DNA from: Candidatus Omnitrophota bacterium | GTDB lineage: Bacteria; Omnitrophota; Gorgyraeia; Zapsychrales; Fredricksoniimonadaceae | Assembly: GCA_903908245.1 (NCBI GenBank) | Contig: CAIVRE010000018.1 | Location: 66,876 to 130,875, forward strand | DNA: 64,000 nucleotides | Direction: 5' to 3' | Shown here: positions 1 to 64,000 of the stretch, one piece after another | How positions within the stretch are numbered: the first letter of the stretch is position 1 | Layout of the letters: the number at the start of each line of letters is the position of its first letter | Notes under the pieces: model-generated | Told to the model about the DNA's origin: nothing | Database searches by the model: none | The model's input: the letters and a program-made list of their open reading frames with translations, nothing else | Position numbers and translations under genes: made by a program

Positions 1-1
1 G

Positions 2-106
2 GAGATCTGTTCCGCCTGCCATCCGTTCTTTACCGGCGACAAGAAGATCATCGATACCACCGGCCGCATTGAGCGCTTCCAGAAGCGTTATGCTAAAGGA
101 AAGTAA
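2..106 (+). CDS. rpmE: 50S ribosomal protein L31, 3' partial
   Basis: Frame-2 translation ...[29 protein letters not shown] matches the L31 C-terminus; the 5' end lies outside the window. Confidence 0.6.
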
Positions 107-1166
107 TCTTCGCAAGCTCGGCGAGGCGAAGACGCGCCTTGCCGAGCTTCAGGAGAAACTGGCCGATGCGAATGTTATCGCCGACCAGGATGCCTACCAG
201 AAGCTTGCCAAAGAGTTTTCAGACATCAGCCCGGTTGTTGCAGATCATGCCGTTTATGAGAAGGTGGTGTCTCAAATGGCCGAAGCGCGCCATATCCTTG
301 ATGTCGAAAAAGATAAAGAACTGCGCGAAATGGCAGAGCATGAGCTTGCAGACCTTGATCGAAAAAGGAACGAGCTTGAATCCTCCATTAACGATCATTT
401 CAACCCTGAAAATAAAGAGAACGACCGTAATGTCATTATGGAGATCCGTGCCGGGACCGGCGGCCTGGAGGCCAGCCTGTTCGCGGGGGACCTTTTCCGG
501 ATGTACAGCCGGTATGCCGCTGTCCGTAAATGGAAGATAGAGCCCATCGATTTCAGTGAATCGGAGAACGGCGGAGTGAAGGAAGTCATTTTCAGTGTTT
601 CAGGCAAAAAGGTCTGGCAACGGTTGAAATGGGAAAGCGGGACGCACCGGGTTCAGCGCGTTCCGAGCACTGAAGCATCGGGCCGTATCCATACGTCCGC
701 GGCGACGGTAGCGGTGCTTTCAGAGCCGGAAGAGGTGGATCTTTTTATTGATCCCAGAGATCTCAAGGTCGATGTGTACCGTGCGTCAGGTCCGGGCGGA
801 CAGGGCGTTAATACGGCAGATTCCGCCATTCGCATTACTCACCTGCCAACGAATACGGTTGTTACCTGTCAGGATGAGCGTTCCCAGCTTAAGAACAAGA
901 TCAAGGGGATGCGCGTCCTGCGCGCCCGTTTGCTGGACCTTAAGCAGCAGGAAAAAGAGCAGAAGGAAGCCGCGACCCGCAAGGCGCAGGTCGGTTCCGG
1001 TGACCGCAGTGAGAAGATCCGTACATATAATTTCCCCGATCATCGGGTGACTGACCATCGTGTCGGGTTCACTTCGCATCAATTGCCGGCGGTGATGGAA
1101 GGCGACCTGGATGACCTTATTGAAGCGCTCCTAAAGGCCGAAGAAGATGCCCGGGATCAGCTGTAA
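90..1166 (+). CDS. prfA: peptide chain release factor 1
   Basis: Has the GGQ motif ([10 protein letters not shown]) and a PST tripeptide (RF1-type, not the SPF of RF2). The ORF track opens at a TTG at 69 that overlaps the rpmE end; ATG at 90 ([10 protein letters not shown]...) is the more plausible start. Confidence 0.9.
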
Positions 1167-1200
1167 ATCCTGACTTTCCGTGTCAACTCACGGGAGTATT

Positions 1201-2007
1201 ATGACCGAAGATGAACTTTTTTTGACAGCCGTCCTTAATTGCAGCCGCAGCGAGCTTTTTACTCATCCTGTTACGCTTGATCACAAACAACAAGAGCTTT
1301 TGGGCACCATGCGCAGGCGCCGGTCTGCTGGTGAACCGGTGCAGTATATTTGCGGTTTTACCGAATTTATGGGTTATCGCATTGAGGTGGGGCCTGGCGT
1401 CCTTGTCCCGCGTCCCGAGACGGAAATCCTGGTTGATGCGGTCATTGAGGAATCGCGGAGGCATCAGGGGCAGGGACTTTCTGTTCTTGATATCGCCACA
1501 GGCTCCGGGTGTATCCCGATCGCATTAGTTCGCGGGATACCGGCATGTAAGGTGGCAGGTGTGGATATTTCCGGTGAGGCGTTAAGTTTTGCCCGTCGGA
1601 ATTCGGATATCAACGGGGTATCCGGCCGGATCGACTTCATCGAGAGGGATGTTTTCTGGTTCATGGATGAAACAAAGCATCATTTTGATATTGTCACTGC
1701 GAATCCGCCATATATCCCGTCCGCCATGATCCCTGAATTGCCCGAGGATGTCCGTCGGGAACCAGCCCTGGCGCTTGACGGCGGGGCGGACGGGCTGCAT
1801 TTTTACCGTTATATTGTTCCGGGAGCTTTAAGGCTTCTCAAGAGCGGAGGCCTGTTGGCATTGGAGTTTGGCGACGGACAGCGTAAAGACTTGGAAAACC
1901 TCTTTGCCATTACGGGCGGGTGGGATAAAATACGCTTTATCAAAGATAATGCGGGCCGTGACCGTGTGGTCCTGGCGTATAAACATACCAATCAATATTT
2001 TAAATAG
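1201..2007 (+). CDS. prmC: release factor glutamine N5-methyltransferase PrmC/HemK
   Basis: Has the NPPY motif (IVTANPPYIP) and a SAM-binding motif (LDIATGSGCI); classic position after prfA. ATG at 1201; the track starts at GTG 1180. Confidence 0.85.
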   Translation: MTEDELFLTAVLNCSRSELFTHPVTLDHKQQELLGTMRRRRSAGEPVQYICGFTEFMGYRIEVGPGVLVPRPETEILVDAVIEESRRHQGQGLSVLDIATGSGCIPIALVRGIPACKVAGVDISGEALSFARRNSDINGVSGRIDFIERDVFWFMDETKHHFDIVTANPPYIPSAMIPELPEDVRREPALALDGGADGLHFYRYIVPGALRLLKSGGLLALEFGDGQRKDLENLFAITGGWDKIRFIKDNAGRDRVVLAYKHTNQYFK

Positions 2008-2016
2008 AAAATACCT

Positions 2017-3279
2017 ATGGATAAAATTATTATTGAGGGTGGAAAGCCTTTAAAAGGGGAAGTCAGTATATCGGGGTCGAAGAATGCCACGCTGCCGGTG
2101 CTGGCGGCCGCGCTCTTGACCGATGAGACGTGTATTTTTCGCAATGTCCCCAGGCTTAGCGATACCAATACCATGATCAAGCTGTTAAAGTCGTTGGGGA
2201 AAGATGTCGAGTGGGATAAAGATAAACTGATCATCATGTCGAACGGTAAAATGAATCCCGTCGCGGATTATAAACTTGTTTCGACGATGCGCGGGTCCAT
2301 TTGCGTGCTGGGGCCGCTCTTGACCAAGCTGGGGGAGGCCAAGGTTTCGCTTCCGGGCGGTTGTGTTATCGGCGTTCGTCCGGTCGACCTTCATATCAAG
2401 GGGATCGAAGCATTGGGGGCTAAAGTTGATATTGATGCCGGATATATCATCGCCAGGGCCAAACGCTTGAAGGGCACCCGTGTTTATCTGGGGGGAGCTT
2501 CCGGCCCGTCGGTCCTGGGGACCGCGAATATCATGATGGCGGCTACACTGGCTGAGGGCGAGACCACGATCGAATGCGCCGCTTGTGAACCTGAAGTCGA
2601 GGAGCTGGCCAATTTTCTTAATGAAATGGGCGCGCGTATCAGGGGGCAGGGCGGTCCGCGCATTGTCATTCAGGGCGTCAGGAAACTTCACGGCGCGGAT
2701 TATAAAATGTCAGCCGACCGCATTGAGGCCGGCACATTTGTCTTGTTGGCTGGAATGACCAAAAGCGATATTGTTATCCGTGATTTTGATTATCATCAAC
2801 TGACCGCTTTGGAGGATGTTCTGACCAAGGTGGGCGTTCAGGTTTCAGTGGACAAGAACAGTGTCCGCGTTAAGGCGCCAAAAGTTTTAAGGCCGGTGAG
2901 CGTTACCACCTATCCTTATCCGGGTTTTCCGACGGACATTCAGGCACAGTATATGGCCATGATGTCGCTTGCCAACGGGGTCAGTGTTGTGCGCGATACG
3001 GTCTTCCCGGATCGTTTTATGCATATTGCCGAACTTAATCGTATGGGCGCGCATATCCGCCGTGAGGGCGGCAGCGCGATCATTGAAGGCGTAAAAAGCC
3101 TTTGCGGCGCACCCGTGGTAGCGTCCGATCTGCGCGCGTCGGCGGCGCTGGTGATGGCCGGGCTGGTCGCCCGAGGGTGTACCGAGATTCGCCGTGTGTA
3201 TCATCTGGACCGCGGTTATGAGAATATCGACAAGAAACTGATCGCGCTGGGCGCGAGTATCAAGAGAGAAAAAGAATGA
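2017..3279 (+). CDS. murA: UDP-N-acetylglucosamine 1-carboxyvinyltransferase
   Basis: N-terminus [24 protein letters not shown] and active-site loop [13 protein letters not shown] with the Cys are typical MurA; 420 aa. Confidence 0.9.
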
Positions 3280-3848
3280 TCCTGATGATCGATAATTATG
3301 ATTCGTTCACCTATAACCTTGTCCAGTATTTTGGCGAGCTTGGAGAGCAGGTGAAAGTGTATCGTAATGACAAGATCACGCTTGACGAGATCACAGCTCT
3401 CGGGCCTGAGCGGATCGTGGTTTCTCCCGGTCCGAGCAATCCGGAAAACGCGGGAATTTCGGTCCCGTTGATCAAATATTTTGCCGGCAAGATCCCCATT
3501 CTGGGTGTTTGCCTGGGGCATCAGTCGATCGGGCATGCTTTTGGCGGACGGATTGTCGGGGCGAAGAAACTGATGCACGGCAAGGTATCGAGGATCATGC
3601 ATCACAATTCAGATGTTTTTCAAGGGATGCCCCGCCCTTTTGAGGCGACCCGTTATCATTCTCTGGTTATTGAAGAAAATTCTTTTCCGGAGTGTCTGGA
3701 GATCACCGCCCGTTCCGAGGATGACAACGAGATCATGGGGATCCGCCATAAAACATTGCCTTTGTGGGGCGTTCAGTTCCATCCCGAGTCGATCCTTACC
3801 CGCGGCGGCATTAATATCCTTAGAAATTTCCTTACCCTTCAGGGTTGA
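3276..3848 (+). CDS. trpG: anthranilate/aminodeoxychorismate synthase glutamine amidotransferase component II
   Basis: [18 protein letters not shown], the GVCLGHQ catalytic Cys and HPES are the class-I GATase signature; sits upstream of trpD. Confidence 0.85.
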
Positions 3849-3851
3849 GTT

Positions 3852-4862
3852 ATGCGTGAATTTATTGACAAGATCAGCAATCATCACAATCTCAGCCGCG
3901 GGGACATGCATGATGTGATGGTCGAGATCATGTCTGGGCGCGCGAACGAGATCGATATCCGCGATTTTCTGCTGGCCATGAATTCCAAAGGGCCGACGGT
4001 GGAGGAGATCACGGGGGCCGCACAGGTCATGCGCAAGTTCGTCCTTCCTGTCGAAAGCAACCGCAAGGTCATCCTTGACACCTGCGGCACCGGAGGCGAC
4101 GGGAAGCAGACATTCAATATTTCAACGGCCGTGGCTTTTGTCGTGGCGGGGGCCGGGGTGGGCGTGGCCAAGCATGGCAACCGGTCGGTATCGAGCCTCT
4201 GCGGGAGCGCGGATGTGCTTGAAGCGTTAGGGGTCAATATTGAAATGCCCCATGAGCAGCTTTCGGCCTGCCTTAAGAAGGTCGGCCTTGTTTTTCTTTT
4301 TGCCCAGCGTCATCATCCGGCCATGAAACATGTGGCGGCGGTCCGCAAGAGCATCGGGGGCAAGACTATTTTTAATATCCTTGGGCCTCTGACCAATCCT
4401 GCCCATGCGGACCATCAGATGATGGGTGTGTATAGCAAGCATTTAACCGAACAGCTGGTCCATGTGCTCAAGAACCTGGGGACGAAAAGAGCGCTCGTCG
4501 TCCACGGTGCAGATGGGCTTGATGAGATCACAACTACCGATAAAACATTTATCAGTGAGTTTGACGGGGTAAATATCCGTTCTTATGAAATAGTCCCCGA
4601 GGAATTCGGGCTCAAACGCGCCCCTGATGACACCCTTAAAGGGGGGGACAAGGATATGAACGCCCGCATTATCCGTGAGGTGCTGCAAGGTGCGTATGGC
4701 CCTGCGCGCACCATTGTGCAGTTGAACGCGGCCTTTGCCTTGTACGCGGCCGGAGCCGTTCCATCGCCGGAAGAGGGGATGGTCGTGGCGGCCAAGTCGC
4801 TTAACCAGGGCGATGCGTTTGAAGTGCTGGAAAACCTCATCGAGTTCACGCACCGTGCCTAA
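3852..4862 (+). CDS. trpD: anthranilate phosphoribosyltransferase
   Basis: DTCGTGGDG motif; 336 aa; typical TrpD. Confidence 0.9.
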   Translation: MREFIDKISNHHNLSRGDMHDVMVEIMSGRANEIDIRDFLLAMNSKGPTVEEITGAAQVMRKFVLPVESNRKVILDTCGTGGDGKQTFNISTAVAFVVAGAGVGVAKHGNRSVSSLCGSADVLEALGVNIEMPHEQLSACLKKVGLVFLFAQRHHPAMKHVAAVRKSIGGKTIFNILGPLTNPAHADHQMMGVYSKHLTEQLVHVLKNLGTKRALVVHGADGLDEITTTDKTFISEFDGVNIRSYEIVPEEFGLKRAPDDTLKGGDKDMNARIIREVLQGAYGPARTIVQLNAAFALYAAGAVPSPEEGMVVAAKSLNQGDAFEVLENLIEFTHRA

Positions 4863-5640
4863 CGATTTTCTTGAGAAGATCATTCAAAAAAAGACAGGGC
4901 TGATCGACCGGCGCCGGGAGTATTATGTCAGGATCAGGGAGAACCTTGAGAGGTCGAGTTATTCCAGGTATTCGGTCTTCAAGAAAGCCATTGCAAAACC
5001 CGGCGGTATCAATCTGATCGCCGAGATCAAGAAAGCGTCACCTTCCAAAGGGGTCATCCGTGAGGATTTTGATGTCGGAAGCCTGGCAACGGCGTACCAG
5101 CAGAGCGGTGCGTCGGCGTTCTCTATCCTTACCGAGGAAGACTTTTTTTTAGGAAAGACGGCGTACCTTAAGCAGGTGAGCGACGAATTTCAGATCCCGT
5201 CGCTCATGAAAGATTTCATTATTGATGAATTGCAGCTTTTTGAGGCCCGTTTGTGCGGTGCGTCGGCGGTGCTGTTGATCGTAGCTATTCTTGATGATGC
5301 GAAACTAAAGAATTTACTGGCCAAGGCGCATTCGCTTGACCTGGACTGCCTCGTTGAAGTCCATGACGAAAAAGAGCTGGATCGTGCTGTAACGGCGGGG
5401 GCGGAGATCATCGGGATCAATAACCGGGACCTGCGGACGTTTGAAGTGAGTTTAAGCGTGGCCGAAGGGCTTATTCCACGGATCCCGAAAGACCGGGTTG
5501 TAGTGGCCGAGAGTGGTATTTCGACCCATGCGCAGGTGATGCGGTTAAGGGACCTTGGCGCCAATGCGGTGTTGATCGGAGAAACTTTCATGCGGGAGCG
5601 CGATGTGGCCCGTAAAGTCAAAGCAGTGATGGGGTGGTAG
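4855..5640 (+). CDS. trpC: indole-3-glycerol phosphate synthase
   Basis: Sequence from ...NDFLEKIIQKKTGLIDRRRE onward is IGPS-like. The track ORF (4735) overlaps trpD; the likely start is GTG at 4855, which overlaps the trpD stop. Confidence 0.8.
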   Translation: MPNDFLEKIIQKKTGLIDRRREYYVRIRENLERSSYSRYSVFKKAIAKPGGINLIAEIKKASPSKGVIREDFDVGSLATAYQQSGASAFSILTEEDFFLGKTAYLKQVSDEFQIPSLMKDFIIDELQLFEARLCGASAVLLIVAILDDAKLKNLLAKAHSLDLDCLVEVHDEKELDRAVTAGAEIIGINNRDLRTFEVSLSVAEGLIPRIPKDRVVVAESGISTHAQVMRLRDLGANAVLIGETFMRERDVARKVKAVMGW

Positions 5641-5679
5641 GGCGGCCACAGGGGCCCGCCCGTGTGCAATGGAGGCAAT

Positions 5680-6297
5680 ATGGTTCGTGTAAAAATTTGT
5701 GGCATTACCCGGATGGAAGATGCGATGGCTGCCGTCAAGGCAGGGGCAGATGCGTTGGGGTTTGTTTTTTATCGTAAAAGCTCAAGGTATATCTCGGCGT
5801 CCAAGGCTCTCAAGATCCTGGAGGCATTGCCGCCGTTTGTGAGCAAGGTCGGCGTTTTCGTCAATGAGCGGACAGGCGCTATCCGGGATATTGCCGGATT
5901 TTGTTCGCTGGATGCTGTTCAGCTTCACGGGGAAGAAGATAATCATTTTTGTCATCGTCTGAAAAGGTACGGGCTCAAGATCATCAAGGGGTTTCGGGTC
6001 AAAGAGGATTTTAATATTTCGCAGGTAGGGTCGTACCGGGTGGACGGGCATTTGTTTGATGCGCATACCGAAGGGCAGTACGGTGGCAGCGGAAAGGTTT
6101 TCGCCTGGGAGATCATTAAAGACCTTCATACGCCGGTACCGCGGATCATTTCCGGAGGGCTAACGGTGGACAATGTTTCCGAGGCGATCCTTATGCTTAA
6201 ACCGTTCGCCGTGGATGTGTCGAGCGGGGTGGAATCAAGCCCGGGCGTCAAGGACCATAAAAAAATGGCCGAGTTCATCCGTCGGGCCAAAGCCTGA
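5680..6297 (+). CDS. trpF: phosphoribosylanthranilate isomerase
   Basis: MVRVKICGITRMEDAMAAVKAGADALGFVF is the PRAI N-terminus; ATG at 5680 lies inside track ORF 5662. Confidence 0.85.
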   Translation: MVRVKICGITRMEDAMAAVKAGADALGFVFYRKSSRYISASKALKILEALPPFVSKVGVFVNERTGAIRDIAGFCSLDAVQLHGEEDNHFCHRLKRYGLKIIKGFRVKEDFNISQVGSYRVDGHLFDAHTEGQYGGSGKVFAWEIIKDLHTPVPRIISGGLTVDNVSEAILMLKPFAVDVSSGVESSPGVKDHKKMAEFIRRAKA

Positions 6298-6373
6298 GGC
6301 GGTCGTTCTTTTTTTCGGGTATTTTCTTTTCTCCGTCGGAGGAAAGCGTTTTCCTGCTTTTTGACACGAGGCA

Positions 6374-6408
6374 TTGTTTTTGATCCTTCGGAGTGGTATA
6401 TTTTCAAT
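6374..6408 (+). promoter_or_regulatory. putative sigma70-type promoter (TTGTTT-N17-TATATT) driving the riboswitch leader
   Basis: Hexamers read by eye; the transcript would start at about the aptamer 5' end. Confidence 0.3.
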
Positions 6409-6411
6409 GGA

Positions 6412-6500
6412 GCCGATAAAGGTAAACCCGGCGAAAGCCGGGGGCGCAAAGCGACAGACCTAAATCGTCCCGGTGTACCCTTTGTGTGGCCCGTTTGCCT
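6412..6500 (+). ncRNA. probable c-di-GMP-I (GEMM) riboswitch aptamer
   Basis: GGUAAACC-CGGC-GAAA-GCCGG-GGGCGCAAAGCG-ACAGACCUAAAUC...GUUUGCC matches the GEMM consensus GGCAAACC-stem/GAAA/stem-GGACGCAAAGCC-...CCUAAACC, with a P1 closing helix GGUAAAC/GUUUGCC. A hairpin plus U-tract follows at 6641-6674. Confidence 0.55.
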
Positions 6501-6640
6501 TCGTGGCGTTGGGCCCGGCCCTCTTGGGCGCTTGTTTGGGGTTGTTTCTCCGGGTGACACGGTGGCTGCGTTGCCGAAGAGCGAGTAGGGGTCCCCCGTT
6601 CCCCACTTTATCGGTCCCTTGTTATAATACCTATTCATTT

Positions 6641-6674
6641 GGCCCCCTGTTGTTTCGGGGGCCGTTTTATTTTG
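6641..6674 (+). terminator. intrinsic terminator-like hairpin (GGCCCCC-N9-GGGGGCC + UUUUAUUUU), possible riboswitch expression platform
   Basis: GC stem followed by a T-run. Confidence 0.45.
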
Positions 6675-6698
6675 TGTTGTGCCGGGGGCTGAATGTTT

Positions 6699-6796
6699 CG
6701 GGCTTCAGCATTCACGCCAATGCTAGGAAGTCTCGTCCTTATCTTATAAAGTGGAAGGCCGAGCCTTCAATCGCATTGGCATGAATGCTTCCGCCC
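6699..6796 (+). repeat. ~98 nt structured intergenic repeat, copy 1 of 2
   Basis: About 90% identical to 17096-17193. A 16-bp outer stem (GCATTCACGCCAATGC / GCATTGGCATGAATGC) flanks a conserved ~50 nt core (GGAAGTCTCGTCCTTATCTTATAAAGTGGAAGGCCGAG). Confidence 0.7.
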
Positions 6797-6852
6797 TTAA
6801 TAAATGGCTTCGTTATCCTGAACCCGAAGGGTGAGGGATCGCAGAATATATT

Positions 6853-7128
6853 ATGTCAAACGATCTAATTAACTGGCTTTCTGCCAAACAGAATGAATGG
6901 GAATCCAGGTGCCGCAACTGCGGCGCGTGCTGCGGCGCTTTTGAGGATCCTTGTGTGCATCTGCATTTTGGCGAGAAGGGGAAAAGTTCTTGCCTTGTTT
7001 ATGAAACACGCCTCGGGCCGCAAAAGACTGTTTCCGGCCAGTCGTTTAATTGTGTAAATATCCGTGAAAAATTTGGTCAGTTCTGGCCTGGGGGTCAGTC
7101 CTGCGCTTATAAAATCGGGGTGCGTTAG
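6853..7128 (+). CDS. YkgJ/UPF0153-family cysteine-cluster (CxxCxxCC) protein
   Basis: CRNCGACCGAF motif; 91 aa. Confidence 0.5.
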   Translation: MSNDLINWLSAKQNEWESRCRNCGACCGAFEDPCVHLHFGEKGKSSCLVYETRLGPQKTVSGQSFNCVNIREKFGQFWPGGQSCAYKIGVR

Positions 7129-7188
7129 GTTTTTCTCACCGGTTTTCTTTTGCCACCTCAAATGCCCTTGTGTTATAATGCCCGCCTT

Positions 7189-7491
7189 ATGTCGAAACAT
7201 TTAATCCGTTTGTACCATAATCTGGAATTTGACGAGATCAAACAGCATACGCTGGAGTACGGGACCCTTTCCGGGATCTGTTCGAAATGCAAGGAGCTCA
7301 GCGTCAAGATCGACATGACCTCCTGTCCCAAATGCGGGACGCAGTTCAAGTATATCGCTATACAGAATGTAAGGGAGCACCTGCCTAAAATGATCCGTAT
7401 CATGGGAGAGCGTCAGGGGGTTTATTTTATCGATCATCAGGATTTCAAACGTATTGAAGGCGAGCAGAAAGCCCGCAGCCTTTTAGGATAG
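7189..7491 (+). CDS. hypothetical zinc-ribbon protein
   Basis: CSKC...CPKC pairs; ATG at 7189 lies inside track ORF 7150. Confidence 0.4.
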   Translation: MSKHLIRLYHNLEFDEIKQHTLEYGTLSGICSKCKELSVKIDMTSCPKCGTQFKYIAIQNVREHLPKMIRIMGERQGVYFIDHQDFKRIEGEQKARSLLG

Positions 7492-7498
7492 GAGCTTT

Positions 7499-8641
7499 AT
7501 GGTCAACAAAGATCGTCTGATCAAACTTACTCAAAAAGCATTGTCCATCGATTCACAGAATCCGCCGGGGAATGAGAAGGCCATTGGTGATTTTATTGTT
7601 AAGGATATGAAGTCGCTGGGGCTTGAGGTCAAGGTTGTTTCCTATAAGAAGGACCGTCCGAATGTTATCGCGACCATTAAAGGGTCTTTGCCCCGTTCCA
7701 AAGCGGCGGCAGAGGCTCTTCTTTTGACGCCGCATACCGATGTTGTCCCTATAGGCAAGGGATGGAAGTTCGATCCGCTGGGCAAGGATATCAAAGGCGG
7801 GAAGATCTATGGCCGGGGTGCGTCTGACGATAAGGGTAATCTGGCATGCGTGATGGAGGCCCTGCGTTCGCTGGTTGAGGGCGGATATCGTCCGCGCAAG
7901 GACATTGTTCTGGCGGCCACCGCGGATGAAGAGACCGGCAGTCATTGGGGGATCAAGCCGCTTCTGCAGAAGGGTGTTCTGCGTCCGAAGCTGGCGCTTG
8001 TCCTGGATTCGGTGGATTTTGATACGGTGATCGCCCAGAAGGGGTTGTTCCATTCGCGCATCCGTGTTTACGGCAAGAAGGCGCATGGCGCGACGAACTG
8101 GCGCGGGGTCAACGCGATCGAGCAGGCAGCGCAGATCATCAGGAGGCTCAAGAAGCATGAGTTCAAGTTCAAGAAGCATGAACTTCTTAATCATCCTACG
8201 GTGAATATTGGAACGATCAAAGGCGGCGACAAGGTGAACATGGTCGCGGATTTCTGCGAGTTCTCGGTGGACTTGCGTTATATGCCCGGCATGGACCCTA
8301 AAAAGATCATTGCCGTTGTCAAGGGCATTGCGGCTACCGTAACAAGCAATTTTGAATTGGAAACCGATGATCTTCAGTTGCCGTATGAAATTAAAGCGAA
8401 TGACAGGTATGTAAAGGCGTTCATTGCCGCTTCCAGGAAAGTCGGGGCACAGCCGCGGCTTAAAGGGTCGGACGGGGCTACGGTCATTTCGTTCTTTCAG
8501 CACTACAATATCGCGGCTTTTGCGACCGGGTTCGGCAAGAGCGGAACGCTTCATGCCGATGATGAATACGCCGAGATCAAAACCCTTTATGATGGAGCAA
8601 GGGTTTTGGAGGAGTTTGTTAAAGATTATGACAAGATTTAA
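7499..8641 (+). CDS. M20-family metallopeptidase (ArgE/DapE-like deacylase)
   Basis: HTDVVP...GRGASDDKG motif set of the M20 family; 380 aa. Confidence 0.75.
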   Translation: MVNKDRLIKLTQKALSIDSQNPPGNEKAIGDFIVKDMKSLGLEVKVVSYKKDRPNVIATIKGSLPRSKAAAEALLLTPHTDVVPIGKGWKFDPLGKDIKGGKIYGRGASDDKGNLACVMEALRSLVEGGYRPRKDIVLAATADEETGSHWGIKPLLQKGVLRPKLALVLDSVDFDTVIAQKGLFHSRIRVYGKKAHGATNWRGVNAIEQAAQIIRRLKKHEFKFKKHELLNHPTVNIGTIKGGDKVNMVADFCEFSVDLRYMPGMDPKKIIAVVKGIAATVTSNFELETDDLQLPYEIKANDRYVKAFIAASRKVGAQPRLKGSDGATVISFFQHYNIAAFATGFGKSGTLHADDEYAEIKTLYDGARVLEEFVKDYDKI

Positions 8642-9335
8642 CGCAGCTTTCTTTGTTTTAATATTGGCCATTGGCTTATGGACTGCGCCGGTCTTTGCCG
8701 GGGAGCTTCCATTTGTTCCGGGGGAGAAGATCCATTATTCTGTTAAACAGGGGATGTTCAAGGCGGGTAACGCTGTCCTGGAATTCAAAGGCGATGCTTA
8801 TCTGGAAGGGAAAAAGTATACTTTGATCACGTTCCTGGCCAAGGGGTTTAATTTCTATGATGAAGAGCGTATTTACGCTGATCCTGTCACTTTGCTCCCG
8901 CAGAAAGTTATGCGGGACCTGAATATTTTTGGGAATAAAGAAAATATTATGGAAGAGTATTCTTTTAAGGACAGCTTTATCCGGATCACTAAAGTTGCCG
9001 GTGGCAAGACGACGATCCAGGATATCAGCATTACAAATTCGAGTGCGACCGACAACATCTATACTTTTTTGTATCGCACGCGTTTGCAGGAAGAGATCAA
9101 GGTAGGGAAGGTCGTTGACCTGCAGCTTCCGACATTAACACTGAAATTCCAGGGAGTACAGCAGGTCAGTTTTAATGCCTTGGGGAAAAAATATCAGTCG
9201 GTCATGTTCAGGAGCGTGCCTGCGAAATACACGCTTTGGTTCGATCCCGGTCCGCAAAAGCTGCCGTTGCGTATTTCAGGAGCTCTCGGGATCTCCAATA
9301 CGGTGATGGTCATAACAGGGTATGAGCCCAAATGA
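8628..9335 (+). CDS. hypothetical secreted protein (DUF3108-like)
   Basis: ATG at 8628 gives a signal-peptide-like N-terminus ([24 protein letters not shown]). The track ORF extends upstream into the M20 gene. Confidence 0.45.
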
Positions 9336-10516
9336 GAATGCCTGACGTGAATGGACATTTTGGAGAGTTCGGCGGTCGTTATGTGCCCGAGACATTGATG
9401 GCTCTTCTGCTGGACCTTGAAAAAGACTTTTCCCTCTGCTGGAAAGACCCGTCGTTTAGAAAGGAATTCCGTTTTTATCTTGAGGAGTATGCCGGCCGTC
9501 CGACCAGGCTCTATTATGCCGAGCGGCTGAGCCGGCAGCTTAAAACCCTTAAGGTTTATTTGAAGCGTGAAGACCTTCTTCATACCGGAGCGCATAAAGT
9601 TAATAATACGCTGGGCCAGATCCTGGTGGCCCGCCGGATGGGCAAGAAAAGGATCATTGCCGAGACCGGTGCCGGCCAGCATGGGGTGGCGACTGCTACG
9701 GTTTGTGCGTTGTTTGGCCTGAAGTGCGTTGTTTATATGGGGTCCGAGGATGTCAAGCGTCAGGCGCTCAATGTGGTCCGCATGAAGTTGATGGGGGCTG
9801 ACGTTGTTCCTGTCGAGAGCGGCTCAAAGACGCTCAAAGATGCCATGAATGAAGCTATCCGTGATTGGGTCACCAATGTGCGTGATACGTATTATCTGAT
9901 CGGCACAGTGGCGGGCCCGCATCCATATCCTTATATGGTGCGTGAATTCCAGTCGGTCATAGGCATTGAAGCCCGCAAACAATTCTTGCAGAAAGAAAAG
10001 AAGCTTCCCGATTATCTGGTCGCTTGTGTCGGCGGAGGGTCGAACGCGATGGGGCTTTTTTATCCATTCCATCAGGATAAGAAAGTCCATATTATCGGAG
10101 TGGAGGCGGCAGGGCATGGATTGCACTCGGGCGCGCATTCGGCCGCTATCACGGCGGGTAGCCCGGGGGTTTTGCATGGATGTAAAAGCGCACTCCTGCA
10201 AGATGAGAATGGTCAGGTGTCTATTGCTCATTCGGTCGCCGCAGGCCTGGATTATCCGGGAGTCGGGCCGGAACATGCGTATTTTAATGATACTGGTATC
10301 GCGGAATATGTGGGCGTAACTGATGTTGAAGCGATCGAGGCCCTTAAGGTCCTTTCCCGGACGGAAGGGATCATTCCGGCGCTGGAATCCGCCCATGCTA
10401 TTGCGTATTTGCCTAAATTGGCGCGTAAAGTTAAGGGGAAAAAGACGGTTATTCTTTGTCTTTCCGGCCGGGGGGATAAGGATATGGGGACTATTTCAGA
10501 GGTCCTTGGGGCATGA
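9332..10516 (+). CDS. trpB: tryptophan synthase beta chain
   Basis: [10 protein letters not shown]...HTGAHKVNN plus the PLP-enzyme motifs; 394 aa. Confidence 0.9.
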
Positions 10517-11304
10517 ACAGGATCGACCGGAAATTCAGCGAACTGCGGGCGAAAAACAAGAAAGCGTTCATTGCTTTTATGACAGCCGGCGATCCGTCGT
10601 TAGCGGCTACAGAGGCGCTGGTGCCTGCACTCGAGAGGGCCGGGGCGGATATCATTGAGCTGGGCGTCCCGTTCTCTGATCCGATGGCAGATGGCCGGAC
10701 GATCCAGGACGCGTCCTTTCGTTCGCTTGCGCGTGGCACGACTCCGGTAAAGATCCTTGAACTTGTCCGCCATGTGCGTAAGGTTACGGATGTTCCCATT
10801 GCGCTGATGACCTATTACAATCCTGTCTTTCGTTTTGGCGAAGCAAGATTTATGGCGGAGGCAAAGGCGGCCGGGGTGGACGGATTGATCATTCCGGACC
10901 TGCCGGTAGTTGAAGCGGGATGCCTGCGCAGAGCGGCGGCAGAGCATGACATGTCGGTGGTATTCTTTCTGGCGCCTACGACCACTCAAGGGCGTATGGC
11001 CGGGATATTGAAGGCCGCGAGCGGGTTTGTCTATTTTGTGTCAGTGGCAGGGGTGACGGGTGCCCGTGTATCGGTACCGAACGACCTTGCCCGTCAGGTT
11101 AAAATGGCCCGTTCGATGACCAGGGTCCCTGTATGTGTGGGGTTCGGGATCTCAACGCCTTCGCAGGTCAGGGATATCTCGTTGTTCGCGGATGGCGTGA
11201 TCGTCGGAAGTGCTATTGTCAAAGAGATCGAAAAGAACGCGGGAGCCAAAGACATGACGGTGCGTGTGGCGGCGTTCGTGAAAAAATTATCTTCAGTGCT
11301 TTAG
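10513..11304 (+). CDS. trpA: tryptophan synthase alpha chain
   Basis: FMTAGDPSL...[13 protein letters not shown]; overlaps the trpB stop. Confidence 0.9.
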
Positions 11305-11309
11305 TTCCT

Positions 11310-12575
11310 ATGTATAAAAAGTCCCTCATCGCGAACGACCTTCGCGTTATTTCCAATGAACTTAAAGGCCGTGAGAGCGTGGCCATCGGCATTTGGGCCG
11401 GTGTGGGCGGGCGTTTTGAAGACGCTTCCACCAAAGGCGCTGCGCATTTTCTCGAGCATATCCTTTTTCGCGGCAGCCTTAAGTATTCGTGCAATGATAT
11501 CAAGGGGTCTATTGAAGGCGTGGGCGGTACGCTTAACGCCTTTACGGGTGAAGAGCAGACCTGTTATTATGCCAAGGTCCCTACCAAGCATTTTCAGTCG
11601 ACGCTTGATATCCTTTCCGACATGGTTTTTTTCCCTTTGATCCAGAAAAACGATCTGGAGAGGGAGCGGTCGATCATCCTTGAAGAGATCAAGATGTACA
11701 AGGACCTGCCGCAGTACTATGTGCTTGAACTCCTCGACGGGCTTGTGTGGCCGGACCATCCCCTGGGGCAGAGCCTGGCCGGGACGGTTGATACGGTCGG
11801 AACGATGACGCAGGCCGGTCTGCGCAAATTCCATCGCCAGTATTACGCGCCGGACAATGTCGTTGTTTCCATCTGCGGGAACTTTGTCCATGATGAAGCT
11901 GTTGAGTTCCTGAGTGATAAGCTGGGGAACTTTCGCGCGCTGGAGCGTCCTGAAGCGCTCGCGTTCAAGGCCGCCCAGACAAAGCCGAGGGTAAAATTCC
12001 ATCGTAAGCAGACCGAGCAGATGCATGTGGCTCTTGGGTTCCCGTCATTATGTGCCGATCATCAGGATATCTACGCGTTGGCGATCCTCAATATCATCCT
12101 GGGAGGGAATATGTCGAGCCGCCTGTTCGATGAGGTTCGCGAGAAGCGCGGGCTGGCGTATTCCATTTACAGCAGCACGAAAAGTTATGATGATACCGGC
12201 CTCTTTATGGTGAAGGCCGGGGTGGATAACAAGAAATTGATCGAGGCGGTCGAATTGGTCATCAAAGTGCTGCGCCAGCTTAAACGCGGCAGTATTAAAG
12301 AGAAGGAGTTTGTCCGGGCCCGCGAGTATTTCCTGGGGCAGTTCGTGTTGGGGCTGGAAGACACAATGGAGCATATGATGTGGATCGGCGAATCAATGAT
12401 CGAGCGCGACCGCATCCGCACCCTTGGCGAGGTTGTTTACCGGGTGAATGCGCTTACGCCCGACGATATCCAGCGGGTGGCTGGAGACATCCTTAAAGAG
12501 CGCCGTATGAATCTGGCGGTGGTCGGGGCGCTGAAAGAAGACCAGGAAGCTTTATTGAGATCTCTCGTTGAATAA
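11310..12575 (+). CDS. M16-family zinc peptidase (pitrilysin/insulinase-like)
   Basis: HFLEHILF is the inverted-zincin HxxEH motif; ATG at 11310 (MYKKSLIA...) lies inside track ORF 11133. Confidence 0.8.
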   Translation: MYKKSLIANDLRVISNELKGRESVAIGIWAGVGGRFEDASTKGAAHFLEHILFRGSLKYSCNDIKGSIEGVGGTLNAFTGEEQTCYYAKVPTKHFQSTLDILSDMVFFPLIQKNDLERERSIILEEIKMYKDLPQYYVLELLDGLVWPDHPLGQSLAGTVDTVGTMTQAGLRKFHRQYYAPDNVVVSICGNFVHDEAVEFLSDKLGNFRALERPEALAFKAAQTKPRVKFHRKQTEQMHVALGFPSLCADHQDIYALAILNIILGGNMSSRLFDEVREKRGLAYSIYSSTKSYDDTGLFMVKAGVDNKKLIEAVELVIKVLRQLKRGSIKEKEFVRAREYFLGQFVLGLEDTMEHMMWIGESMIERDRIRTLGEVVYRVNALTPDDIQRVAGDILKERRMNLAVVGALKEDQEALLRSLVE

Positions 12576-12595
12576 AACTCTCTTGAGTTTTGGGA

Positions 12596-12624
12596 TTGAC
12601 ATTGCGGGAGAACTTGGCTAAACT
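12596..12624 (+). promoter_or_regulatory. sigma70-like promoter TTGACA-N17-TAAACT
   Basis: Consensus -35 with 17 nt spacing; it follows a short hairpin after the M16 gene. Confidence 0.45.
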
Positions 12625-12666
12625 CTACATAATAATTTTCGGAGAAAAATTTTTAAGGAGGATTTT

Positions 12667-12837
12667 ATGGAAAGTCTGTCATTCTATGATGTGAAATCCA
12701 AGAAGAAGTTCGATTCCACTGATTATAGGGTCCAGGAAAAAGGCGGCCGTTTTTTTGCGGTCGTTAAGTCTCTTGTCGGTACGCATGAATGCTGGCGCGT
12801 CCTGGGCAAGGATCAGGCGGCAAAGCTTAAGAAGTAA
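12667..12837 (+). CDS. small hypothetical protein (56 aa)
   Basis: Strong SD (TAAGGAGG) 7 nt before the ATG gives MESLSFYDVKSKKKFD...AAKLKK. It is not in the track, which only lists ORFs above 60 aa. Confidence 0.4.
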   Translation: MESLSFYDVKSKKKFDSTDYRVQEKGGRFFAVVKSLVGTHECWRVLGKDQAAKLKK

Positions 12838-12942
12838 TGTTGTGGAAAGGGTGTTGTCATCCGTAAAATATTATCATCTTTAGATGTAGCGAAGAAAGCT
12901 GCCGCGTTAGCGCTTGACAAGAAAGCAGAGAATGTCGTTGTT

Positions 12943-13272
12943 TTGGATATGACGGAAGTCGCGAACTTCTGTGATTATTTTGTGATCTGTTCGGGCACGA
13001 TATCCCGCCATGTCAAAGCCATCGCCGATGGTGTTGACGATGGCCTTCACGATATTGGCATCAAGGTCAAATTCAAGCAGGGATTGGACAGTATTTCGCG
13101 TTCCAGGGGCTTTGCCCTCGGGGCTCAGCCTGTGTCCCTGGCCGACCTTACCGGTGCCTGGGTCCTTTTGGATATGGGGGATGTTGTCGTGCATATCTTC
13201 GAAGGCGAATCGCGCGAATTCTTTGCTTTGGATCACCTCTGGTGTGAGGCCAGGCAGGTTGAGTGGAAATAA
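12943..13272 (+). CDS. rsfS: ribosome silencing factor RsfS (Iojap-like)
   Basis: DYFVICSGTISRHVKAIAD...VLLDMGDVVVHIF. The upstream in-frame codons already encode RsfS-like residues (KILSSLDVAKKAAALALDKKAENVVVLD) but there is no ATG/GTG/TTG, so the true start is uncertain. Confidence 0.7.
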   Translation: MDMTEVANFCDYFVICSGTISRHVKAIADGVDDGLHDIGIKVKFKQGLDSISRSRGFALGAQPVSLADLTGAWVLLDMGDVVVHIFEGESREFFALDHLWCEARQVEWK

Positions 13273-13275
13273 AAG

Positions 13276-14955
13276 ATGCTGCCGCAGTTAAAAGCAGAAC
13301 TCCAGTCATTGATCCGCTCTTCGGCGGAATGTCTCGGCGGTGTCCCGTCAACATTTTTCGTAATGCTTGAAGCACCTGCCTTGAAAGAGCATGGGGATCT
13401 TTCGTGTAATGTTGCGCTTCTTCTTGCTAAAACCCTCCGGTGTAATCCCGTCGAACTGGCTGAAAAGATCAAGGCGGATTTGCTGTCCCGCCTGTCCGCG
13501 GCGCCTGTCGGCCGAAAAGTCCATTCTGTCGATGTCGTAAGGCCCGGATTCCTGAATTTCCGTTTAACGTCCGAAGCTTATTGCGATGCCCTGGGGGATA
13601 TCCCCAGGTCGGGGGCCGGGTACGGCCGTACCGGTTTGGGTAAGGGCAAGCGAGTGTTGGTGGAATTTGTTTCAGCAAATCCGACGGGGCCTTTAACGGT
13701 GGCGCATGCCCGCCAGGCTGCGGTGGGGGATGTCCTTGTAAATATCCTTAATGCGACAGGGCATCACGCGGAGAGTGAGTTCTATGTGAATGACGGGGGG
13801 AATCAGATCCGCACACTGGGATTGTCCGTCCAGCTTCGCACCAAAGAACTGTTCGGTGAAAAGATCGTGTACCCCGAGGATTGTTATCAGGGGGATTATA
13901 TCAGGGACATGGCCGGGTTGTTCGCCCGCGAGCGCAAGATCGTTGATGTGAACGGTGCGGCCGCCGTTCCGTTTGAAGATTATTGTGTTTTTTCAAAAGA
14001 CTATCTGATGGATGTCATTCGCGAAGACCTTCGCCTTTTCCGTGTGAAGTTCGACAACTGGTCATTCGAGTCCCGGGTGGCCAGCCCCGAGAAGATAGCG
14101 GCGACTCTTGAGGAGTTGAAGTCAAAAGGCTTTATTTATGAAAAAGATGGGGCTCTTTGGTTCGCCTCGACACGTTTTGGGGACGACAAGGACCGCGTTG
14201 TAAAGAAGTCCGACGGATTTTACACCTACCTTGCCCCGGACATTGTTTATCACAAGAATAAATACGACCGCGGGTTCGACCTTCTGGTCGATATCCTTGG
14301 GCCCGATCATCATGGTTATATTCCGCGTATTAAAGCTGCGGCGCAGGCTCTGGGAAAAGATGTTACCGCTCTTGAAGGCCTTATTATCCAGCTGGCTACG
14401 ATCTTCCGTGACGGCAAGCAGCTGAGAATGTCCACGCGCGCCGGTGAGTTCATCAGCCTGCGCGAAGTTGTAACGGAAGTGGGGACGGATGCGGGGCGTT
14501 ATTTTATGCTCATGCGCCAGGTGAGCCAGCAGCTGGAGTTCGACATGGACCTTGCCAAGAAGCAGGCGCCGGAGAATCCGGTGTTTTATATTCAATATGC
14601 CCATGCGCGGATCTGCAGTATTTTAAGAAAAGCCAGGGATGAGGCTTCGCTTTTACCTGCATCGGCCGATACCCGGTTCTTTCGCCTTAAAGAAGAGGCC
14701 GAGATAGACCTTATCAGGAAAATGATCCAGTTCCCGGATATCCTTGATCTTTGCGCCCAGCAGCTTGATCCTGCGGCATTGCCGCGGTATCTGCAGGAGC
14801 TGGCGGGTGTTTTTCACAAATTTTACGATAAATGCCGGGTGATCGATGAAGATAAAGGGCTGTCTGCCGAGCGTTTGGCCCTTGTTGATGCCGTGCGCAT
14901 TGTTCTGTCCAACGGCTTGACGGTCCTCGGGATCACCGCCCCAGAGAAAATGTAA
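13276..14955 (+). CDS. argS: arginine--tRNA ligase
   Basis: FVSANPTGPLTVAHAR is the class I HIGH-like motif; 559 aa. Confidence 0.9.
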   Translation: MLPQLKAELQSLIRSSAECLGGVPSTFFVMLEAPALKEHGDLSCNVALLLAKTLRCNPVELAEKIKADLLSRLSAAPVGRKVHSVDVVRPGFLNFRLTSEAYCDALGDIPRSGAGYGRTGLGKGKRVLVEFVSANPTGPLTVAHARQAAVGDVLVNILNATGHHAESEFYVNDGGNQIRTLGLSVQLRTKELFGEKIVYPEDCYQGDYIRDMAGLFARERKIVDVNGAAAVPFEDYCVFSKDYLMDVIREDLRLFRVKFDNWSFESRVASPEKIAATLEELKSKGFIYEKDGALWFASTRFGDDKDRVVKKSDGFYTYLAPDIVYHKNKYDRGFDLLVDILGPDHHGYIPRIKAAAQALGKDVTALEGLIIQLATIFRDGKQLRMSTRAGEFISLREVVTEVGTDAGRYFMLMRQVSQQLEFDMDLAKKQAPENPVFYIQYAHARICSILRKARDEASLLPASADTRFFRLKEEAEIDLIRKMIQFPDILDLCAQQLDPAALPRYLQELAGVFHKFYDKCRVIDEDKGLSAERLALVDAVRIVLSNGLTVLGITAPEKM

Positions 14956-16641
14956 ATGCCCAAGAAATGGCGTCTTAAAAAGCCGGACCCGGATCGCCAG
15001 GCTTTTCTTGTCAAAGAGCTCCATGTCCATCCTGTCGTTGCGCAGTTACTGATCAATCGAAATGTTATTGACCCTGTTGAAGCCAAGGCGTTTCTTTTCC
15101 CGGAGCTTGGGCAGCTTTTAGATCCTTTTTTATTAAAAGACATGGGCCTGGCGGTTGAGCGGCTGCGCCTGGCGCGCGAGAGGGGCGAGAATGTCCTGGT
15201 CTACGGTGATTATGATGTCGACGGAGTAACAGCAACCGCTGTTACTTACCGGATGCTGCGCCGTCTTGGGATCCGTTCGCGGACGTATATCCCTCATCGC
15301 ATGGAAGAGGGGTACGGGCTTAATGCGGACATTATTTCATTGGCAAAAGCGGAGGCGATCTCCCTGATCATTACGGTCGATTGCGGGATCACGGCTTTTG
15401 ATGAGGCGGATGCGCTTAGCCGTGAGGGGATCGACCTTATTATCCTTGATCATCATGAGCCGGAAGGTGGGCGTATCCCTCGTGCGGTGGCGGTTGTTGA
15501 TCCCAAACGTCCGGATTGCGGGTATCGATGCCCCCAGCTTGCCGGCGTCGGGGTGGCGGCGAAGTTCGTCCAGGCGGTCACTGGGGTATTTCCTATGGAA
15601 GACCTCGATATCATTACACTTGGAACGGTTGCGGATGTGGTGGCGCTGACGGGAGAGAACCGGATCTTTGTGCGTGCCGGATTACCTCTGTTGACCGCAA
15701 CGACCAAACCCGGGTTGCGGGCATTGATCGATGTGGCCCGTTTGACGGGAAAAGAGATGACACCGTTCTCGGTCGGTTTCGGCCTTGGCCCACGCCTGAA
15801 TGCTGCCGGGCGTATGGGGTCGGCCAATATTTCGCTGGACCTTCTGCTTTCAGATGATCCCGGGAATGCCATGGCTCTCGCGCAGTCGCTGGAATCGCTT
15901 AATCGTGAGCGCCAGAGTTTGCAGGCGGAAGTGGTCGAAGAGGCGATGGAGATCATTAATAACGATATGTCTTATGCGGATGAATCGGTCATTGTTGTTT
16001 ACAAGGAAGGCTGGCATAAGGGCGTTCTCGGGATCGCGGCGTCAAAGATAACGGACAAGTTCGGCCGGCCATCGGTGGTGATCTCGGTCCAGGACGGGCT
16101 TGGGGTCGGTTCGGCCAGATCGGTCCCGGGGTTCTTTCTGAATGACGCTTTCGCGCATTGCGCGGCCCTTCTGGAAAGTTTTGGCGGGCATCAGCGTGCG
16201 GCGGGGCTGAAACTTCGCCTGGATCGGATAGCTGATTTTCGTTTAAAAGTAAATTTGTTCGCTCGGGATGTCAGTGCGGTCAAAGATCTTACGCCGGTGC
16301 TGGATATAGACGCTGAAATGGCGCTGCCGCAGGTGACAATGGATATTGTCAGGACAGTCGAGGCATTGGCGCCATATGGGGAAGGAAATCCGGTGCCGGT
16401 TTTTGCCACCCGCCGGTTGATGGTCAAAAGCCGCCCGCAAGTGATGGGAAAAGATACGATCAAGTTTTGGGTGACCGACGGACGCGGTTCATTCTCGGTG
16501 GTCGGTTTCGGGATGGGGAGCGACTGTTCGGAATTGAGGATGGGCCATGCGGTCGATATTGCTTATACGCTGGGTATTGATGATTGGAACAAAGCCCCGC
16601 AAGTGCAGTTGATGCTCAAAGATATCCGCCCTGCCAAATAA
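14956..16641 (+). CDS. recJ: single-stranded-DNA-specific exonuclease RecJ
   Basis: DHH family motifs (VYGDYDVDGVT, ILDHHEP); 561 aa. Confidence 0.9.
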   Translation: MPKKWRLKKPDPDRQAFLVKELHVHPVVAQLLINRNVIDPVEAKAFLFPELGQLLDPFLLKDMGLAVERLRLARERGENVLVYGDYDVDGVTATAVTYRMLRRLGIRSRTYIPHRMEEGYGLNADIISLAKAEAISLIITVDCGITAFDEADALSREGIDLIILDHHEPEGGRIPRAVAVVDPKRPDCGYRCPQLAGVGVAAKFVQAVTGVFPMEDLDIITLGTVADVVALTGENRIFVRAGLPLLTATTKPGLRALIDVARLTGKEMTPFSVGFGLGPRLNAAGRMGSANISLDLLLSDDPGNAMALAQSLESLNRERQSLQAEVVEEAMEIINNDMSYADESVIVVYKEGWHKGVLGIAASKITDKFGRPSVVISVQDGLGVGSARSVPGFFLNDAFAHCAALLESFGGHQRAAGLKLRLDRIADFRLKVNLFARDVSAVKDLTPVLDIDAEMALPQVTMDIVRTVEALAPYGEGNPVPVFATRRLMVKSRPQVMGKDTIKFWVTDGRGSFSVVGFGMGSDCSELRMGHAVDIAYTLGIDDWNKAPQVQLMLKDIRPAK

Positions 16642-16642
16642 A

Positions 16643-16672
16643 AAACCCTCGACATAAGCCGAGGGTTTCTTA
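16643..16672. terminator. bidirectional intrinsic terminator (AAACCCTCG-N8-CGAGGGTTT)
   Basis: Perfect 9-bp stem flanked by A and T runs, between recJ (+) and rpmB (-). Confidence 0.6.
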
Positions 16673-16693
16673 AAAAATCGTGCAATAAAAAGA

Positions 16694-16978
16694 TTATGCT
16701 TTAGCCGCGACTTTGGCCGCAGCCGCCGCGCGATGATAAGAGGCCTTGCCTGCCTTCTTGATCTTGCCTGCCTGGATCATCCGGGTCGAGACCCAAACAC
16801 GCTTGACCGTGCCTTTTTCGTCAATGATCTTGACGCGCTGAAGGTTCGGCTTGATGACGCGCAGAGTTTTACCGACGATCTTGGAACCGGCGCCGCCTTT
16901 ACGGCGGATCATACCGCGTCTTTTATATTTACGCCCTGAAGTGGGGTGGGCTCCCGATATCACGCATACTTTTGCCAT
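16694..16978 (-). CDS. rpmB: 50S ribosomal protein L28
   Basis: MAKVCVISGAHPTSGRKYKRRG...; about 94 aa, basic. Confidence 0.8.
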   Translation of the reverse strand: MAKVCVISGAHPTSGRKYKRRGMIRRKGGAGSKIVGKTLRVIKPNLQRVKIIDEKGTVKRVWVSTRMIQAGKIKKAGKASYHRAAAAAKVAAKA

Positions 16979-17095
16979 ATTTAAAGTCCTTTATAATGTA
17001 GTTAAACCCAAAGAGTAATAGATTTTAATGGATACCGTCCGGGTGTCAAGGGGAATTTTATTGTAACGTTGCTATGTTGCAAAGCGGAATTCTTA

Positions 17096-17193
17096 CGGGC
17101 TTCAGCATTCAACCCAATGCTGGGAAGCCTCGTCCTTATCTCATAAAGTGGAAGGCCGAGTCTTCATTCGCATTGGGTTGAATGCTTCCGCCC
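17096..17193 (+). repeat. ~98 nt structured intergenic repeat, copy 2 of 2
   Basis: See copy 1. Here the outer 16-bp stem is perfect (GCATTCAACCCAATGC / GCATTGGGTTGAATGC), with base changes compensatory relative to copy 1. Confidence 0.7.
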
Positions 17194-17298
17194 TGTAAGT
17201 TCCATACTTGATAAAGGCAGAAATGAGACGGTTGAAAAAGAAATGCCGGGTGTTACAATGAACGGTATTTTAATAGCAAATGACAATGAAAGGCTTAT

Positions 17299-19026
17299 AT
17301 GGGAAAAAGCGTTTTTGATCAGTTGCCTGCTGCTTATCCGCGGCGGTTCGTTCCCGCAACGGCGGATCTGACGAATAAAGATATCGTGGTTGGATTGCTC
17401 AAAAGTCTTTTGTCGCGGGAGATCGTGTCGAAAGAAAGCTTTGAACAATGGATACTGGACAATTCTGAATTTGGCGCCGCTTTAAGCCAGGCGGGGAGTG
17501 TTTTGTATATTGCAATGACTTGTGCCACGGATGATCCTTTAAAGGCTGCTGCGTACCAGGCTTTTGTCGAGAATGTCGAGCCGGCGGTCAAGCCTTTGGG
17601 TGACGAGCTCAATAAGAAATTCCTGGTGTTGGCGGAAAAGTTCCCTCTTGATCAGAGGCGTTATGAAGTCGCTTTGCGCGCGGCCAAAGCGGATGTGGCG
17701 CTATTCGTGGATAAGAATGTTCCTCTTCAGACCGAGGTGGCATTACTTTCCCAGGAGTATCAGGCCGTTTCCGGCGCAATGATGGTTGACTTTGAAGGTA
17801 AGGAGAGGACATTACCTGAGATGGCCAAGTATTTATTGATGACCGATCGGGATTTGCGTGAGCGGGCCTGGAGGGCAACGGCCGCCCGCCGTCTGCAGGA
17901 TAAGGATAAGTTTGAAGGCATTTTTGACAAAATGCGTGTCTTGCGTCAGTCGATCGCCGCTAATGCCGGGTGTGCGAATTTTCGTGATTACATGTTCAAG
18001 GCGTACCATCGTTTTGATTATACACCGGATGATTGCAAGGCTTATCAGCATGCGGTGAAAGATGTGGTTGTTCCGCTCCGGCGGGAGATCGATCTGCACC
18101 GTCAGAAAGACATGGGGATTGATCGTTTAAAACCCTGGGACGGGGCTGTTGATCCCCTGGGGCGTGAGCCGCTGGAGCCGTTCAAAGAGGCGGGGCAGTT
18201 GATCGATGGGGTTGAGCGTGTTTTTAGCCGTCTTGACAGCGACTTTGCCGGGCTTTATCGGGATATGAAGGGGTTGGGGCTTTTGGACCTTCAGAGCCGC
18301 AAGGGTAAGGCTCCCGGCGGTTATCAAAATACGCTTAATGAGGCCCGCAAGCCGTTTATTTTTATGAACGCTGTCGGGGTTGATGATGACATCCGTACGC
18401 TTCTTCATGAGTCTGGCCATGCGTTTCATGCGTATCTTTCCGCGCATGATCCTTTGGTGGAATACCGGCATGCCCCGATGGAATTCTGTGAAGTGGCGTC
18501 CATGTCCATGGAGCTGATGGCGGATGAATTCCTGGGAGAATTCTATCCGCCCCGGGAAGCGAAACGTTCGTCTGTCGAATTGCTGGAAGGGATCGTTTCA
18601 ACGCTGGCCTGGGTGGCGACCATAGACGCGTTTCAGCACTGGATCTACGAGAATCCCGGGCATTCGCCTCAGAGCCGCCGGGAAGCCTGGGTGCGGTTCA
18701 ACACGGAATTCGGCGGCGGGGTTGTGGACTGGTCGGGCCTGGATGAAGAGAGGGCGTATTTTTGGCACCGGCAGTTGCATATCTTTGAAGTGCCGTTTTA
18801 TTATATTGAATACGGGATAGCACAGCTGGGGGCGCTGCAGATATGGTCCCTTTTCAAGGATTCCCCCGGGGATGCGGTGGCTTTTTACAAGAAGGGTTTA
18901 TCTCTGGGCGGATCGCGCCCTTTGCCCGAGCTCTTCAAGGCGGCGGGGATCAAGTTCGATTTCTCGAAAGACATGATCGCTCCATTGATCAACAAGGTAT
19001 ATCGGCAGTGGAAGGAGAGGTTATGA
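17299..19026 (+). CDS. pepF: M3-family oligoendopeptidase F
   Basis: HESGHAFH is the HExxH motif; 575 aa. Confidence 0.85.
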   Translation: MGKSVFDQLPAAYPRRFVPATADLTNKDIVVGLLKSLLSREIVSKESFEQWILDNSEFGAALSQAGSVLYIAMTCATDDPLKAAAYQAFVENVEPAVKPLGDELNKKFLVLAEKFPLDQRRYEVALRAAKADVALFVDKNVPLQTEVALLSQEYQAVSGAMMVDFEGKERTLPEMAKYLLMTDRDLRERAWRATAARRLQDKDKFEGIFDKMRVLRQSIAANAGCANFRDYMFKAYHRFDYTPDDCKAYQHAVKDVVVPLRREIDLHRQKDMGIDRLKPWDGAVDPLGREPLEPFKEAGQLIDGVERVFSRLDSDFAGLYRDMKGLGLLDLQSRKGKAPGGYQNTLNEARKPFIFMNAVGVDDDIRTLLHESGHAFHAYLSAHDPLVEYRHAPMEFCEVASMSMELMADEFLGEFYPPREAKRSSVELLEGIVSTLAWVATIDAFQHWIYENPGHSPQSRREAWVRFNTEFGGGVVDWSGLDEERAYFWHRQLHIFEVPFYYIEYGIAQLGALQIWSLFKDSPGDAVAFYKKGLSLGGSRPLPELFKAAGIKFDFSKDMIAPLINKVYRQWKERL

Positions 19027-19568
19027 AGGCCACAAGGGGCAAGAAGGGAGAGGTCATTCGTTCCGGAAAATTCCTGCGACTGGTGATCAGGGATGGCTGG
19101 GAGTATGTTGAGCGGGTCAATTGCGCGGGGGCTGTCATTATTGTTGCCAAGACGGATGATGACAAGCTTATCCTTGTTGAGCAGTTCCGTCGGCCGGTAC
19201 AGAAGTTCACGATCGGGTTCCCTGCGGGGTTGGTCGGGGATGACCGCGGCCAGCACGGCGAGAGCGTTATCAGCGCGGCCCGGCGTGAGATGATCGAGGA
19301 GACGGGGTATTGCCCGTCCAGGCTAAGGGTATTGTTCACCGGGCCGGTATCTGCCGGGATGTGTTGCGATATTGTTACTATTGTTCATGCGTCAGGGTTG
19401 AAGAAAGTCGGGGCGGGCGGCGGTATTGATGACCATGAGAATATCCAGGTCCATGAGGTCCCGCTGAAGAGCATTGATCTCTGGTTGAAGCGGAAGGCCA
19501 GGAGCGGCCGCCTGGTGGGGCCGAATATTTTTGCCGGGTTGTATTTTCTGGAGCATTGGGTCAGGTGA
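19023..19568 (+). CDS. NUDIX hydrolase (ADP-ribose pyrophosphatase-like)
   Basis: Nudix box GFPAGLVGDDRGQHGESVISAARREMIEETG; ATG at 19023 overlaps the pepF stop. Confidence 0.8.
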   Translation: MKATRGKKGEVIRSGKFLRLVIRDGWEYVERVNCAGAVIIVAKTDDDKLILVEQFRRPVQKFTIGFPAGLVGDDRGQHGESVISAARREMIEETGYCPSRLRVLFTGPVSAGMCCDIVTIVHASGLKKVGAGGGIDDHENIQVHEVPLKSIDLWLKRKARSGRLVGPNIFAGLYFLEHWVR

Positions 19569-20089
19569 TCCGTAAACTTTCTCATGAAGAGATCGTTGCC
19601 GATCAGGTGGCTAACAGCCGTGAGCCGCGGGTGCCTTTGGTCGTTGTGCTCGATAATATTCGAAGCCTTTTGAATGTCGGGGCTATTTTTCGGGCTGCGG
19701 ACGGGGTCGGGGTCGAGAAAATATTCCTGTGCGGGATCACCGGTTATCCTCCGCAGGTGGGTATTGCCAAGACGGCTTTGGGTGCCGAGGAGAGTGTTCC
19801 TTGGGAGTATCGTAAAGATGCGGTTGCGGTTGTTAAGTCGTTGAAAAGTAAAGGTTATATGATCCTGGCACTTGAGCAGGCCAGGGGAGCTGTTGCTTAT
19901 GAAAAGTTTGCAGCCAAGTCGCCTGTTTGTTTGGTAGTCGGCAATGAGGTGGAGGGGGTATCCGAAGCATTGATGGCGTGTTGTGACAGTGCCATTGAGA
20001 TCAAGATGCTTGGTATTAAGAATTCATTGAACGTCGCGGTCGCTTTTGGGGTAGCCGCCTTTGCTCTTCGTAAAACTATTCAGGTGTAA
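19556..20089 (+). CDS. SpoU/TrmH-family RNA 2'-O-methyltransferase
   Basis: LVVGNEVEGVS...AVAFGVAAF, SPOUT class. The start is TTG 19556 or GTG 19565. Confidence 0.7.
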   Translation: MGQVIRKLSHEEIVADQVANSREPRVPLVVVLDNIRSLLNVGAIFRAADGVGVEKIFLCGITGYPPQVGIAKTALGAEESVPWEYRKDAVAVVKSLKSKGYMILALEQARGAVAYEKFAAKSPVCLVVGNEVEGVSEALMACCDSAIEIKMLGIKNSLNVAVAFGVAAFALRKTIQV

Positions 20090-20127
20090 CTGCTTTTTCT
20101 TCATGTGGTTGCGGTATCATAATTTTC

Positions 20128-20156
20128 TTGACAGAATTCGGGCGGCTCGATACAAT
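20128..20156 (+). promoter_or_regulatory. sigma70-like promoter TTGACA-N17-TACAAT
   Basis: Near-consensus hexamers read directly. Confidence 0.45.
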
Positions 20157-20194
20157 ACCCCTCATTCATCAACAAAAAAAGAAAGGACTGCCCC

Positions 20195-20410
20195 GTGAAA
20201 TTAGACCGCGAGAAATTGCTTCAAGTTAAAGAGGTTGTGGAAGAGATCAACCGCCATAAGTGGCTCCAGAGCGAAATGGTCGGTTATGACGTTGGTTTTG
20301 AGAAGGCGGCCGATACCTGGTTTGAGCAGTATGCATCTGCCTGGGTGGCGTATCATTTGCCGAAGTTCGGAAAAGAGCCGGTCAAGATCTTTAATGCAAA
20401 GAAGAAGTGA
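20195..20410 (+). CDS. hypothetical protein (71 aa)
   Basis: ORF placed right after the promoter; no recognisable domain. Confidence 0.35.
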   Translation: MKLDREKLLQVKEVVEEINRHKWLQSEMVGYDVGFEKAADTWFEQYASAWVAYHLPKFGKEPVKIFNAKKK

Positions 20411-20466
20411 CTGTCCGCGTTTGAGTCGCGGTTTTTCAACCACCGATAAACTAGTGATGGTTTTTC

Positions 20467-21222
20467 ATGTCTTTATATAAAATTGTTTTTATTCGTCACG
20501 GTGAAAGCACCTGGAATAAAGAGAATCGTTTTACGGGTTGGGTGGACGTGGATCTGGCTCCCAGCGGCATTCAGGAAGCCGAGGAAGCCGGGGAGGTCCT
20601 TAAGAAAGAAGGGTATTGTTTTGATCTGGCGTACACATCTGTTTTGCGTCGTGCCAATAAAACCTTGAATGTGATCTTGGATAAAGCGGATCTTCTTTGG
20701 ATCCCTGTCAGGAAGAACTGGCGTCTTAACGAGCGTCATTACGGCGCGTTGCAGGGGTTGGATAAGGCCGACACATTGAAGAAGTATGGCGAGGAGAAGT
20801 TCAAGCAGTGGCGCCGCAGCTATGATGTTCCGCCGCCGCCGCTGACCAAAGATAATGCAATGTATCCGGGGAAAGATCCCCGGTATGCGGATGCCGCACC
20901 GGAAGACCTTCCTCTTACGGAATGCCTTAAAGATTGTGTGGCCCGTGTCCTTCCGTATTGGTCTGTTGAGATCGTGCCCCAGATACTTCTCGGGCGAAAG
21001 ATCATTGTCGCGGCTCACGGGAATTCGCTGCGCACGCTGGTCAAGCATATTAAAGGTATCAGCGATACGGATATCGCGGAGCTTAATATTCCGACGGCAA
21101 TTCCCCTGGTCATTGAGTTTGACAAGGATCTGAAATATGTGAAAGATTATTATCTCGGGGATCAGGCCAGGATCCAGGCCAAGATCGCGGGAGTCGCAAA
21201 TCAGGGAAAGCCCAAGGCGTAA
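20467..21222 (+). CDS. gpmA: 2,3-bisphosphoglycerate-dependent phosphoglycerate mutase
   Basis: [17 protein letters not shown] is the His-phosphatase signature. Confidence 0.9.
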
Positions 21223-21264
21223 GAATTTGTGATGATCCAGAAGCATGCAGGATGGATTTGAAAG

Positions 21265-21303
21265 TAAGCGCAGACCGCACGGAAGCGATTCCTTGCGGTC
21301 TGT
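21265..21303 (+). terminator. intrinsic terminator (CAGACCGCA-N14-TGCGGTCTG + TTCTTTT)
   Basis: 9-bp stem plus a T-run after gpmA. Confidence 0.6.
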
Positions 21304-21359
21304 TCTTTTGTGAGGCATAAAATTTCTCTTGGAAAAATTTTATAAAAAAAGGGGGGGAT

Positions 21360-21581
21360 ATGCCGGTTCAGGTTCTCACTAAAGGTAAGGTCAAGTGGTT
21401 TAATAATCAGAAAGGCTATGGTTTTTTGCTGCCTGAGGGAGAAGACGGACGGGATGTGTTCGTTCATTATTCCGTGATCCTGGGGGATGGTTATAAGAGG
21501 CTTGACCCGGATCAAGATGTGGAGTTTGAGATTGTGCAGGGACCCAAGGGTGATATGGCCCGGAATGTGGTGAAACGTTAA
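21360..21581 (+). CDS. cspA: cold-shock protein CspA family
   Basis: [16 protein letters not shown]...DVFVHYS, RNP motifs. Confidence 0.85.
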
Positions 21582-21627
21582 AACAAAAACGCAATTTCAG
21601 GTCGGTTTCGAGTTTTCGTTATCGCTG

Positions 21628-22446
21628 GTGATAAGGGCGCGTGTGGTCGCTTTTCTTGCGCTTGCGGGGTATGGGCTTTCTTCTCTGGTCGAGGAAGAGG
21701 GGCGAACAGTGTGTGCGTTATCATTATATGTGAGTGATAAAAGCCTGGCGGATCGTCTGGCCGCTTTGTTCGGATCTTCGCGGATCGCCGGAGCAAGGGC
21801 TTTTTGCCGTGTTCACCGCGAGAGGGATTGGGCTTCGCGCTGGAAAGAGGGCTGGAAGCCGTTTTCTTTGACGCGAAAGTTCCATGTTATCCCTCTTTGG
21901 CAGGAGAGCCGGGATTGTCCTGCGGGTAAAAGCCCGATCTTTTTGGATACGACCAATGCCTTTGGAACAGGCCTGCATGAAACAACCCGTTTTACGGCAA
22001 GGATCATTGACCGGTTGGCTGGGAGGTTCACTTCTTTCCTGGATGTAGGGACAGGGTCAGGGATATTGGCGATCGTGGCCCTTAGATGCGGGGCAACGCA
22101 ATGTGTCGGCATCGATATTGATCCGGGTGCCGTCAAGGTCGCCAGGCAGAATTTGAAGGCGAATCAGTTGACCTGCCGGCTTAAAGCCTGCGATGTGAAT
22201 GATTTCAGGCCAAGAACGCGTTTTGATCTTGTGGCGGCAAACCTGGTCTCCAGCGACCTTATTTCTTTTCGTGACCGTCTTATTTCATTCGTTCGTCCAG
22301 GAGGGCATCTGGTTGTTTCCGGGATATCTCTCGAGAATATGGACCGGGTTGAAAGGTCATTTGCCCTGGCGGGCGTCCATCCGGACAGGGTCGTAAAGGG
22401 CCGTGAATGGTCAGCGATGCTCTTTAAATCTTTATCCTTTGATTAA
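21628..22446 (+). CDS. prmA: ribosomal protein L11 methyltransferase PrmA
   Basis: LDVGTGSGILAI...IDIDPGAVKVARQN; the exact start is uncertain. Confidence 0.7.
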   Translation: MIRARVVAFLALAGYGLSSLVEEEGRTVCALSLYVSDKSLADRLAALFGSSRIAGARAFCRVHRERDWASRWKEGWKPFSLTRKFHVIPLWQESRDCPAGKSPIFLDTTNAFGTGLHETTRFTARIIDRLAGRFTSFLDVGTGSGILAIVALRCGATQCVGIDIDPGAVKVARQNLKANQLTCRLKACDVNDFRPRTRFDLVAANLVSSDLISFRDRLISFVRPGGHLVVSGISLENMDRVERSFALAGVHPDRVVKGREWSAMLFKSLSFD

Positions 22447-22479
22447 CATATCTATAAAGTTATAATCATTTCAATTATT

Positions 22480-23199
22480 ATGACCAATAATAAATTCATC
22501 CTTGGCATTTCTGTATTGAACGAAGGGGAGAAGATCCTCAAGGTCATTGAACGGTTCAATGACTATTCTGTTTACGATGTTTTGATCATGGATGATGGCA
22601 CCACCGATGGTTCGCTGGACCGTATCCCTGTTAACGAGCATATCTTTATTGTCAGGAATTCCCGTAACAGGGGGGCCGGGCACAGTGTCCGCAATTGCCT
22701 GCGGTGGGCCAAAGAGCGTGGTTATGAGGCCCTGTTCCTGGTCGCCGGCAATGACAAGGACCGTCCGGAAGATGTGACGAAGCTCGTCAAGGGCATGGAA
22801 GAAGGCTTTGATCTTGTGCAGGGTTCGCGGTATCTTCCTGGTGGAGGGTTCGGGAATATGCCGCTTTATCGGACCATTGCGACCAGGGTTATTCACCCGG
22901 TGCTTTTTTCGCTGATCAGCGGACGGCATATTTCTGATAGTACAAATGGATTTCGCGCGGTCAGGCTGTCGATCCTTGAAGATCAAAGGCTTGACCTTGA
23001 CCAGGATTGGCTCGATCGTTATGAGCTGGAGCCGTATCTTTTTTACAAAGTCATTAAACTCGGCTATAAGGTCAAAGAAGTCCCGGTCACAAAGATTTAT
23101 CCGCTTCACTCCATGGGGTATACTAAAATGAAACCGGTCACGGGATGGTGGAGTATTTTGCGCCCTCTGGTGTATCTTGGGCTTGGAATAAAAAAATGA
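22480..23199 (+). CDS. family 2 glycosyltransferase (polyprenyl-phosphate sugar transferase-like)
   Basis: GISVLNEGEKI...DDGTTDGS GT-A motifs. Confidence 0.75.
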   Translation: MTNNKFILGISVLNEGEKILKVIERFNDYSVYDVLIMDDGTTDGSLDRIPVNEHIFIVRNSRNRGAGHSVRNCLRWAKERGYEALFLVAGNDKDRPEDVTKLVKGMEEGFDLVQGSRYLPGGGFGNMPLYRTIATRVIHPVLFSLISGRHISDSTNGFRAVRLSILEDQRLDLDQDWLDRYELEPYLFYKVIKLGYKVKEVPVTKIYPLHSMGYTKMKPVTGWWSILRPLVYLGLGIKK

Positions 23200-24791
23200 A
23201 TTTCAGAAGAATGTTTTATATCGCTTGTGCCGTTGCTGTTCTTGCAGGGATCGCTCTGCGGTTCTTCCATTTGCGGGAGAGCGGTTTTTTCTTTTATGAT
23301 GAAGCGTTCTATCTGCGTCATAACCTGCCTATCCTGGAATTTATCGATAAGCATCAGCTTCAGTCCTGGTCTGACCGGTTGACCGCCCTTCAGTTCTATT
23401 TTCGTTCGGCGCTGGGCAGCGGGAAGTCTTTGTGGTTCATTGCTATGGATTCCCGTTATCTTTGGGGCGGGATCTACGACTGGATGTTCCCGAAAGTCCT
23501 GGCGGCTTTTTTTGGTGTTTTGGCCCTTCCTTTGGCTTATCTTTTTGCCAGGCGTTATTACAGGTCCCGGGATGTCGCTTTATTTTCGACGGCATTGATG
23601 GCGCTTTTGCCCGGCCTTGTCTTTTATTCCCGCATTGGATTGCAGGAAGCCATGAGCGTTTGCCTTGTTTTAGCCGGGGTTTATTTTTATTTATTCCATC
23701 GGTCGCCGGGTTGGAAGACGTTTTTCGCCGGCATCTTTCTTGCGGCGGCGTTCTTCGCGAATTATCGTTTGATCGTCCTTCCGGTTTTGGTCCTTTGTAT
23801 TGAGTTGTGGGAGGGAGTTGTTCTGAAGAAGGGGGTCAATTACCGGAAATTCGTCTGGTCGATGCTGACATTTTTTGCTTGTGTTGTGCTTATCGGCAAT
23901 TTGCTTGATGCGGCGAACACAACGGTCATCTTTGCCTGGGTTTTTCACCAGGAAGATATGGCCGGGGGGAGTTTTTCGTGGGTGAATTTGCTCTCGTATC
24001 CTTTCTATCTTTTTTTACTGGAGACGGTTTTTTTTGCCGGAGTCTTTTTTGCCGGAGCTTATTTTGCATTGAAGAGGGGCAGGGCTTATGCGTTGCCGGT
24101 TATCCTCGTCCTTGTCCAGATGGGGATATTTTCTTTACCCAGTGAGAAAGGGGCTCGCTATCTTTGTGTTATGTTGCCTTTTGCCGTTATGTCGGTGGCA
24201 CACTTCCTGATATCGGCGTATTGCTCGCTGAATAACGTGTATCGACGGTATTTGATCGGTCTTGTGATGGTCATGGTGTTGGCAATGACGGTCAAGGCGT
24301 GCGAGCTTGTGAGGGCGCATTCTGATTATGAGCCGGCTGTTAAGTTCATCGATCAGTATGTCCCTGGTGCGAAGATCCTTTCAACGCAGGATCAGGTCCA
24401 GGGGTTGTATGTGCGTCCTTTTGACAGGGTGATGGCGGTGCCGGGGCGTTTCGACAAGCTGGTCCTGTTGTATGCTAAAGGTTATCGTTATCTGATCATT
24501 GACCCTCAGGTGTATGTCGGCCTTACATCCGGGGTCCGGTTCAAGGCGGAGTTGAGGGATTATCTTTCTTTTATTGATGGCCGTATGACACCGATCAAGG
24601 TGTTCCCGCATATGAACCACGCCATGTTGGAGCGTTTTGTCTGCGAGCATAGTGAGAACCTTTTTGAGTCGATAAGATTCTTATTTTCCAGGGATGTCGG
24701 CCGTATGTCGTCGATACGGATCTATGATATGACCGGGATCGTGCCGCGGATGTCCGATATCTATTTTAAACTTTTAAAAGAGCGGAAATAG
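23196..24791 (+). CDS. polytopic membrane glycosyltransferase, GT39/ArnT-like
   Basis: Many TM segments; ATG at 23196 overlaps the GT2 stop; sits next to the GT2 gene. Confidence 0.55.
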   Translation: MNFRRMFYIACAVAVLAGIALRFFHLRESGFFFYDEAFYLRHNLPILEFIDKHQLQSWSDRLTALQFYFRSALGSGKSLWFIAMDSRYLWGGIYDWMFPKVLAAFFGVLALPLAYLFARRYYRSRDVALFSTALMALLPGLVFYSRIGLQEAMSVCLVLAGVYFYLFHRSPGWKTFFAGIFLAAAFFANYRLIVLPVLVLCIELWEGVVLKKGVNYRKFVWSMLTFFACVVLIGNLLDAANTTVIFAWVFHQEDMAGGSFSWVNLLSYPFYLFLLETVFFAGVFFAGAYFALKRGRAYALPVILVLVQMGIFSLPSEKGARYLCVMLPFAVMSVAHFLISAYCSLNNVYRRYLIGLVMVMVLAMTVKACELVRAHSDYEPAVKFIDQYVPGAKILSTQDQVQGLYVRPFDRVMAVPGRFDKLVLLYAKGYRYLIIDPQVYVGLTSGVRFKAELRDYLSFIDGRMTPIKVFPHMNHAMLERFVCEHSENLFESIRFLFSRDVGRMSSIRIYDMTGIVPRMSDIYFKLLKERK

Positions 24792-25819
24792 TGGTCAAGA
24801 CACTGCCCTTACAGCAGGCGCTTGAAAAACTCGACCTTCCGGGGGCTGCAGACAATTTGTTCTCTTCCCCGGCATGGCTGAGGGTCATTGATCGCGCGTA
24901 TAGTCCGGCTATTTTTATTAAATATATTGAACGTGACGGCAGGATCGAGTCGTATGTCTTTTATTCCGTGGTGAAGAATTTTCTGGAGTGGAAGGTTTGT
25001 GTATTGTCGTATTGTGACTATTGCGATGCCCATATTTCTTCTGTTGCGGATTGGCGGTCCATTTTTGAAGATATGCAGAAGGAGTTTTCCGGTTTTCGTA
25101 TTGTGGTCCGGAGCCTTCGGGATGAGGCGGCACGTTCCTGCGGTTGTTTTAAGGAGCTTAGCCGCGAGTATTTTCATCTCCTTGATATCCGTGGGGATAT
25201 TGATTCCGTTTGGATGGGGTTGAAGGACAAGTTCCGTAATCAGGCCCGTCAGGGGTTGAAGCGCGGGTTGGTGGTCCGCCAGTGCACGCGTAAGGAGCTT
25301 TGGGACTTTTTCTGTCTTCATGTAAAATTGCGCAAGCACAAGTACGGGATATTTGCCCAGCCCTGGAGGTTCTTTGAAGTGATCTGGGACGAGTTTATCA
25401 ATCGGGGCAATGGTTTCTTGATCGGCGCTTTTGATCCCGCAGGGAAGATGGTCGGGGGCACTCTTTTCCTGGTTTGCGGCAACACTCTTTATTACAAGAT
25501 CAATACGTCATCACAGGCCGCTTTGGAGTATCGTTCAAATAATTGTCTTTTGTGGGAGGGGATCCGTCTGGCCAAGGAGCGCGGGTTGGAATTCATTGAT
25601 CTCGGTTCGAGTGGCCTTGCTCAGGATGGGCTGGTCGCTTTTAAAGACGCGACCGGGGCGAAACGGATGGAGATCGTGCATATCGGATATCATCCTGAAG
25701 GGTATGTGTTCAGCCGCAAGCGGATATTGAAATGTTATACGAGGTTCTTTGCCGCGCCGTGGATGCCCGATCGGATAACGAATTTAGGCAGCGCCCTGAT
25801 CTATAAATTTTTGGCATGA
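24791..25819 (+). CDS. FemAB/GNAT-fold acyltransferase-like protein (putative)
   Basis: Weak similarity by eye only. Confidence 0.35.
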   Translation: MVKTLPLQQALEKLDLPGAADNLFSSPAWLRVIDRAYSPAIFIKYIERDGRIESYVFYSVVKNFLEWKVCVLSYCDYCDAHISSVADWRSIFEDMQKEFSGFRIVVRSLRDEAARSCGCFKELSREYFHLLDIRGDIDSVWMGLKDKFRNQARQGLKRGLVVRQCTRKELWDFFCLHVKLRKHKYGIFAQPWRFFEVIWDEFINRGNGFLIGAFDPAGKMVGGTLFLVCGNTLYYKINTSSQAALEYRSNNCLLWEGIRLAKERGLEFIDLGSSGLAQDGLVAFKDATGAKRMEIVHIGYHPEGYVFSRKRILKCYTRFFAAPWMPDRITNLGSALIYKFLA

Positions 25820-25823
25820 TCTT

Positions 25824-26555
25824 ATGGAATTACGCCTGGCGTTCAATGAATGGGGTCAATTTACCGGCGGGAGGTTCGCCGACCGTCAATGGCTTCTCGC
25901 AAAGTGGGAAGTCTGTGAGGGCGTGATCTGGCCACAGGAAAAGATCGATATCATGCTTGGGCTTGTATCTGAACGGCTTGGGCTTGGGCTTAATGACCGC
26001 TTTATTGACCTTGGATGCGGGGGCGGGTGGATGTTGAAGGGGCTGACCCCGGATTCAGGCTATGCCGTAGGGCTTGATTTTTCGGCGCAGATGCTTCATA
26101 ACGCGGTCAGGATCGATGCGGGAGACGCCCTTGTACAGGGCGAGATCGGCCGGTTGCCGTTCAAGGCCGGATCTTTTGACCGGATGTTGTGTTGTTTCGT
26201 TTTGATCAATATGATGGAAGACGAAGTTGTTGAGCGGTCGATCCTTGATATGTTCCGGTTGCTTAAACCAGGCGGAAAGCTTCTTATCGGCCAGTTGCCT
26301 GACAAGGCGGGGTCGCCGGATTATGATTCCGCCAAAGGGGCTTACCTGGATTTCTGCCGCAGGACATATGACCTTGGCGAGGACCTTCGCGATGTCAACC
26401 GGATGCCTCAGAAGCTTTTTGATGTGCCGGTATTGACATCTTTTCTGGAAAAGAACGGGATCGGTTTCAGGAAGTTGCCGTCATTCAATCCGTTTTACCG
26501 CCCGGGAGAGAGTCCGACAGTCGAGTGGCGGTTCGACCTTTTGCTGGAGAAATGA
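25824..26555 (+). CDS. class I SAM-dependent methyltransferase
   Basis: IDLGCGGGW motif. Confidence 0.7.
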
Positions 26556-26556
26556 T

Positions 26557-27372
26557 ATGGAACAGTATCTGGGCCTTGTGCGGCATGTGCTGGAGCATGG
26601 AGATCAGAAACAGGACCGGACGGGAACCGGGACTATTTCTGTCTTTGGCCACCAAATGCGGTTTGACCTGCGTCAGGGGTTCCCGATCGTGACCACCAAG
26701 AAGATCCTGTTTGATGCTGTTGTCTGGGAGCTTCTTTGGTTCTTGCGGGGGGCGACGAATATCAATGATGACCTGGTGCAGCATACACCTATCTGGAATG
26801 CCTGGGCGCGTGAAGGCGGGGAGCTTGGGCCTGTCTATGGCTATCAATGGCGCAAGTGGGAGAAGTTTGTTCTTGATGAAAAAACAAATTCCTATCGTAA
26901 GGAGCATGTCGATCAGGTTACGCAAGCGATCCGGATGATCAAGCAGAGCCCCGATTCTCGCCGGATCATAGTGAGTGCCTGGAATGTGGCGGATATTGAG
27001 AAAATGGCATTGCCCCCCTGTCATGCGTTTTTTCAGTTCTATGTTGTTGCCGGGCATCTTGACTGCCAGCTTTATCAGCGTTCGGCGGATATCGCGTTGG
27101 GAGTCCCTTTTAATATTTCCAGCTATGCTTTGCTCCTTTCGATGGTCGCCAAAGAATGCGGCCTTATCCCCAGATATTTTGTCCATACATTGGGGGACGC
27201 TCATATTTATTCGAACCATGTTGATGGCCTTAAGGTCCAGCTTGAGCGCAGACTGCGCGTTCTTCCCCGGCTGGAGCTTTCAGACAAGAAGGTCCTGGAT
27301 CTCAGGTTTGAGGATATCCGTCTTAACGGGTATGATCATGACGCATTCATAAAGTTCCCTATTGCGGTATAA
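26557..27372 (+). CDS. thyA: thymidylate synthase
   Basis: [15 protein letters not shown]...DRTGTGT...PPCH. Confidence 0.9.
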
Positions 27373-27376
27373 TAAG

Positions 27377-27913
27377 ATGAAGAAATTCGCTGTTATTGTG
27401 GCTGTTGATGAAAAAATGGGCATAGGAAGGTTAAATGCGTTGCCTTGGCGGTTGTCTGGGGATATGCAGCGTTTTAAGGATGTAACGATCCCCTGTTCTG
27501 CGGGAAAACAGAACGCTGTTGTTATGGGCCGCAAGACCTGGGAGTCCCTTCCGTTGAAATACCGGCCTTTGCCGGGAAGGCTGAATGTTGTTCTTTCGTC
27601 GAAACCGGTGGCGGACTTGTCGGCAGGGGTTTTACAGGCAGGATCTTTTGATGCTGCTTTGACCCTGCTTGATGGCAGGGATGATGTTGCCGATGTCTTT
27701 ATTATTGGCGGAGGCGTTGTTTTTGAACAGGCCATGCGGCATAAAGGCTGTAACAGGCTTTATTTGACCCAAATTATGGGTGATTTCTTCTGCGATGTTT
27801 TTTTTCCTTCCATTCCTCCTGATTTTCATTTGGTCCGCAGCTCCGAATCCCTTAAAGAGAACGGTGTAGTATTCCGGTTTTCTGACTTTGAGAAAGAGAT
27901 ATCGTTTTCCTGA
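27377..27913 (+). CDS. folA: dihydrofolate reductase
   Basis: MKKFAVIVAVDEKMGIGRLNALPW; ATG at 27377; thyA-folA pair. Confidence 0.85.
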   Translation: MKKFAVIVAVDEKMGIGRLNALPWRLSGDMQRFKDVTIPCSAGKQNAVVMGRKTWESLPLKYRPLPGRLNVVLSSKPVADLSAGVLQAGSFDAALTLLDGRDDVADVFIIGGGVVFEQAMRHKGCNRLYLTQIMGDFFCDVFFPSIPPDFHLVRSSESLKENGVVFRFSDFEKEISFS

Positions 27914-28124
27914 CGTATAAAAGATGCGAAACGAAGAAACAAAGAAAACGTTTTCTTTCTGTTATTAAATATGTCGTTAGTTATTGCAATTAAATTTGTT
28001 ATGTTTATATTGGTGTTTTATTTATTTCTTCTTCATTTTATCTTTCTTGGCAATGTCGTATTATTTAATGTATAATTTATTGAAGTAATAGGGTTGAGGG
28101 GTATAAATAACGGGGAAAAGTGTA
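27914..28124 (+). promoter_or_regulatory. AT-rich (~25% GC) intergenic region upstream of the REC-EAL gene
   Basis: Strongly AT-skewed compared with flanking ~50% GC sequence; contains TTGGCA...TATAAT-like hexamers. Confidence 0.3.
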
Positions 28125-29300
28125 ATGTCGTTAGCAGAAGTTAAAAAACAGATTTTAGTCGCTGATTCTGATCTGCAATACTTGAAAAGTCTTATTTTTA
28201 CCCTGGAAGAGCATGGTTTTGATACATTGACGTCTGCTTCAGCTCAAGGGACCATTCAGAAAGCTTCAACATTGGACGTTGATCTTATCATTCTAAGTGA
28301 AACCCTTCCCGATGCGGATGGCCTTGATATATGCGCAAAGCTTAAAAGTAACAGGAGCACCGAGCATATTCCGGTCGTTATCTTAAGTGTTGATTGCCAT
28401 AGTCAGCAGCGGATAAAAAGTTATCAGATCGGGGCAGACGATTGCATCGGTAAGGATTGCGAGAAAGAAGAGCTTTTGGCGCGGATCGAGGCGATCTGGC
28501 GGCGTGGCAACGGCACGTTCAAGAGCCATCGTGAAGAGCGTCAGCAAAAAGTTATTGCGGAGCTCACGCGGATCATTGAGAAGGGGTTGATCGAGCCTCA
28601 TTTTCAGCCGATCTATTTTTTAAAGCCGTTCCGTTTGTTCGGTTTTGAGGTGTTGAGCCGGCCTTCTGCAGGGGTTTTGTTGACGAATGCGGAAGAGCTT
28701 TTCAAGGCAGCGATCAAATACGACCTGTATTTTCCGCTGGAGATGCTGTGCTGGCGCAAAGCGGCAGAGATCGTTTCGAACCATACAAAGAACGAGCATG
28801 TGTTCTTTAACTGCAGCCCCTATATTGTCGAGAATTCGAAATTTTCCATGGTCAAGAGCATATTTGAGGAGAGCCGTATTCCTCTGGATAAGGTTGTACT
28901 GGAGATCACGGAGCGTTCATCGATCTCCGCGCAGGAGCTTTTTTACGAGCGCTTGAGCAATTACCGGAATCACGGGGTCAGGTTCGCCGTTGATGATGTG
29001 GGGGGCGGCTATGCCAGCCTGGAGTCCATTGTGGCTACCAAGCCGGAAATCGTGAAGATCGACGCGCAGATTGTCCGCAATCTTCATCAGGACTCCGTCA
29101 AGCGCAGTATCGTCAAGTTCATCGTCGGTTTTTGCAAGGAGAACGGTATCGTTTCCATTGTCGAAGGCGTCGAGACCAGGGAGGAAATGGATGCGGTCGT
29201 TTCTCTCGGGATAGATGCGGTGCAGGGGTATTACCTTTTTCGGCCGACACCCGACCTGAATGTGCGGCAGATGAAAGATATCTGTATTGATTTCTCTTGA
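28125..29300 (+). CDS. response-regulator receiver + EAL domain protein (c-di-GMP phosphodiesterase)
   Basis: REC domain (ILVADSD...D...DLIILS). EAL domain (EVLSRPS, DDVGGGYASLES, EIVKIDAQI). Confidence 0.8.
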   Translation: MSLAEVKKQILVADSDLQYLKSLIFTLEEHGFDTLTSASAQGTIQKASTLDVDLIILSETLPDADGLDICAKLKSNRSTEHIPVVILSVDCHSQQRIKSYQIGADDCIGKDCEKEELLARIEAIWRRGNGTFKSHREERQQKVIAELTRIIEKGLIEPHFQPIYFLKPFRLFGFEVLSRPSAGVLLTNAEELFKAAIKYDLYFPLEMLCWRKAAEIVSNHTKNEHVFFNCSPYIVENSKFSMVKSIFEESRIPLDKVVLEITERSSISAQELFYERLSNYRNHGVRFAVDDVGGGYASLESIVATKPEIVKIDAQIVRNLHQDSVKRSIVKFIVGFCKENGIVSIVEGVETREEMDAVVSLGIDAVQGYYLFRPTPDLNVRQMKDICIDFS

Positions 29301-29355
29301 ACTTTAATCCGGAATAAATCGTTTGATTTCCCTCATTTTCAATTAGAATAATTCA

Positions 29356-30855
29356 ATGATCAACACGCGTTCAAACGGTATTCTCTGTCATATTTCATCC
29401 CTGCCTTCACCCTATGGTATCGGTGATCTTGGTCCACAGGCTTATAATTTCGCGGATATTCTGATCCGGGCCGGCCAGAAATGGTGGCAGGTCCTTCCAT
29501 TGATCCCGACGGATAATGCTCTGGGGAATTCGCCTTACAGCAGTTTCTCGGCATTTGCGTTCAATACTCTTTTTATCAGCCCCGAGCAGTTGCTCAGGGA
29601 CGGGTTGTGTGTTGAGAGTGACATTGATCCTCCGGTCTTTTTTTCTTCGGGGGCGGTGGATTTTGACCGGGTTTATTCATCCAAAGCCGTTCTTGTTGAG
29701 CGTGTGTTCGGGCGGTATTTGCAAAAAGGGATCCCATGGAAGGCTTTTGAGGATTTTTGTCTCGAGCAGGCGGGATGGCTGGATGATTTTGCACTTTTTG
29801 TTGTTTTAAAGCGAATATTCAAGGGGGATTGTTGGGTCGATTGGCCGGTAGAATTCCGCGATCGTTCTTCCAGCGCACTTATGGATGTTCGTGTCAGTAA
29901 AGCGTTGGATATCAAGAAGGAGAAGTTCGCGCAGTATTTATTCTATGATCAATGGATGAAGTTGAGGGCTCATTGTTCTGCCAATGGCCTGGGCATCATT
30001 GGGGATATCCCGATCTATGTTAATTATGATAGCGTGGATGTATGGGTTCATTCGGAATTTTTCAAGTTGGACGCTGACAAAAGGCAGACGTTCGTGGCGG
30101 GTGTTCCTCCGGATTATTTCAGCAAGGAGGGCCAGCGCTGGGGAAATCCTGTTTATGATTGGGATGCGCTTCGTTCGTCAGGTTTTTCCTGGTGGGTTGA
30201 GCGTATCCGGCATAATTTGACGGTCTTTGATTCGGTACGGGTAGATCATTTTCGTGCTTTTGCCCAGTGTTGGGAGATCCCCGCGCATGAAAGAACGGCG
30301 GTCAAGGGGGAGTGGTGTGATGTCCCGGGAATGGAGTTGTTCCTTGTCCTCAAGGAGAAGTTTCAGCGGCTTCCGATCATTGCGGAGGACCTGGGGATCA
30401 TTACGCCGGATGTGGATGCGTTGAAAGATTATTTCGGGTTCCCGGGCATGCGCGTGGTGATGTTCGCTTTTCATAATGAATATAAAGAAAGCCGGAATCT
30501 GCCGGAGAATTATACCCCTGAGAGTGTTGTTTATACCGGTACGCATGATAATAATACGGTGCGTGGCTGGTTCGAAGAAGATATGACCGGTCTTGAGAAA
30601 GAAAATTTTTATGAATATTTTAAATTCCAGCCTTCGGCCGGGAGCATTCATTGGGTGATGATCCGTATGGCCATGGGGTCGGTTGCGAATATTTGTATCA
30701 TTCCGTTGCAGGATCTTTTAGGCTTGAGTTCTTCGGCCAGGATGAATCGTCCATCGACAGTTAAAGGCAACTGGAGCTGGCGTTTTGAGCAGGGCGCTCT
30801 TTCGGCCGAGACCCTGATGCGTCTGCATCAATTAACATTGATATCCGGTCGATAG
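29356..30855 (+). CDS. malQ: 4-alpha-glucanotransferase (amylomaltase, GH77)
   Basis: GILCHISSLPSPYGIGDLG N-terminus; about 500 aa. Confidence 0.85.
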   Translation: MINTRSNGILCHISSLPSPYGIGDLGPQAYNFADILIRAGQKWWQVLPLIPTDNALGNSPYSSFSAFAFNTLFISPEQLLRDGLCVESDIDPPVFFSSGAVDFDRVYSSKAVLVERVFGRYLQKGIPWKAFEDFCLEQAGWLDDFALFVVLKRIFKGDCWVDWPVEFRDRSSSALMDVRVSKALDIKKEKFAQYLFYDQWMKLRAHCSANGLGIIGDIPIYVNYDSVDVWVHSEFFKLDADKRQTFVAGVPPDYFSKEGQRWGNPVYDWDALRSSGFSWWVERIRHNLTVFDSVRVDHFRAFAQCWEIPAHERTAVKGEWCDVPGMELFLVLKEKFQRLPIIAEDLGIITPDVDALKDYFGFPGMRVVMFAFHNEYKESRNLPENYTPESVVYTGTHDNNTVRGWFEEDMTGLEKENFYEYFKFQPSAGSIHWVMIRMAMGSVANICIIPLQDLLGLSSSARMNRPSTVKGNWSWRFEQGALSAETLMRLHQLTLISGR

Positions 30856-30934
30856 ATTTCTTGACGGCCGATGAACAGCTGTAAATGATGTTAATTTAGT
30901 TGAGCGCTTGCGCAAAGAGCGTTAGAATCCAATT

Positions 30935-31477
30935 ATGTTCCCGCGAAGATATTTTCCTTTGATATTATTATGGTTGTGTTGTGGCGGGTGCCTGTGGTCT
31001 GGCCACGGGCCGGCCAGTCCGTCGGTATTGAGCGCGCCGGATGCGGTTTCGGTCGAGGTGATCCGTGACGATCTTTGGGCTGCCGGCGGGTCGGTTGTTT
31101 TTATTCCGTTCACTCCGGGGGCGAATGCAGAGGCCTGCCCGGTGGTTGATCGTCTTTCGTTGATGATCGTCAAAGGCGCAGCGGATGTTTTTACCGAAAG
31201 AGGCGGAAAATTCTCGTTTATTACGGATGGAGATGCCCAGAAGGCGCAATTTGTGATCGAAGGCCGGATCGAGGAATTTGATACCGGAAGCAGGTGGAAG
31301 GCGTTTGGTGTCGGGAAAAAAGATGTTACGCTCAAGATCAAGGGCGAGGTGCGCGAGCACAAGACCGGAGAGGTCGTAGCCCTCATATTCGGGTATAAAG
31401 CGTTCAAGAAAACAAAAGATTCCGAGCGGGTGGCGTACGAGCTTGGCCGTTCCCTTGGGGAAAAGGTGCAGCATTAA
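30935..31477 (+). CDS. hypothetical lipoprotein
   Basis: Signal peptide with LWLCCGGC lipobox-like motif. Confidence 0.4.
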   Translation: MFPRRYFPLILLWLCCGGCLWSGHGPASPSVLSAPDAVSVEVIRDDLWAAGGSVVFIPFTPGANAEACPVVDRLSLMIVKGAADVFTERGGKFSFITDGDAQKAQFVIEGRIEEFDTGSRWKAFGVGKKDVTLKIKGEVREHKTGEVVALIFGYKAFKKTKDSERVAYELGRSLGEKVQH

Positions 31478-31481
31478 GACC

Positions 31482-32456
31482 ATGGGCAAGATCGTTGTTA
31501 CCGGTGGAGCCGGTTTTATCGGCAGTTGTATGGTGGCCTGGCTTAATGCGCAAGGCTATAAAGACCTTATTGTTGTAGATCATTGGGATGGGGATGGTCT
31601 TAAGCGCCGAAATTTGACGGGGAAAGATTATATTTCTTATTATGATAAAGCGGAGTTCCTGGGGTTGGTCCTTTCAGGAAAAGCACCCAGGGATGTGGGC
31701 TGTGTTTTTCATATGGGAGCCTGTTCATCGACCACGGGTCAGGACCGCGATTATTATTTGAAGAACAATTTCGATTATTCCTGCCATATGGCTCGCTGGG
31801 CGCTGGGGGCGGGAGCCCGGTTTATCTATGCCAGTTCCGCCGCGACTTATGGTGACGGGGAGAATGGATATTCCGACAGTCTCGATTCGATCGGCCGGTG
31901 CAAGCCATTGAACTATTATGGCGAGTCGAAGCAGATGTTCGATGAGTGGGTCCTTCGGGAAAAACTTTATGATAAAGTTGTCGGGTTGAAATTCTTTAAT
32001 GTTTTCGGGCCTAACGAATATCATAAAGGTGATATGAAAAGCGTTATTGCCAAGAGCTACGACCGTGTTGTGCAAGAGGGGAAAATGGTTCTTTTCAAGT
32101 CGCATCGGCCTGATTATGCGGATGGGGAGCAGAAGCGTGATTTTGTGTATGTGAAGGATGTGGTGGATGTGATGCAGTTCTTTATGCAGGAGCCGTCGAT
32201 CAACGGGATCTATAATGTGGGGTCTGGCCGTGCGCGTTCCTGGAACGACCTTGCTTTTGCGCTTTTTGCGGCTGTCGGGAAGCCTCCGCTCATTGAGTAT
32301 GTTCCCATGCCGGAAGTGTTGCGTTCAAAATACCAGTATTTTACTCAGGCGGATATGTCCCGTCTTCTTAAATCAGGGTATGATCGTCCATTCACCGGGT
32401 TGGAAGAGGCGGTTAAGGATTACGTTGTTTATTTAAAAGACCGGGTCGCAATGTAG
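31482..32456 (+). CDS. hldD: ADP-L-glycero-D-manno-heptose 6-epimerase
   Basis: KIVVTGGAGFIGS plus the HldD-like region after the Rossmann motif; ATG at 31482. Confidence 0.75.
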   Translation: MGKIVVTGGAGFIGSCMVAWLNAQGYKDLIVVDHWDGDGLKRRNLTGKDYISYYDKAEFLGLVLSGKAPRDVGCVFHMGACSSTTGQDRDYYLKNNFDYSCHMARWALGAGARFIYASSAATYGDGENGYSDSLDSIGRCKPLNYYGESKQMFDEWVLREKLYDKVVGLKFFNVFGPNEYHKGDMKSVIAKSYDRVVQEGKMVLFKSHRPDYADGEQKRDFVYVKDVVDVMQFFMQEPSINGIYNVGSGRARSWNDLAFALFAAVGKPPLIEYVPMPEVLRSKYQYFTQADMSRLLKSGYDRPFTGLEEAVKDYVVYLKDRVAM

Positions 32457-32466
32457 GGAGGGGATT

Positions 32467-33624
32467 ATGGTGGTTTTTTATATTCTGGGAGGAATCCTTA
32501 TCGCTGTTGTTGGCGTTCTTGGATGGCTTTTTTATTCCCTTAAGAGAGCGGCTATTTCGTCGACCGGAATAAAAGTTGAACCTGTTGTTCATCTTAATGA
32601 GCTAAAGCCTTTTGTTCCGGGTGGGCTGGAAGGGAAGGATCCTGTTCCTGAAATTGCAGTGCGCGAAGTTCCAAGTGGTTTGGCGCCCCCGGTATCTCCT
32701 GAGGAGGGGAACTGGCAGGAAGAGGTCCGGCTGGCCCGGGAGAAAGCGGTGGTTCTAACCAGGGATTTTAATGACGCTATCAGTAAAATAAAAAAGGAAA
32801 ATGAAGATTTGCGCGCGGATATTGAAGGGCTTCGGCAAAGTAATGCGCGTTTAAATAATGAAGAGTTGCCGCATCTTAAAGCGGAGTGTTCTGCGTTCAA
32901 GTTGCAGATGGATGCCGGGAATATGGAGATCTCCAGGCTGGAGGCTGAAAACTCTCGGTTAAGGTCGGAGAAAACTCCGGAGCCAGAGAAGAGGGATATT
33001 GAGGGGGCTGTTCGCTCGCAATATCAGGGGCGGATCGATGAGTTGATCGTTCAGGTTAAAGAGCTTCAGCGCGATAATGAGTTGTTAAGAGCACCAAAGG
33101 CTGTTTTGCCGGAAAAGGTTCAAGGGGACCCTTTTTCCCATGCCGAGGCGGTTGATGCGCTCAGGGATGACCTAGAGGTCCTTCGTTCGGAGAAGGCCCG
33201 GATGGAGGCCAGGATCGAGGAGATGGAGGAGGTTGCACGCGGCGAGCAGGAAAAGAGCGAGCATCTTTCGTACGAGCTTACAAAGAGCAGGGCGCATGCG
33301 GTTGGCGTCGAACGCATTTGTGATAATGCCCGTCGTCAGTTTGAGGGGATCTCCAGGGAGGCGCATGATACGGAACATGACAATGCCCTGCTTAAAAGGC
33401 AGTCGAATGCCCTTGAGCAGAGCCTGATCGATTTTAAACGGCTGAATTGCGAATTGTTGAAACGTGAGAAGCTTACTCAGTTTGAGCTTGAGCATAATCG
33501 TGCCCAATTAAAAGACCTTGAGCATATTTATGAGGTTTTTCGTTCGCGTTTGCAGAGTGCCGGGGTTGGCGAGGGGGCTTCGGCTGAATTGACCGTATCC
33601 AGTGCTTCGCCAACAAAGAGTTGA
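32467..33624 (+). CDS. membrane-anchored coiled-coil protein, hypothetical
   Basis: N-terminal TM segment, then long heptad-like stretches rich in E, L, R and K. Confidence 0.4.
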   Translation: MVVFYILGGILIAVVGVLGWLFYSLKRAAISSTGIKVEPVVHLNELKPFVPGGLEGKDPVPEIAVREVPSGLAPPVSPEEGNWQEEVRLAREKAVVLTRDFNDAISKIKKENEDLRADIEGLRQSNARLNNEELPHLKAECSAFKLQMDAGNMEISRLEAENSRLRSEKTPEPEKRDIEGAVRSQYQGRIDELIVQVKELQRDNELLRAPKAVLPEKVQGDPFSHAEAVDALRDDLEVLRSEKARMEARIEEMEEVARGEQEKSEHLSYELTKSRAHAVGVERICDNARRQFEGISREAHDTEHDNALLKRQSNALEQSLIDFKRLNCELLKREKLTQFELEHNRAQLKDLEHIYEVFRSRLQSAGVGEGASAELTVSSASPTKS

Positions 33625-33655
33625 AAGCATTTCTTTTTTTGTTATAATTAAAAAT

Positions 33656-34066
33656 ATGTTTAATAGAATTAGTATTATTACTTTATTTTGTTTTTCATTA
33701 TGCGGTTGCGCCTCTGTTGTTGATGCGCCCAAGAACATTCTCGGGTTTTCAAGAAGGGCCTTGGTCGCGGCCAAGGAGAATTCTTCTTATCAGGTGTATG
33801 AGGCGAGTCTTTCAGATGTGTTCAGCGCTACCGTTGAAGTCCTCGAAAAAGCCAAATATGATATTTTTACAAAAGACGAGATCCGCGGATTTATCGCGGT
33901 TATGGGTATCCCGGGGGTTGTGAGTACAACGGAAGTTGGTGTTTTTATATCGGAAACGGGCGGGGGTGGCGTCAGGGTGGAGCTTTCATCCCGCAGTACG
34001 CCTGCCAAAAGGGCTGTGGCGGCGATTCTTTTTAGCAGGTTATCCGAGAAATTCAAGAAGATCTGA
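33656..34066 (+). CDS. hypothetical lipoprotein
   Basis: MFNRISIITLFCFSLCGC lipobox. Confidence 0.4.
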   Translation: MFNRISIITLFCFSLCGCASVVDAPKNILGFSRRALVAAKENSSYQVYEASLSDVFSATVEVLEKAKYDIFTKDEIRGFIAVMGIPGVVSTTEVGVFISETGGGGVRVELSSRSTPAKRAVAAILFSRLSEKFKKI

Positions 34067-34106
34067 GGCCGTTGTTCTATAATAAGAGGGTTTTCAGGGG
34101 GGAGTT

Positions 34107-34340
34107 ATGGACAAGACAATATCGACATTTCAAAAAAATAAATTCCAGGAGGTCCGTATCGGCATCAGGGAATTTAAGGGGAATGATCTGATCGATATTC
34201 GCACATGGACCATGACGCAGGGGTCCGAGGATATGGTCCCGACGGCAAAGGGGGTTACGATCAATATCCATCTGTTGCCGGAATTGCGCCGCGCCCTGGA
34301 GTCTGCCGAAAAGATCCTCAAAGAAAATAAAATGTTATAG
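34107..34340 (+). CDS. PC4/YdbC-like ssDNA-binding protein
   Basis: GNDLIDIRTWTMTQGSEDMVPTAKGVTINI matches the bacterial PC4-like fold motif. Confidence 0.45.
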   Translation: MDKTISTFQKNKFQEVRIGIREFKGNDLIDIRTWTMTQGSEDMVPTAKGVTINIHLLPELRRALESAEKILKENKML

Positions 34341-34341
34341 C

Positions 34342-34369
34342 TTGACAAAGTTTCTTTGTGGTGTATACT
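34342..34369 (+). promoter_or_regulatory. rRNA operon promoter P1 (TTGACA-N16-TATACT)
   Basis: Consensus hexamers about 300 nt upstream of the 16S gene. Confidence 0.5.
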
Positions 34370-34527
34370 TATCAAACTTAATTCGCTCTTTGCAGTAACA
34401 GTCACCTCGTAATGTCCGCAGCAATGAGTTCGAGGTAGAGAGGCTTTTGGGAAGCATTCAAAGGCAATTCTCGAAATTTGTCGTTTCTCCGTCGAAAAAT
34501 TAAATTATAAAAACCAGACAAAAACGC

Positions 34528-34556
34528 TTGACATATTTTATTTTGTCTGTTATCCT
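34528..34556 (+). promoter_or_regulatory. rRNA operon promoter P2 (TTGACA-N17-TATCCT)
   Basis: Second consensus -35 about 100 nt upstream of the 16S gene. Confidence 0.45.
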
Positions 34557-34642
34557 TTTGACCTTCTAAGATGCATTTTGCAGCACACGTTCTTTGACAA
34601 TTTATTACCCATCAGCCATAAGTTTATTATAGCCAAGTTCTT

Positions 34643-36184
<1,542 letters not shown>

Positions 36185-36397
36185 TATTCGCTTCTCTTCG
36201 GAGATCGGTAGAAATGCTGTTGAAATTCAGCAGTAGTTTTAAGAACAAGAAGTACCAAAAAGAACAATAAGTATCCGGATAACCTCTGGAGAGCTTGGCT
36301 ATTTTTATTTCTGATCAGTGGTCAGTGTCTTTGGTCAGTAATGCCCACAGGCATTGACCACTGTATCAATGCATTGACCTCTGGTCTAGTATCAATC

Positions 36398-36474
36398 GGG
36401 CCCGTAGCTCAGTTGGCTAGAGCACCGTGCTGATAACGCGGGGGTCAGTGGTTCGATTCCACTCGGGCCCACCA
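36398..36474 (+). tRNA. tRNA-Ile (GAT)
   Basis: GGGCCCGTAGCTCAG...CTGATAACG...GGTTCGATTCC...GGGCCCACCA; CCA is encoded; lies in the 16S-23S spacer. Confidence 0.9.
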
Positions 36475-36486
36475 GTTTTTAAAACT

Positions 36487-36561
36487 GGGGGCTGTAGCTC
36501 AGTTTGGGAGAGCGCCTGCTTTGCAAGCAGGAAGTCAGGAGTTCGATCCTCCTCAGCTCCA
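36487..36561 (+). tRNA. tRNA-Ala (TGC)
   Basis: GGGGCTGTAGCTCAG...CTTTGCAAG...; has the G3:U70 pair; no encoded CCA. Confidence 0.9.
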
Positions 36562-36683
36562 CAAAATTTCATGATGGGTAATAGATTGAAAACATTTCGC
36601 TCAGAACATCGAGCTTTGTTCTTTGACAATTATGTAATGTAAGGGTAACTACAAATTAAATAATTAGTTTCTCGTAATATTGT

Positions 36684-39640
<2,957 letters not shown>

Positions 39641-39734
39641 TTTTTTTCGAGAAATGAACGTTTAATTTGGAGTATCCCTTACATTACATAATTGTTGATA
39701 TTTTGACCGGTTATTTATGATCGGTCATACTGAT

Positions 39735-39849
39735 TTCCGATAACATTACTGGAGAGGCAACACCCGTTCCCATTCCGAATACGGCAGTTAAGCTCTTCAA
39801 GGTCGATGGTACTGTACCCTTTGGGTGTGGGAGAGTAGATAGTTATCGG
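39735..39849 (+). rRNA. rrf: 5S ribosomal RNA
   Basis: ...CCCGTTCCCATTCCGAACACGG-like core (CCGTTCCCATTCCGAATACGGCAGTTAAG). Confidence 0.85.
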
Positions 39850-39857
39850 TTTATTTG

Positions 39858-39895
39858 GACCCGTTAGGAAGAAATTTCTAGCGGGTCTTTTTTTG
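39858..39895 (+). terminator. rRNA operon terminator (ACCCG.TAG-N10-CTAGCGGGT + T7)
   Basis: Stem-loop plus a T-run. Confidence 0.6.
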
Positions 39896-39978
39896 TTTTC
39901 TCGTCGATGAATGTAAAAGTTATTTTTAATGGATTGCAAGTTTATTGCTTTCAATGTGTTACAACTTCTAATGGCAGC

Positions 39979-40007
39979 TTGAAAACGCTACCTTCATGTG
40001 TTATCTT
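39979..40007 (+). promoter_or_regulatory. promoter TTGAAA-N17-TATCTT for the riboswitch leader
   Basis: Hexamers about 12 nt upstream of the aptamer. Confidence 0.4.
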
Positions 40008-40019
40008 TCATGGTGATGA

Positions 40020-40102
40020 AGAAAGGCAAACTACTTGAAAGAGTAGGGCGCAAAGCCGTGAGCCTGAATCCCGGGGGACCCGGGAAAGGCTGTCTGGTTG
40101 CC
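40020..40102 (+). ncRNA. probable c-di-GMP-I (GEMM) riboswitch aptamer
   Basis: AGGCAAACUACUUGAAAGAGUAGGGCGCAAAGCCGUGAGCCUGAAUCCCGGGGGACCCGGG...GGUUGCC is a near-exact match to the GEMM consensus (GGCAAACC, P1 hairpin with GAAA loop, GGACGCAAAGCC, CCUAAAC). A candidate attenuator lies at 40221-40250 before the ORF at 40360. Confidence 0.6.
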
Positions 40103-40220
40103 GTCGTGAGGACGTAAAGCTCGCTAAAAGAAAGTTTATAGCGAACGAGTACAGCCTTCGACCAAGCTTTGTAGCTTGGGCCGCACCTGTGAGTGTTGCC
40201 TTTGGCTACGATTACCAGAA

Positions 40221-40250
40221 CCCTTCGAGCCTTTCGAGGGGTTTTTATTT
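40221..40250 (+). terminator. intrinsic terminator / riboswitch expression platform (CCCTTCG-N7-CGAGGGG + TTTTTATTTTTT)
   Basis: 7-bp stem plus U-tract about 110 nt upstream of the SD/ATG of the 40360 gene. Confidence 0.5.
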
Positions 40251-40359
40251 TTTGGAAGGATACTTCCAAAGAATATCCTGGGACTCCTGGCGAGCTTTGA
40301 GCGAGCCGGGGGTTTTGGGATGACGGTGATGGCGCCCTGCGACCAAAAGGAGCAGGGAT

Positions 40360-42030
40360 ATGGCAGGCAAGCGTCTTGGGCTGATCTTGATGGGGATATG
40401 TGCGATCCTTGCAGTGCAAGAAAATGCGTTTGCAAGAGAAGATATTCCGATGTTGTTGCAGGACCAGCCTTCGTTGTCGCTTCCGTTCATCAATCCTCCA
40501 ATGCGTATTATTCCGGCGAATATTCCGGGATATCCCGGTCAATTGCCGGATCAGGAAAAGGCTGTTTCTTTGGATCGGGGGCTGGTGAGCTGGATCAAGG
40601 CCAATGTGAGCCCCAAGACAGGGATGTTCCTGAGTTTTCAGGTTTTACCTGATGAGAAAAAGTCTGTCTATTCCGAGATGGGGAAGCCGGATTCTGTCCC
40701 GGGGATCATAGAGCGTGTTATTGTTGAGAACGGGGTTGTCATCTATGACGGTGCCGTGGGGCAGATCGCGCTTACGCTTTCGGGCAGCGATGAAGATATG
40801 CGGATCGCACAGAAGCCCCTGGATATTTATTGGAAGGGCTGTTTGGGGGATCTGCAAAGCATCCGGGCAGGGTATCCCAATAATAATTTTATTTATGATC
40901 CAAAGGTCCCGGAAGCGGTGTCGTCTGATGTGGCGGCGAAGGGCACCCGGGGTTTTATTTACCGGATCATTAATGCTAATGGTGATTACCTTTCAGTTGA
41001 TCCGCTCGACGGAAAAAAGAAGTTTGATGGCTTTCCGACATGGCCAGACATTCATTGGGAGGACTGGAAGCCGGTCGCGGGGGAGAATGCGTGGGTGGTG
41101 ATCGCAGCCATGCAGATCTATCACAAGAAATATTTTGATCCGCAGACAAAAATGTACGATCAGCATCTTGAATCGGTTGAATTGCGGCTGTCGGAGGAAC
41201 TGGCACGCGCGGCATTGTTGCTTCAGGCGGAAAATGGCGGAATCAGGATGGCGCCACGCGGGACTTTTCGCGAGAATGAGCCTGTGCAGCCTTCAGGACA
41301 GGGGAGTTGGTGGTATAACCAGATATCCACCGAGAATAATCTTTCATGGTACAGTGCTTTGAGGATGCTTTATGCGGTGACAGGGAAGGAAGAATATTTA
41401 GTTGCGATGGCGAAAATGGAAGGCTATTTTAAACAGGTATTTAATGGCAGCGAAAAGTATTTTTACCAGGGGATGAGTTTTAACAATGGCGAGTGGCATG
41501 TCAATGGGGCGGACTTTGCCGTTGATGTTCAGACCTGGGGGGTATTGGCGCTTGGGGTGGATACGATCGACAGCTGGTTCGGTGACGGCGCAGCGTATTA
41601 TGCCTGGCAGAAGGCCAAGGAAGCATCTGCAACGCGTGATGCATCGGGCAAGTTGCTGGGAGTCGGATATACAACAGAGACGGGCCGGGTATCGGTCGAG
41701 TGGACGGCGGGGGCTATTATGGCGACCCGGCAGATGGCCAGGTATTATGATTATAAGCATCCGGAGTGGACCGGAGCGTTAAAGCAGGAAGCTTTGGAAA
41801 TGCGTGCCGGAATGGAGCTTCTTCGCCGGGACCTCCCGGGAGGGAAGTCGGCGTATGCGTACTCATCGAAGCGTGGATGGATCCCGTTCGGGTGGAATTC
41901 GCATGACCCTCGGGTGATGAGCCTGGCATCAACGGGATGGATGCTGTTTGTTGATCAGGGGTATAATCCGTTCATTATTAATGGCGACAAGAGGAATGAT
42001 ATCTTAAGGACTGCAATGCGGGCACAGTGA
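40360..42030 (+). CDS. secreted hypothetical protein (possible six-hairpin glycoside-hydrolase-like), 556 aa
   Basis: Signal peptide MAGKRLGLILMGICAILAVQENAFA; SD AAAAGGAG 8 nt upstream; downstream of the GEMM element. The domain call is weak. Confidence 0.45.
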   Translation: MAGKRLGLILMGICAILAVQENAFAREDIPMLLQDQPSLSLPFINPPMRIIPANIPGYPGQLPDQEKAVSLDRGLVSWIKANVSPKTGMFLSFQVLPDEKKSVYSEMGKPDSVPGIIERVIVENGVVIYDGAVGQIALTLSGSDEDMRIAQKPLDIYWKGCLGDLQSIRAGYPNNNFIYDPKVPEAVSSDVAAKGTRGFIYRIINANGDYLSVDPLDGKKKFDGFPTWPDIHWEDWKPVAGENAWVVIAAMQIYHKKYFDPQTKMYDQHLESVELRLSEELARAALLLQAENGGIRMAPRGTFRENEPVQPSGQGSWWYNQISTENNLSWYSALRMLYAVTGKEEYLVAMAKMEGYFKQVFNGSEKYFYQGMSFNNGEWHVNGADFAVDVQTWGVLALGVDTIDSWFGDGAAYYAWQKAKEASATRDASGKLLGVGYTTETGRVSVEWTAGAIMATRQMARYYDYKHPEWTGALKQEALEMRAGMELLRRDLPGGKSAYAYSSKRGWIPFGWNSHDPRVMSLASTGWMLFVDQGYNPFIINGDKRNDILRTAMRAQ

Positions 42031-42077
42031 CCGGATTTCTTCCTTCAGATTGACATTCATTAAGACGGGTGATATTA

Positions 42078-43970
42078 TCAACCCGTCTTTTTTATTGTTC
42101 TGTATGACGAGATATTGATTTTTTTCGGAGTAATGGAAACCTCTATCCACCCGTCAGGCTTTAGCCTGTCGTGGTGGATAGAAGTCTCCAAAACTTCCGG
42201 AGGAAGTTTTGGAGAGGTGGCCGAGTGGTTGAAGGCGCACGCCTGGAAAGTGTGTGACTGCAGAAATGTGGTCCCAGGGTTCGAATCCCTGCTTCTCCGT
42301 ATTTGATACCAATTCGAACCCTGGTGCTCCTGATCGAGGAGCGCCAGGGTTTCGATGTTTGTATGGGCCACGCAATATGGCTTGAAATCCCTTTCCTTGT
42401 CTTCAAACAAGCGATAATAGTCCGAATCCTTAGATAGTACTGGCTCGAGGCTGACCGGCCCTAAAAGCTCTTTTAAAGACAGGGAAGAGGCTAATGTGTC
42501 CTGGGAAAGTGTCTCGCTAAGTTTGGTCAGCCGGTTCTCGATCCATTCTTTGGGTGGGGCTTTAAAGGTGTTGTTGGTTTGGAACTCAAGGGATTGGATA
42601 TCCTGTTTGAGGTTAGTATCTTTTCGTTCTGCTTCTGTCAGGGCGTCTGCTACTGATTTGGACAGATTCCCGACTTTAATGAAGTTGATATAGTTTTGGA
42701 TCTCATCCTGCAATTTTGCGATCTCGGCACGTTTCTTCTTGAGGGTTTCCGGCGTCTTGTTTAATGTCGCAGCCGCTACTTTCTCGACCTTCTCGTAGAT
42801 GTATTCCAGGTTTTCGACGGTAAGGATCTTTTCTTTTAGGTCAGCGAGGATCTGTTCTTCGATCCTCTTTCGGGGGATGATAATGGTGTTCTTGCAGGTT
42901 TTTCTGCCGGCATTGTAACAGCCATAATAGCCCGTTGACTTGCCGCTCACCAGAACAATAGCACCGTCGCAAAGGCTGCATTTCATCAGGCCTGAGAAGA
43001 GGTGGGTGGGGCTGGTGTGGACGTAGCTCTTTTGTTTGTAGAATTTCTGGCGCTTTTTGCTGACAGGCCATGAACCTTCCATATCTTTCCAGCGTTGTTG
43101 CGCTTTATCCCAGGTGTCTTTATCGATAATGATAAGATCTTCACGGAAGAAGACCATCTGGTCTTTTACAGGTCGAGGCGTCGTCTTCTTTTTGCCCGTC
43201 ATAGGATCTCTGGAGGTTTTACTCCGTCGCCAGTCCCATTTCCCGATATAACGTTCGTTCTTCAGGATCCTGGAGAGGGTGGAGACATTCCAGCCATTTT
43301 TCTTACCCTTCTTTGTCGCCAGGCCTTCTTCATTGAAGAGGCAGGCGATCTTGTGAACGCTTTTTCCGGAAATGAATTCAATGAAGATTTTTTTAATGAT
43401 CTCGGCTTCTTCGGGGTTGATGACATGGATCCGGCCTTCATATTTCGCTTGACCGCGCTTATTCATGCGTAGTTCGCCGTAAGGCTTGGTGTAATAGCCA
43501 TAGACGTTCTCTCCGGCGCTAAAACCTCTCAGTTTTTGCCCTTCCAGACCGCGCATTGTCTTTTTTCTAAGGTCATCCAGATATAGCTCGTTTATCAATC
43601 CGCGCAGTTGAATGCCGAGCTTGGAGTTTTCGTCATCCGTGACGATTCCGTCAGATACGGAGATAAGTTTTACCTGCAGGTAGTTGAATTGAAGAACAAG
43701 TGTAAGCATTTGATGGTTGCTTCTGGAGAGGCGGGAGAGGTCGTCAACGACAACGGCTTCAAACTCGTGTTGTTCCATTGCTTTTGTTAATGCTTGCAGG
43801 GCAGGGCGGTTGATCAATGCGCCTGAAATGGCCTGATCTGTAAAAATGTGGTTATCATCGATGGTAATGTCATGCGCGGCACAGTAATTCTTACAGACGC
43901 GGATCTGGTCATCTAGACTTTTCTCGCTTTGGTTCTCTGAGGAATATCTGGCATAAATAGCGGCGCGCAT
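42078..43970 (-). CDS. large serine recombinase (resolvase/invertase-type catalytic domain + recombinase domain + zinc ribbon + coiled coil)
   Basis: N-terminus MRAAIYARYSSENQS...DDQ is the Ser-recombinase catalytic motif. A C4 zinc-ribbon (CSLCDG...CYNAGRKTC) follows. The last ~74 codons (42078-42300) are antisense to tRNA-Ser and its leader, so the real C-terminus may be shorter. Confidence 0.75.
   Translation of the reverse strand: MRAAIYARYSSENQSEKSLDDQIRVCKNYCAAHDITIDDNHIFTDQAISGALINRPALQALTKAMEQHEFEAVVVDDLSRLSRSNHQMLTLVLQFNYLQVKLISVSDGIVTDDENSKLGIQLRGLINELYLDDLRKKTMRGLEGQKLRGFSAGENVYGYYTKPYGELRMNKRGQAKYEGRIHVINPEEAEIIKKIFIEFISGKSVHKIACLFNEEGLATKKGKKNGWNVSTLSRILKNERYIGKWDWRRSKTSRDPMTGKKKTTPRPVKDQMVFFREDLIIIDKDTWDKAQQRWKDMEGSWPVSKKRQKFYKQKSYVHTSPTHLFSGLMKCSLCDGAIVLVSGKSTGYYGCYNAGRKTCKNTIIIPRKRIEEQILADLKEKILTVENLEYIYEKVEKVAAATLNKTPETLKKKRAEIAKLQDEIQNYINFIKVGNLSKSVADALTEAERKDTNLKQDIQSLEFQTNNTFKAPPKEWIENRLTKLSETLSQDTLASSLSLKELLGPVSLEPVLSKDSDYYRLFEDKERDFKPYCVAHTNIETLALLDQEHQGSNWYQIRRSRDSNPGTTFLQSHTFQACAFNHSATSPKLPPEVLETSIHHDRLKPDGWIEVSITPKKINISSYRTIKKTG
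42185..42215. repeat. 31-bp near-perfect palindrome overlapping the tRNA-Ser 5' end
   Basis: TCTCCAAAACTTCCG-G-AGGAAGTTTTGGAGA; the arms differ at one position; the last 5 nt are tRNA nt 1-5. Confidence 0.5.
42211..42299 (+). tRNA. tRNA-Ser (GGA)
   Basis: GGAGAGGTGGCCGAGTGGTTGAAGGCGCACGCCTGGAAAGTGTGT, a long variable arm, GGTTCGAATCC and CTTCTCCG; 89 nt, class II. Confidence 0.85.
42314..42354. repeat. imperfect ~17-bp-stem hairpin immediately 3' of tRNA-Ser, containing an inverted copy of the tRNA T-arm segment
   Basis: TCGAACCCTGGTGCTCC...GGAGCGCCAGGGTTTCGA; TTCGAACCCTGG is the reverse complement of tRNA nt CCAGGGTTCGAA. Confidence 0.4.
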
Positions 43971-43973
43971 GGA

Positions 43974-44162
43974 TTATCCTTTTGAAGAGAACAGTTCGGG
44001 ATGTTCAATTGCTGTTTTACAGTATTCATCGGCTAGGATCATGGAAATGGCATCAAGCATGCGCTGAACAGCGGCTGAATCCTTCCAGGAGAAGGAGGCC
44101 TTTGATGCTTTATAGATTGCTGTGGGTTCAGTTGCTATGATTGCCATGTACTTTTTTAACAA
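43974..44162 (-). CDS. small hypothetical protein (62 aa) translationally coupled upstream of the recombinase
   Basis: Its stop lies 4 nt before the recombinase ATG; possible recombination accessory factor (speculative). Confidence 0.3.
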   Translation of the reverse strand: MLKKYMAIIATEPTAIYKASKASFSWKDSAAVQRMLDAISMILADEYCKTAIEHPELFSSKG

Positions 44163-44275
44163 ATCCCTTTAAGGGTATATAATAGTCAAGTATTATATAA
44201 AAAGGTTGACCGCTCTTCTATGTCTAAAATATACCACTTAATGGATAATTTGTCAAGTGACACGACGGGAGGTAT

Positions 44276-44477
44276 TATGGATCCAAAGGTATTGGGAAAG
44301 AAGATCAAGTTGGCAAGGGTGGAGCTTGATTTAACGCAAACAGATCTGGCCGATAAGATCGGGGCAAAGCAGAAGAGTGTTTCACGCTATGAGAACGGAG
44401 CTTCTACGCCGTCGCTTGAGACAATGGCTAAAATCGCTAAAGTGCTAAAGAGACCTGTGGATCATTTTGTACAATAA
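44276..44477 (+). CDS. XRE-family helix-turn-helix transcriptional regulator
   Basis: LTQTDLADKIGAKQKSVSRYENG is the HTH_3 motif; GGAGG SD before ATG 44276; divergent from the recombinase operon. Confidence 0.7.
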
Positions 44478-44501
44478 TGAATTTAAGCAGTCATTATCTA
44501 A

Positions 44502-44526
44502 AAGCCGCCTTATGGCGGCTTTTTTA
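44502..44526 (+). terminator. intrinsic terminator (AAGCCGCC-TTAT-GGCGGCTT + TTTT)
   Basis: Perfect 8-bp stem plus a T-run after the XRE gene. Confidence 0.6.
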
Positions 44527-44617
44527 CGGATACACGACAGAACGCTGTCGTATTCGTTTTGTATATTAATAATCCGCTGTTTCACCACTTCCTAAGTGGC
44601 AACAATGAACAGGGGGC

Positions 44618-44635
44618 GCGACTTCTTCTTGTCGC
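44618..44635 (+). promoter_or_regulatory. palindromic operator copy 1 (GCGACT-N6-TGTCGC), 15 nt upstream of TATAAT (44651-44656)
   Basis: Same GCGACA-N6-TGTCGC family as the five downstream copies; sits upstream of the nuclease-WYL operon. Confidence 0.5.
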
Positions 44636-44666
44636 GCGTAGATATTTGAGTATAATAAGGATCTAT

Positions 44667-46238
44667 ATGAGTGAATCGTTTGACCAGCAGCAGTCTCATC
44701 ATGATCTTATTTACGACATCCTCGTCGAGAAGAATGCCGTAAAATCTTCCGGGACTCTTACAAAATCAAAATTCTTGAACGGGCTTCAATGTCCAAAACT
44801 TTTGTGGACCTGTTGTAATTCTTCCGAAACAATACCATCTCCTTCTGTCAGGACTCAACAAGTGTTCGATGTCGGGCATCAGGTTGGCGCGCTTGCTGTT
44901 GAGAGATTTCCTGGTGGACGCCATGTTCAAGAGGATGACTTCCTAAAGAATATTGAAGAGACGCAACTGCTTTTGGCTTTGAAAGATCCGCAGCCGATCT
45001 ATGAAGCGGGGATCAAGGCGGGACGGTTGTATTCCCGCGCTGATATCCTGGTTCCGTCGAAGACAGTATCCGGGGCCTGGGACATTGTCGAGGTTAAGTG
45101 CGGGGCCGGTGTTAAAGAAATTTATCTTCAGGACATTGCCTTTCAGCGTTATTGCTACGAACAGGCCGGGGTGAAGATCGGGCGTTGTTTCCTGATGCAT
45201 ATTAATAATGAATATGTTCGATGCGGTTCTATTGATGTTGAAAAGTTTTTTCATCTTGTTGATGTTACCGGTGATATTGTTTCGTTATCCGCGGCTTTGC
45301 CGGAAATTATTGACGGCTTTCTAAAGATCATTGATTTGCCTAAATGTCCTGAAGTTTGTATTGGCCAGTTTTGTGATACGCCGTATTCTTGTCAGATGAA
45401 GTCTTTGTGCTGGGAATTTCTTAAGCCCGGGAATGTGATGGAACTTCGCGGGCGTAAGGAGACGGCATTTAAGTTTTTAGAGCAGGGGATTGAACAGATC
45501 AGGGATATAACAGATCCGGAAAAGTTATCTGACGGGCCCATGATCCAGTATCAGTGTGCTTTGAGTGGAAAGCCTTTTGTCGATCATGAGAAGATCGCGG
45601 GTTTTGTTTCGGGGTTAAAATATCCCTTATATTTTATGGATTTTGAGACATTATTTGAGGCGATCCCGCGTTTTGACGGGACACGGCCTTATCAGCAGGT
45701 GCCATTCCAGTTTTCGGTACATTTACTGACGGGTCCCGGCGTATTTGCCGAGCACTTTGAATTCTTGCATAAAGAGTCGACAGACCCCCGTCCGGCGCTC
45801 TTTAAGGCGTTGCGTGAATGTTTGGATTCTAAAGGTACCATTCTTGCGTATGTCATGAGTTTTGAAAAAGCCAGGATCAGAGAACTTGGGGAAGCTTTTC
45901 CGGAACATGCTGGATGGTGCGCCAATGTTAGTGCCCGGATCGATGACCTTATCATTCCTTTCCGCAGTTTCTTTTATTATCATCCTGCTCAGCAGGGCTC
46001 TTCCTCGTTAAAGAAAGTTTTGCCTGCTCTGGTAGGCAGGGGGTATGAAGGCATGATGATCGCTGATGGGGCTCAGGCAACATCCGAATATGCCCGGGTG
46101 ACCTATGGTAAGGGAGTTGACCCTGTTGATCACGCTAAGGTCTATGAAGACCTTGAGGCCTATTGCGGGCTGGATACCATGGCGATGGTGTACATTTTAG
46201 AGAAGTTGAAACTATTGCAGAAAGGATCATCATTATGA
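44667..46238 (+). CDS. Cas4/RecB-like PD-(D/E)xK nuclease (with Cys cluster) fused to a DEDDy-type 3'-5' exonuclease domain
   Basis: N-terminal half has D...DIVEVKCG (D/EVK), a QxxxY motif (QDIAFQRY) and a C-x3-C-x4-C-x5-C cluster. C-terminal half has FMDFET (exo I DxE), a central acidic motif and YCGLD (YxxxD exo III). ATG at 44667 lies inside track ORF 44559. Confidence 0.55.
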   Translation: MSESFDQQQSHHDLIYDILVEKNAVKSSGTLTKSKFLNGLQCPKLLWTCCNSSETIPSPSVRTQQVFDVGHQVGALAVERFPGGRHVQEDDFLKNIEETQLLLALKDPQPIYEAGIKAGRLYSRADILVPSKTVSGAWDIVEVKCGAGVKEIYLQDIAFQRYCYEQAGVKIGRCFLMHINNEYVRCGSIDVEKFFHLVDVTGDIVSLSAALPEIIDGFLKIIDLPKCPEVCIGQFCDTPYSCQMKSLCWEFLKPGNVMELRGRKETAFKFLEQGIEQIRDITDPEKLSDGPMIQYQCALSGKPFVDHEKIAGFVSGLKYPLYFMDFETLFEAIPRFDGTRPYQQVPFQFSVHLLTGPGVFAEHFEFLHKESTDPRPALFKALRECLDSKGTILAYVMSFEKARIRELGEAFPEHAGWCANVSARIDDLIIPFRSFFYYHPAQQGSSSLKKVLPALVGRGYEGMMIADGAQATSEYARVTYGKGVDPVDHAKVYEDLEAYCGLDTMAMVYILEKLKLLQKGSSL

Positions 46239-47254
46239 CGGCAAAAAAGAAGATCGTTAAGAGCGGGCGGACAGGTAACAAGAAGAAGCTCGTGACTTTT
46301 AAGAGGACGGGAAGGGGAAAGAAGGCTGAAGGTCAGAAAAAGGCTGTGGAGCGCCTTATAACGATGCTTTCGATCTTGGATAAGGGCCGCTCGATCTCAT
46401 CCAAAGAAGTTTCGGATACCCTTCATGTTACTCAACGCACAGTTCAGAGAGATCTTAAGATCCTTCATGATGCGGGTTATCCTATTCAGGATCTTGAGAA
46501 CGGACGATACCAGTTCATGGAAGGCTTTTCCTTGCGCAAGGTTTCTTTGACAGAGGAGCAGGCGTCGCTCTTGTCGTTCATGTTCGATGTTGCATCCGGG
46601 TTAGGGGAGACTTTTGAAGCATCGTTCCGTGATCTTTTTAAACGCTTACTGGCCAAAGACCTTTATACGCCTTTCTATGCAAAGGTTCCGGTTAAACAGG
46701 CTCCGTTACCGGCGACGACACAGGTTAAGTTTCTTGAGGCGTCAATTCTTGAAAGCAACCGCATTAAGATCAAATATGTTTCAGCAACTCAAATTGAGAA
46801 AGAGTATTGTCTTGAGCCGCTGAAGATCGCATTCTTTGATGGGTTCTGGTATCTGATCGCGATCAAGAAAGGTGACAAGCAGATTCAAAAATACAGGGTG
46901 GACAGGGTGCTGGATGTAGAGATCCTGGAGGAGTCGTTTGCGCCTTCTGTAAATATTGACAAGATCCTCGGTGACAGCGTTAATATCTGGTTTGACGAGG
47001 TGCGAGGTGAGCGGGTTCTGATCAGGGTGGCGCCGGATGCGGTTCAGTATTTTAAGGAGCAAAAATATCTTCCGCTTCAAAAGACGGTTGAGGAGCGTAA
47101 GGATGGATCAATTGTGATCGAGACCTTTCCGGCTAACCTGGATGAGATCAAGCACATTGTCATGCATTGGGTGCCTTGTTTAACTGTGCTTGAGCCGGCG
47201 GGTTTCAAGGCCGAGATCAAGGCGATGGTGGAGGGGTATTTGAAGGATTGTTAA
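46235..47254 (+). CDS. HTH-WYL domain transcriptional regulator (BrxR/CapW-like) with Lys-rich N-terminal extension
   Basis: wHTH (ITMLSILDKGRSISSKEVSDTLHVTQRTVQRDLKIL) followed by a WYL domain (FFDGFWYLIAIKKGD...YRVDRV); the start overlaps the nuclease stop (ATGA). Confidence 0.65.
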   Translation: MTAKKKIVKSGRTGNKKKLVTFKRTGRGKKAEGQKKAVERLITMLSILDKGRSISSKEVSDTLHVTQRTVQRDLKILHDAGYPIQDLENGRYQFMEGFSLRKVSLTEEQASLLSFMFDVASGLGETFEASFRDLFKRLLAKDLYTPFYAKVPVKQAPLPATTQVKFLEASILESNRIKIKYVSATQIEKEYCLEPLKIAFFDGFWYLIAIKKGDKQIQKYRVDRVLDVEILEESFAPSVNIDKILGDSVNIWFDEVRGERVLIRVAPDAVQYFKEQKYLPLQKTVEERKDGSIVIETFPANLDEIKHIVMHWVPCLTVLEPAGFKAEIKAMVEGYLKDC

Positions 47255-47296
47255 GGGTTTAATAATTTCATAGGTAGTGATGAAAGGGCAAATCTT

Positions 47297-48268
47297 ATGG
47301 CAGGTAAAAAAGCTGTAAAAATTGAGGTTAAGAAGAAAGATGGCCCCTTTAAGAATTTTGATGAGAAGGGTAAGCTGGCCGAAGAGGGGACTTTAAAGAA
47401 TGGTGAGTTGGAGGGACTTTATAAGGAGTACGATGTAAACGGGAAGTTGGTTGAAGAAGCCGTTTATAAAAGTGGACTTAAGGATGGTCTTTTAAAGGCA
47501 TATTATGAAAATGGGAAAGTTGAGCATGAAATAGATCACAAACGTGGTATTCCGAATGGAATGTGTAAGTTTTATGATCCGAAAGGAATATTGCGCGAAG
47601 AGGGTTTTTATAAGAATGGGTTGAAGGAGGGCGTGTATAAATTCTACGATGAAAAGGGATTGCTGAGTAGAGAGGCAATCTTTAAGAATGGCAGTGAATT
47701 GCCGTCTAAGAATTTGTTAAAACAAACGTCCAAGAAGGTTTCTTCTAAGGTGCTTACGAAGACTCAAATTAGACAGTATTTGTTAGATGATTTAGTTCTT
47801 CGTATGTGTGCGGGGCCTGAAAGATTGCAACAGGTTAAGTTTATGCCAGCAGTGTTCAATTTTCTTCGGGATTTGAAGCTTAAGCACCCATTCTTCCCGC
47901 AATCTATTGATTCTAAGGAGTTGGAGAAATTTTATATTGATCCAGGAAGCGACGCGCAGAAGACTATTGCAAGTGTTGGCAAGAAGATCGAAGGTGGCTT
48001 GAAAAAGTTTAATAAAGATCAGTATGGAGCATTTTGTGAAATCGTTTGTAAAGATCAGTCTATCATTTTAGCGTTCTTATTAATTTCTGGAGCGTATGCA
48101 AGTATGGAATATTCCGTTGCCTTACTGGCTAGTCAGTGTCTTATTCCCGGATTTTCGGATATTAATGAGAAAACGTACGAGCATGATAAGGTGAGGCTTA
48201 TGATAGATACAGAGGACATCTTGGAGAAGTTTAGTCTGCCGCTATTTCCTTCCAGGAAGGAATCGTAG
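47297..48268 (+). CDS. MORN-repeat protein (YwqK-like N-terminal repeats) with unknown C-terminal domain
   Basis: Repeated G-x-L-E/K-G-x-Y-K-x-Y-x-x-N-G-K units. Confidence 0.5.
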   Translation: MAGKKAVKIEVKKKDGPFKNFDEKGKLAEEGTLKNGELEGLYKEYDVNGKLVEEAVYKSGLKDGLLKAYYENGKVEHEIDHKRGIPNGMCKFYDPKGILREEGFYKNGLKEGVYKFYDEKGLLSREAIFKNGSELPSKNLLKQTSKKVSSKVLTKTQIRQYLLDDLVLRMCAGPERLQQVKFMPAVFNFLRDLKLKHPFFPQSIDSKELEKFYIDPGSDAQKTIASVGKKIEGGLKKFNKDQYGAFCEIVCKDQSIILAFLLISGAYASMEYSVALLASQCLIPGFSDINEKTYEHDKVRLMIDTEDILEKFSLPLFPSRKES

Positions 48269-48405
48269 ATTGTGATTGATCTGTTTAACTCATTTTCGTT
48301 TCGATGGCATGTCGGTAAAGTGACTGTTAATAAGGGCCGGGGGTTCAAAGCCGAGACTATGGCAGACACATATTTGAAGGATGGTTAAAGAGTGGTGGGA
48401 ATCTT

Positions 48406-49031
48406 ATGAACCTGACTGATTTGAGAATTGTTGTTAAAGACTTGCTAATGAAGCGGGTTTATTGTTGTGAGGCGGATTTGCAGTTTTCTTTGGCCTGGAA
48501 ATTAAAAGAAAAAGATAACGATGTTCGTTTGGAGATTCCTTTTCATGGGATTGAAGATGAGGAAGGAAGAAGGAGTACCTGGATGTTCTCTTTTTATCAT
48601 CGACGAAAGAAAAGATCGGAGTGGAGCTAAAATATAAGACATCAAATTTTCCTTATGTTGATGCTTTTGCAGGGGCGCTTACCTTGAAAGATCATGGTGC
48701 ACAGGATCTTGGTTTATATGATTTCTTATGGGATGTGTACCGTTTGGAGCAATTTTGTAAGGATTCAAAGGTAGATCGGGGGTTTGCTGTCTTTGTTACG
48801 AATGATTACAGCTATAAAAATGACGTAAAGCGTCAGAAATCGAACGCCAACCAGTTTCGGTTGCCTGAAAATAGATTGATCACAGGGAGTTTGGCCTGGG
48901 GTAATCCTGATGCCGGGTCTTTAGGAAGCCGATTGTCAGAATTTAAATTGTACGGGCAGTATTCTGTAAATTGGGTTGATATTGAAGGTACTCATTTTTC
49001 ATTCCTGATTTTTGAGGTTTTAAGGCCTTAG
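48406..49031 (+). pseudogene. hypothetical gene apparently split by a +1/-1 frameshift at an A/G-rich tract (two overlapping ORFs, 48406-48630 and 48621-49031)
   Basis: The ORFs overlap by 10 nt in different frames at CGACGAAAGAAAAGATCGGAG. This could be a genuine frameshift, a programmed slip or a sequencing error. Confidence 0.3.
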
Positions 49032-49062
49032 AAACGGGTAATTGGTTGTCCTTTTTTGAAGG

Positions 49063-49080
49063 CGACAGGATGCTGTCGCC
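49063..49080 (+). promoter_or_regulatory. palindromic operator copy 2 (GCGACA-GGATGC-TGTCGC), 10 nt upstream of TATAAT
   Basis: Read directly; precedes phosphatase A. Confidence 0.5.
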
Positions 49081-49120
49081 TTCATGCTTTATAATCCATG
49101 CAGCTAAAAAGGAGGCTGAT

Positions 49121-50092
49121 ATGGCAGTAAGAAAAGATGATTCGGATGAGGGACGCATGTTTGAGGTTGCTGATTATGGGCGTGAACTTCCAAGGGAGAT
49201 TGATCCCGGCAAGCCGTATTGGGTGTTAGGTGGTAAGGCGGCGTTGTTTGGCATGCCGCATCCGAATCGACTCGCCAGGGATGGTCAGAAGGATCTGTTC
49301 AAAAGACTTCAGAATGCCAAAGTGCAGGTAATTATCAATCTGTCTGGGAGAAGGTATGCGAATCCTGATCCGAATTGGTTTGATTACCAAGAGTTTTTTA
49401 TCACTGACGGTGGTCCGATGGATGGAGAACAGAATATTCTTTGGGCGGCCGTTGCGTATGTTGTGAAGTCATTAAAAGCCGGGAAAAGTGTTGTGATCCA
49501 TTGTGAAGGCGGAACAGGACGCACGGGTGTGACAATAGGGTGCGTGTTGTGCAAGCTTGGAAAAGGAACCGGTCAGGACATCGCGATTTGGTTAAGTGAG
49601 CTTAATAATAGACGCCCCGGGAAACGCTGGCCTGAGGCCTCTATTCAAGGGAAGATCGTTCGGGAATGCTGTCCGGATAAGAAAGGCAATGATCGTCAGG
49701 TGATTGATCCGGCAACGCGCAATATTAAGGAAGTGTCGCTTTTTTCTGATGAAGAAAGAAGCTTTATGTGTACGGTTGTAGCCGTCAATGGAGATCGGAT
49801 TACAGTGCGCCGGCATGATACGGGAGAGGTTATTGAGGTTTCCAGCAGGTTCCTGCAGAAGCAGGAGCGGCCTCGGGAAGAACAAAGGAATGTGCAGGAT
49901 ATATTTGCATCGGCCACTCCGGAAGATCTTCAGGAAAGAGCTCGTCAGTATCCCTATATCCTTTTGGATGAGGTTCAACGGACGCTGGCGCTTTTTGCTA
50001 AGAAGTTGTCTTCAGCGAAGGCTGAGAAACTAAAGAATGATCTTTTAGATATTAATGCACGGATAGAGGTCCTTAAGAAAAAGATCAATTAA
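49121..50092 (+). CDS. Cys-based protein phosphatase-fold protein A (CX5R P-loop HCEGGTGRTG) with ~150 aa C-terminal extension
   Basis: VVIHCEGGTGRTGVTIGC is the PTP/DUSP-type active site. Paralog of 51664-52248 over the N-terminal ~190 aa. ATG inside track ORF 49046; coordinate ±1. Confidence 0.55.
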   Translation: MAVRKDDSDEGRMFEVADYGRELPREIDPGKPYWVLGGKAALFGMPHPNRLARDGQKDLFKRLQNAKVQVIINLSGRRYANPDPNWFDYQEFFITDGGPMDGEQNILWAAVAYVVKSLKAGKSVVIHCEGGTGRTGVTIGCVLCKLGKGTGQDIAIWLSELNNRRPGKRWPEASIQGKIVRECCPDKKGNDRQVIDPATRNIKEVSLFSDEERSFMCTVVAVNGDRITVRRHDTGEVIEVSSRFLQKQERPREEQRNVQDIFASATPEDLQERARQYPYILLDEVQRTLALFAKKLSSAKAEKLKNDLLDINARIEVLKKKIN

Positions 50093-50116
50093 GGATTTTC
50101 TAATTTATCTCTAATA

Positions 50117-50150
50117 AGCCGGACGGCATCAAAATGCTATCCGGCTTTTT
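50117..50150 (+). terminator. intrinsic terminator (AGCCGGA-N18-TCCGGCT + TTTTT)
   Basis: Stem plus T-run after phosphatase A; a similar hairpin sequence recurs at about 52296-52318. Confidence 0.55.
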
Positions 50151-50160
50151 CATTTTATTG

Positions 50161-50178
50161 GCGACACGATGTTGTCGC
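50161..50178 (+). promoter_or_regulatory. palindromic operator copy 3 (GCGACA-CGATGT-TGTCGC), followed by TGT-TATTAT extended -10
   Basis: Read directly. Confidence 0.5.
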
Positions 50179-50229
50179 TGGCAATTGTTATTATTGCATC
50201 AGGTGAACAAATGATAACAGGAAAGGAAA

Positions 50230-50442
50230 ATGCTTATGCAGATCGCCAGCGCAGTTCAACGGGGTTCGTCAGTCTATGTTTATGATCAGAACGGCAGTCA
50301 GTTGTGCAGTTTAAGTGCCGGTAGCGGTCCCAATGATGGACTGAAAGGGTATACGGGTTGTTCCGTTAGCATTCGACGGGGTAGCACCATATATACCTAT
50401 AACGAAAAAGGAAGTCAGATCTCGGTAACATCCGCAGTTTGA
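50230..50442 (+). CDS. small protein (70 aa) with internal tandem repeat
   Basis: GSSVYVYDQNGSQLCSLSAG and GSTIYTYNEKGSQISVTSA are two ~20 aa repeats. Confidence 0.35.
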   Translation: MLMQIASAVQRGSSVYVYDQNGSQLCSLSAGSGPNDGLKGYTGCSVSIRRGSTIYTYNEKGSQISVTSAV

Positions 50443-50451
50443 GGAGAGAGT

Positions 50452-51051
50452 TTGATGCGAAGTTTTGTGATCGGCGATATTCATGGTCAGGATGAAGCTC
50501 TTGTGTCGGTTCTATCGAAATGCGGGTTTGTGTATGAAGAGGACCGTCTGATCGTCTTAGGCGACATATACGATGGATTGAAACCTGAGGCGTGCATTGA
50601 GCATCTTAAAACGATCAGGCATTTGGTGTCGATCATGGGTAATCATGATCATGCGGTCATGGATATGCAAATACGTGAGGGGCAATACGCTCCTGAGACG
50701 ATGTTCCTAAAGTCCATGCGTTCATTCTTTACGGAAGACGGGAGGTTTTTTGCTCATGGGGGCTTTGATCCATACAAGCCTCTGACGGAGCAGGACGAGT
50801 ACGATCTTGAGGGAAGTCGAAAACTTCCGTCTGAGGCCTGGAAAGCGCATATGAGGGGTGATGATTTTATGATCGATGGGTTCCGTGAGGTTTATGTGGG
50901 TCATACGCCAACCCAGATCTATGGGTTTACAACGCCGCTAAATCTTGGGAATCTTTGGATGATGGATACCGGAGCAGCGCCGAGGCTCGGTGGGTATTTA
51001 AGCGTCATGGATATTGATACCAAGGAGTTTTGGCAGGTGAAATGCTGCTAA
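50452..51051 (+). CDS. PPP-family metallophosphoesterase (Ser/Thr phosphatase / ApaH-PrpE-like)
   Basis: GDIHG, GDIYDG, GNHD and VGHTP are the calcineurin-like phosphoesterase motifs. Confidence 0.75.
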   Translation: MMRSFVIGDIHGQDEALVSVLSKCGFVYEEDRLIVLGDIYDGLKPEACIEHLKTIRHLVSIMGNHDHAVMDMQIREGQYAPETMFLKSMRSFFTEDGRFFAHGGFDPYKPLTEQDEYDLEGSRKLPSEAWKAHMRGDDFMIDGFREVYVGHTPTQIYGFTTPLNLGNLWMMDTGAAPRLGGYLSVMDIDTKEFWQVKCC

Positions 51052-51084
51052 TTCATTTCGAGTCAAGTAAGAGATTTTGAAGGG

Positions 51085-51639
51085 GTGCCTATGAAGTGGA
51101 GTGAGTTTGTTCAACGAAAAGAAGCGTATAAAAAGACCTGGGCGTTGCTTAAGGCTGAATATGCGCCCGAGAATCCGGTAAGAAAGTTCCTGGATAAGGC
51201 TTACATGAACATCTTCTTCAATGGAAAGCAAATTGATTTTAATTTAGATCCGTACACTATTGCACGTGACACTCCGGATTTCTTCGTTAAGAATAAATAT
51301 TTTAATGAATATCTTGAGTTGATTAAGACATGTAAGGCATTGGAAGATTTGTCTTATAAAGAGAAAAAGACGAAGGTTACTAACGAATTCGATCACAATG
51401 GAACTATAAGGAAGAAAGTCAGTCGATTAGATATGAAAAAGAAAGAACTTCAGCAGTTTGATGTCAATCAACTTGAAGTGGTGCCTAATCGCGCGGAAAT
51501 GATCGTCTCGACGATAGATATGGATATTATTCAGAATATCAAGGGGTCAAAGTTCTGCGATCAAGAGGCAACCTTAATGAGTCGTGCCTCAATACGGGTG
51601 ATCCTTGTTGGCGGTGATAAATTGGGATATCCATGGTAA
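51085..51639 (+). CDS. hypothetical protein X1 (paralog of 52414-52905)
   Basis: MKWSEF... and the C-terminal IDMDIIQNIKGSKFCDQEATLMSRASIRVIL align with the paralog's MTWDEF... and VDMDLIQQIKNSPYCDQEKTMMRPASINVVL. Confidence 0.4.
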   Translation: MPMKWSEFVQRKEAYKKTWALLKAEYAPENPVRKFLDKAYMNIFFNGKQIDFNLDPYTIARDTPDFFVKNKYFNEYLELIKTCKALEDLSYKEKKTKVTNEFDHNGTIRKKVSRLDMKKKELQQFDVNQLEVVPNRAEMIVSTIDMDIIQNIKGSKFCDQEATLMSRASIRVILVGGDKLGYPW

Positions 51640-51663
51640 AAGAACGATCAAGGGAGAGCAAAT

Positions 51664-52248
51664 ATGCCTGTTATGACTGAAGAACTGGATGAGCCGCGCA
51701 TCTATGAGATCGCTGATTATGGAAAACCTCTGCCGCGGGTTATGAATCCTTTGAGGGCGTATCGTGTCCTTGACGGCAACGCGTCGTTATTCGGGATGCC
51801 GCATCCGTCCATTCTTAAGGAAATAGACCGCAAGCAGTTGTTTGCTCAATTGTATGAGGACGGAGTTCGTTATCTTATTAATCTGACTAAAGAAAATTCA
51901 GGTGCTTCATATTCCGACAGGATTTTATTATCATCGTTTTGTCCTGTTACGGATCAGGGACCAAAAGGGGCTATTGAAAAGACTATGCTTTTATCGGGCG
52001 TAGATAGCGCGGTAGCGGCTTTAAAGAATGGCGAGGGGGTTGTGATCCATTGTTGGGGAGGAACCGGGCGTACGGGGACGGCCATCGGGTGTATTTTACG
52101 CAAGCTGGGTAAAGGCTCCGGTGTAGAGATTGTGAATTGGCTTGGTGAGTTGAATCAAAGGCGTGAAAGGCATTGGCCGGAGTCACCGGTACAGGCTGAA
52201 GTGGTTAGGGAGTGTCAGCCGGGGGAAGATTTCTTTGATAGGCTGTAA
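51664..52248 (+). CDS. Cys-based protein phosphatase-fold protein B (HCWGGTGRTG)
   Basis: VVIHCWGGTGRTGTAIGC; the N-terminus IADYGKPLPRVMNP...LFGMPHPS is paralogous to protein A. Confidence 0.55.
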   Translation: MPVMTEELDEPRIYEIADYGKPLPRVMNPLRAYRVLDGNASLFGMPHPSILKEIDRKQLFAQLYEDGVRYLINLTKENSGASYSDRILLSSFCPVTDQGPKGAIEKTMLLSGVDSAVAALKNGEGVVIHCWGGTGRTGTAIGCILRKLGKGSGVEIVNWLGELNQRRERHWPESPVQAEVVRECQPGEDFFDRL

Positions 52249-52330
52249 TCTTTAAGGCAGAGAATTTTGAACGCTGTTGTTATTAAGGCCGGGCGACATG
52301 AAAGTGTTATCCGGTTTTTCTTTTTACTAA

Positions 52331-52348
52331 ACGACAGGATGCTGTCGC
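52331..52348 (+). promoter_or_regulatory. palindromic operator copy 4 (ACGACA-GGATGC-TGTCGC)
   Basis: Read directly; preceded by a hairpin resembling the 50117 terminator. Confidence 0.45.
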
Positions 52349-52413
52349 GTGAGTGTTTTAAGGTTATGTACGGTGTTGATCCGGGCAGGCAGGTGAATCG
52401 GGCGGGGGGTGTT

Positions 52414-52905
52414 ATGACATGGGATGAGTTTCTGGCAGAAAAGAAGTTGTATGTTCAATCCTGGAAGAAAATGAAAGAGGGCGCTACAGAAGATATGCAG
52501 AAGTTTCTGAGCAAGTCCTGGATCGTGGTGTATTGCAAACAGCAGTTTGATATTGATGCGGATTTTATGACTGTTTTTAATGAATGTCCTTCATTCTTTC
52601 AAAATGTGCCAAGGTTCACCAGGATCAAAGCGCTCTGTGAAGAGATGAAGACGCTTGAGAAACGCATTAAGCGGGAGAAAGAAAACCATAGTGACCTGCT
52701 GGAAGATAAGAAAGATCTTCAAGAAGAAATAGCGGAGTTGTGTCCGGGGGAGCTTCCAGTTGATGATTCCTGGAGGATTGAGGTCAGGTTTCCTACTGTA
52801 GATATGGATCTGATCCAACAGATCAAGAATTCTCCGTATTGTGATCAGGAAAAGACAATGATGCGCCCTGCCTCTATTAATGTGGTGTTGAAGAACGTAC
52901 TGTAA
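52414..52905 (+). CDS. hypothetical protein X2 (paralog of 51085-51639)
   Basis: See X1. The start was chosen by paralog alignment; alternatives are ATG 52366 and the track start 52267. Confidence 0.4.
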   Translation: MTWDEFLAEKKLYVQSWKKMKEGATEDMQKFLSKSWIVVYCKQQFDIDADFMTVFNECPSFFQNVPRFTRIKALCEEMKTLEKRIKREKENHSDLLEDKKDLQEEIAELCPGELPVDDSWRIEVRFPTVDMDLIQQIKNSPYCDQEKTMMRPASINVVLKNVL

Positions 52906-52912
52906 AGACCGT

Positions 52913-53314
52913 ATGGAAGAAATCAATGGAAAATTAAAGGTCAGACTTTCGCCCGCAGTTATTAGAGGGTGGACCATCGAGTTGGATAGGATTTTTCGTT
53001 CCTGTGACAGGAATGATACAAAGATCAGAATCTTCAAGTTTTGTTATCAGCCTGTAAGTGGCGAGTTGATTTTTGACGGGTCATATTTTCATGCTGACAT
53101 GCTTAGAAAGCATGGATGCCAAAAGTTCGATGAGTATGTTCGTGGGATCTGTTTCTGGAAGAAACGGGTTATTTATCTCAGGGGGCATGCGAATGAGGAT
53201 TGGCTTAATAAGACAAAGGCAATGCTTCGTCAAAATGGTGTTGGGCGGCATATCCGGATTATTTGGGGAGAAAAGGCAGCACATGAGCTTCGTCACGATT
53301 TGATTGGCCTGTAA
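52913..53314 (+). CDS. hypothetical protein (133 aa)
   Basis: ORF in operon context; no recognisable domain. Confidence 0.35.
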   Translation: MEEINGKLKVRLSPAVIRGWTIELDRIFRSCDRNDTKIRIFKFCYQPVSGELIFDGSYFHADMLRKHGCQKFDEYVRGICFWKKRVIYLRGHANEDWLNKTKAMLRQNGVGRHIRIIWGEKAAHELRHDLIGL

Positions 53315-53319
53315 ATTTG

Positions 53320-53337
53320 GCGACAGGATGTTGTCGC
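53320..53337 (+). promoter_or_regulatory. palindromic operator copy 5 (GCGACA-GGATGT-TGTCGC), followed by TGT-TATACT extended -10
   Basis: Read directly. Confidence 0.5.
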
Positions 53338-53383
53338 GGCCAATTGTTATACTTGATCCCGGAAGACAAAAACGGGAGAGGTT

Positions 53384-54841
53384 ATGATGGATAATACTAT
53401 TGGTTGGCTGATTGCAGGTCTTTTAGTGGTCGTATTTTTGATGGCTTTGTTTTCAAAGAAGCCCGTTAAGTCAAAAGTTTTCAAAGTCAGAACGCGAGTT
53501 GTGCCGCCGGTTGATTGTGCGAAAGAAGATTTCTTTGCCCGTTTTGATGATGCGATTGAGCAGAATCTTACCAATGCGGCGTCTATGAGCTACGATCCGC
53601 CACTTCAAGAAGAAGGCCCGGAAGATGATCCGGTTTTTGAACTTCCATCCACAAGACCTCAATTTCGCATCCCGGAAGCCTCGCTGAAGATGGGCATTTC
53701 TCCAGTAAAGCCGCGCATGGCTTCAGCGAAGACCAAATTATTAGCTGCTCCAAAACGACTCGCCCTGTTCCTTGTGGCAAGCTCATTTCTGTTTGCTATT
53801 AGCGGTGAGGCGTTTGCTTTATCGGTAGACAGGCCTTTTACTGGAACCGACGAGCATACGGTTTATCAGCCATTTGATGAGGCGAATAGCGATCCGGTTT
53901 ATAAAAGCAGTGTACTACCTGGGACAACAGTAAAGTCGACGGCTCTCCAATCTTCAGATCATTTGAATGTTAGTAAGCCGGTTGCAAAAGACAGTTTTAA
54001 AGCCATTGCCGTTGAAAATTCGTCTTCGGCAAAGGATTCGAATGCCTGGGTATTCTGGGTTCTTGGCATCCTGTTGATGATCTCCGGTTTTGGTATTGCT
54101 CAAGCGTATTCATTGGAAATGGTTTTCTTTAATGATAGCGCTGACATGTGGCTTTCGATTGCTATGGCAGTAGTTGTGGCATGCCTCTGTTTTGTGCAAG
54201 ACAAAACCTGGCTCTGGAGTGGCTTTGGATTTGTTGTTATTTATCATTTTGTGGCGGCATATAAATTCAATCCGGGTATGGGTGCAATGGCATTTATTAT
54301 CGGGATATCAAGGGTGATCATCGGCGTTGTTATACCTGCAATAGCTTTATTTACATTAGTCTCCGGCCCGTCAAGGGAAAAGGACGAGAGTGCCGCCAGT
54401 TATGAAGCCAGATGCGCCATGCATATGGTCTTTAAAGCAGCATTCTTAACGGGGTTGTTCTTCTTTATGAAGTCGTTGGTGAATGGTCAGAAAGTGCGTG
54501 AGGCAAGAGGGGAGTTTGAGCATTTTGAGGAGTCATTTGAACAGAAGTCTGAGGAATCAGCCAAGGCTGAGCCACGGAGCGAAAAGGGCTCTGATGGTCA
54601 GAAGAACGGTTTTAAAGCAGCCTCAGAGCACGCTCCGTCAGATCATGAGATCTTTGGGGTTTCCCGGAATGCAACTTTTGAGGCCATACAGCGGGCATAC
54701 CGTAAAAAGATGATGAAGATCCATCCTGATCGGATGGCGGGCCTGGGGGCGAAGTATCGGCAGAAGGCCGAGGAAGAATGCAAAAAAATTAATGCGGCCT
54801 TTGATCGATTGCGGAAAGAGAGGAACCATGTCTTTGTTTGA
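53384..54841 (+). CDS. DjlA-like membrane protein with C-terminal J domain
   Basis: N-terminal TM segment plus a central cluster of TM helices. C-terminal J domain (DHEIFGVSRNATFEAIQRAYRKKMMKIHPDR...) carries the HPD motif. Confidence 0.6.
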   Translation: MMDNTIGWLIAGLLVVVFLMALFSKKPVKSKVFKVRTRVVPPVDCAKEDFFARFDDAIEQNLTNAASMSYDPPLQEEGPEDDPVFELPSTRPQFRIPEASLKMGISPVKPRMASAKTKLLAAPKRLALFLVASSFLFAISGEAFALSVDRPFTGTDEHTVYQPFDEANSDPVYKSSVLPGTTVKSTALQSSDHLNVSKPVAKDSFKAIAVENSSSAKDSNAWVFWVLGILLMISGFGIAQAYSLEMVFFNDSADMWLSIAMAVVVACLCFVQDKTWLWSGFGFVVIYHFVAAYKFNPGMGAMAFIIGISRVIIGVVIPAIALFTLVSGPSREKDESAASYEARCAMHMVFKAAFLTGLFFFMKSLVNGQKVREARGEFEHFEESFEQKSEESAKAEPRSEKGSDGQKNGFKAASEHAPSDHEIFGVSRNATFEAIQRAYRKKMMKIHPDRMAGLGAKYRQKAEEECKKINAAFDRLRKERNHVFV

Positions 54842-55157
54842 TGCCCGTATAGCGCATATTAACCGTTATTTTGCTGTCTATTTAACTGTTATTTCGGTGG
54901 TCCTTGTTTTGGTCATTTCCGGATCTCCCGTTGCTATTTCATTGTCACATTTCGATAGAGATATGCCTGTTGGTTTCGGCAAGGGGATGGCGCACGGGTT
55001 TTTGCTGTCTGTGAACCTTATCCGTTCGATCTTTGATGTTCGGACAGGTATTTACCAGATACCCAACACTGGAATGGGATACAACGCAGGGTTCTTTCTG
55101 GGCATTATTTTATGGTTCGCTATCGGGCGTATGGGGGAAGAAACGAAGGCGACATGA
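54828..55157 (+). CDS. small hypothetical membrane protein (109 aa)
   Basis: ATG 54828 inside track ORF 54792; two predicted TM helices; overlaps the J-protein 3' end. Confidence 0.35.
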   Translation: MSLFDARIAHINRYFAVYLTVISVVLVLVISGSPVAISLSHFDRDMPVGFGKGMAHGFLLSVNLIRSIFDVRTGIYQIPNTGMGYNAGFFLGIILWFAIGRMGEETKAT

Positions 55158-55166
55158 GGCTGTCGC
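55149..55166 (+). promoter_or_regulatory. palindromic operator copy 6 (GCGACA-TGAGGC-TGTCGC)
   Basis: Read directly; precedes the long downstream operon. Confidence 0.5.
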
Positions 55167-55212
55167 TGGTTAATGCTAAGCTCTTATACATAATTAATAC
55201 TCAGGTGATTGC

Positions 55213-55617
55213 ATGCAAGAGAGAATCTTGAAGAAGCGAAAAACGTATAAGCCTATCGACGCGGAAACGCTGGGGCGTAGCCTTTTTAAGATCCACACGT
55301 GTAAGAAACGAGGAAAGTATTCGCCGGCCGTTAAAGTCATTGCCGGTGATATATGGGAGATGCTTGGTGGGATGCGGGCAATGGCGCAGGAGTTTGTTAA
55401 GAATCCGACGCTTGAGGTAATGGAAGAACTCAGATTTTGGTTATTGGATAGTGATCATCATTGGAATTCATTAAAGAATATTTGCAGCAGGAGCAGAGGG
55501 CGGCGGAGTTTGGATCGCTTGGCTAAAGAATATCCGCAGTGGTTGTTGCTGCTACCTTTGGAAGATGTAGCAGAACGGTTATGGTGGCTTGAAGAAGAAG
55601 GAGATGAGGGAATATGA
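55213..55617 (+). CDS. hypothetical protein (134 aa), translationally coupled to the AAA+ ATPase
   Basis: Stop/start overlap (ATGA) with the next gene. Confidence 0.35.
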   Translation: MQERILKKRKTYKPIDAETLGRSLFKIHTCKKRGKYSPAVKVIAGDIWEMLGGMRAMAQEFVKNPTLEVMEELRFWLLDSDHHWNSLKNICSRSRGRRSLDRLAKEYPQWLLLLPLEDVAERLWWLEEEGDEGI

Positions 55618-56984
55618 AAAATGATCAGGAATACTTCGATAACTACTTTTGCATCAGTGAACTGCTGATCGAGAAAGATCTGCTTGTCGATAAGTTGTGG
55701 GAGGGCAAAAACGATACCGGATATTTGGCCAGCGCACACTATCAGGCAAGGAAGGCCATTAACACGCTTAATTCTTTGATACGCGATGAAGAAAAGCGCT
55801 TGAGTCATATTATTCGTAAGGCTGAGTCGCAAGGAACGATTTTTTCTTTTGAATCGTTCACAAGAAAGATGGAGTTGAGTGATTTTGAGAAACGACTGAT
55901 GCTTTTCTTTCTGCATCTTGATCTGTTTTGCAGTGGCAGCGTCGGTTTTCCAAGAAGAAAGCTGGCGTTGATCCTTGATTGCGAAGAAACAGCGGTATCC
56001 CGTGCGAGAACGTTGCTGGATCTGTTTCCAGGTAGTGCTTTATACAAGAAGAATATTCTGTCTGCGATCGACATCGGCGGAAGTGAGGTTCGTTTGGCTG
56101 AGAGCATGCGGGATGCTTTGAGAAAACTTGTGTCAGGTCAGGAGGCGGATCTTGTTATGACTGAGACTACCCGGGAGGAGATTGAGGCTGCCGGGGTTGT
56201 TTATGAGCCCGAATACAGCATGGAAGACGTGTCGCTTCCCGGGCAGATCAAAGAACAGGTTTTAATGCATTTGAACACGCATGGACGGCTGGCATCGTTA
56301 GGAGTCATGGATAAAGTGCGGCGCGGTCGTGGGCTTTGCATGTTGTTTTATGGTCCTCCAGGGACAGGGAAAAGCATGCTTTCTCATGCCATAGCACGTC
56401 ATTTAGGAAAAAAGGTTCTTCAGGCATCTCCGGCGCAGATCAAAGACCGCTGGGTAGGCCAGACAGACAAGAATATTGCCGCTTTATTCAAGGTGGCTAA
56501 AGAAAAGAATTATGTCTTGTGTCTGGATGAGGTCGATACGCTTTTATTTGAACGAAGCGAGGCGTCACGTTCATGGGAGATCTCGCAGACGAATACGTTT
56601 CTTGAAGAAGTAGAAAGATTTGACGGGATTTTAGTAATGACAACAAATCTGGAAGGGCGGCTTGATCCAGCGATTGAGCGCCGGGTGGCGTTGCGTGTCC
56701 GTTTTGATGCGCCTGACCATTGCGTACGGGAGACTATCTGGCAGAAACAGATCCCGTCGACTGTTAAGTGTGGGGAAGATATTAATTGGGCTCGTCTGGG
56801 AATGCAGTATTCATTTACCGGCGGTTATATCAAGAATGCCGTCATGTCCGCGTTGCGTCATATGCTTTCACGGGAAAGTCAGGTGCTTGAGATGGAGGAT
56901 CTTGTTTATGGAGCCGAGAGTGAAATGAAGGGGCTTTTACGAAGTTCCGCTAAAGCTCCAATGGGTTTTGCAACTAGAGGATAA
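55614..56984 (+). CDS. classic-clade AAA+ ATPase with ~230 aa N-terminal domain of unknown function
   Basis: Walker A LFYGPPGTGKSM, Walker B VLCLDEVD and second region of homology/Arg finger (TTNLEGRLDPAIERRV). Confidence 0.75.
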   Translation: MKNDQEYFDNYFCISELLIEKDLLVDKLWEGKNDTGYLASAHYQARKAINTLNSLIRDEEKRLSHIIRKAESQGTIFSFESFTRKMELSDFEKRLMLFFLHLDLFCSGSVGFPRRKLALILDCEETAVSRARTLLDLFPGSALYKKNILSAIDIGGSEVRLAESMRDALRKLVSGQEADLVMTETTREEIEAAGVVYEPEYSMEDVSLPGQIKEQVLMHLNTHGRLASLGVMDKVRRGRGLCMLFYGPPGTGKSMLSHAIARHLGKKVLQASPAQIKDRWVGQTDKNIAALFKVAKEKNYVLCLDEVDTLLFERSEASRSWEISQTNTFLEEVERFDGILVMTTNLEGRLDPAIERRVALRVRFDAPDHCVRETIWQKQIPSTVKCGEDINWARLGMQYSFTGGYIKNAVMSALRHMLSRESQVLEMEDLVYGAESEMKGLLRSSAKAPMGFATRG

Positions 56985-56990
56985 AAATCT

Positions 56991-57179
56991 ATGAATCTTA
57001 AGGAATGGCAGAAGATGCTTGGCAAGAAGAAGTTCCCGAGTTTGCACGGTGTTTATGATGCCATTGATATGGATGGGCGGATTGTGGGGCGGACGGTCTA
57101 CATCAAGGGCAGGAAGGTCATGACGATTGCACCAATATGGCCGGAAGAAGAAATTACGATAGACGACGAAAAGAAATAA
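56991..57179 (+). CDS. small hypothetical protein (62 aa)
   Basis: ORF between the AAA gene and murA2 in a tight operon. Confidence 0.3.
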   Translation: MNLKEWQKMLGKKKFPSLHGVYDAIDMDGRIVGRTVYIKGRKVMTIAPIWPEEEITIDDEKK

Positions 57180-57192
57180 TAGACAGGAACTT

Positions 57193-58482
57193 ATGGAAAA
57201 ACTTGTGATCAATGGCGGAGTGCCGCTTAAAGGTGAAGTATTCATTTCTGGATCGAAGAACGCTTCTTTGCCGGCCATGGCCGCGACATTGTTAACGGAT
57301 GAGCCTTGTGTTCTTAAGAATGTGCCAGTGGTTTCGGATATTAACACAATGAGTAATCTTTTAATGACTCTGGGTAAGGATGTTAAACGGGATAAGGATG
57401 CTTTGATCATCACATCAAAAGGCCGGTTGAAGCCATTGGCTGATTATCGCCTTGTATCAACGATGCGCGGGTCAGTGTGCGTGCTCGGCCCCCTTCTGGC
57501 TCGACTTGGAGAAGCGCGGGTGGCTTTGCCTGGCGGATGTGTTATTGGTGTCAGGCCGGTCGACTTGCATCTTAAAGGCTTTGAAAGTCTTGGGGCCAGG
57601 ATCGATATTGAGGGTGGATATATTATCGCCAAGTCTTCAAGGCTTAAAGGGGCACGCATGTATCTTGCAGGGGCCATGGGGCCTTCTGTTCTTGGCACAG
57701 CAAATGTGATGATGGCCGCAACCCTGGCCACAGGCGAGACAACCATTGAGGGGGCGGCCTGTGAGCCGGAGATCAAGGACCTCGCCGATCTTTTGAACCT
57801 TATGGGGGCGAAAATAAGCGGCCACGGCAGCCCTACGGTGGTCATTGAAGGTGTTAAACGACTGCACGGGGTTGAGTACAAGGTTTCAGCTGATCGCATT
57901 GAGGCCGGAACATTCATTCTATTGTCAGCCATGACACGGGGAAATGTGATCGTTCGCGGCGTTGAACATCATCGTCTTTTGTCTGTGGTGGATGCGTTGA
58001 ATGAAGCTGGTGTTGCATGTGAATGCCGCGGAGCTTCAGTGCGCGTAAAGTCACCAGCAAGATTTAAGCCAGTGAATGTAACAACCCATCCTTATCCGGG
58101 GTTTCCGACAGATCTTCAGGCTCAGTACATGGCCATGATGACGCTGGCAGATGGGGTGAGTTCTGTTAGGGATACAGTTTTTCCGGACAGATTCATGCAT
58201 CTTGCTGAACTAGCGCGCATGGGGGCCAAGGTTCGTCGTGAAGGGGGCGTGGCGGTCATTGAAGGGGTTAAGGAGCTCAAGGGTGCCCCTGTGATGGCGT
58301 CGGATTTAAGGGCGTCTGTGGCGCTGGTTATGGCCGGTGTTGTGGCTAAAGGGCAGACAGAGGTCCGCCGTATATACCATCTCGACCGTGGATATGAGGG
58401 CATTGACCGGAAATTGATCGATTTAGGGGCTAAAGTAAGACGGGAACAGGATAAAGTTGTGCCTAATGAGGAGATCGGATAA
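57193..58482 (+). CDS. murA: UDP-N-acetylglucosamine 1-carboxyvinyltransferase paralog (MurA2)
   Basis: About two-thirds identical by eye to the MurA at 2017-3279 across the full length. Retains [13 protein letters not shown] with the Cys and carries a ~10 aa C-terminal extension. Confidence 0.9.
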   Translation: MEKLVINGGVPLKGEVFISGSKNASLPAMAATLLTDEPCVLKNVPVVSDINTMSNLLMTLGKDVKRDKDALIITSKGRLKPLADYRLVSTMRGSVCVLGPLLARLGEARVALPGGCVIGVRPVDLHLKGFESLGARIDIEGGYIIAKSSRLKGARMYLAGAMGPSVLGTANVMMAATLATGETTIEGAACEPEIKDLADLLNLMGAKISGHGSPTVVIEGVKRLHGVEYKVSADRIEAGTFILLSAMTRGNVIVRGVEHHRLLSVVDALNEAGVACECRGASVRVKSPARFKPVNVTTHPYPGFPTDLQAQYMAMMTLADGVSSVRDTVFPDRFMHLAELARMGAKVRREGGVAVIEGVKELKGAPVMASDLRASVALVMAGVVAKGQTEVRRIYHLDRGYEGIDRKLIDLGAKVRREQDKVVPNEEIG

Positions 58483-59321
58483 TGGACGAACAATTCTTTA
58501 CAAAATATTCTCCGTCTGAACTGTATTCATCTGTTGGGTGCGGTGGTGAGTACATAAGCTATGAAGATCAGAATTTGGCTCACTTGGATGTCCCTTTTCT
58601 TTTTCCGTCTGAAGCGCTATTTAAACTTAAATCGTTCATCGAGATATGTCAGCGGCATCATATGGATGATAGTGCTGTAACACGGGATTATGAAGAAGTC
58701 TGGGTTGCCGGATCTTTGAAAGCGCGTGGAGGGTTCTATTCCGGTCGTCCGTGCGGTTGCTGGCGCTTCTTTAATGAGAACGGGCAATGCGCGGAAGTGG
58801 TGCATTTGGATGTCGAGGGGAATATTTACAGTGAACACGTATTGTTTTATTCAAATGGACAGAGAATGTTTTCGTTTTGTCACCAAGGGGACGTTTTGTC
58901 TGGCCCTTTGATGGAGTGGTTTTCAAACGGGCAGATTAAACGGGAAGAACGGTTTCGTGAGGGTAAGCACAATGGCATGTCTCGCAGTTGGCATGAAAAT
59001 GGCCGTCTTGAAATGGAGCGGGAGTTTGAAAATGACACGCCGGTCGGAGGGTATACACTTTGGGATCAGGATGGCCTTGTGATCATGGAAAGGATCCCGG
59101 TAGAGTACACGAAAGTCTTTCAGGAAAAAGAATACACCAGAAAAGGTCAGCTTAAACGGATACGGTCATATCTGGCGGATTATCAGATGCACGGCGAAGA
59201 AACTTCATATTATGACTACGAGCGTCAAGTTATGCGGGAGCAGCCGGAAGTGAAATATTACTTAAATAATAAGGAAGTAAACAAGGTCGAATATTTTGCG
59301 CGGACAGGGGGCGTTTTGTAA
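58482..59321 (+). CDS. MORN-repeat protein (YwqK-like)
   Basis: Repeated WFSNGQIKREERFREGKHNGMSRSWHENGRLEMEREFEND-type units; the start overlaps the murA2 stop. Confidence 0.5.
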   Translation: MDEQFFTKYSPSELYSSVGCGGEYISYEDQNLAHLDVPFLFPSEALFKLKSFIEICQRHHMDDSAVTRDYEEVWVAGSLKARGGFYSGRPCGCWRFFNENGQCAEVVHLDVEGNIYSEHVLFYSNGQRMFSFCHQGDVLSGPLMEWFSNGQIKREERFREGKHNGMSRSWHENGRLEMEREFENDTPVGGYTLWDQDGLVIMERIPVEYTKVFQEKEYTRKGQLKRIRSYLADYQMHGEETSYYDYERQVMREQPEVKYYLNNKEVNKVEYFARTGGVL

Positions 59322-60037
59322 TGGAAAATTCATCTTTCGATATGCACGAAGAAATGTTTATCCCGATGCTTTCTCAAAAGGAATTTATTCCTCTTGATCA
59401 GGAGAAGGTTGCCCATGAACGCCGGTGTTATGTCATGACACCAGCACTGTCGAGCAAGTGGTCAGCTCTTTGGGATCTTATGAAGCTATATTCTGATGCC
59501 GGGCTTTATGATGATGCTATTGCCGTCGGTCGTGAAGTGCTGTCAGATCATGTTCTTGAAGAATATCACGCGAATGCTTTGTTCAGGATGGGGCAGTTGA
59601 GTGAGCACAAGAATGATTTTGATATGGCGTTAAAGTTCTATTTAGAAAGCATTGATAAAGAAGCTGCAAATCCTGAACTTGGGTACTGGCAGCATAATAA
59701 CGCAGGATTCTGTTATTTAATGAAGCAGGAATTTGAGCGTGCAGAACACCATTGCCGCATAGCACTGGAGTTTGATGAACAGAATTGGAAGGGTTGGAAG
59801 CAGCGTTGGGGTGATCCGCATCAGTGGAATGCCTGGAAGAACATGGGTGCTGCGATGGAATATACCGGTCGTTATAGGGAGGCCGCATCTTTTTATACAG
59901 CTGCAATCAAATTCAGCCGCGGCACTGAACGGGCTGTTTTGCATCTTAGGCGTCTATTGAAACGTCATTCCGATGTGGCGGTTTACTGGAAAGAGCCGGT
60001 TCAAGATCTTTTGACATATTACAATGTAACTGTTTGA
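59321..60037 (+). CDS. hypothetical TPR-like helical repeat protein
   Basis: Composition (A/L/Y/W-rich helical repeats); overlapping start. Confidence 0.35.
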   Translation: MENSSFDMHEEMFIPMLSQKEFIPLDQEKVAHERRCYVMTPALSSKWSALWDLMKLYSDAGLYDDAIAVGREVLSDHVLEEYHANALFRMGQLSEHKNDFDMALKFYLESIDKEAANPELGYWQHNNAGFCYLMKQEFERAEHHCRIALEFDEQNWKGWKQRWGDPHQWNAWKNMGAAMEYTGRYREAASFYTAAIKFSRGTERAVLHLRRLLKRHSDVAVYWKEPVQDLLTYYNVTV

Positions 60038-60046
60038 CGGAAAGAG

Positions 60047-60895
60047 GTGTTTGTGGGTAAGAAGTCGGTATATTTTTCATCGCTATTGCCAGTGAGATTT
60101 CCTGAATTCTTCAAGAACTTGTCCGGTATTTTGGATTCCACGAAGGTCAAGTGGGGACTATTGCCTCATACCAATGATATCTGGTGCCGGGATTACATGC
60201 CCGTTCGCGTATCTCCGCGCAAGTTTGTTCAGTTTAAGTATGCGCCGTCATATTTAATGACGAAGAAATGGCGGTCAACGATCACTGATCCCGTCAAAGT
60301 GTGTGAGGCTGTCGGCATCAAGGCTGATCCCTGGGATTTTGTGATAGATGGCGGGAATGTTGTCCGGTTCGGATCTAAAGCGATCATGACCGAGCGGATT
60401 TATAGCGAGAATCCGGAGTATTACCCGGAGATATTCTCGGATGTTCTTAAGGATTTTCTGAAGGTTGATGAGCTTATTATGATTCCCGAGGAGCCGTGGG
60501 ATCCTTACGGGCATGCAGACGGATGTGTGAGGTTTCTTAATGAGAACACGGTCATCATCCATGAGCTGCATAAAAGTCATCCGGGATTTGATCGCGCTCT
60601 AAGAAACGTTTTAAAGGAGCATCGTCTGGAGTATGTTGAAATGCCGTATTTTATTGATAATGATCCAAAGCATAAGGATTCGGCAGTAGGGAACTATGTG
60701 AATTATCTTGAAGCGGGGAAAGTAATTGTAGTGCCTGCTTATATGGGTTATTCTAAACAAAATGAGCGCGCGTTGTCAGTGTTGAAGAGCGTATTCAAAG
60801 GGAAGAAGATTGTTCAGATTGAGTCAACGCCTATTGCCAAACTCGGCGGGGTGTTGAATTGTGTGAGTTGGGATCTTGGAAAGAAGGAGTGGTAA
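60047..60895 (+). CDS. agmatine deiminase / PAD_porph-family guanidino-modifying enzyme-like protein
   Basis: WCRDYMP, IDGGNVV, GHADGCVRF and C-terminal GGVLNCVSWD match the family motifs WxRDxGP, DGGN, GHxDxxxxF and GGxxHCxTQ (His to Asn before the catalytic Cys). Confidence 0.5.
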   Translation: MFVGKKSVYFSSLLPVRFPEFFKNLSGILDSTKVKWGLLPHTNDIWCRDYMPVRVSPRKFVQFKYAPSYLMTKKWRSTITDPVKVCEAVGIKADPWDFVIDGGNVVRFGSKAIMTERIYSENPEYYPEIFSDVLKDFLKVDELIMIPEEPWDPYGHADGCVRFLNENTVIIHELHKSHPGFDRALRNVLKEHRLEYVEMPYFIDNDPKHKDSAVGNYVNYLEAGKVIVVPAYMGYSKQNERALSVLKSVFKGKKIVQIESTPIAKLGGVLNCVSWDLGKKEW

Positions 60896-60898
60896 GGA

Positions 60899-61411
60899 AT
60901 GAATGTTGAAGATGCCGTATTTAATGACTTGTTCCTATATGATTCTCCTCAGAAGAAACAGGCTCAAATAGCCAAAGATCATAATGTTACTGAGGATGAC
61001 GTTAGAAGCATTCGTGAAAAATACCATTTAACTGAAGCGGTAAAAGAGATTAAGAGAATTCGGGCTTTGTGGTCCAATAAGAAGGATTTTGGATTATTTA
61101 CGAAGTTTTATAAATGGTACAGTCGGGGTATTTGTGATTATTGTGGGATATCTCAGGATGTGGTTAAGAAAATTGTCGAGAGTGGGAAGTTGACATCAAA
61201 ACGATTTCCAGCTGTTGATAAGAAATGTCAAAGAGGGCGAAGCAGGGGAATTTCATTAGAGGTTGATAAAAGGAAGCCAGGTGAGGGATATCTTCAAAAA
61301 AACTGTGCTCTGGTATGTTACTTTTGTAATAATGATAAAAGTGATGTGTTTAATGATGAGCAATATATGCTTTTTCTTGTTAATAGAAGAAAGTTTTTAG
61401 AAAATCTATGA
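60899..61411 (+). CDS. Cys-cluster protein with degenerate HNH-like core
   Basis: CDYCG ... LEVDKRKPGEG ... NCALVCYFCNNDKS follows HNH topology (CxxC ... DHxxP ... GG ... NLxxLCxxCNxxK) but has Lys in place of the catalytic His. Confidence 0.3.
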   Translation: MNVEDAVFNDLFLYDSPQKKQAQIAKDHNVTEDDVRSIREKYHLTEAVKEIKRIRALWSNKKDFGLFTKFYKWYSRGICDYCGISQDVVKKIVESGKLTSKRFPAVDKKCQRGRSRGISLEVDKRKPGEGYLQKNCALVCYFCNNDKSDVFNDEQYMLFLVNRRKFLENL

Positions 61412-62271
61412 AAAATACAATCGCTTTAGTCTACGACTTCGACGGAACACTGTCCTCTAAATCCATGCAGGAGTATACGGTTCTGCCGAATTTGGGTGTT
61501 GAAGATATGGACCGGTTTTGGGAGTCCATCAATGAGGAGGGCAAGAAGCACAACGCTGAGATGAGTCTTGTCTGGATGCGAAGGATCATCGAGCTTGCCA
61601 GGCAGGGTGAGAAGAGGATCACACGGGAATATTTTAAAAAATGCGGCCGGGATATCGAGTATTTTCCGGGTGTCGTGCAATTCTTTAAAGCTATTAACCG
61701 GCATGTGAGCAAGGCGTCCCGGGGAAGAATGAAGGTGCGGCATTATATCGTGTCCGCGGGGCTCAAGGAGATCCTTGACGGGATAAGCATTCGCAAAGAA
61801 TTTCATAACATTTTCGGATCTGAATATTTCTATGATGAGAACGGCCGGCCTCATTTCCCCAAGGTGGTCATTACGGACACGATCAAGACGCAATATCTTT
61901 TCCGCATCAACAAGGGCAAAGAGCTTTTGAGCGACAGTATCAATGAACACATGGATGAAGAAGACCGTCCGATCCCGTTCGAGAATATCATTTATGTGGG
62001 TGATGGGCTGACCGATGTTCCGGCCATGACGTTGACCCGCAAGTCAGGCGGCCATTCGATCGCGGTATATCGTCCCGGTTATAAACGGGGCTTGCAGACG
62101 TGTAAGCGTTTGCTGGCGGCCCCCAGGGTGGACTTTGCGGCGCCAGCTGATTATCGCAAGAACAGCGAACTCTTTCAGTATGTCACGAGCGTTCTGGATT
62201 TGATCGTAAAGAAATACGATTTCGGGTGTAAGAGTGAACAGAATCGTAAGAGTTTAAGAATGGGGCAGTAA
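61408..62271 (+). CDS. HAD-superfamily hydrolase
   Basis: Motif I VYDFDGTLS and motif IV YVGDGLTDVPAM. Confidence 0.65.
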   Translation: MKNTIALVYDFDGTLSSKSMQEYTVLPNLGVEDMDRFWESINEEGKKHNAEMSLVWMRRIIELARQGEKRITREYFKKCGRDIEYFPGVVQFFKAINRHVSKASRGRMKVRHYIVSAGLKEILDGISIRKEFHNIFGSEYFYDENGRPHFPKVVITDTIKTQYLFRINKGKELLSDSINEHMDEEDRPIPFENIIYVGDGLTDVPAMTLTRKSGGHSIAVYRPGYKRGLQTCKRLLAAPRVDFAAPADYRKNSELFQYVTSVLDLIVKKYDFGCKSEQNRKSLRMGQ

Positions 62272-62275
62272 TAGC

Positions 62276-62899
62276 ATGTTAAAGATAGATAAAGTATTTG
62301 GGTATGGTGAGGACGGGTTAACCTTGCGCTTCTTTACGACGCAACTGGAAGACTTCTTGAAAATTGTTGAGGATTCTTCTGCCCCGGATGATTGCAAGTT
62401 CTTTTACAGGCCTTCTTTTGGGAGAGGCGGAAGGAATTCAAAATCAACCTTTGGTGAGTTTGACGGGATTTTGTCGACTCCCCGGAAGATTTATCTTATT
62501 GAAAGTAAGTGCTGGGCGAATTCCAGAAAACCGTTCTTATTAGATAAAGCTCAGATGTTAAGGCACGAGATATTTAAGAAATACTATGAAGTGTGGGAAA
62601 AGGGTACGAAGTGGGAGGAAATTAAGCTTGAGTTCCTTGGCAAGCTTCTTCCTTCCGGGGATAGCCTGTTGGCAAAGAATTTATCGAGGATCCTGGATCA
62701 GTTGATGTCGGATACGGGAGCCAGAAAAGAGATCATGAATGTTTTGATCTTTTTTGTTCCTGAAGGGGTAACCCGCAAAGCTTCTTTTTCCGTAGCTCCG
62801 CAAGTTAAAGAAAAGTTCACAGTGCTTTTTTGTCGTGGCGCTAGTGCATCTTTTGAGCTTTTCGAGAAGCCGGATCCCTGCGACATAACGCTGTCGTAG
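62276..62899 (+). CDS. hypothetical protein with possible PD-(D/E)xK-like core
   Basis: GEFDGIL...IYLIESKCW fits a D...(D/E)xK pattern; weak. Confidence 0.3.
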   Translation: MLKIDKVFGYGEDGLTLRFFTTQLEDFLKIVEDSSAPDDCKFFYRPSFGRGGRNSKSTFGEFDGILSTPRKIYLIESKCWANSRKPFLLDKAQMLRHEIFKKYYEVWEKGTKWEEIKLEFLGKLLPSGDSLLAKNLSRILDQLMSDTGARKEIMNVLIFFVPEGVTRKASFSVAPQVKEKFTVLFCRGASASFELFEKPDPCDITLS

Positions 62900-62943
62900 C
62901 TGAATGTTATTCTTTGAATGATGAGAAAAGGCGCTAATTTAAT

Positions 62944-64000
62944 ATGAAGATCATCATTCATCGCGGTACAAAAGAGATCGGCGGGAACTGTGTAGAGATT
63001 TGCACAGAACAGACGCGCCTTATCCTCGATCTTGGCATGCCATTGGTTGATCCCCGGGACAAAACAAAAAAGTTTGAGAGTTTCTCTGTAAGCCGCATGA
63101 CACTGCTCCAAATGCTCGATGCGGGCATCCTTCCAGCAGTTAAAGGCCTTTATGAGGGCCTTGACGACGTTAAGCCGGTCGATGCGCTCCTCTTGTCTCA
63201 TCCCCATCAGGATCATTACGGCTTTTGCAAGTATATCCGTAAAGACATCCCTGTTTATCTAAGCCAGGATGCAAATTTGATGCTGGGTGCTTCTGATGTG
63301 TTTCTACCCACACGGTTTGGCATACATGACCAGCGGAGGTTCTTTCAAGATCGCACACCGGTGCAGATCGGCGATTTCAAGGTAACGCCCTATTTAATGG
63401 ACCACTCCGGCTACGGGGCGATGGCGTTTCTGGTAGAGGCGGATGGGAAAAAGATCTTTTACAGCGGTGACTTTCGCGGGCATGGGCGCAAGAGTGCGCT
63501 TTTTGATAAATTACTAAGATTGCCTCCTTCTGGTATTGATGTTCTACTCATGGAAGGCACGATGGTCGATCGCACAGGGGAAGGTGTTGATACGGAACAA
63601 CAGCTTGAGAATCGGATCGTTAAGGAAACGCGGCAATATCCGGGCATGAAGTTGATCCAGTGTTCCGCGCAGAACATCGACAGGGTTGTAACTTTCTACA
63701 GGGCGGCGAAACGGTCCGGCGCTATATTTGTGATGGATCTGTATGTGGCGAATGTTATTCATGCGCTTGAGCGCAAAAGCCTGCCAGATCCATTTAATGG
63801 GTTTAAGGATGTGCAGGTGCTTTTTACGAAGCATTTTATGAAAAGACTGGAACAGAAGAAGATCCCGGACTGGTACAAGAGGTGGCGGCCTTATGAGGTC
63901 AGATCATCGGAATTGAAGCGGGCGGGCGGCAATGTTTTTGCATTTTATCGGGAGAATTCTGAACCTGAACTTGAGCCGGCAGGCATTCCTTCGGGGTCAG
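62944..64000 (+). CDS. metallo-beta-lactamase-fold hydrolase, 3' partial (runs off the window end)
   Basis: LLSHPHQDHYG (HxHxDH) and later D/H motifs. ATG 62944 preceded by AGGCG. No stop before 64000, so it is absent from the track. Confidence 0.6.
   Translation, partial: MKIIIHRGTKEIGGNCVEICTEQTRLILDLGMPLVDPRDKTKKFESFSVSRMTLLQMLDAGILPAVKGLYEGLDDVKPVDALLLSHPHQDHYGFCKYIRKDIPVYLSQDANLMLGASDVFLPTRFGIHDQRRFFQDRTPVQIGDFKVTPYLMDHSGYGAMAFLVEADGKKIFYSGDFRGHGRKSALFDKLLRLPPSGIDVLLMEGTMVDRTGEGVDTEQQLENRIVKETRQYPGMKLIQCSAQNIDRVVTFYRAAKRSGAIFVMDLYVANVIHALERKSLPDPFNGFKDVQVLFTKHFMKRLEQKKIPDWYKRWRPYEVRSSELKRAGGNVFAFYRENSEPELEPAGIPSGS

Follow-up and report, generated by a model that had tools for sequence, protein, structure and literature searches.

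Phosphatase and orphan-family genes of an Omnitrophota genome as candidate cargo of a WYL-box regulon

Introduction

Do two related phosphatase genes, each standing beside one member of a second gene pair, represent a duplicated functional unit? This question is raised by a contig of Candidatus Omnitrophota bacterium, from which a stretch of 64,000 nt (the window; Table 1) was analysed. A preliminary description had proposed that a Cys-based (CX5R) phosphatase and a partner protein, here called PhosA or PhosB and X1 or X2, form a duplicated two-gene module. In our analysis the paralogs were recovered, but the module was not, and the genes appear to be united by a shared promoter and operator.

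Two pairs of paralogs and a metallophosphatase

BLASTP supported both paralogies: PhosA (49121-50092) and PhosB (51664-52248) are 45% identical over 194 aligned aa (E 4e-54), and X1 (51085-51639 as first delimited) and X2 (52414-52905) are about 32% identical (31-32%) over 173 aa (E 3e-22). The starts previously given for PhosA (49121) and X2 (52414) are correct; the gene caller made both ORFs too long (49046/49070 and 52267), for the longer versions enclose predicted promoters (49063-49095 and 52332-52364). The start of X1 is most likely 51091 and not 51085, because an ATG is found there, the family consensus is MxWxEF and the protein P0001 has 182 aa.

The assignment of CX5R and PPP phosphatases also held. 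The loop HC-x-GGTGRTG is intact in PhosA and PhosB, with its catalytic Cys and Arg, and both score above the gathering thresholds of the Pfam families PF22785 (Tc-R-P) and PF22784 (PTP-SAK), and below those of DSPc and Y_phosphatase. They are probably ancient tandem paralogs within a small DUSP23-like clade; PhosA has a C-terminal extension of ~130 aa, composed of a beta-rich segment and a coiled coil, which is also present in P0006 of the related locus L001. The PPP enzyme exceeds the Pfam Metallophos cut-off (48.9 bits vs 21.5; 1.4e-12), has the motifs GDIHG, GDIYD and GNHD, and matches best the family phrog_246, a NinI-like Ser/Thr phosphatase (1.6e-27), and, in the PDB, lambda phosphatase 1g5b (4.2e-5). 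The tandem-repeat protein p70, which had likewise been placed between the copies, contains on direct reading two repeats of ~23 aa (RGSxhYxY[DN]xxGSQh) and has no family match in Pfam, NCBIfam or PHROGs. The reported absence of a kinase was confirmed among the cluster genes scanned with Pfam; p170, the HAD gene and p207 lay outside that scan, and of these the NCBIfam scan took in the HAD gene only.

In the alignment, an Asp of PhosB (TDQGP) occupies the general-acid position of DUSP23, and the equivalent of PhosA is TDGGP (A2 alignment). Protein substrates are favoured by this Asp and by the likeness of the enzymes to DUSP23 and lambda phosphatase. Alternatively, the genes could constitute a set for nucleic-acid end processing or repair, in which the CX5R enzymes are RNA/DNA 5'-phosphatases or triphosphatases (like BVP and PIR1/DUSP11), the PPP enzyme, like Pnkp, is a 3'-phosphatase or 2',3'-cyclic phosphodiesterase, and damaged or foreign nucleic acid is processed by these together with two nucleases, the DUF2779 exonuclease and the beta-CASP enzyme. 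The CX5R fold does include RNA triphosphatases, the regulon includes an enzyme of the beta-CASP type (RNase J/CPSF-like) as well as a predicted 3'-5' exonuclease, the PPP enzyme weakly matches a phage "RNA ligase" PHROG with a phosphoesterase module (phrog_8238, 4e-6), and a UDG-family glycosylase adjoins one X homolog. We nevertheless give this view little credence, since cysteine phosphatases of the RNA-triphosphatase type are not known to have the general-acid Asp that PhosA and PhosB retain, the PPP enzyme finds its best matches among protein phosphatases (NinI, lambda phosphatase and PrpA), and none of the clusters examined yielded a ligase, a polynucleotide kinase or a Hen1-type methylase.

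Separate cassettes rather than a duplicated module

Predicted terminators and separate promoters split the presumed module into PhosA, p70-PPP-X1-PhosB and X2-p133. PhosA is thus predicted to be monocistronic, a terminator (52285-52325) followed by a promoter lies between PhosB and X2, and co-transcription of an X gene with a phosphatase gene is predicted only for X1-PhosB, with X1 first. Gene orders in relatives also speak against the module: in the close relative L031, the ortholog of PhosA (71%) stands immediately before that of PhosB (87%), and a PQ-loop gene comes next, with no X; in L001, AAA and MORN genes separate the single phosphatase from the single X; and in ~19 other X loci examined, no phosphatase of the PhosA/PhosB type was seen.

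These arrangements bear also on the view that the genes are toxin-immunity or toxin-antitoxin pairs, in which a polymorphic-type toxin (PF22785) and the adjacent X as its immunity protein were duplicated together. The best Pfam match of the phosphatases is indeed named "polymorphic toxin system DSP-PTPase", and the X genes are small, fast-evolving and located beside phosphatases in the window; but the adjacency is not conserved, PhosB and X2 are parted as described, and PhosA and PhosB are stand-alone proteins without N-terminal trafficking, Rhs or Tc domains (Pfam), and we therefore consider this view very improbable.

A shared palindrome and its promoters

The feature that appears to unite the cluster genes is a 16-bp palindrome (CGACA-N6-TGTCG, the box), found as seven exact matches in the window against 0.24 expected, a number reached by none of 100 shuffles. 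All seven are intergenic, centred near -31 and separated by exactly 11 nt from a -10 element of the form TAnnnT; no usable -35 hexamer was found at these promoters, three of which come directly after an intrinsic terminator. When up to two mismatches were allowed in the full 33-nt pattern, 13 sites matched (1.0 expected); every one lies in the cluster, and 1-44 kb is free of them. The earlier idea of one regulon is supported by a seven-fold common promoter and operator, which would define a regulon of ~20 kb with promoters from 44.5 to 62.9 kb. Promoter 1 precedes the operon of an HTH-WYL-WCX regulator, the candidate binder of the box, and autoregulation is predicted. The unit of promoter 6 runs on, with gaps of at most 13 bp, into MurA2-MORN2-TPR-PAD-p170-HAD-p207, though constitutive promoters may also serve MurA2 and the HAD gene.

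Table 1. Features of the window assigned in this analysis
Feature	Position	Strand	Evidence
XRE-type HTH protein, 85 aa, upstream of regulon	44220..44477	+	Pfam HTH_3 1.9e-16
Intrinsic terminator (hairpin, T-run) after XRE gene	44500..44525	+	RNAfold -19.6 kcal/mol, 44478-44534 stretch
WYL-box promoter 1, CGACAGAACGCTGTCG-N11-TATATT; DUF2779-WYL-MORN1-p74-p136	44535..44567	+	motif scan
Degenerate second box CGACTTCTTCTTGTCG, predicted leader of DUF2779-WYL operon	44619..44634	.	2-mismatch search
DUF2779 protein, 523 aa, predicted 3'-5' exonuclease, RNase H-like superfamily	44667..46238	+	Pfam PF11074 6.9e-39
HTH-WYL-WCX transcription regulator	46235..47254	+	Pfam HTH_11, WYL, WCX
MORN-repeat protein 1, 323 aa	47297..48268	+	Pfam MORN_2 3.5e-19
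Two small overlapping ORFs, 74 and 136 aa, last in unit 1	48406..49031	+	ORF list
WYL-box promoter 2, CGACAGGATGCTGTCG-N11-TATAAT; PhosA	49063..49095	+	motif scan
PhosA, 323 aa, DUSP23-like Cys phosphatase domain residues 1-190	49121..50092	+	BLASTP, Pfam, alignment
Intrinsic terminator after PhosA	50116..50150	+	RNAfold -19.7 kcal/mol, 50093-50161 stretch
WYL-box promoter 3, CGACACGATGTTGTCG-N11-TATTAT; p70-PPP-X1-PhosB	50162..50194	+	motif scan
p70, 70 aa, two internal repeats	50230..50442	+	sequence reading
PPP-family metallophosphatase, lambda/NinI/PrpA-like, 198 aa	50455..51051	+	Pfam, PHROG, PDB, motifs
X1, 182 aa, X1 clade (P0002, P0037), C-terminal GGDKLGYPW tail	51091..51639	+	alignments
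PhosB, 194 aa, DUSP23-like Cys phosphatase, catalytic domain only	51664..52248	+	BLASTP, Pfam, alignment
Intrinsic terminator after PhosB	52285..52325	+	RNAfold -17.4 kcal/mol, 52249-52331 stretch
WYL-box promoter 4, CGACAGGATGCTGTCG-N11-TAAGGT; X2-p133	52332..52364	+	motif scan
X2, 163 aa, X2 clade	52414..52905	+	alignments, AlphaFold2 model pLDDT 96.6
p133, predicted co-transcription with X2	52913..53314	+	ORF list, ortholog
WYL-box promoter 5, CGACAGGATGTTGTCG-N11-TATACT; DjlA-like gene	53321..53353	+	motif scan
DjlA-like protein, C-terminal J domain, 484 aa, then small protein (54828-55157)	53387..55157	+	Pfam
WYL-box promoter 6, CGACATGAGGCTGTCG-N11-TAAGCT; p134-AAA-p62	55150..55182	+	motif scan
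p134; single-domain classical AAA ATPase (Cdc48/VAT-like, 456 aa); p62	55213..57179	+	Pfam AAA 3.8e-24
MurA2, MORN2, TPR, PAD_porph-type deiminase, p170, HAD-IB phosphatase, p207	57193..62899	+	Pfam, NCBIfam, spacing
WYL-box promoter 7, CGACATAACGCTGTCG-N11-TATTCT; beta-CASP gene	62881..62913	+	motif scan
MBL-fold beta-CASP hydrolase (RNase J/CPSF-like), runs off window	62944..64000	+	translation; NCBIfam RNase J family 8e-12

Genes of the cluster in related loci

The box was found again in related metagenomic loci carrying the same regulator, upstream of phosphatase, AAA, DnaJ, TPR, DUF2779, PAD-X, X and beta-CASP genes, and at all 22 box sites of the window, L001, L014, L011, L027, L031 and L032 the N11-TAnnnT arrangement points toward the downstream gene. 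Among the examined loci with this WYL subfamily, only L037 has the regulator and no box; variant boxes precede X in L028 and L026, and two boxes in a divergent spacer of L019 and L021 look more like classical repression. The set DUF2779-WYL-MBL-PAD-X-MORN-AAA-TPR recurs in three lineages. Orthologs were assigned for the regulator (L001, 77%; L014, 39%), DUF2779 (L014, 39.5%), p133 (L036, 70%, with its own WYL box), the DjlA-like gene (L001, L036), MORN2, TPR, PAD and p207 (L001), and MORN, TPR and PAD (L014). The beta-CASP gene is taken to correspond to the MBL genes in L001 and L014, on the basis of shared family and cluster position; the L014 protein matches 2az4 and RNase J in the PDB.

The XRE gene has its own terminator and sigma70-like promoter (44156-44183; promoter scan, 11/12 match). 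A Cas4-like PD-(D/E)XK domain has been reported as co-occurring in the DUF2779 family (PMC3985635). The DjlA-like protein matches Pfam DnaJ (1.1e-10) and NCBIfam DjlA (2.6e-10, under its cut-off), the AAA ATPase matches VAT/Cdc48 in the PDB (1e-28), and the genes from MurA2 to p207 are tightly packed, with overlaps or gaps of at most 9 bp. The 74-aa and 136-aa ORFs had no match in family searches.

The X family

The X proteins form a small, unnamed orphan family with 86 representatives (clusters); they are ~160 aa long and combine an alpha/beta core and a variable helical hairpin. The C-terminal block previously noticed in X1 and X2 proved to be real and family-wide (hE[IVL]RF..h.M..IQ.IK.S...D...T.MS.ASIRVVLK), but the Cys of its "CDQE" lacks such conservation. 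Each of the two has relatives in other organisms that are nearer to it than its paralog is: X1 shares 56% identity with P0037, and X2 shares 78%, 47% and 42% with P0038, P0043 and P0040. No fold match was found in the PDB or among viral folds, and the X motif was not found in the 2.9 million viral contigs searched; therefore, no phage counterpart is evident. Neighbours differ from locus to locus and include serine recombinases, a Prim-Pol/D5 primase and a type I R-M island, and a metallophosphatase adjoins X in three of ~21 loci, a hint of a link. X1 and X2 do not appear to be dedicated phosphatase partners, and the X family would be recurrent cargo of the WYL-box regulon.

A proposed stress regulon and its likeness to known systems

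The explanation that we prefer, and hold to be somewhat more probable than its negation, is that the genes in question are cargo cassettes of a multi-operon regulon for response to stress or infection, governed by an ssDNA-sensing WYL activator and including three phosphatases that probably act on proteins. A dimer of the regulator would bind the box and recruit RNA polymerase once its WYL domain carries ssDNA, arising from DNA damage or from phage or mobile-element replication; the co-transcribed DUF2779 exonuclease may help generate this ssDNA. The units thus induced would be PhosA alone, p70-PPP-X1-PhosB, X2-p133, the J-domain protein, the AAA unfoldase operon running into MurA2-MORN-TPR-PAD-HAD, and lastly the beta-CASP nuclease. 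PhosA, PhosB and the lambda/NinI-type PPP enzyme would most probably dephosphorylate proteins, resetting Ser/Thr/Tyr phospho-signalling during the response.

Equally, a CapW/BrxR-type repressor could use the palindrome over the -35 region as its operator, and this possibility is central to another explanation, a defence island against phages or mobile elements. In that case, a WYL repressor of the BrxR/CapW type would block RNA polymerase at the box until infection or DNA damage frees it; defence would then be carried out by X together with the phosphatases, the AAA ATPase and the beta-CASP nuclease. It is consistent with matches of the regulator to PADLOC WYL models (1.2e-34) and of the AAA protein to IetA (4.5e-31) and NCBIfam IteA_antiphage (7e-29), with the large serine recombinase and tRNA-Ser at the left edge, with the fall of G+C to 0.44 over 44-56 kb, and with the above-mentioned neighbours of X homologs and paired boxes of L019 and L021. 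However, the IteA score is far under the cut-off (101 vs 510 bits) and the IetS protease is absent; none of the ten PADLOC-scanned cluster proteins (PAD, MORN2, TPR and MBL lay outside the scan) points to a defined multi-gene defence system; all hits are to models of single components or candidates (WYL, Cas3c, AbiEii and Csa3 for the regulator; IetA and TRIP13 for the AAA protein; PDC-S10 for PPP; PDC-M66B for X2). Moreover, the gene set is chromosomal, syntenic in three lineages and located beside housekeeping genes, the X motif was not found in the viral contigs, and the box position, the spacing identical to that of the PafBC -26 element and the want of a -35 hexamer suit activation better. 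We regard a defence island as unlikely.

In our preferred explanation of an activator, the regulon looks wired like the DNA-damage regulons of the WYL activators PafBC and DriD, which provide the best PDB matches of the regulator (PafBC 6sj9, 1.9e-5; DriD 8tp8/9pfq/7tzv, 2-3e-4), a similarity that is weak at E values of 1e-5 to 3e-4. PafBC acts by sigma adaptation with an ssDNA ligand at the motif tGTCgg(N10)tA(N3)T (PMC8635444), and the spacing from box to TAnnnT in the mycobacterial PafBC promoter is the same as in the promoters of the window. DriD is activated by ssDNA and binds ATACGAC(X)7GTCGTAT, over the -35 position of promoters without a -35 element (PMC13004042; PMC9186387). The half-site of Caulobacter DriD resembles that of the window (CGAC/GTCG), whereas the interval between half-sites is one base longer in the window (CGAC-N8-GTCG, against N7 in DriD).

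Promoter structure and the proposed WYL-box regulon

The window contains seven copies of the palindrome CGACA-N{2,8}-TGTCG (0.24 expected), a count that no shuffle attains, and the idea of the preliminary description that these genes form one regulon is thereby borne out. All seven copies have N6, are intergenic, and are followed after exactly 11 nt by a TAnnnT hexamer; this WYL box, CGACAGGATGCTGTCG, is a putative target of the HTH-WYL-WCX protein (WYL regulator) encoded in the cluster. When the full 33-nt pattern was searched with two mismatches, the additional matches were reverse readings of the known boxes and one degenerate box, and nothing was found within the first 44 kb. As read from the sequences, neither half of a box lies 16–18 nt from the -10 element, and therefore no usable -35 hexamer is available. 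A terminator scan had picked out G+C-rich palindromes in several spacers, two of the boxes among them. We rejected the possibility that the boxes are mere terminators or REP elements, because separate hairpin-plus-T-run terminators lie just upstream of three of them, and because their N11-TAnnnT relation, their persistence in other genomes and their association with a WYL gene all speak for promoters.

Positions of the features in the window and in related metagenomic loci (L numbers)
Locus	Feature	Position	Strand	Remark
Window	prfA	69-1166		
Window	ORF after prfA	1180-2007		
Window	First MurA	2017-3279		
Window	c-di-GMP-I riboswitch aptamer	6411-6578		62.6 bits
Window	rRNA operon	34640-39851		
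Window	16S rRNA	34640-36183		
Window	c-di-GMP-I riboswitch aptamer	40015-40105		63.2 bits
Window	Large serine recombinase	42078-43970	-	630 aa
Window	tRNA-Ser(GGA)	42210-42300	+	
Window	Terminator	44500-44525		
Window	WYL box 1	44535		-10 TATATT
Window	Degenerate box	44619-44634		CGACTTCTTCTTGTCG
Window	WYL regulator	46235-47254		
Window	p74 ORF	48406-48630		74 aa
Window	p136 ORF	48621-49031		136 aa
Window	WYL box 2	49063		-10 TATAAT
Window	PhosA	49121-50092	+	323 aa
Window	Terminator	50116-50150		
Window	WYL box 3	50162		-10 TATTAT
Window	p70	50230-50442	+	70 aa
Window	PPP metallophosphatase	50455-51051	+	198 aa
Window	C-terminal tail of X1	51600-51639	+	
Window	PhosB	51664-52248	+	194 aa
Window	Terminator	52285-52325		
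Window	WYL box 4	52332		-10 TAAGGT
Window	X2	52414-52905	+	
Window	WYL box 5	53321		-10 TATACT
Window	WYL box 6	55150		-10 TAAGCT
Window	Second MurA	57193-58482		
Window	WYL box 7	62881		-10 TATTCT
L014	WYL box ahead of regulator operon	1927		
L014	~100-aa protein	10552-10872		
L021	Two WYL regulators with divergent operons	299-3341, 7824-10051		
L030	X island	1-13422		
L034	~100-aa protein	1227-1517		
L037	AAA to 269-aa protein	2-3415		

The same relation is kept in related metagenomic loci: when the window and six further loci are taken together, TGTCG-N11-TAnnnT is directed towards the gene that follows at 22 of 22 sites. The boxes lie upstream of a phosphatase, AAA, DnaJ and two further genes in L001; of DUF2779, a 234-aa gene, a 115-PAD-53-X operon and an AAA gene in L014; of X in L027; of phosphatases in L031 and L032; and between the WYL gene and X in L011. 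Variant boxes are present upstream of X in L028 and L026, two boxes without the N11-TAnnnT relation occupy the WYL/X divergent spacers of L019 and L021, and in L037 the regulator is present and no CGACA-N6-TGTCG box was found. As expected for autoregulation, a box also precedes the regulator's own operon: box 1 in the window, one box in L014, and the spacer boxes of L019 and L021. The degenerate box of the window lies approximately 45 nt inside the predicted DUF2779-WYL transcript, and it could be an autorepression site by analogy, because negative autoregulation has been reported for DriD (PMC9186387). In L021, two paralogous WYL regulators are present on one contig, and each points away from an operon of its own, with a two-box spacer in between. 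The first of these operons begins with X, the other has a protein with a Fic motif (HPFEDGNGR, by eye), and the two have paralogous 174- and 178-aa proteins in common.

The regulator

The cluster has a single regulator of the HTH-WYL-WCX type (Pfam HTH_11 7.6e-9, WYL 1.4e-13 and WCX 1.8e-9), whose best matches in PDB are PafBC (6sj9, 1.9e-5) and DriD (8tp8, 9pfq and 7tzv, 2–3e-4). The PafBC motif is tGTCgg(N10)tA(N3)T, with its upstream element at -23 to -28 and no -35, and activation proceeds by sigma adaptation when ssDNA is present (PMC8635444). Its spacing is identical to the TGTCG-N11-TAnnnT of the window, and both are without a -35. DriD binds ATACGAC(X)7GTCGTAT over the site of the missing -35 at a constant distance to the -10, and is turned on by ssDNA (PMC13004042). 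This homodimeric HTH-WYL-WCX activator of Caulobacter crescentus has a pseudo-palindrome with the same CGAC/GTCG half-sites as the window box, a fixed box-to-(-10) distance and a box at its own gene, as in the window; the half-site spacing is N7 in DriD and N8 in the window. PafBC is a fused or heterodimeric pair reading one half-site, whereas the window element is a full palindrome, and a homodimer is therefore implied. Because the PafBC spacing and the DriD half-sites both match, we infer by analogy a homodimeric WYL activator that would bind CGACA-N6-TGTCG as a dimer with ssDNA as its trigger.

The regulator is predicted to be co-transcribed with a DUF2779 protein. This family has been assigned to the RNase H-like superfamily with probable 3'-5' exonuclease activity, and it is reported to occur together with a Cas4-like PD-(D/E)XK domain (PMC3985635). 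That this protein would be the source or the processor of the ssDNA signal is plausible, and we offer it as an idea only.

Transcription units and cargo

Unit borders were drawn from promoters, terminators and gene spacing, and the predicted promoters correct three mis-called start codons (PhosA, X2 and DUF2779). The seven units, in which p numbers denote small window proteins, would be DUF2779-WYL-MORN1-p74-p136 (unit 1); PhosA alone (unit 2); p70-PPP-X1-PhosB (unit 3); X2-p133 (unit 4); a DjlA-like J-protein with a small protein (unit 5); p134-AAA-p62 and, joined to it across gaps of at most 13 bp, MurA2-MORN2-TPR-PAD-p170-HAD-p207 (unit 6); and a beta-CASP MBL gene that extends past the window end (unit 7). 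DUF2779, WYL, MBL, PAD, X, MORN, AAA and TPR genes are common to the window, L001/L002 and L014–L016 in differing orders, the window MBL being placed in this set by family and position only; phosphatase, PPP, DnaJ and PQ-loop genes are variably present across loci. The picture is that of a regulon made of reshuffled promoter-plus-gene cassettes.

The AAA gene encodes a Cdc48/VAT-like ATPase with one domain. The product resembles IetA/IteA of the IetAS/IteAS anti-phage system, but NCBIfam IteA gives 101 bits against a cut-off of 510, and no protease domain (IetS) was found in the scanned neighbouring genes. MurA is encoded twice in the window. The paralogs share 68% identity, and each exceeds the TIGR01072 murA cut-off; the first follows prfA and an ORF, and the second starts 13 bp past p62 within the operon of WYL box 6. 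The p74 and p136 ORFs overlap and match no family, and the second starts with ELKYK; as judged by eye, the pair may represent a single gene split by a frameshift and is possibly nuclease-like.

Phosphatases and their possible substrates

The ORFs from PhosA to X2 are all on the + strand, and the preliminary description of them holds with respect to two paralog pairs, CX5R loops, and the PPP gene and 70-aa repeat protein in between. PhosA and PhosB are 45% identical across the full PhosB length (E 4e-54), and X1 and X2 32% over 173 residues (E 3e-22). The P-loops HCX5R(S/T) are VVIHCEGGTGRTG in PhosA and VVIHCWGGTGRTG in PhosB; HCxGGTGRTG is intact in both, and the H, C, G, R, T and G of the loop are invariant in an 8-sequence phosphatase alignment. 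PhosA and PhosB exceed the cut-off of 27 bits for PF22785 (Tc-R-P, 'polymorphic toxin system DSP-PTPase'; 34.9 and 43.1) and for PF22784 (PTP-SAK; 32.9 and 34.2), and both stay under the gathering scores of PF00782 DSPc (21.3 and 19.4 against 33.5) and PF00102 Y_phosphatase (20.0 and 19.7 against 20.9). A literature search on the origin of the names PTP-SAK and Tc-R-P found nothing useful. Membership in a polymorphic toxin system, where the toxin domain forms the C-terminus of a large secreted or delivered protein (Rhs, Tc and others), was rejected in view of the protein lengths and of the lack of any further Pfam domain in either protein, and so was a conserved downstream immunity gene, the next gene being X2 in the window, PQ-loop in L031 and AAA in L001. 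A Cdc14-like housekeeping phosphatase was also rejected, as the Cdc14 matches have poor support (E 2e-3) and extend over the P-loop alone.

The nearest solved structure is human DUSP23 (PDB, E 6e-5). In the phmmer alignment, the Asp of PhosB TDQGP aligns with the D of DUSP23 IPDFCPP, and the Asp of PhosA TDGGP falls in the same column. This DUSP23 residue is the general acid. More distant homologs (P0007–P0009) have no D in this column. Like the DUSP23/VHZ-like atypical dual-specificity phosphatases, the clade of PhosA and PhosB has an HCxxGxGRTG P-loop with a general-acid Asp about 33 residues upstream, and the PhosB-type domain is likewise a small single domain of roughly 150–190 aa. Unlike DUSP23, the clade has an N-terminal ADYG..LPR...P.Y.VL.G.A.LFGMPHP and a downstream WPE..Q motif, and PhosA carries an extra 130-aa C-terminal extension. 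The clade is very small (at least 7 clusters in a shallow, word-indexed search), and a scan of genome contigs with the phosphatase alignment gave only distant homologs in unrelated contexts without a WYL box.

The PPP enzyme matches Pfam Metallophos (48.9 bits, cut-off 21.5) and, best of all, phage NinI and lambda phosphatase (phrog_246, 1.6e-27; 1g5b, 4e-5), and its translation has the signatures GDIHG, GDIYDG and GNHD. These motifs and a similar size are common to lambda phosphatase, NinI and PrpA-PrpB; unlike those enzymes, it aligns well in the N-terminal half only, lacks the usual Arg in the second motif (GDIYDG), and sits in a WYL-box operon adjoining an X gene. L036 shows this arrangement as well, and so does L024, where the metallophosphatase is a more distant one. 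The accompanying p70 contains two RGSxhYxY[DN]xxGSQh repeats.

Because the catalytic signatures are kept, PhosA, PhosB and PPP are probably all active; they are newly recorded members of previously known enzyme classes. Nucleic-acid ends or nucleotides may be the substrates, as was proposed from the outset, and the nuclease neighbours would suit action on nucleic-acid ends, but the cluster has no ligase and no polynucleotide kinase. Cysteine phosphatases of the RNA 5'-triphosphatase type (BVP, PIR1 and Mce1), which act on RNA 5' ends, have the CX5R loop and no general-acid Asp; PhosA and PhosB have Asp at that position, and this speaks against their belonging to that type. On the basis of family knowledge we favour protein phosphomonoesters as substrates of the three enzymes, because of the general-acid Asp and the affinities to DUSP23, lambda phosphatase and PrpA. 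The reported lack of a kinase stands for the genes scanned against Pfam, which did not include p170, HAD and p207.

The X family and its relation to the phosphatases

X1 and X2 have no match in Pfam, NCBIfam, PHROGs or the PDB sequences, and PADLOC gives nothing beyond the candidate model PDC-M66B for X2. Among 1.84 billion cluster representatives, 86 relatives were identified with a HMMER profile, mostly of 150–185 aa. Common to them are a helix with MxWxEF at the N-terminus, a strand with FL..SYLV and, at the C-terminus, the block hE[IVL]RF..h.M..IQ.IK.S...D...T.MS.ASIRVVLK; E138, F141, I149, K153, D159 and I170 (X1 numbering) are near-invariant. The C-terminal block that had been noticed in the two window proteins is thus family-wide, and the Cys marked within it is not conserved across the family. 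An AlphaFold2 model of X2 from a 68-sequence alignment (pLDDT 96.6, pTM 0.86) predicts an alpha/beta core with a long helical hairpin of variable length, and a BFVD fold search with this model found nothing. X is a genuine small family with a predicted fold and no solved relative. Two degenerate X-motif DNA patterns gave no matches in viral contigs. A role as DNA mimic or nucleic-acid binder was rejected as a deduction from charge, which is uninformative because the family pI spans 5.1 to 10.0. Members of the X1 clade (X1, P0002 and P0037) have a GGDK[LM]G[YH]PW tail beyond the SIR[VI][IV]L strand, and the other members end at about ...VVLK.

The preliminary description had gone further and read phosphatase and X as a duplicated two-gene module. 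While the paralogs and the kinds of enzyme were recognized correctly, this part of the interpretation does not hold: co-transcription here is limited to X1-PhosB, and the two are not adjacent in L001 or L031. In L031, a close relative, a PhosA ortholog (71%) is directly followed by a PhosB ortholog (87%) and a PQ-loop gene, with no p70-PPP-X1 between the phosphatases and no X2 after them. L001 and L002 have one phosphatase with the PhosA-type C-terminal extension, separated by AAA and MORN genes from a single X1-like X, and L014 to L016 have an X gene and no detectable phosphatase. Phosphatases of the PhosA/PhosB clade were absent from 12 further X loci in a motif scan of metagenome contigs, and none was found among roughly 19 X loci beyond the window and L001. 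X1 is 56% identical to P0037 and X2 78% to P0038, both values being above the X1-X2 identity, and the two are therefore old paralogs or separate acquisitions and no recent local copy. No gene is found more often than X immediately after a WYL box or adjoining the regulator, and metallophosphatases are recurrent neighbours of X.

Neighbours of X in about 21 distinct X loci
Neighbour	Loci
WYL regulator, directly adjacent	L011, L019, L021, L037
Metallophosphatase	window; L036 (X2-p132-PPP, PPP 56% identical to that of the window); L024
MORN proteins	L001, L014, L034
PAD-type deiminase	L014, L028
Beta-CASP MBL	L014, L023, L026
AAA ATPase	L001, L014, L037
Large serine recombinase	L025, L030
Prim-Pol/D5 primase	P0039 locus

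Several of these neighbourhoods have features of their own. X adjoins a 70-aa gene and the recombinase in L030 and L025, where the island, as judged by eye, also includes HsdM- and HsdS-like genes of type I R-M, together with large ATPases and an HNH protein. A protein of about 100 aa lies between X and the MORN gene in both L034 and L014, and is 67% identical between them, with X proteins that are 29% identical; the window has no counterpart. L037 has the order AAA (C-terminal fragment), X, WYL regulator, UDG-family glycosylase and 269-aa protein.

Host and genomic setting

The window includes an rRNA operon. Its 16S matches the target of the planctomycete probe PLA46 perfectly and that of EUB338 with one mismatch (ACTCCTACGGGAGGCTGC), which suggests that the host is a PVC-group bacterium. 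Of the two c-di-GMP-I riboswitch aptamers, the second follows closely on the 5S rRNA, ahead of the gene for a 556-aa protein without a Pfam match. The large serine recombinase is at the left edge of the cluster. The 3' end of its ORF runs antisense across tRNA-Ser(GGA), and other members of its 90% cluster have 574–577 aa; the overlap may be an integration junction or an over-extension of the ORF. The G+C content is 0.43–0.46 over 44–56 kb against 0.46–0.55 in the first 42 kb. The syntenic position beside housekeeping genes in L001 and L014 argues that the core gene set is a resident chromosomal cluster and no recent insertion.

Significance and comparison with known systems

At the level of sequence the regulon architecture is strongly supported, and what we infer is its signal and its biochemical output. 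The organising principle is the known logic of PafBC/DriD-style WYL regulons with an unusual cargo. This promoter logic is now found in uncultured bacteria of another lineage, where seven promoters and several metagenomic loci give a sequence-defined regulon, whose cargo is sharply unlike known DNA-damage regulons: three or four phosphatases with no detected kinase, together with an AAA unfoldase, a J-domain protein, a second MurA, a PAD-type deiminase and a beta-CASP nuclease. The regulon supplies testable candidates for new damage- or infection-induced effectors, and for the X family (86 clusters, confident predicted structure) control by a WYL box is the first functional handle.

A bolder proposal, which we regard as rather unlikely, is that the genes constitute a previously undescribed WYL-activated, ssDNA-triggered and phosphatase-based checkpoint for damage or infection in a PVC-like host. 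In place of DNA repair of the classical kind, such a checkpoint would bring about a wholesale dephosphorylation of proteins, for which the two DUSP23-like enzymes would act together with a lambda-type PPP and a HAD phosphatase; proteostasis and envelope remodelling would be tied to it by way of the AAA unfoldase, the DjlA-like J-protein, the second MurA and the PAD-type deiminase; and the orphan X family would be its hallmark effector or adaptor, perhaps working with the recurrent neighbouring metallophosphatase.

To our knowledge, WYL activators are understood in detail from two systems only, PafBC of actinobacteria and DriD of Caulobacter. The PafBC regulon of mycobacteria is a RecA-independent DNA-damage response under a WYL heterodimer, and like the window it combines an HTH-WYL-WCX-type regulator with a multi-operon regulon. 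Unlike that regulon, the window cargo is without recognisable repair genes of the recA, uvr and dnaE2 type and has instead phosphatases, an AAA ATPase, a J-domain protein, a MurA paralog, a PAD-type deiminase and X; unlike actinobacterial PafBC hosts, the window 16S has a PVC-type signature. DriD controls didA, bapE, recA, recJ, dnaG and its own gene (PMC9186387), a cargo including cell-fate effectors and a nuclease. The window cargo differs, with no DidA or BapE homologs seen, and the similarity of DriD to the window regulator is confined to the PDB-search level mentioned. The BrxR/CapW WYL repressors of defence islands resemble the window in that an island of variable content is headed by a WYL regulator and that promoter regions contain a palindromic operator, but the window operator is present at seven promoters, each in an activator-like position, and the window cargo, from a PADLOC scan of ten cluster proteins, is not a recognised defence system.

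Follow-up and report, generated by a model that had tools for sequence, protein, structure and literature searches.

What does a tightly packed array of eleven genes on a Candidatus Omnitrophota chromosome encode? The array occupies positions 55213-64000 of a 64,000-nucleotide stretch of DNA (the window) and was originally suggested as a possible single multicomponent system for defence or for modification of nucleic acid or the cell envelope. Within a low-GC mobile island that starts at about 42 kb and continues past 64 kb (GC content 0.45 inside, compared with 0.51 before it), the array forms the largest block of cargo. The probable left border of the island is a large serine recombinase gene (42078-43970, minus strand; Resolvase, 6.8e-29; Recombinase, 5.5e-23; Zn_ribbon_recom), the 3' end of which overlaps a tRNA-Ser gene (42211-42299, plus strand). 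A PADLOC search of the island detected none of the known defence systems in complete form.

Organization of the array and its genes

ORF calling yields 11 genes, all on the plus strand and co-directional up to the end of the window, with successive gaps of -4, 6, 13, -1, -1, 9, 3, -4, 4, and 44 nt. Among the first ten genes, 9 of 9 gaps are ≤13 nt; the eleventh gene is set off by the 44-nt gap. The spacing first noted, 0 to 10 nt or overlapping stop and start codons, thus describes most of the junctions but not the 13-nt and 44-nt gaps. Among the housekeeping genes of the window, 20 of 33 gaps measure ≤15 nt, and the plus strand holds almost every real gene of the window, so tight co-directional packing is partly a genome-wide trait. 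The run in the array is tighter than this background (about 0.61^9 = 0.01). The array holds up as a tightly coupled and presumably cotranscribed unit, and the copy of a repeated "operator" that had been placed ahead of it is present at 55150-55165.

Profile searches bore out the AAA, MurA, MORN_2, TPR, PAD_porph, HAD, and MBL domain assignments. The first gene encodes a 134-amino-acid protein with no assigned function (55213-55617), the stop codon of which overlaps the start of the AAA+ gene (ATGA); a homologue with 41% identity lies directly 5' of the AAA+ gene in the related locus L088. The AAA+ ATPase (55614-56984) belongs to the classical clade and has a Walker A motif (GPPGTGKS), a pore loop (WVG), and a helical/winged-helix N-terminal domain. 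This domain had been thought novel, which is not wholly the case: its homologues match Pfam PF22977 (a WHD variant). The AAA domain (residues 196 to 434) resembles IetA, the AAA+ component of the Ietas system (PADLOC match, 4.5e-31). We rejected assignment as IetA proper, given a score of 101 bits against an NCBIfam equivalog cutoff of 510 bits and the absence of an IetS protease. Unlike in Ietas, the N-terminal domain here is a PF22977-type winged helix, and the partners are the 134-amino-acid protein and a conserved 62-amino-acid protein (56991-57179), ORFs 54 to 55% identical to which lie directly 3' of the AAA+ gene in L088 and L090.

The fourth gene encodes MurA2, a UDP-GlcNAc enolpyruvyl transferase (57193-58482; 523.6 bits against TIGR01072, cutoff 392.7). 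Since the window also contains a housekeeping murA for a 420-amino-acid protein (2017-3279, plus strand), the operon MurA is a second copy, as had been supposed, and the two proteins are 68% identical. The housekeeping copy lies in a prfA-prmC-murA-trpG-trpD context that recurs in another contig, with 100% identity to L171 genes. Relatives of MurA2 form a very narrow clade, with 97% and 88% identity before values fall to 70%; in a related genome, the 88%-identical gene lies elsewhere on the chromosome, immediately after genes for a serine recombinase and an HTH protein. MurA paralog pairs (MurA1/MurA2 or MurAA/MurAB) are found in Gram-positive bacteria. As in those pairs, the genome here has two full-length murA genes, both with apparently intact Cys/Lys/Asp catalytic motifs, but the second copy lies inside a box-controlled operon on a mobile island.

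The next genes encode a MORN-repeat protein (58482-59321; MORN_2, 4.1e-8), a TPR-repeat protein (59321-60037; 55% identical to a homologue in L088), and a short guanidino-modifying enzyme resembling PAD/agmatine deiminase (60047-60895; PF04371, 8.7e-27) that keeps the WxRD, GHxD, and C-terminal Cys motifs. The 170-amino-acid protein that follows (60899-61411) has an HNH/endonuclease VII-like zinc finger lacking the catalytic His, in agreement with its earlier description as a degenerate HNH protein, and its gene has the lowest GC content of the operon (0.35). A HAD-IB-type phosphatase with an intact DxD motif (61408-62271) matches PADLOC candidate PDC-S34 at 6e-95; PDC-S34 is itself only a candidate defence gene (bioRxiv 10.1101/2024.01.29.577857), and in Betaproteobacteria it lies among housekeeping genes. 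The 207-amino-acid protein (62276-62899) has the fold and the invariant D63/E76/K78 of a PD-(D/E)xK nuclease. Together with the last gene, for a 438-amino-acid beta-CASP metallo-beta-lactamase (MBL) nuclease (62944-64000), the array therefore contains the three nuclease-type folds, the HAD phosphatase, and the guanidino-modifying enzyme that had been proposed. The operon was correctly predicted to run past the window, in that the MBL gene ends about 260 nt beyond it. However, a predicted terminator (hairpin and T-tract; L001:12014-12031) lies 29 nt past the MBL stop codon, so the operon does not extend far. A UvrD and PD-(D/E)xK gene pair lies downstream.

WYL boxes and predicted promoters

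The presumed binder of the operator is a wHTH-WYL-WCX transcription regulator (46235-47254, plus strand; HTH_11, WYL, WCX), which we aligned with four homologues. Its best PDB matches, PafBC (6sj9, 2.5e-5) and DriD, are only distant (24 to 27 bits). The gene is preceded by that of a conserved partner, a DUF2779 protein (44646-46238, plus strand; PF11074, 6.9e-39), found in 30 of 85 WYL loci.

Seven exact copies of the box CGACA-N6-TGTCG occur in the window against 0.04 expected. All lie within 44535-62896, none in the 44 kb of the window taken up by core genes, and L001 has an eighth past the MBL terminator. In all seven, 11 nt separate the box from a -10 hexamer (TAnnnT), so that the box occupies the usual -35 position; for five boxes, the start codon lies 45 to 47 nt past the box. 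Box 1 (CGACAGAACGCTGTCG; 44535-44550), followed after 11 nt by TATATT, is upstream of the DUF2779-WYL pair. Boxes 2 to 5 precede genes for a DSP-type phosphatase (49063-49078), a 70-amino-acid ORF and a metallophosphatase (50162-50177), a member of a 170/212-amino-acid paralog family (52332-52347), and a membrane DnaJ-domain protein (53321-53336). Box 6, which contains the stop codon of the gene before it, forms the predicted operon promoter P6 (55150-55182) with a TG-containing 11-nt spacer and the -10 element TAAGCT (55177-55182). Box 7 (62881-62896) overlaps the end of the 207-amino-acid gene and forms a predicted internal promoter for MBL, P7 (62881-62913), with an 11-nt spacer and TATTCT. 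All seven boxes are given on the plus strand.

A survey of 86 sequences (85 loci, 84 of them with a WYL homologue, and the window) yielded 109 distinct exact boxes; the metagenome loci were picked for their similarity to WYL and are not phylogenetically independent. TAnnnT occurs at offset 11 in 72 boxes and at offset 10 in 25, giving 97/109, with T and G overrepresented at offsets 8 to 9 past the box, as in an extended -10 element. The first gene behind the box is WYL itself in 48 cases, DUF2779 in 10 (other loci), a DnaB-like helicase gene in 4, and a member of the AAA+ family in 10, one of these without a direct BLAST match. The layout of the "operator" is that of an activator site, which would take the place of the -35 element.

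This arrangement has counterparts among characterized WYL regulators. DriD of Caulobacter crescentus binds ATACGAC-N7-GTCGTAT at the -35 position of promoters without a -35 element, with constant spacing to the -10 element (PMC13004042), and DdaA of Acinetobacter binds CGAC-N7-GTCG (PMC13010146). As here, a wHTH-WYL-WCX regulator is paired with a CGAC/GTCG palindrome overlapping the missing -35 element, and one regulator serves several promoters. The spacer between CGAC and GTCG, however, is 8 nt here rather than 7 nt, the promoters here carry the TG of an extended -10 element, and the regulator resembles DriD only weakly (about 24 bits). The DriD and DdaA regulons are dispersed and contain repair and division genes, whereas the targets here, mostly uncharacterized cargo, form a cluster in a mobile island. 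The mycobacterial PafBC/RecA-NDp promoters likewise depend on a WYL-domain activator that replaces -35 recognition, as the regulator here would. PafBC is a heterodimer or fusion with a nonpalindromic motif (PMC6789036), in contrast to the single gene and palindromic box here. BrxR and CapW are autoregulated WYL regulators beside variable defence-type genes (PMC9122601, PMC11662680), and the box directly ahead of the WYL gene in 48 loci is in keeping with such autoregulation. These two proteins, though, repress one adjacent operon; the lack of a -35 element, the fixed 11-nt distance to the -10 element, and the presence of at least 8 box promoters here point instead to activation. By analogy, a WYL regulator of the DNA-damage type probably turns the operon on.

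A conserved frame with variable cargo

If the array were one system, its genes would be expected to travel together. The full set was not found in any of about 170 related loci, and the proposal of a single multicomponent system fails this colocalization test at least in part. The closest relative, L006, which also contains an IS30-like gene, keeps PAD (93% identity), HAD (88%), MBL (90%), and TPR (61%) but lacks AAA+, MurA2, MORN, and the 207-amino-acid gene, with other genes in their place. AAA+, PAD, TPR, MORN, HNH-like, and HAD genes recur across relatives in varying combinations, and AAA+ homologues have differing partners in L086, L088, and L090; the MurA2 and PD-(D/E)xK genes do not recur among the loci of relatives. 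Relatives retain DUF2779-WYL and the beta-CASP MBL gene, with differing cargo between them: WYL and MBL are on one strand in 23 loci, 20 nt to 7.3 kb apart (15.7 kb here), and directly adjoin each other in 8. The regulator (WYL and DUF2779), the DNA box, and the beta-CASP MBL are the conserved part, and the remaining genes are variable, lineage-specific cargo between them. This layout resembles that of the guilt-by-embedding candidates of PADLOC (PDC, including PDC-S34), in which variable, same-orientation cargo lies between conserved module genes; the host modules in those cases are BREX, DISARM, RM, and Hma rather than DUF2779-WYL-MBL.

A proposed inducible mosaic operon and its alternatives

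The best-surviving alternative, which we regard as possible but rather doubtful, is that the operon belongs to a LexA-independent DNA damage response (a DriD/DdaA/PafBC-type regulon) concerned with repair, damage tolerance, and cell-cycle or envelope adjustment rather than defence. The match of half-sites and promoter geometry to DriD and DdaA agrees with this, as do the abundant nucleases, the DnaB-like helicases behind boxes in other loci, and the downstream UvrD pair. Division inhibitors in the DriD and DdaA regulons also offer a precedent for envelope-related genes such as MurA2 and the membrane DnaJ protein. Against it, the boxes were seen only in one low-GC, recombinase-bordered island, and recA, uvrA, ssb, and lexA-type genes are absent among the targets in the 64-kb window. 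Gene content also differs sharply between close relatives, as is usual for conflict or accessory loci but not for core repair.

That the eleven genes cooperate in one integrated antiphage defence or modification system, as originally proposed, now appears improbable. Translational coupling, the predicted inducible promoter common to the genes, the three nuclease folds, and the PADLOC matches to PDC-S34 and the IetA-like domain speak for it. Its parts, on the other hand, are exchanged separately in L006 and around AAA+ homologues, and the AAA+ protein falls short of IetA. MBL has a predicted promoter of its own and elsewhere stands beside WYL, and in about 58 of 80 genomes, chiefly those of Burkholderiales and their relatives, HAD adjoins the gene for type III pantothenate kinase among housekeeping genes. 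It is similarly unlikely that the island is an integrative element whose WYL regulator acts as a damage-sensing induction switch, in the manner of a prophage repressor, with the operon serving replication, excision, or host takeover: the recombinase at tRNA-Ser, MurA2 beside a recombinase elsewhere, L086 with its resolvase and excisionase-like HTH gene, the DnaB-like genes behind some boxes, and one DUF2779-WYL-MBL locus classed as viral in IMG/VR are set against the lack of any capsid, terminase, conjugation, or replication-initiator gene, PHROG matches to generic ATPase, endonuclease, and hydrolase families only, and a search of 2.9 million viral contigs that yielded a single WYL homologue and no full-length match to the AAA+ protein.

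On balance, we lean toward the reading that the array is a mosaic of cargo genes in an inducible operon, carried on a mobile island under WYL control, and not one integrated machine. Single-stranded DNA from DNA damage, or from phage or mobile-element replication, would bind the WYL domain and free the wHTH to bind the box; this step is modeled on DriD, DdaA, and PafBC, characterized WYL activators that work in the same way. The bound regulator would then recruit RNA polymerase to at least 8 promoters, each with the box in the -35 place 11 nt ahead of an extended -10 element, turning on all units together, the operon included. P6 would drive ten genes and P7 the eleventh, with termination about 30 nt after MBL.

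Under such control, the cargo would consist of independently shuffled modules flanked by the WYL gene and the beta-CASP MBL gene, both conserved: the AAA+ unfoldase with its 134- and 62-amino-acid partners, the island MurA2, MORN and TPR adaptors with the PAD-like enzyme, the catalytically degenerate HNH-like protein, the HAD phosphatase, and the PD-(D/E)xK nuclease. The nucleases and the protein remodeller may act against invading or damaged nucleic acid, and MurA2 may sustain or protect cell wall precursor synthesis. WYL regulators colocalize with defence islands (PMC9122601). Other features of a defence type are the PDC-S34 and IetA-like matches, a GmrSD-like gene that adjoins a WYL homologue in L134, and a GIY-YIG gene in L088. 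The island operon is probably conflict or damage related, and its role in this bacterium is most likely that of an inducible conflict or stress response, in which defence may have a part.

Architecture of the operon and its proteins

Eleven forward-strand ORFs occupy positions 55213 to 64000, bearing out the original prediction of a co-directional, tightly coupled array; they encode, in order, a 134-aa protein, an AAA+ ATPase, a 62-aa protein, a second MurA (MurA2), MORN and TPR proteins, a PAD-like enzyme, an HNH-like protein of 170 aa, a HAD protein, a 207-aa protein, and an MBL protein. Successive genes are separated by -4, 6, 13, -1, -1, 9, 3, -4, 4, and 44 nt, so that the description of the gaps as 0 to 10 nt or overlapping holds for most and fails for the 13-nt and 44-nt gaps. 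Part of this compactness is common to the genome as a whole, in which 20 of the 33 gaps between housekeeping genes measure ≤15 nt, and the operon, with 9 of 9 gaps tight over its first ten genes, is tighter than this background. Generic scans for sigma-70 promoters and terminators within the operon gave results at chance level. The MBL gene (start, 62944; 438 aa in full) is cut off by the window end, and the operon does run on from there, but only briefly: in L001, a public contig of identical sequence that extends past the window end, a terminator (hairpin plus T-tract) lies 29 nt past the MBL stop codon, which places the end of the operon ∼300 nt outside the window.

Pfam, NCBIfam, PADLOC, and PHROGs upheld the AAA+, MurA, MORN, TPR, agmatine-deiminase-like, HAD, and MBL calls (including MORN_2 and PAD_porph). 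The predicted model of the AAA+ protein (pLDDT 87) matches proteasomal Rpt, p97, Vps4, and FtsH modules, and its sequence carries the pore loop WVG. Its N-terminal domain had been described as novel; because homologues of this domain match PF22977, a winged-helix variant, it is not wholly so. Membership of Ietas was rejected, as the protein scores 101 bits against the IetA equivalog model NF042959 (cut-off, 510), which is below equivalog level, and the IetS protease partner is missing, with no protease domain in any operon protein.

The 207-aa protein has a restriction-endonuclease-like fold with a conserved D...(D/E)xK motif, in agreement with its PD-(D/E)xK-like assignment. The 170-aa protein proved to be a degenerate HNH protein, as proposed: it matches phage endonuclease VII in PHROGs (4.9e-7) and keeps the CxxC...CxxCNN finger and the Asn, while the catalytic His of the "DH" motif is replaced by K or R, as it is in both homologues (3 of 3). 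The GC content of its gene (60899 to 61411) is 0.35, versus 0.43 to 0.52 in the neighboring genes, which hints at a separate, more recent acquisition. The MBL protein, with an HPHQDH motif (HxHxDH type), is of the beta-CASP type and matches the RNase J family (8e-12), EF2904 (3.6e-19), and RNase J.

The PAD-like enzyme scores 94.6 bits against PF04371 (cut-off, 25) and retains the WxRD and GHxD motifs as well as the C-terminal Cys motif, with GHADG and GGVLNCVS aligning with the catalytic motifs. It lacks ∼70 N-terminal residues of the TIGR03380 (AguA equivalog) profile, against which it scores 40.9 (cut-off, 381.8), and is thus not at the AguA equivalog level. The HAD protein matches PDC-S34 (PDLC05002), a PADLOC candidate family, over its full length (6e-95); PDC families are candidates for defense (bioRxiv 10.1101/2024.01.29.577857). 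By sequence, no solved structural relatives were found for the HAD protein or for the DUF2779 protein encoded ahead of the island's WYL regulator.

The WYL regulator and its probable promoter box

The regulator, encoded at 46163/46235 to 47254 just after the DUF2779 gene, contains HTH_11 (7.8e-9), WYL (1.6e-13), and WCX (2e-9) domains; among solved structures, PafBC and DriD are its best matches. The palindromic box CGACA-N6-TGTCG occurs 7 times in the window, compared with 0.04 times expected by chance, and all copies fall within 44535 to 62896. The "operator copy 6" reported ahead of the operon corresponds to the box at 55150 to 55165. Ahead of the MBL gene, box 7 (62881 to 62896) overlaps the last part of the 207-aa gene, and an eighth box lies past the MBL terminator in L001. 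Each window box is followed after 11 nt by a TAnnnT hexamer, and for five of them the start codon lies 45 to 47 nt past the box. A sigma-70 consensus scan found no promoter at the box sites; the boxes take the place of the -35 element, at constant spacing from the -10, in promoters without a -35 consensus.

A metagenome scan using an alignment of five regulator homologues yielded 80 loci, and boxes were counted in these, in five earlier loci, and in the window. Of the 109 distinct exact boxes, 72 carry TAnnnT at offset 11 and a further 25 carry it at offset 10, and T and G are enriched at offsets 8 and 9, the signature of an extended -10. Divergent promoters are served by the same palindrome, with 25 reverse-strand matches at offset 11. 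Immediately behind a box, the WYL gene itself is the commonest (48 loci). DUF2779 follows with 10 cases outside the window, and the AAA+ family also has 10, of which one has no direct BLAST match; a paralog family with three copies in this island (8), a family of secreted 681-aa proteins (8), and DnaB-like helicases (4) come after these.

In many WYL loci (L092 to L162; e.g., L106:1793 and L109:3805), the WYL start codon lies 23 to 24 nt past the box, at the predicted transcription start, which suggests that these WYL mRNAs may be leaderless and autoregulated; in one case the palindrome is shared with a DUF2779 promoter that points the other way. The functionally uncharacterized paralog family has island copies at 51085 to 51639, 52267 to 52905, and L001:12160-12570; two of these are directly behind WYL boxes, as are family members in 8 other loci (L088, L092, L093, L095, L103, and others).

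The DriD site, ATACGAC-N7-GTCGTAT, covers the place of an absent -35 and keeps a set spacing to the -10 (PMC13004042); the box geometry here matches it and also that of DdaA (CGAC-N7-GTCG; PMC13010146). The CGAC...GTCG half-sites are common to both, with a spacer of 8 nt here, one longer than their 7. Judged from sequence, this geometry argues for activation, in contrast to repression as in BrxR/CapW.

A mosaic between two conserved genes

The original prediction suggested that the operon could be a multi-component system, an idea that did not survive neighborhood comparison. All island proteins were compared by tblastn with 80 HAD-anchored genome loci and with 85 loci, 84 of which carry a WYL homologue. 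The full operon gene set was absent from every one of them, and the block model was therefore rejected. In L006, the closest relative, we found DUF2779, WYL, HNH-like, IS30-like, TPR (61%), PAD (93%), 189-aa, HAD (88%), 309-aa, and MBL (90%) genes, with the AAA+, MurA2, MORN, and 207-aa genes absent. Across the 85 loci, homologues of window genes were recovered for DUF2779 in 30, MBL in 23, AAA+ in 14, MORN in about 6, PAD in 5, and HNH-like in 4; the rarest were TPR and HAD (2 each), MurA (1), and the 207-aa gene (0). Nearly all full-length AAA+ homologues come from Omnitrophota; they lie near WYL, DUF2779, PAD, MORN, TPR, and DnaJ genes in varying order, and the triad of 134-aa, AAA+, and 62-aa genes is limited to the closest relatives.

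The WYL and MBL genes, on the other hand, are on the same strand in 23 loci, separated by ∼20 nt in 8, and by ∼0.9 kb in 8, the widest gaps being 5.1 kb in L111 and 7.3 kb in L006; in the window the separation is 15.7 kb. Given this same-strand pair with variable spacing, the operon is cargo embedded between two conserved genes. We read it as a lineage-specific concatenation of independent modules. The MBL gene, with its own box, is a core component of the module, more than just gene eleven of the array. A conserved PD-(D/E)xK gene ahead of MBL was considered and rejected, since hhalign against the 207-aa family gave a probability below 1%; the genes upstream of MBL in L006 (309 aa) and in another locus, L118 (261 aa), show D...ExK-like motifs by eye only.

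MurA2, for its part, is a genuine second copy, as claimed: the housekeeping murA (2017 to 3279), within prfA-prmC-murA-trpG-trpD at 90 to 4859, is only 68% identical to it, and the same arrangement surrounds housekeeping murA on another contig. MurA2 scores 523.6 against the TIGR01072 equivalog cut-off of 392.7 and can be aligned over its whole length to MurA proteins of solved structure, the motifs of the catalytic Lys22, Cys115, Asp305, and Arg397 intact (GSKNA, PGGCVIG, FPTDLQ, and LDRGYE). Its GC content is core-genome-like (0.516), compared with 0.45 for the rest of the operon. It has only two close relatives (97% and 88% identical) before identity drops to 70%, and the 88%-identical relative occupies another chromosomal location, immediately behind genes for a large serine recombinase and an HTH protein. 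MurA was also considered as a recurrent member of the regulon: in one other locus, L134, a MurA gene lies at the contig edge, 1.8 kb upstream of a WYL gene (∼0.3 such cases expected by chance). Between this MurA and the WYL homologue, which is accompanied by a box and a TPR gene, L134:1385-3067 encodes a 560-aa DUF262/GmrSD-like protein (DGQQR and C-terminal DHIFP).

Island setting and likely output

The window is a bacterial chromosome segment with a complete rRNA operon (34640 to 39851) and three tRNAs; nearly all real genes are on the forward strand, GC skew is positive throughout, and the closest relatives of its proteins are in Candidatus Omnitrophota MAGs. It contains c-di-GMP-I riboswitch aptamers at 6411 to 6578 (62.6 bits) and 40015 to 40105 (63.2 bits), the second closely following the 5S rRNA gene, with a 556-aa ORF (40360 to 42030) downstream of it. 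GC content falls from about 0.51 to about 0.45 on entering the island. A large serine recombinase gene (42078 to 43970, reverse strand) abuts and overlaps tRNA-Ser (42211 to 42299, forward strand), reading through it on the opposite strand; this tRNA gene may be the integration site of the island.

Other island genes encode a metallophosphatase, a MORN protein, a membrane DnaJ protein, and two paralogous DSP-type protein phosphatases (49121 to 50092 and 51664 to 52248; Pfam Tc-R-P/PTP-SAK). The latter share a 125-nt stretch at 70% DNA identity (49490 to 49614 and 52039 to 52163), and their Pfam families are named for polymorphic-toxin and "Swiss Army Knife" proteins. Past box 8 (L001:12614-16277 and a 34.6-kb contig), the island encodes a DUF3142 protein, 769-aa and 267-aa proteins, and a UvrD helicase with a PD-(D/E)xK (PDDEXK_1) partner.

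A phage or prophage origin was rejected: the module is essentially absent from viral contigs (IMG/VR), which hold one WYL homologue and no full-length AAA+ homologue, and the PHROG matches are generic. The sole viral WYL homologue (L172; IMGVR_UViG_3300008625_001644), in a DUF2779-box-WYL-MBL core, may lie on a misclassified island or be a prophage-borne copy.

The best-supported model is that of a DriD/DdaA-like WYL activator; by analogy with those regulators, we infer that the island-encoded protein would respond to ssDNA and would switch on at least eight promoters together, among them P6, at box 6 before the operon, and P7, at box 7 before MBL. As the output of this regulon, a conflict or defense role is most likely, because the embedded cargo is hypervariable, the context is mobile, nucleases are present, PDC-S34 and IetA-like matches occur, and defense genes lie beside WYL homologues, a co-occurrence also reported previously (PMC9122601).

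PADLOC found no complete known defense system in the island; beside the regulator, compared with a BrxR/CapW-type island, it shows only the PDC-S34 candidate and the partial IetA-like match, and on the remaining island proteins a WYL match and two marginal matches. A GmrSD-like gene adjoins the WYL homologue in L134. The HAD protein was rejected as a defense marker. Outside Omnitrophota (51 to 56% identical), it adjoins type III pantothenate kinase (coaX) and a SPOR-like gene in ∼58 of 80 genomes, namely, Burkholderiales, Usitatibacter, and related organisms (L010 to L085), which suggests a housekeeping role there; because of this context in Betaproteobacteria, a defense role for PDC-S34 calls for caution.

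The main rival is that the regulon serves DNA-damage tolerance instead of defense. DriD/DdaA/PafBC-type regulons, whose wHTH-WYL-WCX regulator is encoded here too, contain core DNA-repair genes, whereas none (recA, ssb, uvrA, etc.) lies behind a box in the window or L001, a survey covering 64 kb of the genome.

Returning to the activator model, a broader reading, which we regard as rather unlikely, is that DUF2779, WYL, and the beta-CASP nuclease form an undescribed module widely conserved in Omnitrophota and related uncultured lineages. Its ssDNA-sensing activator would act through an N8-spaced CGAC box and extended -10, and it would serve as a mobile landing pad that gathers immune or damage-response effectors. 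The cargo would include an uncharacterized AAA+/small-protein module and a second, inducible MurA; under attack on cell-wall precursor synthesis by toxins or by the lysis proteins of phages, this MurA could stand in for the housekeeping enzyme or protect it.

Correction of the single eleven-part machine is relevant to anyone expressing the operon as one system. If the activator model is true, the targets of one WYL regulator would be predictable from a 16-bp box set at constant spacing from an extended -10, a testable regulatory code in a candidate phylum with almost no experimentally characterized gene regulation. The WYL-MBL stretch could then be mined through guilt-by-embedding for new stress or immune effectors, with the AAA+/134-aa/62-aa module, the short PAD-like enzyme, and the PDC-S34 phosphatase as candidates. 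Likewise, an island MurA under a damage-type promoter would tie mobile accessory islands to cell-wall precursor synthesis.

Follow-up and report, generated by a model that had tools for sequence, protein, structure and literature searches.

A second MurA gene carried by an accessory island in an Omnitrophota bacterium

Cell-wall synthesis has its first committed step in the reaction of MurA. Fosfomycin and the Qbeta A2 lysis protein both target this enzyme, and a higher dosage of murA gives higher fosfomycin tolerance. MurA proteins in which the active-site Cys is replaced by Asp, as in Mycobacterium and Chlamydia, are intrinsically insensitive to the drug. To our knowledge, textbook examples of a second MurA come from Firmicutes only: the MurAA/MurAB pairs, which are ancient, lineage-wide and chromosomal. 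Extra copies of drug targets and other essential genes are also found on mobile elements, as with plasmid-borne ileS2/mupA, dfr and sul.

Three types of WYL regulator provide the closest precedents for how the MurA gene described here may be controlled. The PafBC hybrid promoters of Actinobacteria carry a -26 element, tGTCgg(N10)tA(N3)T, and operate by sigma adaptation (PMC8635444). DriD of Caulobacter crescentus is a WYL activator that is itself activated by single-stranded DNA; its box reads ATACGAC(N7)GTCGTAT (PMC9186387, PMC10853764), and its promoters keep both -35 and -10 elements (PMC9186387). WYL repressors of the BrxR/CapW type, found in phage-defence islands, have inverted-repeat sites in promoters (PMC9122601, PMC9122589).

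Here we describe a locus at which these subjects meet. The window, the whole stretch of DNA that we analysed, comprises 64,000 nucleotides of a contig from Candidatus Omnitrophota (CAIVRE010000018.1). It encodes two MurA proteins, a housekeeping enzyme (MurA1) and a second enzyme (MurA2) within a low-GC island (Table 1). MurA2 is an intact, selected MurA that moves between related accessory islands of an uncultured, host-dependent phylum. Promoters of the type that precedes its gene unit are so far known in detail from two DNA-damage regulators only, actinobacterial PafBC and alphaproteobacterial DriD.

Table 1. Features of the window, in order of position
Feature	Position	Strand	Details
MurA1, housekeeping MurA	2017-3279	+	420 aa; prfA-prmC-murA-trpG-trpD-trpC-trpF context
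Large serine recombinase, left edge of low-GC island	42078-43970	-	630 aa; PF00239, PF07508, PF13408; phrog_95 integrase E=8.8e-81
XRE-type HTH protein	44220-44477	+	85 aa; PF01381 E=1.9e-16
Palindrome + -10, upstream of DUF2779-WYL unit	44535-44567	+
DUF2779 protein, backbone	44559-46238	+	PF11074 E=6.9e-39; 60% identity in L093
HTH-WYL-WCX regulator, candidate palindrome binder	46235-47254	+	339 aa; Pfam domains HTH_11/WYL/WCX
Palindrome + -10 (TATAAT), upstream of DSP-phosphatase gene	49063-49095	+
Palindrome + -10, upstream of 70-aa ORF/Metallophos/phosphatase unit	50162-50194	+
Palindrome + -10 promoter	52332-52364	+
Palindrome + -10, upstream of DnaJ-domain gene	53321-53353	+
Predicted promoter of MurA2 unit	55150-55182	+	palindrome CGACATGAGGCTGTCG 55150-55165, C+N10, -10 TAAGCT 55177-55182; no -35 hexamer
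First gene of MurA2 unit	55213-55617	+	134 aa; no family match
Classical-clade AAA ATPase, backbone	55614-56984	+	456 aa; PF00004 E=3.8e-24
Conserved ORF between AAA and MurA2	56991-57179	+	62 aa
MurA2, second UDP-N-acetylglucosamine 1-carboxyvinyltransferase	57193-58482	+	429 aa, island-borne; PF00275, TIGR01072
MORN-repeat protein	58482-59321	+	279 aa; PF07661; start overlaps MurA2 stop
TPR protein, backbone	59321-60037	+	238 aa
PAD_porph / agmatine-deiminase-fold protein, backbone	60047-60895	+	282 aa; PF04371 E=8.7e-27
ORF without family match	60899-61411	+	170 aa
HAD-IB phosphatase-like protein	61408-62271	+	287 aa; PF12710; PDC-S34 (PDLC05002) E=6e-95
Last gene of MurA2 unit	62276-62899	+	207 aa
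Palindrome + -10, before metallo-beta-lactamase gene	62881-62913	+

MurA2 and its relation to the housekeeping enzyme

MurA2 belongs to the MurA family over its full length. PF00275 matches with E=5.6e-100, protein residues 7-408 aligning with profile positions 2-417 of 417. TIGR01072 scores 523.6 bits against a cut-off of 392.7, which passes the equivalog level, and NF006873 scores 547.2 against 297; solved MurA structures are about 48-50% identical in sequence. Like the enzymes of E. coli, E. cloacae and P. aeruginosa, MurA2 is a full-length two-domain protein with all catalytic residues and the Cys targeted by fosfomycin. Unlike them, it is encoded in an accessory island as the genome's second MurA and ends in a nine-residue tail.

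An earlier, sequence-only reading of this DNA reported that the catalytic Cys loop is retained and named inactivating substitutions as a reason to abandon its view of MurA2. The loop is indeed present as LPGGC, the position of the Cys was cross-checked against P. aeruginosa 5bq2, and no inactivating substitution was found. Equivalents of E. coli K22, N23, R91, C115, R120, D305, D369, L370, R371 and R397 are all in place. The same catalytic and substrate-binding residues occur across the three orthologue clusters of MurA2, and every sequence of its clade keeps Cys116, with no Asp-type replacement. An alignment of 117 Omnitrophota MurA sequences has 112 invariant columns, of which MurA2 keeps 109; the three changes (L47V, S111A and A376V) are all conservative. 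From these residues we propose that MurA2 is an ordinary MurA, competent as a UDP-GlcNAc enolpyruvyl transferase. What it adds is more of a standard enzyme, separately controlled, rather than a novel type of protein. A functional motif (TPR-binding, EEVD-like) in the tail, KVVPNEEIG, was considered and rejected: these nine residues result from reading through the sequence that holds the ribosome-binding site of the MORN gene, and P0003, an 88%-identical orthologue, ends differently.

How close are the two MurA proteins of the window? They had been described as co-linear and near-identical. The first description is borne out by a gap-free BLASTP alignment (286/420 residues identical, 68%, with 85% positives). 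The second is not: nucleotide identity is 65% and synonymous sites are saturated, which excludes a recent duplication or gene conversion. GC at third codon positions is 0.50 in MurA2 and 0.61 in MurA1. The gene order around MurA1 is repeated around a 91%-identical MurA in the Omnitrophota MAG JADFZK010000026 (locus L009).

A neighbour-joining tree of 120 database hits, picked by similarity to MurA2, bears on where the second gene came from. The MurA2 clade has a bootstrap of 100, and so does its grouping with a 56-member Omnitrophota clade that includes MurA1. The 56-member clade is itself monophyletic without MurA2 (bootstrap 89). The split between the two proteins is thus older than the radiation of this clade, and MurA2 therefore did not arise by recent duplication of the resident gene. 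On this tree MurA2 branched off early, basal to the MurA1-containing clade, a placement that could in part be an effect of its roughly 1.5-fold faster rate. The earlier proposal of a within-lineage duplicate thus survives as far as an origin within Omnitrophota is concerned, but not as a recent copy of the resident gene. The Cys loop, offered at the time as proof of origin, is uninformative because almost all MurA proteins keep it. We propose, on sequence relationship, that MurA2 is a paralogue of MurA1.

MurA2 has been under strong, long-term purifying selection. Its dN/dS is 0.038 against the copy at L008, 0.060 against that at L152 and 0.13 against that at L153; the values of 0.04-0.06 were measured over a dS of 0.37-0.66.

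The island and the distribution of MurA2

Ten closely spaced genes (intervals of -4 to +13 nt) form a unit at 55213-62899 in which MurA2 comes fourth; we propose that they are co-transcribed from one palindrome promoter. The unit opens with a 134-aa protein that also precedes the AAA gene in related islands (the L089 homologue is 41% identical), and the AAA ATPase has homologues of 36-63% identity in other Omnitrophota islands. Assignment of this ATPase as IetA/IteA was considered; its similarity is weak, about 101-107 bits and far under the 510-bit cut-off, so it is not assigned to the Iet system. The 62-aa ORF likewise follows the AAA gene in related islands, with 54-56% identity in L089 and L093. 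This ORF undoes the suggestion that MurA2 is translationally coupled to the ATPase upstream: the AAA gene ends at 56984, the ORF intervenes, and MurA2 starts 13 nt beyond the ORF's stop codon with its own AGGA ribosome-binding site. Coupling had also been seen on the other side, and there the overlap is real, the MurA2 stop and MORN start sharing TAATG (58480-58484). Further downstream, the TPR protein is 55% identical to its counterpart in L089 and 72% to that in L152, and PAD-fold homologues occur in L091 and L093. The HAD-IB protein matches PDC-S34, a PADLOC candidate defence family on which we found no papers. A metallo-beta-lactamase gene starts at 62944 and extends past the window end.

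Several features mark the region as an island. At its left edge lies a large serine recombinase adjoining tRNA-Ser. Most of the island has a GC content of 0.43-0.47, as opposed to 0.49-0.55 in the first 20 kb of the window. Genes on the plus strand continue for at least 10 kb downstream, and the right end lies beyond the window. Neither the island's boundaries nor an empty integration site came to light, and we speak of an integrative element on the strength of the adjacent recombinase, the composition and the patchy distribution.

The island shares a backbone with others in the phylum: the DUF2779 protein, WYL regulator, AAA ATPase, 62-aa protein, MORN, TPR and PAD proteins. Six more distant islands have this backbone and no MurA. 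Recombination genes in related islands encode a resolvase, a tyrosine integrase or a serine recombinase; these islands adjoin Shedu-like (SduA_C), PRTase-CE and ubiquitin-like Bub genes, and their variable slots hold other host-type functions, DnaB_C and Sigma70_r4. MurA2 itself occurs in three contexts. In the window, in L001-L008 and in L153 the order is AAA-62-aa ORF-MurA2-MORN-TPR. In P0003 it is serine recombinase-XRE-MurA2, with the same recombinase/HTH pair as in the window. At L152 the order is MORN/DUF6745-97 aa-MurA2-TPR, with no MORN gene between MurA2 and TPR; here MurA2 is truncated at its 5' end and lacks Lys22 and Asn23. This truncation shows that MurA2 can be lost without obvious consequence. 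The L152 island also has radical SAM, amidohydrolase and glycosyltransferase-9 genes.

MurA2 is rare. Its orthologues make up only four 90%-identity protein clusters among 5.8 billion, including P0001, P0003 and P0002 (the representative of MurA2's own cluster), compared with at least 56 for the MurA1-type clade; the gene is nonetheless intact in more than 10 contigs from several samples. A scan of JGI metagenome contigs with a back-translated C-terminal signature (VRREQDKV) gave 54 chance matches and no MurA2, and it missed one JGI cluster member, P0242/L153. Protein patterns and a C-terminal DNA signature found no MurA2 in IMG/VR. Among the matches listed for GTDB species representatives with the generic pattern QAQYMAMM there was likewise none, an absence that is suggestive only; the useful yield among those matches was the MurA1-type locus L009. 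In PLSDB, 146 of 72,556 records hold a murA homologue, all at most 51% identical, and most of these records are chromids, megaplasmids or mis-assigned chromosomes. A phage origin was rejected. Although MurA2 matches phrog_25097 with E=2.5e-154, none of its tblastn hits in 50,697 phage records exceeds 50% identity; they fall in unannotated fragments or host records and are most likely host DNA. We found no precedent in the literature for murA in defence or genomic islands.

Patchy distribution, three contexts and recombinase adjacency together indicate carriage by a mobile island. We propose that MurA2 is exchangeable cargo in a family of integrative, WYL-regulated Omnitrophota islands. Like the plasmid-borne target copies, it is a second essential enzyme on an accessory element; unlike them, it has no substitution of the insensitivity type.

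Palindromic promoters and a candidate WYL regulator

Seven sites in the island share one layout: the palindrome CGACA-N6-TGTCG, then N11, then TAnnnT. Exact palindromes number seven in the window, where 1.4 are expected, and all lie inside the island. The longer pattern TGTCG-N11-TAnnnT occurs eight times against 1.2 expected, a count reached in none of 100 shuffles, and seven of the eight are palindrome sites. Behind every palindrome stands Y-N10-TAnnnT, and four of the seven promoters have an extended -10 (TGn). The palindrome falls at about -24 to -39 and no -35 hexamer is present; where the start codon is clear, it lies some 58-68 nt downstream of the palindrome. One site overlaps the listed start of the DUF2779 gene, whose true start is therefore probably downstream of 44567. 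The layout recurs in islands whose AAA gene is just 36-63% identical. An intrinsic terminator or RNA hairpin was considered for the palindrome; some copies are terminator-like, but the fixed TAnnnT register and the position favour a promoter.

The candidate binder is the HTH-WYL-WCX regulator encoded in the same island (its Pfam domains were called on an identical gene). PADLOC WYL matches it with E=1.2e-34. Its best PDB matches are PafBC (6sj9, E=1.9e-5) and DriD (8tp8, E=2.6e-4); no BrxR or CapW structure matches at E<=1.

The island sites have the same GTC-to-TAnnnT distance as PafBC promoters, also lack a -35 hexamer and have an HTH-WYL-WCX regulator encoded nearby. They differ in that the element is half of a perfect palindrome, the regulon within the window is confined to the island, and the host belongs to Omnitrophota. 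A perfect palindrome implies a symmetric homodimer, as in DriD, rather than a PafB/PafC heterodimer. The resemblance to DriD extends to the palindromic CGAC...GTCG half-sites, to GTCGTA flanks at two island sites and to the regulator, which has the same domain architecture, a similar length (339 versus 327 aa) and detectable sequence similarity. On the other hand, the CGAC-GTCG spacer is 8 nt in the island and 7 nt in the DriD box, and DriD promoters retain the -35 that the island promoters lack. As with BrxR and CapW, a WYL regulator lies alongside candidate defence genes and promoters contain inverted repeats; here, however, the motif occurs seven times across the island in a fixed -10 register, rather than a single time at the regulator's own promoter.

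As judged from the sequence, the layout matches PafBC/DriD-type, WYL-dependent promoters. Its position is equally compatible with a BrxR-like repressor, and the extended -10s could work without an activator. MurA2 had earlier been placed under an island operator. A recurrent palindrome does exist, with one copy upstream of the MurA2 unit; its description as a repressor operator is no better than that as a WYL-activator promoter.

What a second MurA may be for

The explanation we consider best, and rate as slightly more probable than not, is that a competent MurA2 is island cargo within a WYL-switched unit and supplements or backs up MurA1. The palindrome occupies the very position at which PafBC-type WYL regulators touch the DNA. 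The HTH-WYL-WCX protein would switch the promoter of the MurA2 unit together with the six like promoters, perhaps on a nucleic-acid signal, for instance the single-stranded DNA that arises when DNA is damaged or when a phage or element replicates. With the unit on, peptidoglycan synthesis would have MurA2 besides MurA1 at its first committed step, as an addition or a backup, and the extra enzyme may bring more tolerance to agents that titrate or inactivate MurA. An inducible backup or extra dose of MurA is thus the likely role of MurA2 as far as the sequence can suggest one. If the regulation is as proposed, the promoter logic of PafBC and DriD reaches the PVC-related Omnitrophota, and the supply of a cell-wall precursor is tied to a nucleic-acid stress signal. 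If neither regulation nor protection holds, MurA2 is an ordinary extra enzyme copy on an island. The sequence lends no direct support to the ideas of resistance, decoy or non-peptidoglycan function raised earlier.

Could MurA2 instead be a dedicated immunity gene, an induced replacement or decoy target that neutralises one specific MurA inhibitor and so acts in anti-lysis or resistance rather than as a general backup? Such an inhibitor could be a phage lysis protein encoded by a single gene, like Qbeta A2, an antibiotic resembling fosfomycin, or the zeta-toxin product UNAG-3P. The setting is suggestive: the island is of defence type, with its PADLOC WYL match, the PDC-S34-matching HAD protein and an AAA protein weakly similar to IetA, and the defence genes beside related islands and the host-type copies in their variable slots point the same way. 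MurA2 itself speaks against the idea. PADLOC-DB v2 has no match for it, the strong matches among its neighbours being the HAD protein and the WYL regulator only. Cys116 is kept, which leaves no intrinsic insensitivity to fosfomycin. E. coli L138, which we take to be the site of an A2-resistance mutation, is replaced by Ile in MurA1 and MurA2 alike. Conserved-column substitutions specific to MurA2 are few and conservative, and this comparison revealed no surface or active-site change hinting at inhibitor escape. No credible relative was found among phages or in IMG/VR, and we know of no MurA inhibitor for Omnitrophota, which also counts against this reading. We regard it as unlikely. Should extra MurA nevertheless protect against an inhibitor, the island would exemplify mobile target duplication as resistance or anti-lysis defence.

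It is a little less likely again that MurA2 is a host gene captured by chance, of no lasting use and on its way to being lost. The truncated L152 copy, the very narrow distribution and the six related islands without MurA2 are what such a gene would leave. The low dN/dS over substantial dS argues otherwise, as does the retention of nearly all invariant columns despite saturated synonymous divergence; an intact gene also persists in at least four 90%-identity clusters and in contigs from several samples.

A broader conjecture, which we hold to be improbable, makes the whole island an inducible 'spare parts' immunity locus: an ssDNA-sensing WYL activator would switch on extra copies of the host proteins that phages attack. 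In this island the spare part would be MurA; sister islands would supply a DnaB-like helicase domain or a sigma-70 region-4 fragment. MurA2 would then block lysis by phage proteins that inhibit MurA. If true, target back-up would be a defence principle that is not known to have been described for peptidoglycan synthesis.

There is a slim chance that MurA2 makes enolpyruvyl-UDP-GlcNAc, or uses another nucleotide sugar, for a product of the PAD, HAD and metallo-beta-lactamase proteins. Its predicted co-transcription with enzymes of unknown substrate would fit, and so would the three additional enzyme genes of the L152 island. However, PAD, TPR, MORN and metallo-beta-lactamase genes are backbone, found also in islands without MurA, and so do not depend on MurA2. 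A MurB-like reductase, sugar-transfer gene or glycosyltransferase is absent from the MurA2 unit and its vicinity, the residues that bind UDP-GlcNAc and PEP are all unchanged, and the TIGR01072 score is at the equivalog level.

Least credible of all, to the point of being nearly negligible, is a housekeeping duplication like that of Firmicute MurAA/MurAB (MurA/MurZ), inherited vertically throughout the lineage, an outcome that the sequence-only reading had said would count against it: low-GC Gram-positive bacteria are well known for such active pairs (see PMC8959180 on the literature about Listeria MurA) and this genome too has two apparently active MurA proteins, but four clusters against at least 56 is not a universal duplicate, and NF009470 (PRK12830) scores 441.7 on MurA2, under its cut-off of 552. 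Whereas the Firmicute genes sit in housekeeping surroundings throughout their lineage, MurA2 is confined to a few closely related populations, in a recombinase-bearing island, with a context that changes between copies and a reading frame that is sometimes truncated.

Identity, integrity and ancestry of MurA2

MurA2, the second MurA encoded in the window, is intact and under selection, old and rare; its context varies among recombinase-associated islands, and the promoter in front of its unit has the PafBC/DriD layout. As an enzyme it is an ordinary MurA. Both MurA2 and the resident MurA1 exceed the 392.7-bit cut-off of the TIGR01072 murA equivalog (523.6 and 533.0 bits, respectively). The sequence-only reading had described the copies both as near-identical and as about two-thirds identical; the second estimate is right and the first is wrong. 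The proteins are co-linear, as that reading had seen, aligning without a gap over 420 residues at 68% identity and 85% similarity, and the genes share 65% of their nucleotides with synonymous sites saturated. MurA1 is the housekeeping copy. It lies in the order prfA-prmC-murA-trpG-trpD-trpC-trpF, and an identical seven-gene order surrounds a MurA 91% identical to MurA1 in an Omnitrophota MAG (locus L009, JADFZK010000026). A murA gene is reported in 176 of 176 complete Omnitrophota genomes, the report being one of presence rather than of copy number (bioRxiv 10.64898/2026.06.07.730766).

Is the second copy a working enzyme? Across 117 Omnitrophota housekeeping MurA sequences, 112 alignment columns are unchanging, and 109 of these are kept in MurA2 and its three orthologue clusters. 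A check for inactivating substitutions found only L47V, S111A and A376V at these columns, all conservative; Pseudomonas MurA also has Ala at the S111 position. On what we take to be the E. coli MurA sequence, the equivalents of K22, N23, R91, C115, R120, D305, D369, L370, R371 and R397 are all present in MurA2. The catalytic Cys, correctly reported as retained by the earlier reading, was cross-checked against the 5bq2 alignment. The dN/dS ratio is 0.038 relative to the orthologue in L008, a close relative of the island (97% identical, dS 0.37), and 0.060 relative to the copy in the more distant island L152 (94% identical, dS 0.63). Because conserved columns and catalytic residues are kept and dN/dS is low, MurA2 is predicted to be an intact enzyme under strong purifying selection. 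Since the Cys is retained, it is judged not to be an intrinsically fosfomycin-insensitive variant. The sole MurA2-specific feature is a nine-residue C-terminal tail (KVVPNEEIG, 58455-58484), which is the translated ribosome-binding-site region of the next gene (GAGGAG...TAATG). The tail is not the same in the 88% identical orthologue cluster P0003, and so we treat it as a probable by-product of the junction.

Where did MurA2 come from? A search of 5.8 billion protein clusters found no more than three above 70% identity to MurA2, namely P0001 and P0002 (97%) and P0003; the remaining matches are 420-aa housekeeping Omnitrophota MurA proteins at 70% or less. In a neighbour-joining tree of 121 MurA sequences, the MurA2 clade (bootstrap 100) joins a 56-member clade containing MurA1 (database cluster P0012), again with bootstrap 100, and these 56 are monophyletic without MurA2 (bootstrap 89). 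The mean distance from MurA2 to the 56-member clade is 0.42, against 0.17 within it; judging by its extra distance to the outgroup, MurA2 evolves roughly 1.5-fold faster. On this tree MurA2 originates from MurA1's part of the Omnitrophota, and the split from MurA1 is older than the radiation of the 56-member clade; MurA2 would therefore not have arisen by recent duplication of the resident gene. Of the within-lineage duplication proposed earlier, the Omnitrophota origin stands, though not as a recent event; the Cys loop, offered in its favour, has no bearing on origin. A phage origin is unsupported.

MurA2 as cargo of an island family

GC content is 0.49-0.55 in the left part of the window and 0.43-0.47 from about 42 kb. 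After an rRNA operon and tRNA-Ser come a serine recombinase gene on the minus strand, an XRE-type HTH gene, DUF2779 and the WYL regulator, followed by a long plus-strand run encoding MORN, two DSP-type phosphatases, a PPP-type phosphatase, DnaJ-domain, AAA ATPase, MurA2, MORN, TPR, PAD-fold and HAD proteins. Past the window end the run goes on with genes for metallo-beta-lactamase, DUF3142, UvrD helicase and PD-(D/E)XK proteins. Almost the full length of the HAD-IB-like protein (61408-62271) matches PDC-S34, a candidate defence family in PADLOC (E=6e-95); we found no mention of this family in the literature searched.

Coordinates of the two MurA genes, the recombinase, the regulator and the island promoters
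Feature	Position	Strand	Description
MurA1	2017-3279	+	420 aa, full-length MurA, PF00275 at about E=1e-100
MurA2	57193-58482	+	429 aa, full-length MurA, PF00275 at about E=1e-100
Large serine recombinase	stop at 42078	-	630 aa
HTH-WYL-WCX regulator	46235-47254	+	
Palindrome and -10 promoters	44535-44567, 49063-49095, 50162-50194, 52332-52364, 53321-53353, 55150-55182, 62881-62913	+	

The MurA2 unit occupies the interval between promoters 55150-55182 and 62881-62913. Its ten genes (134-aa ORF, AAA, 62-aa ORF, MurA2, MORN, TPR, PAD, 170-aa ORF, HAD and 207-aa ORF) are separated by -4 to +13 nt, and consensus scans found neither terminators nor sigma-70 promoters in excess within it. MurA2 overlaps the start of the downstream MORN gene by one base, in line with the coupling that had been described; the coupling claimed with the upstream AAA gene does not hold, since the two are separated by the 62-aa ORF and by a 13-nt spacer that carries an AGGA site.

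Three arrangements are seen among MurA2 orthologues. The window and its close relatives (L001-L008, L153) have AAA-62aa-MurA2-MORN-TPR. In P0003, MurA2 directly follows a serine recombinase and an XRE gene and adjoins housekeeping genes. In L152, a differently built island, it sits between a MORN/DUF6745 gene with a 97-aa ORF and a TPR gene. The L152 copy (9956-11134, ENA ERZ4223863 NODE_1892) lacks the first 37 codons, and hence Lys22 and Asn23, and has in-frame stops upstream; over residues 38-429 it is 94% identical to the window protein. It is joined through TAATG to a TPR gene only 72% identical to that of the window, and this disparity suggests that diverged islands have exchanged the murA segment, the L152 copy probably representing recent exchange and decay. 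Being truncated, that copy also shows MurA2 to be, as far as sequence can tell, dispensable in some backgrounds. The C-terminal tail and junction in L152 are the same as in the window, yet the next gene there is TPR rather than MORN.

Six more distant islands with AAA homologues at 36-63% identity share a backbone of DUF2779, WYL, AAA, an ORF of about 62 aa, MORN/DUF6745, TPR, PAD and MBL. MurA is absent from all six, and so MurA2 is best described as accessory cargo of the island family, outside its core. The slot after AAA and the small ORF holds other genes, such as an o212-family or a DnaB_C protein. The recombinases also differ (a small resolvase with a MerR/HTH_17 protein, or a tyrosine integrase), and some of these islands adjoin Shedu-like, PRTase-CE or ubiquitin-like Bub genes. 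Homologues of murA also occur on plasmids; these are distant and mostly on very large replicons.

Variable positions near AAA in sister islands also encode a 99-aa Sigma70_r4 protein (L091, 6274-6573) and DnaB_C proteins of 286-307 aa (L093, 9598-10521; contig of P0136, ERZ1426688). These positions look like a slot filled by essential host functions, as copies or as fragments. In L089 the slot after AAA-62aa is filled by an ORF family of unknown function found also at 51085-51639 (184 aa), 52267-52905 (212 aa) and, in L006, 12160-12570 (136 aa).

The island promoters and their putative regulator

The island operator proposed from sequence is real. Seven exact copies of CGACA-N6-TGTCG occur in the window, each on the plus strand, upstream of genes and within the stretch from 44.5 to 62.9 kb. 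With one mismatch allowed, 1.4 copies are expected per window, and 100 shuffles all stayed below the observed count; over 1.6 Mb of unrelated loci the background is about 0.44 per 10 kb. All seven palindromes are followed by one pyrimidine, N10 and TAnnnT, and a TTGACA-like hexamer is absent from the -35 position. TGTCG-N11-TAnnnT occurs eight times (1.2 expected; eight reached in 0 of 100 shuffles), seven of these being the palindromes. The eighth (58811-58832), inside the MORN gene downstream of MurA2 and without the left palindrome half, could be chance or an internal promoter. The motif recurs in the same register in the distant islands L089, L091, L093, L094 and L152, and is present in L008 and L153. 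Omnitrophota islands with AAA genes at only 36-63% identity thus share it.

PafBC-dependent hybrid promoters of actinobacteria, tGTCgg(N10)tA(N3)T, have exactly this spacing, likewise lack a -35 box and are recognized by 'sigma adaptation' (PMC8635444). The DriD box, ATACGAC(N7)GTCGTAT, has similar half-sites, although the island spacer is one base longer (PMC10853764). The best solved sequence matches of the island WYL protein are PafBC (6sj9) and DriD (8tp8); structures of BrxR and CapW gave no match at E<=1. On the strength of the spacing, the half-sites and these matches, we read the motif as a putative WYL-dependent promoter element. How would the regulator act? DriD and PafBC are activators triggered by single-stranded DNA (PMC9186387), and by analogy this mode is favoured because of the spacing and the missing -35. 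Repression in the manner of BrxR (PMC9122601) is possible, and four of the seven island promoters have an extended -10, as would suit a repressor. If activation of the PafBC/DriD kind is true, its promoter logic would extend to a new phylum. The island-wide promoter type matching actinobacterial PafBC promoters is new here, as is MurA as shuffled cargo of a WYL-controlled island in an uncultured phylum; of the two, the regulatory motif may prove the better lead.

Possible roles of MurA2 and minor features

We propose that the WYL protein controls the promoter of the MurA2 unit on a nucleic-acid signal, and that induced MurA2 would supplement MurA1 at the first committed step of peptidoglycan synthesis. 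Extra MurA2 might then confer tolerance to anything that lowers MurA activity. Nothing in the sequence hints at changed substrate specificity, at insensitivity to inhibitors or at a partner in a pathway, and for this reason roles as a decoy, in anti-lysis, in resistance or in making a non-peptidoglycan product are possible but unsupported. That MurA2 serves as an inducible 'spare target', giving immunity to phage proteins that inhibit MurA, we consider possible but unlikely.

Several smaller features of the window were noted. The 3' end of the recombinase ORF overlaps tRNA-Ser(GGA) (42210-42300, plus strand), just before which lie short inverted repeats (42129-42151/42173-42195 and 42185-42198/42202-42215); 42078-42300 may be an attachment-site region; alternatively, the ORF may have been called too long. 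Paralogous DSP-type phosphatase genes (Tc-R-P / PTP-SAK; 49046-50092 and 51664-52248) share stretches of about 70% identical DNA. The listed start of the DUF2779 ORF (44559) falls within its own predicted promoter (44559-44567), and homologues align from residue 34 or later. Listed starts 49046 and 52267 are probably too far upstream; an ATG at 49121 matches the start of the paralogue at 51664. Two c-di-GMP-I riboswitch aptamers occur in the window. The one at 6411-6578 is 168 nt long where the model has 87 positions, and so probably contains a large insertion; the other, at 40015-40105, lies between the 5S rRNA and a 556-aa ORF at 40360.
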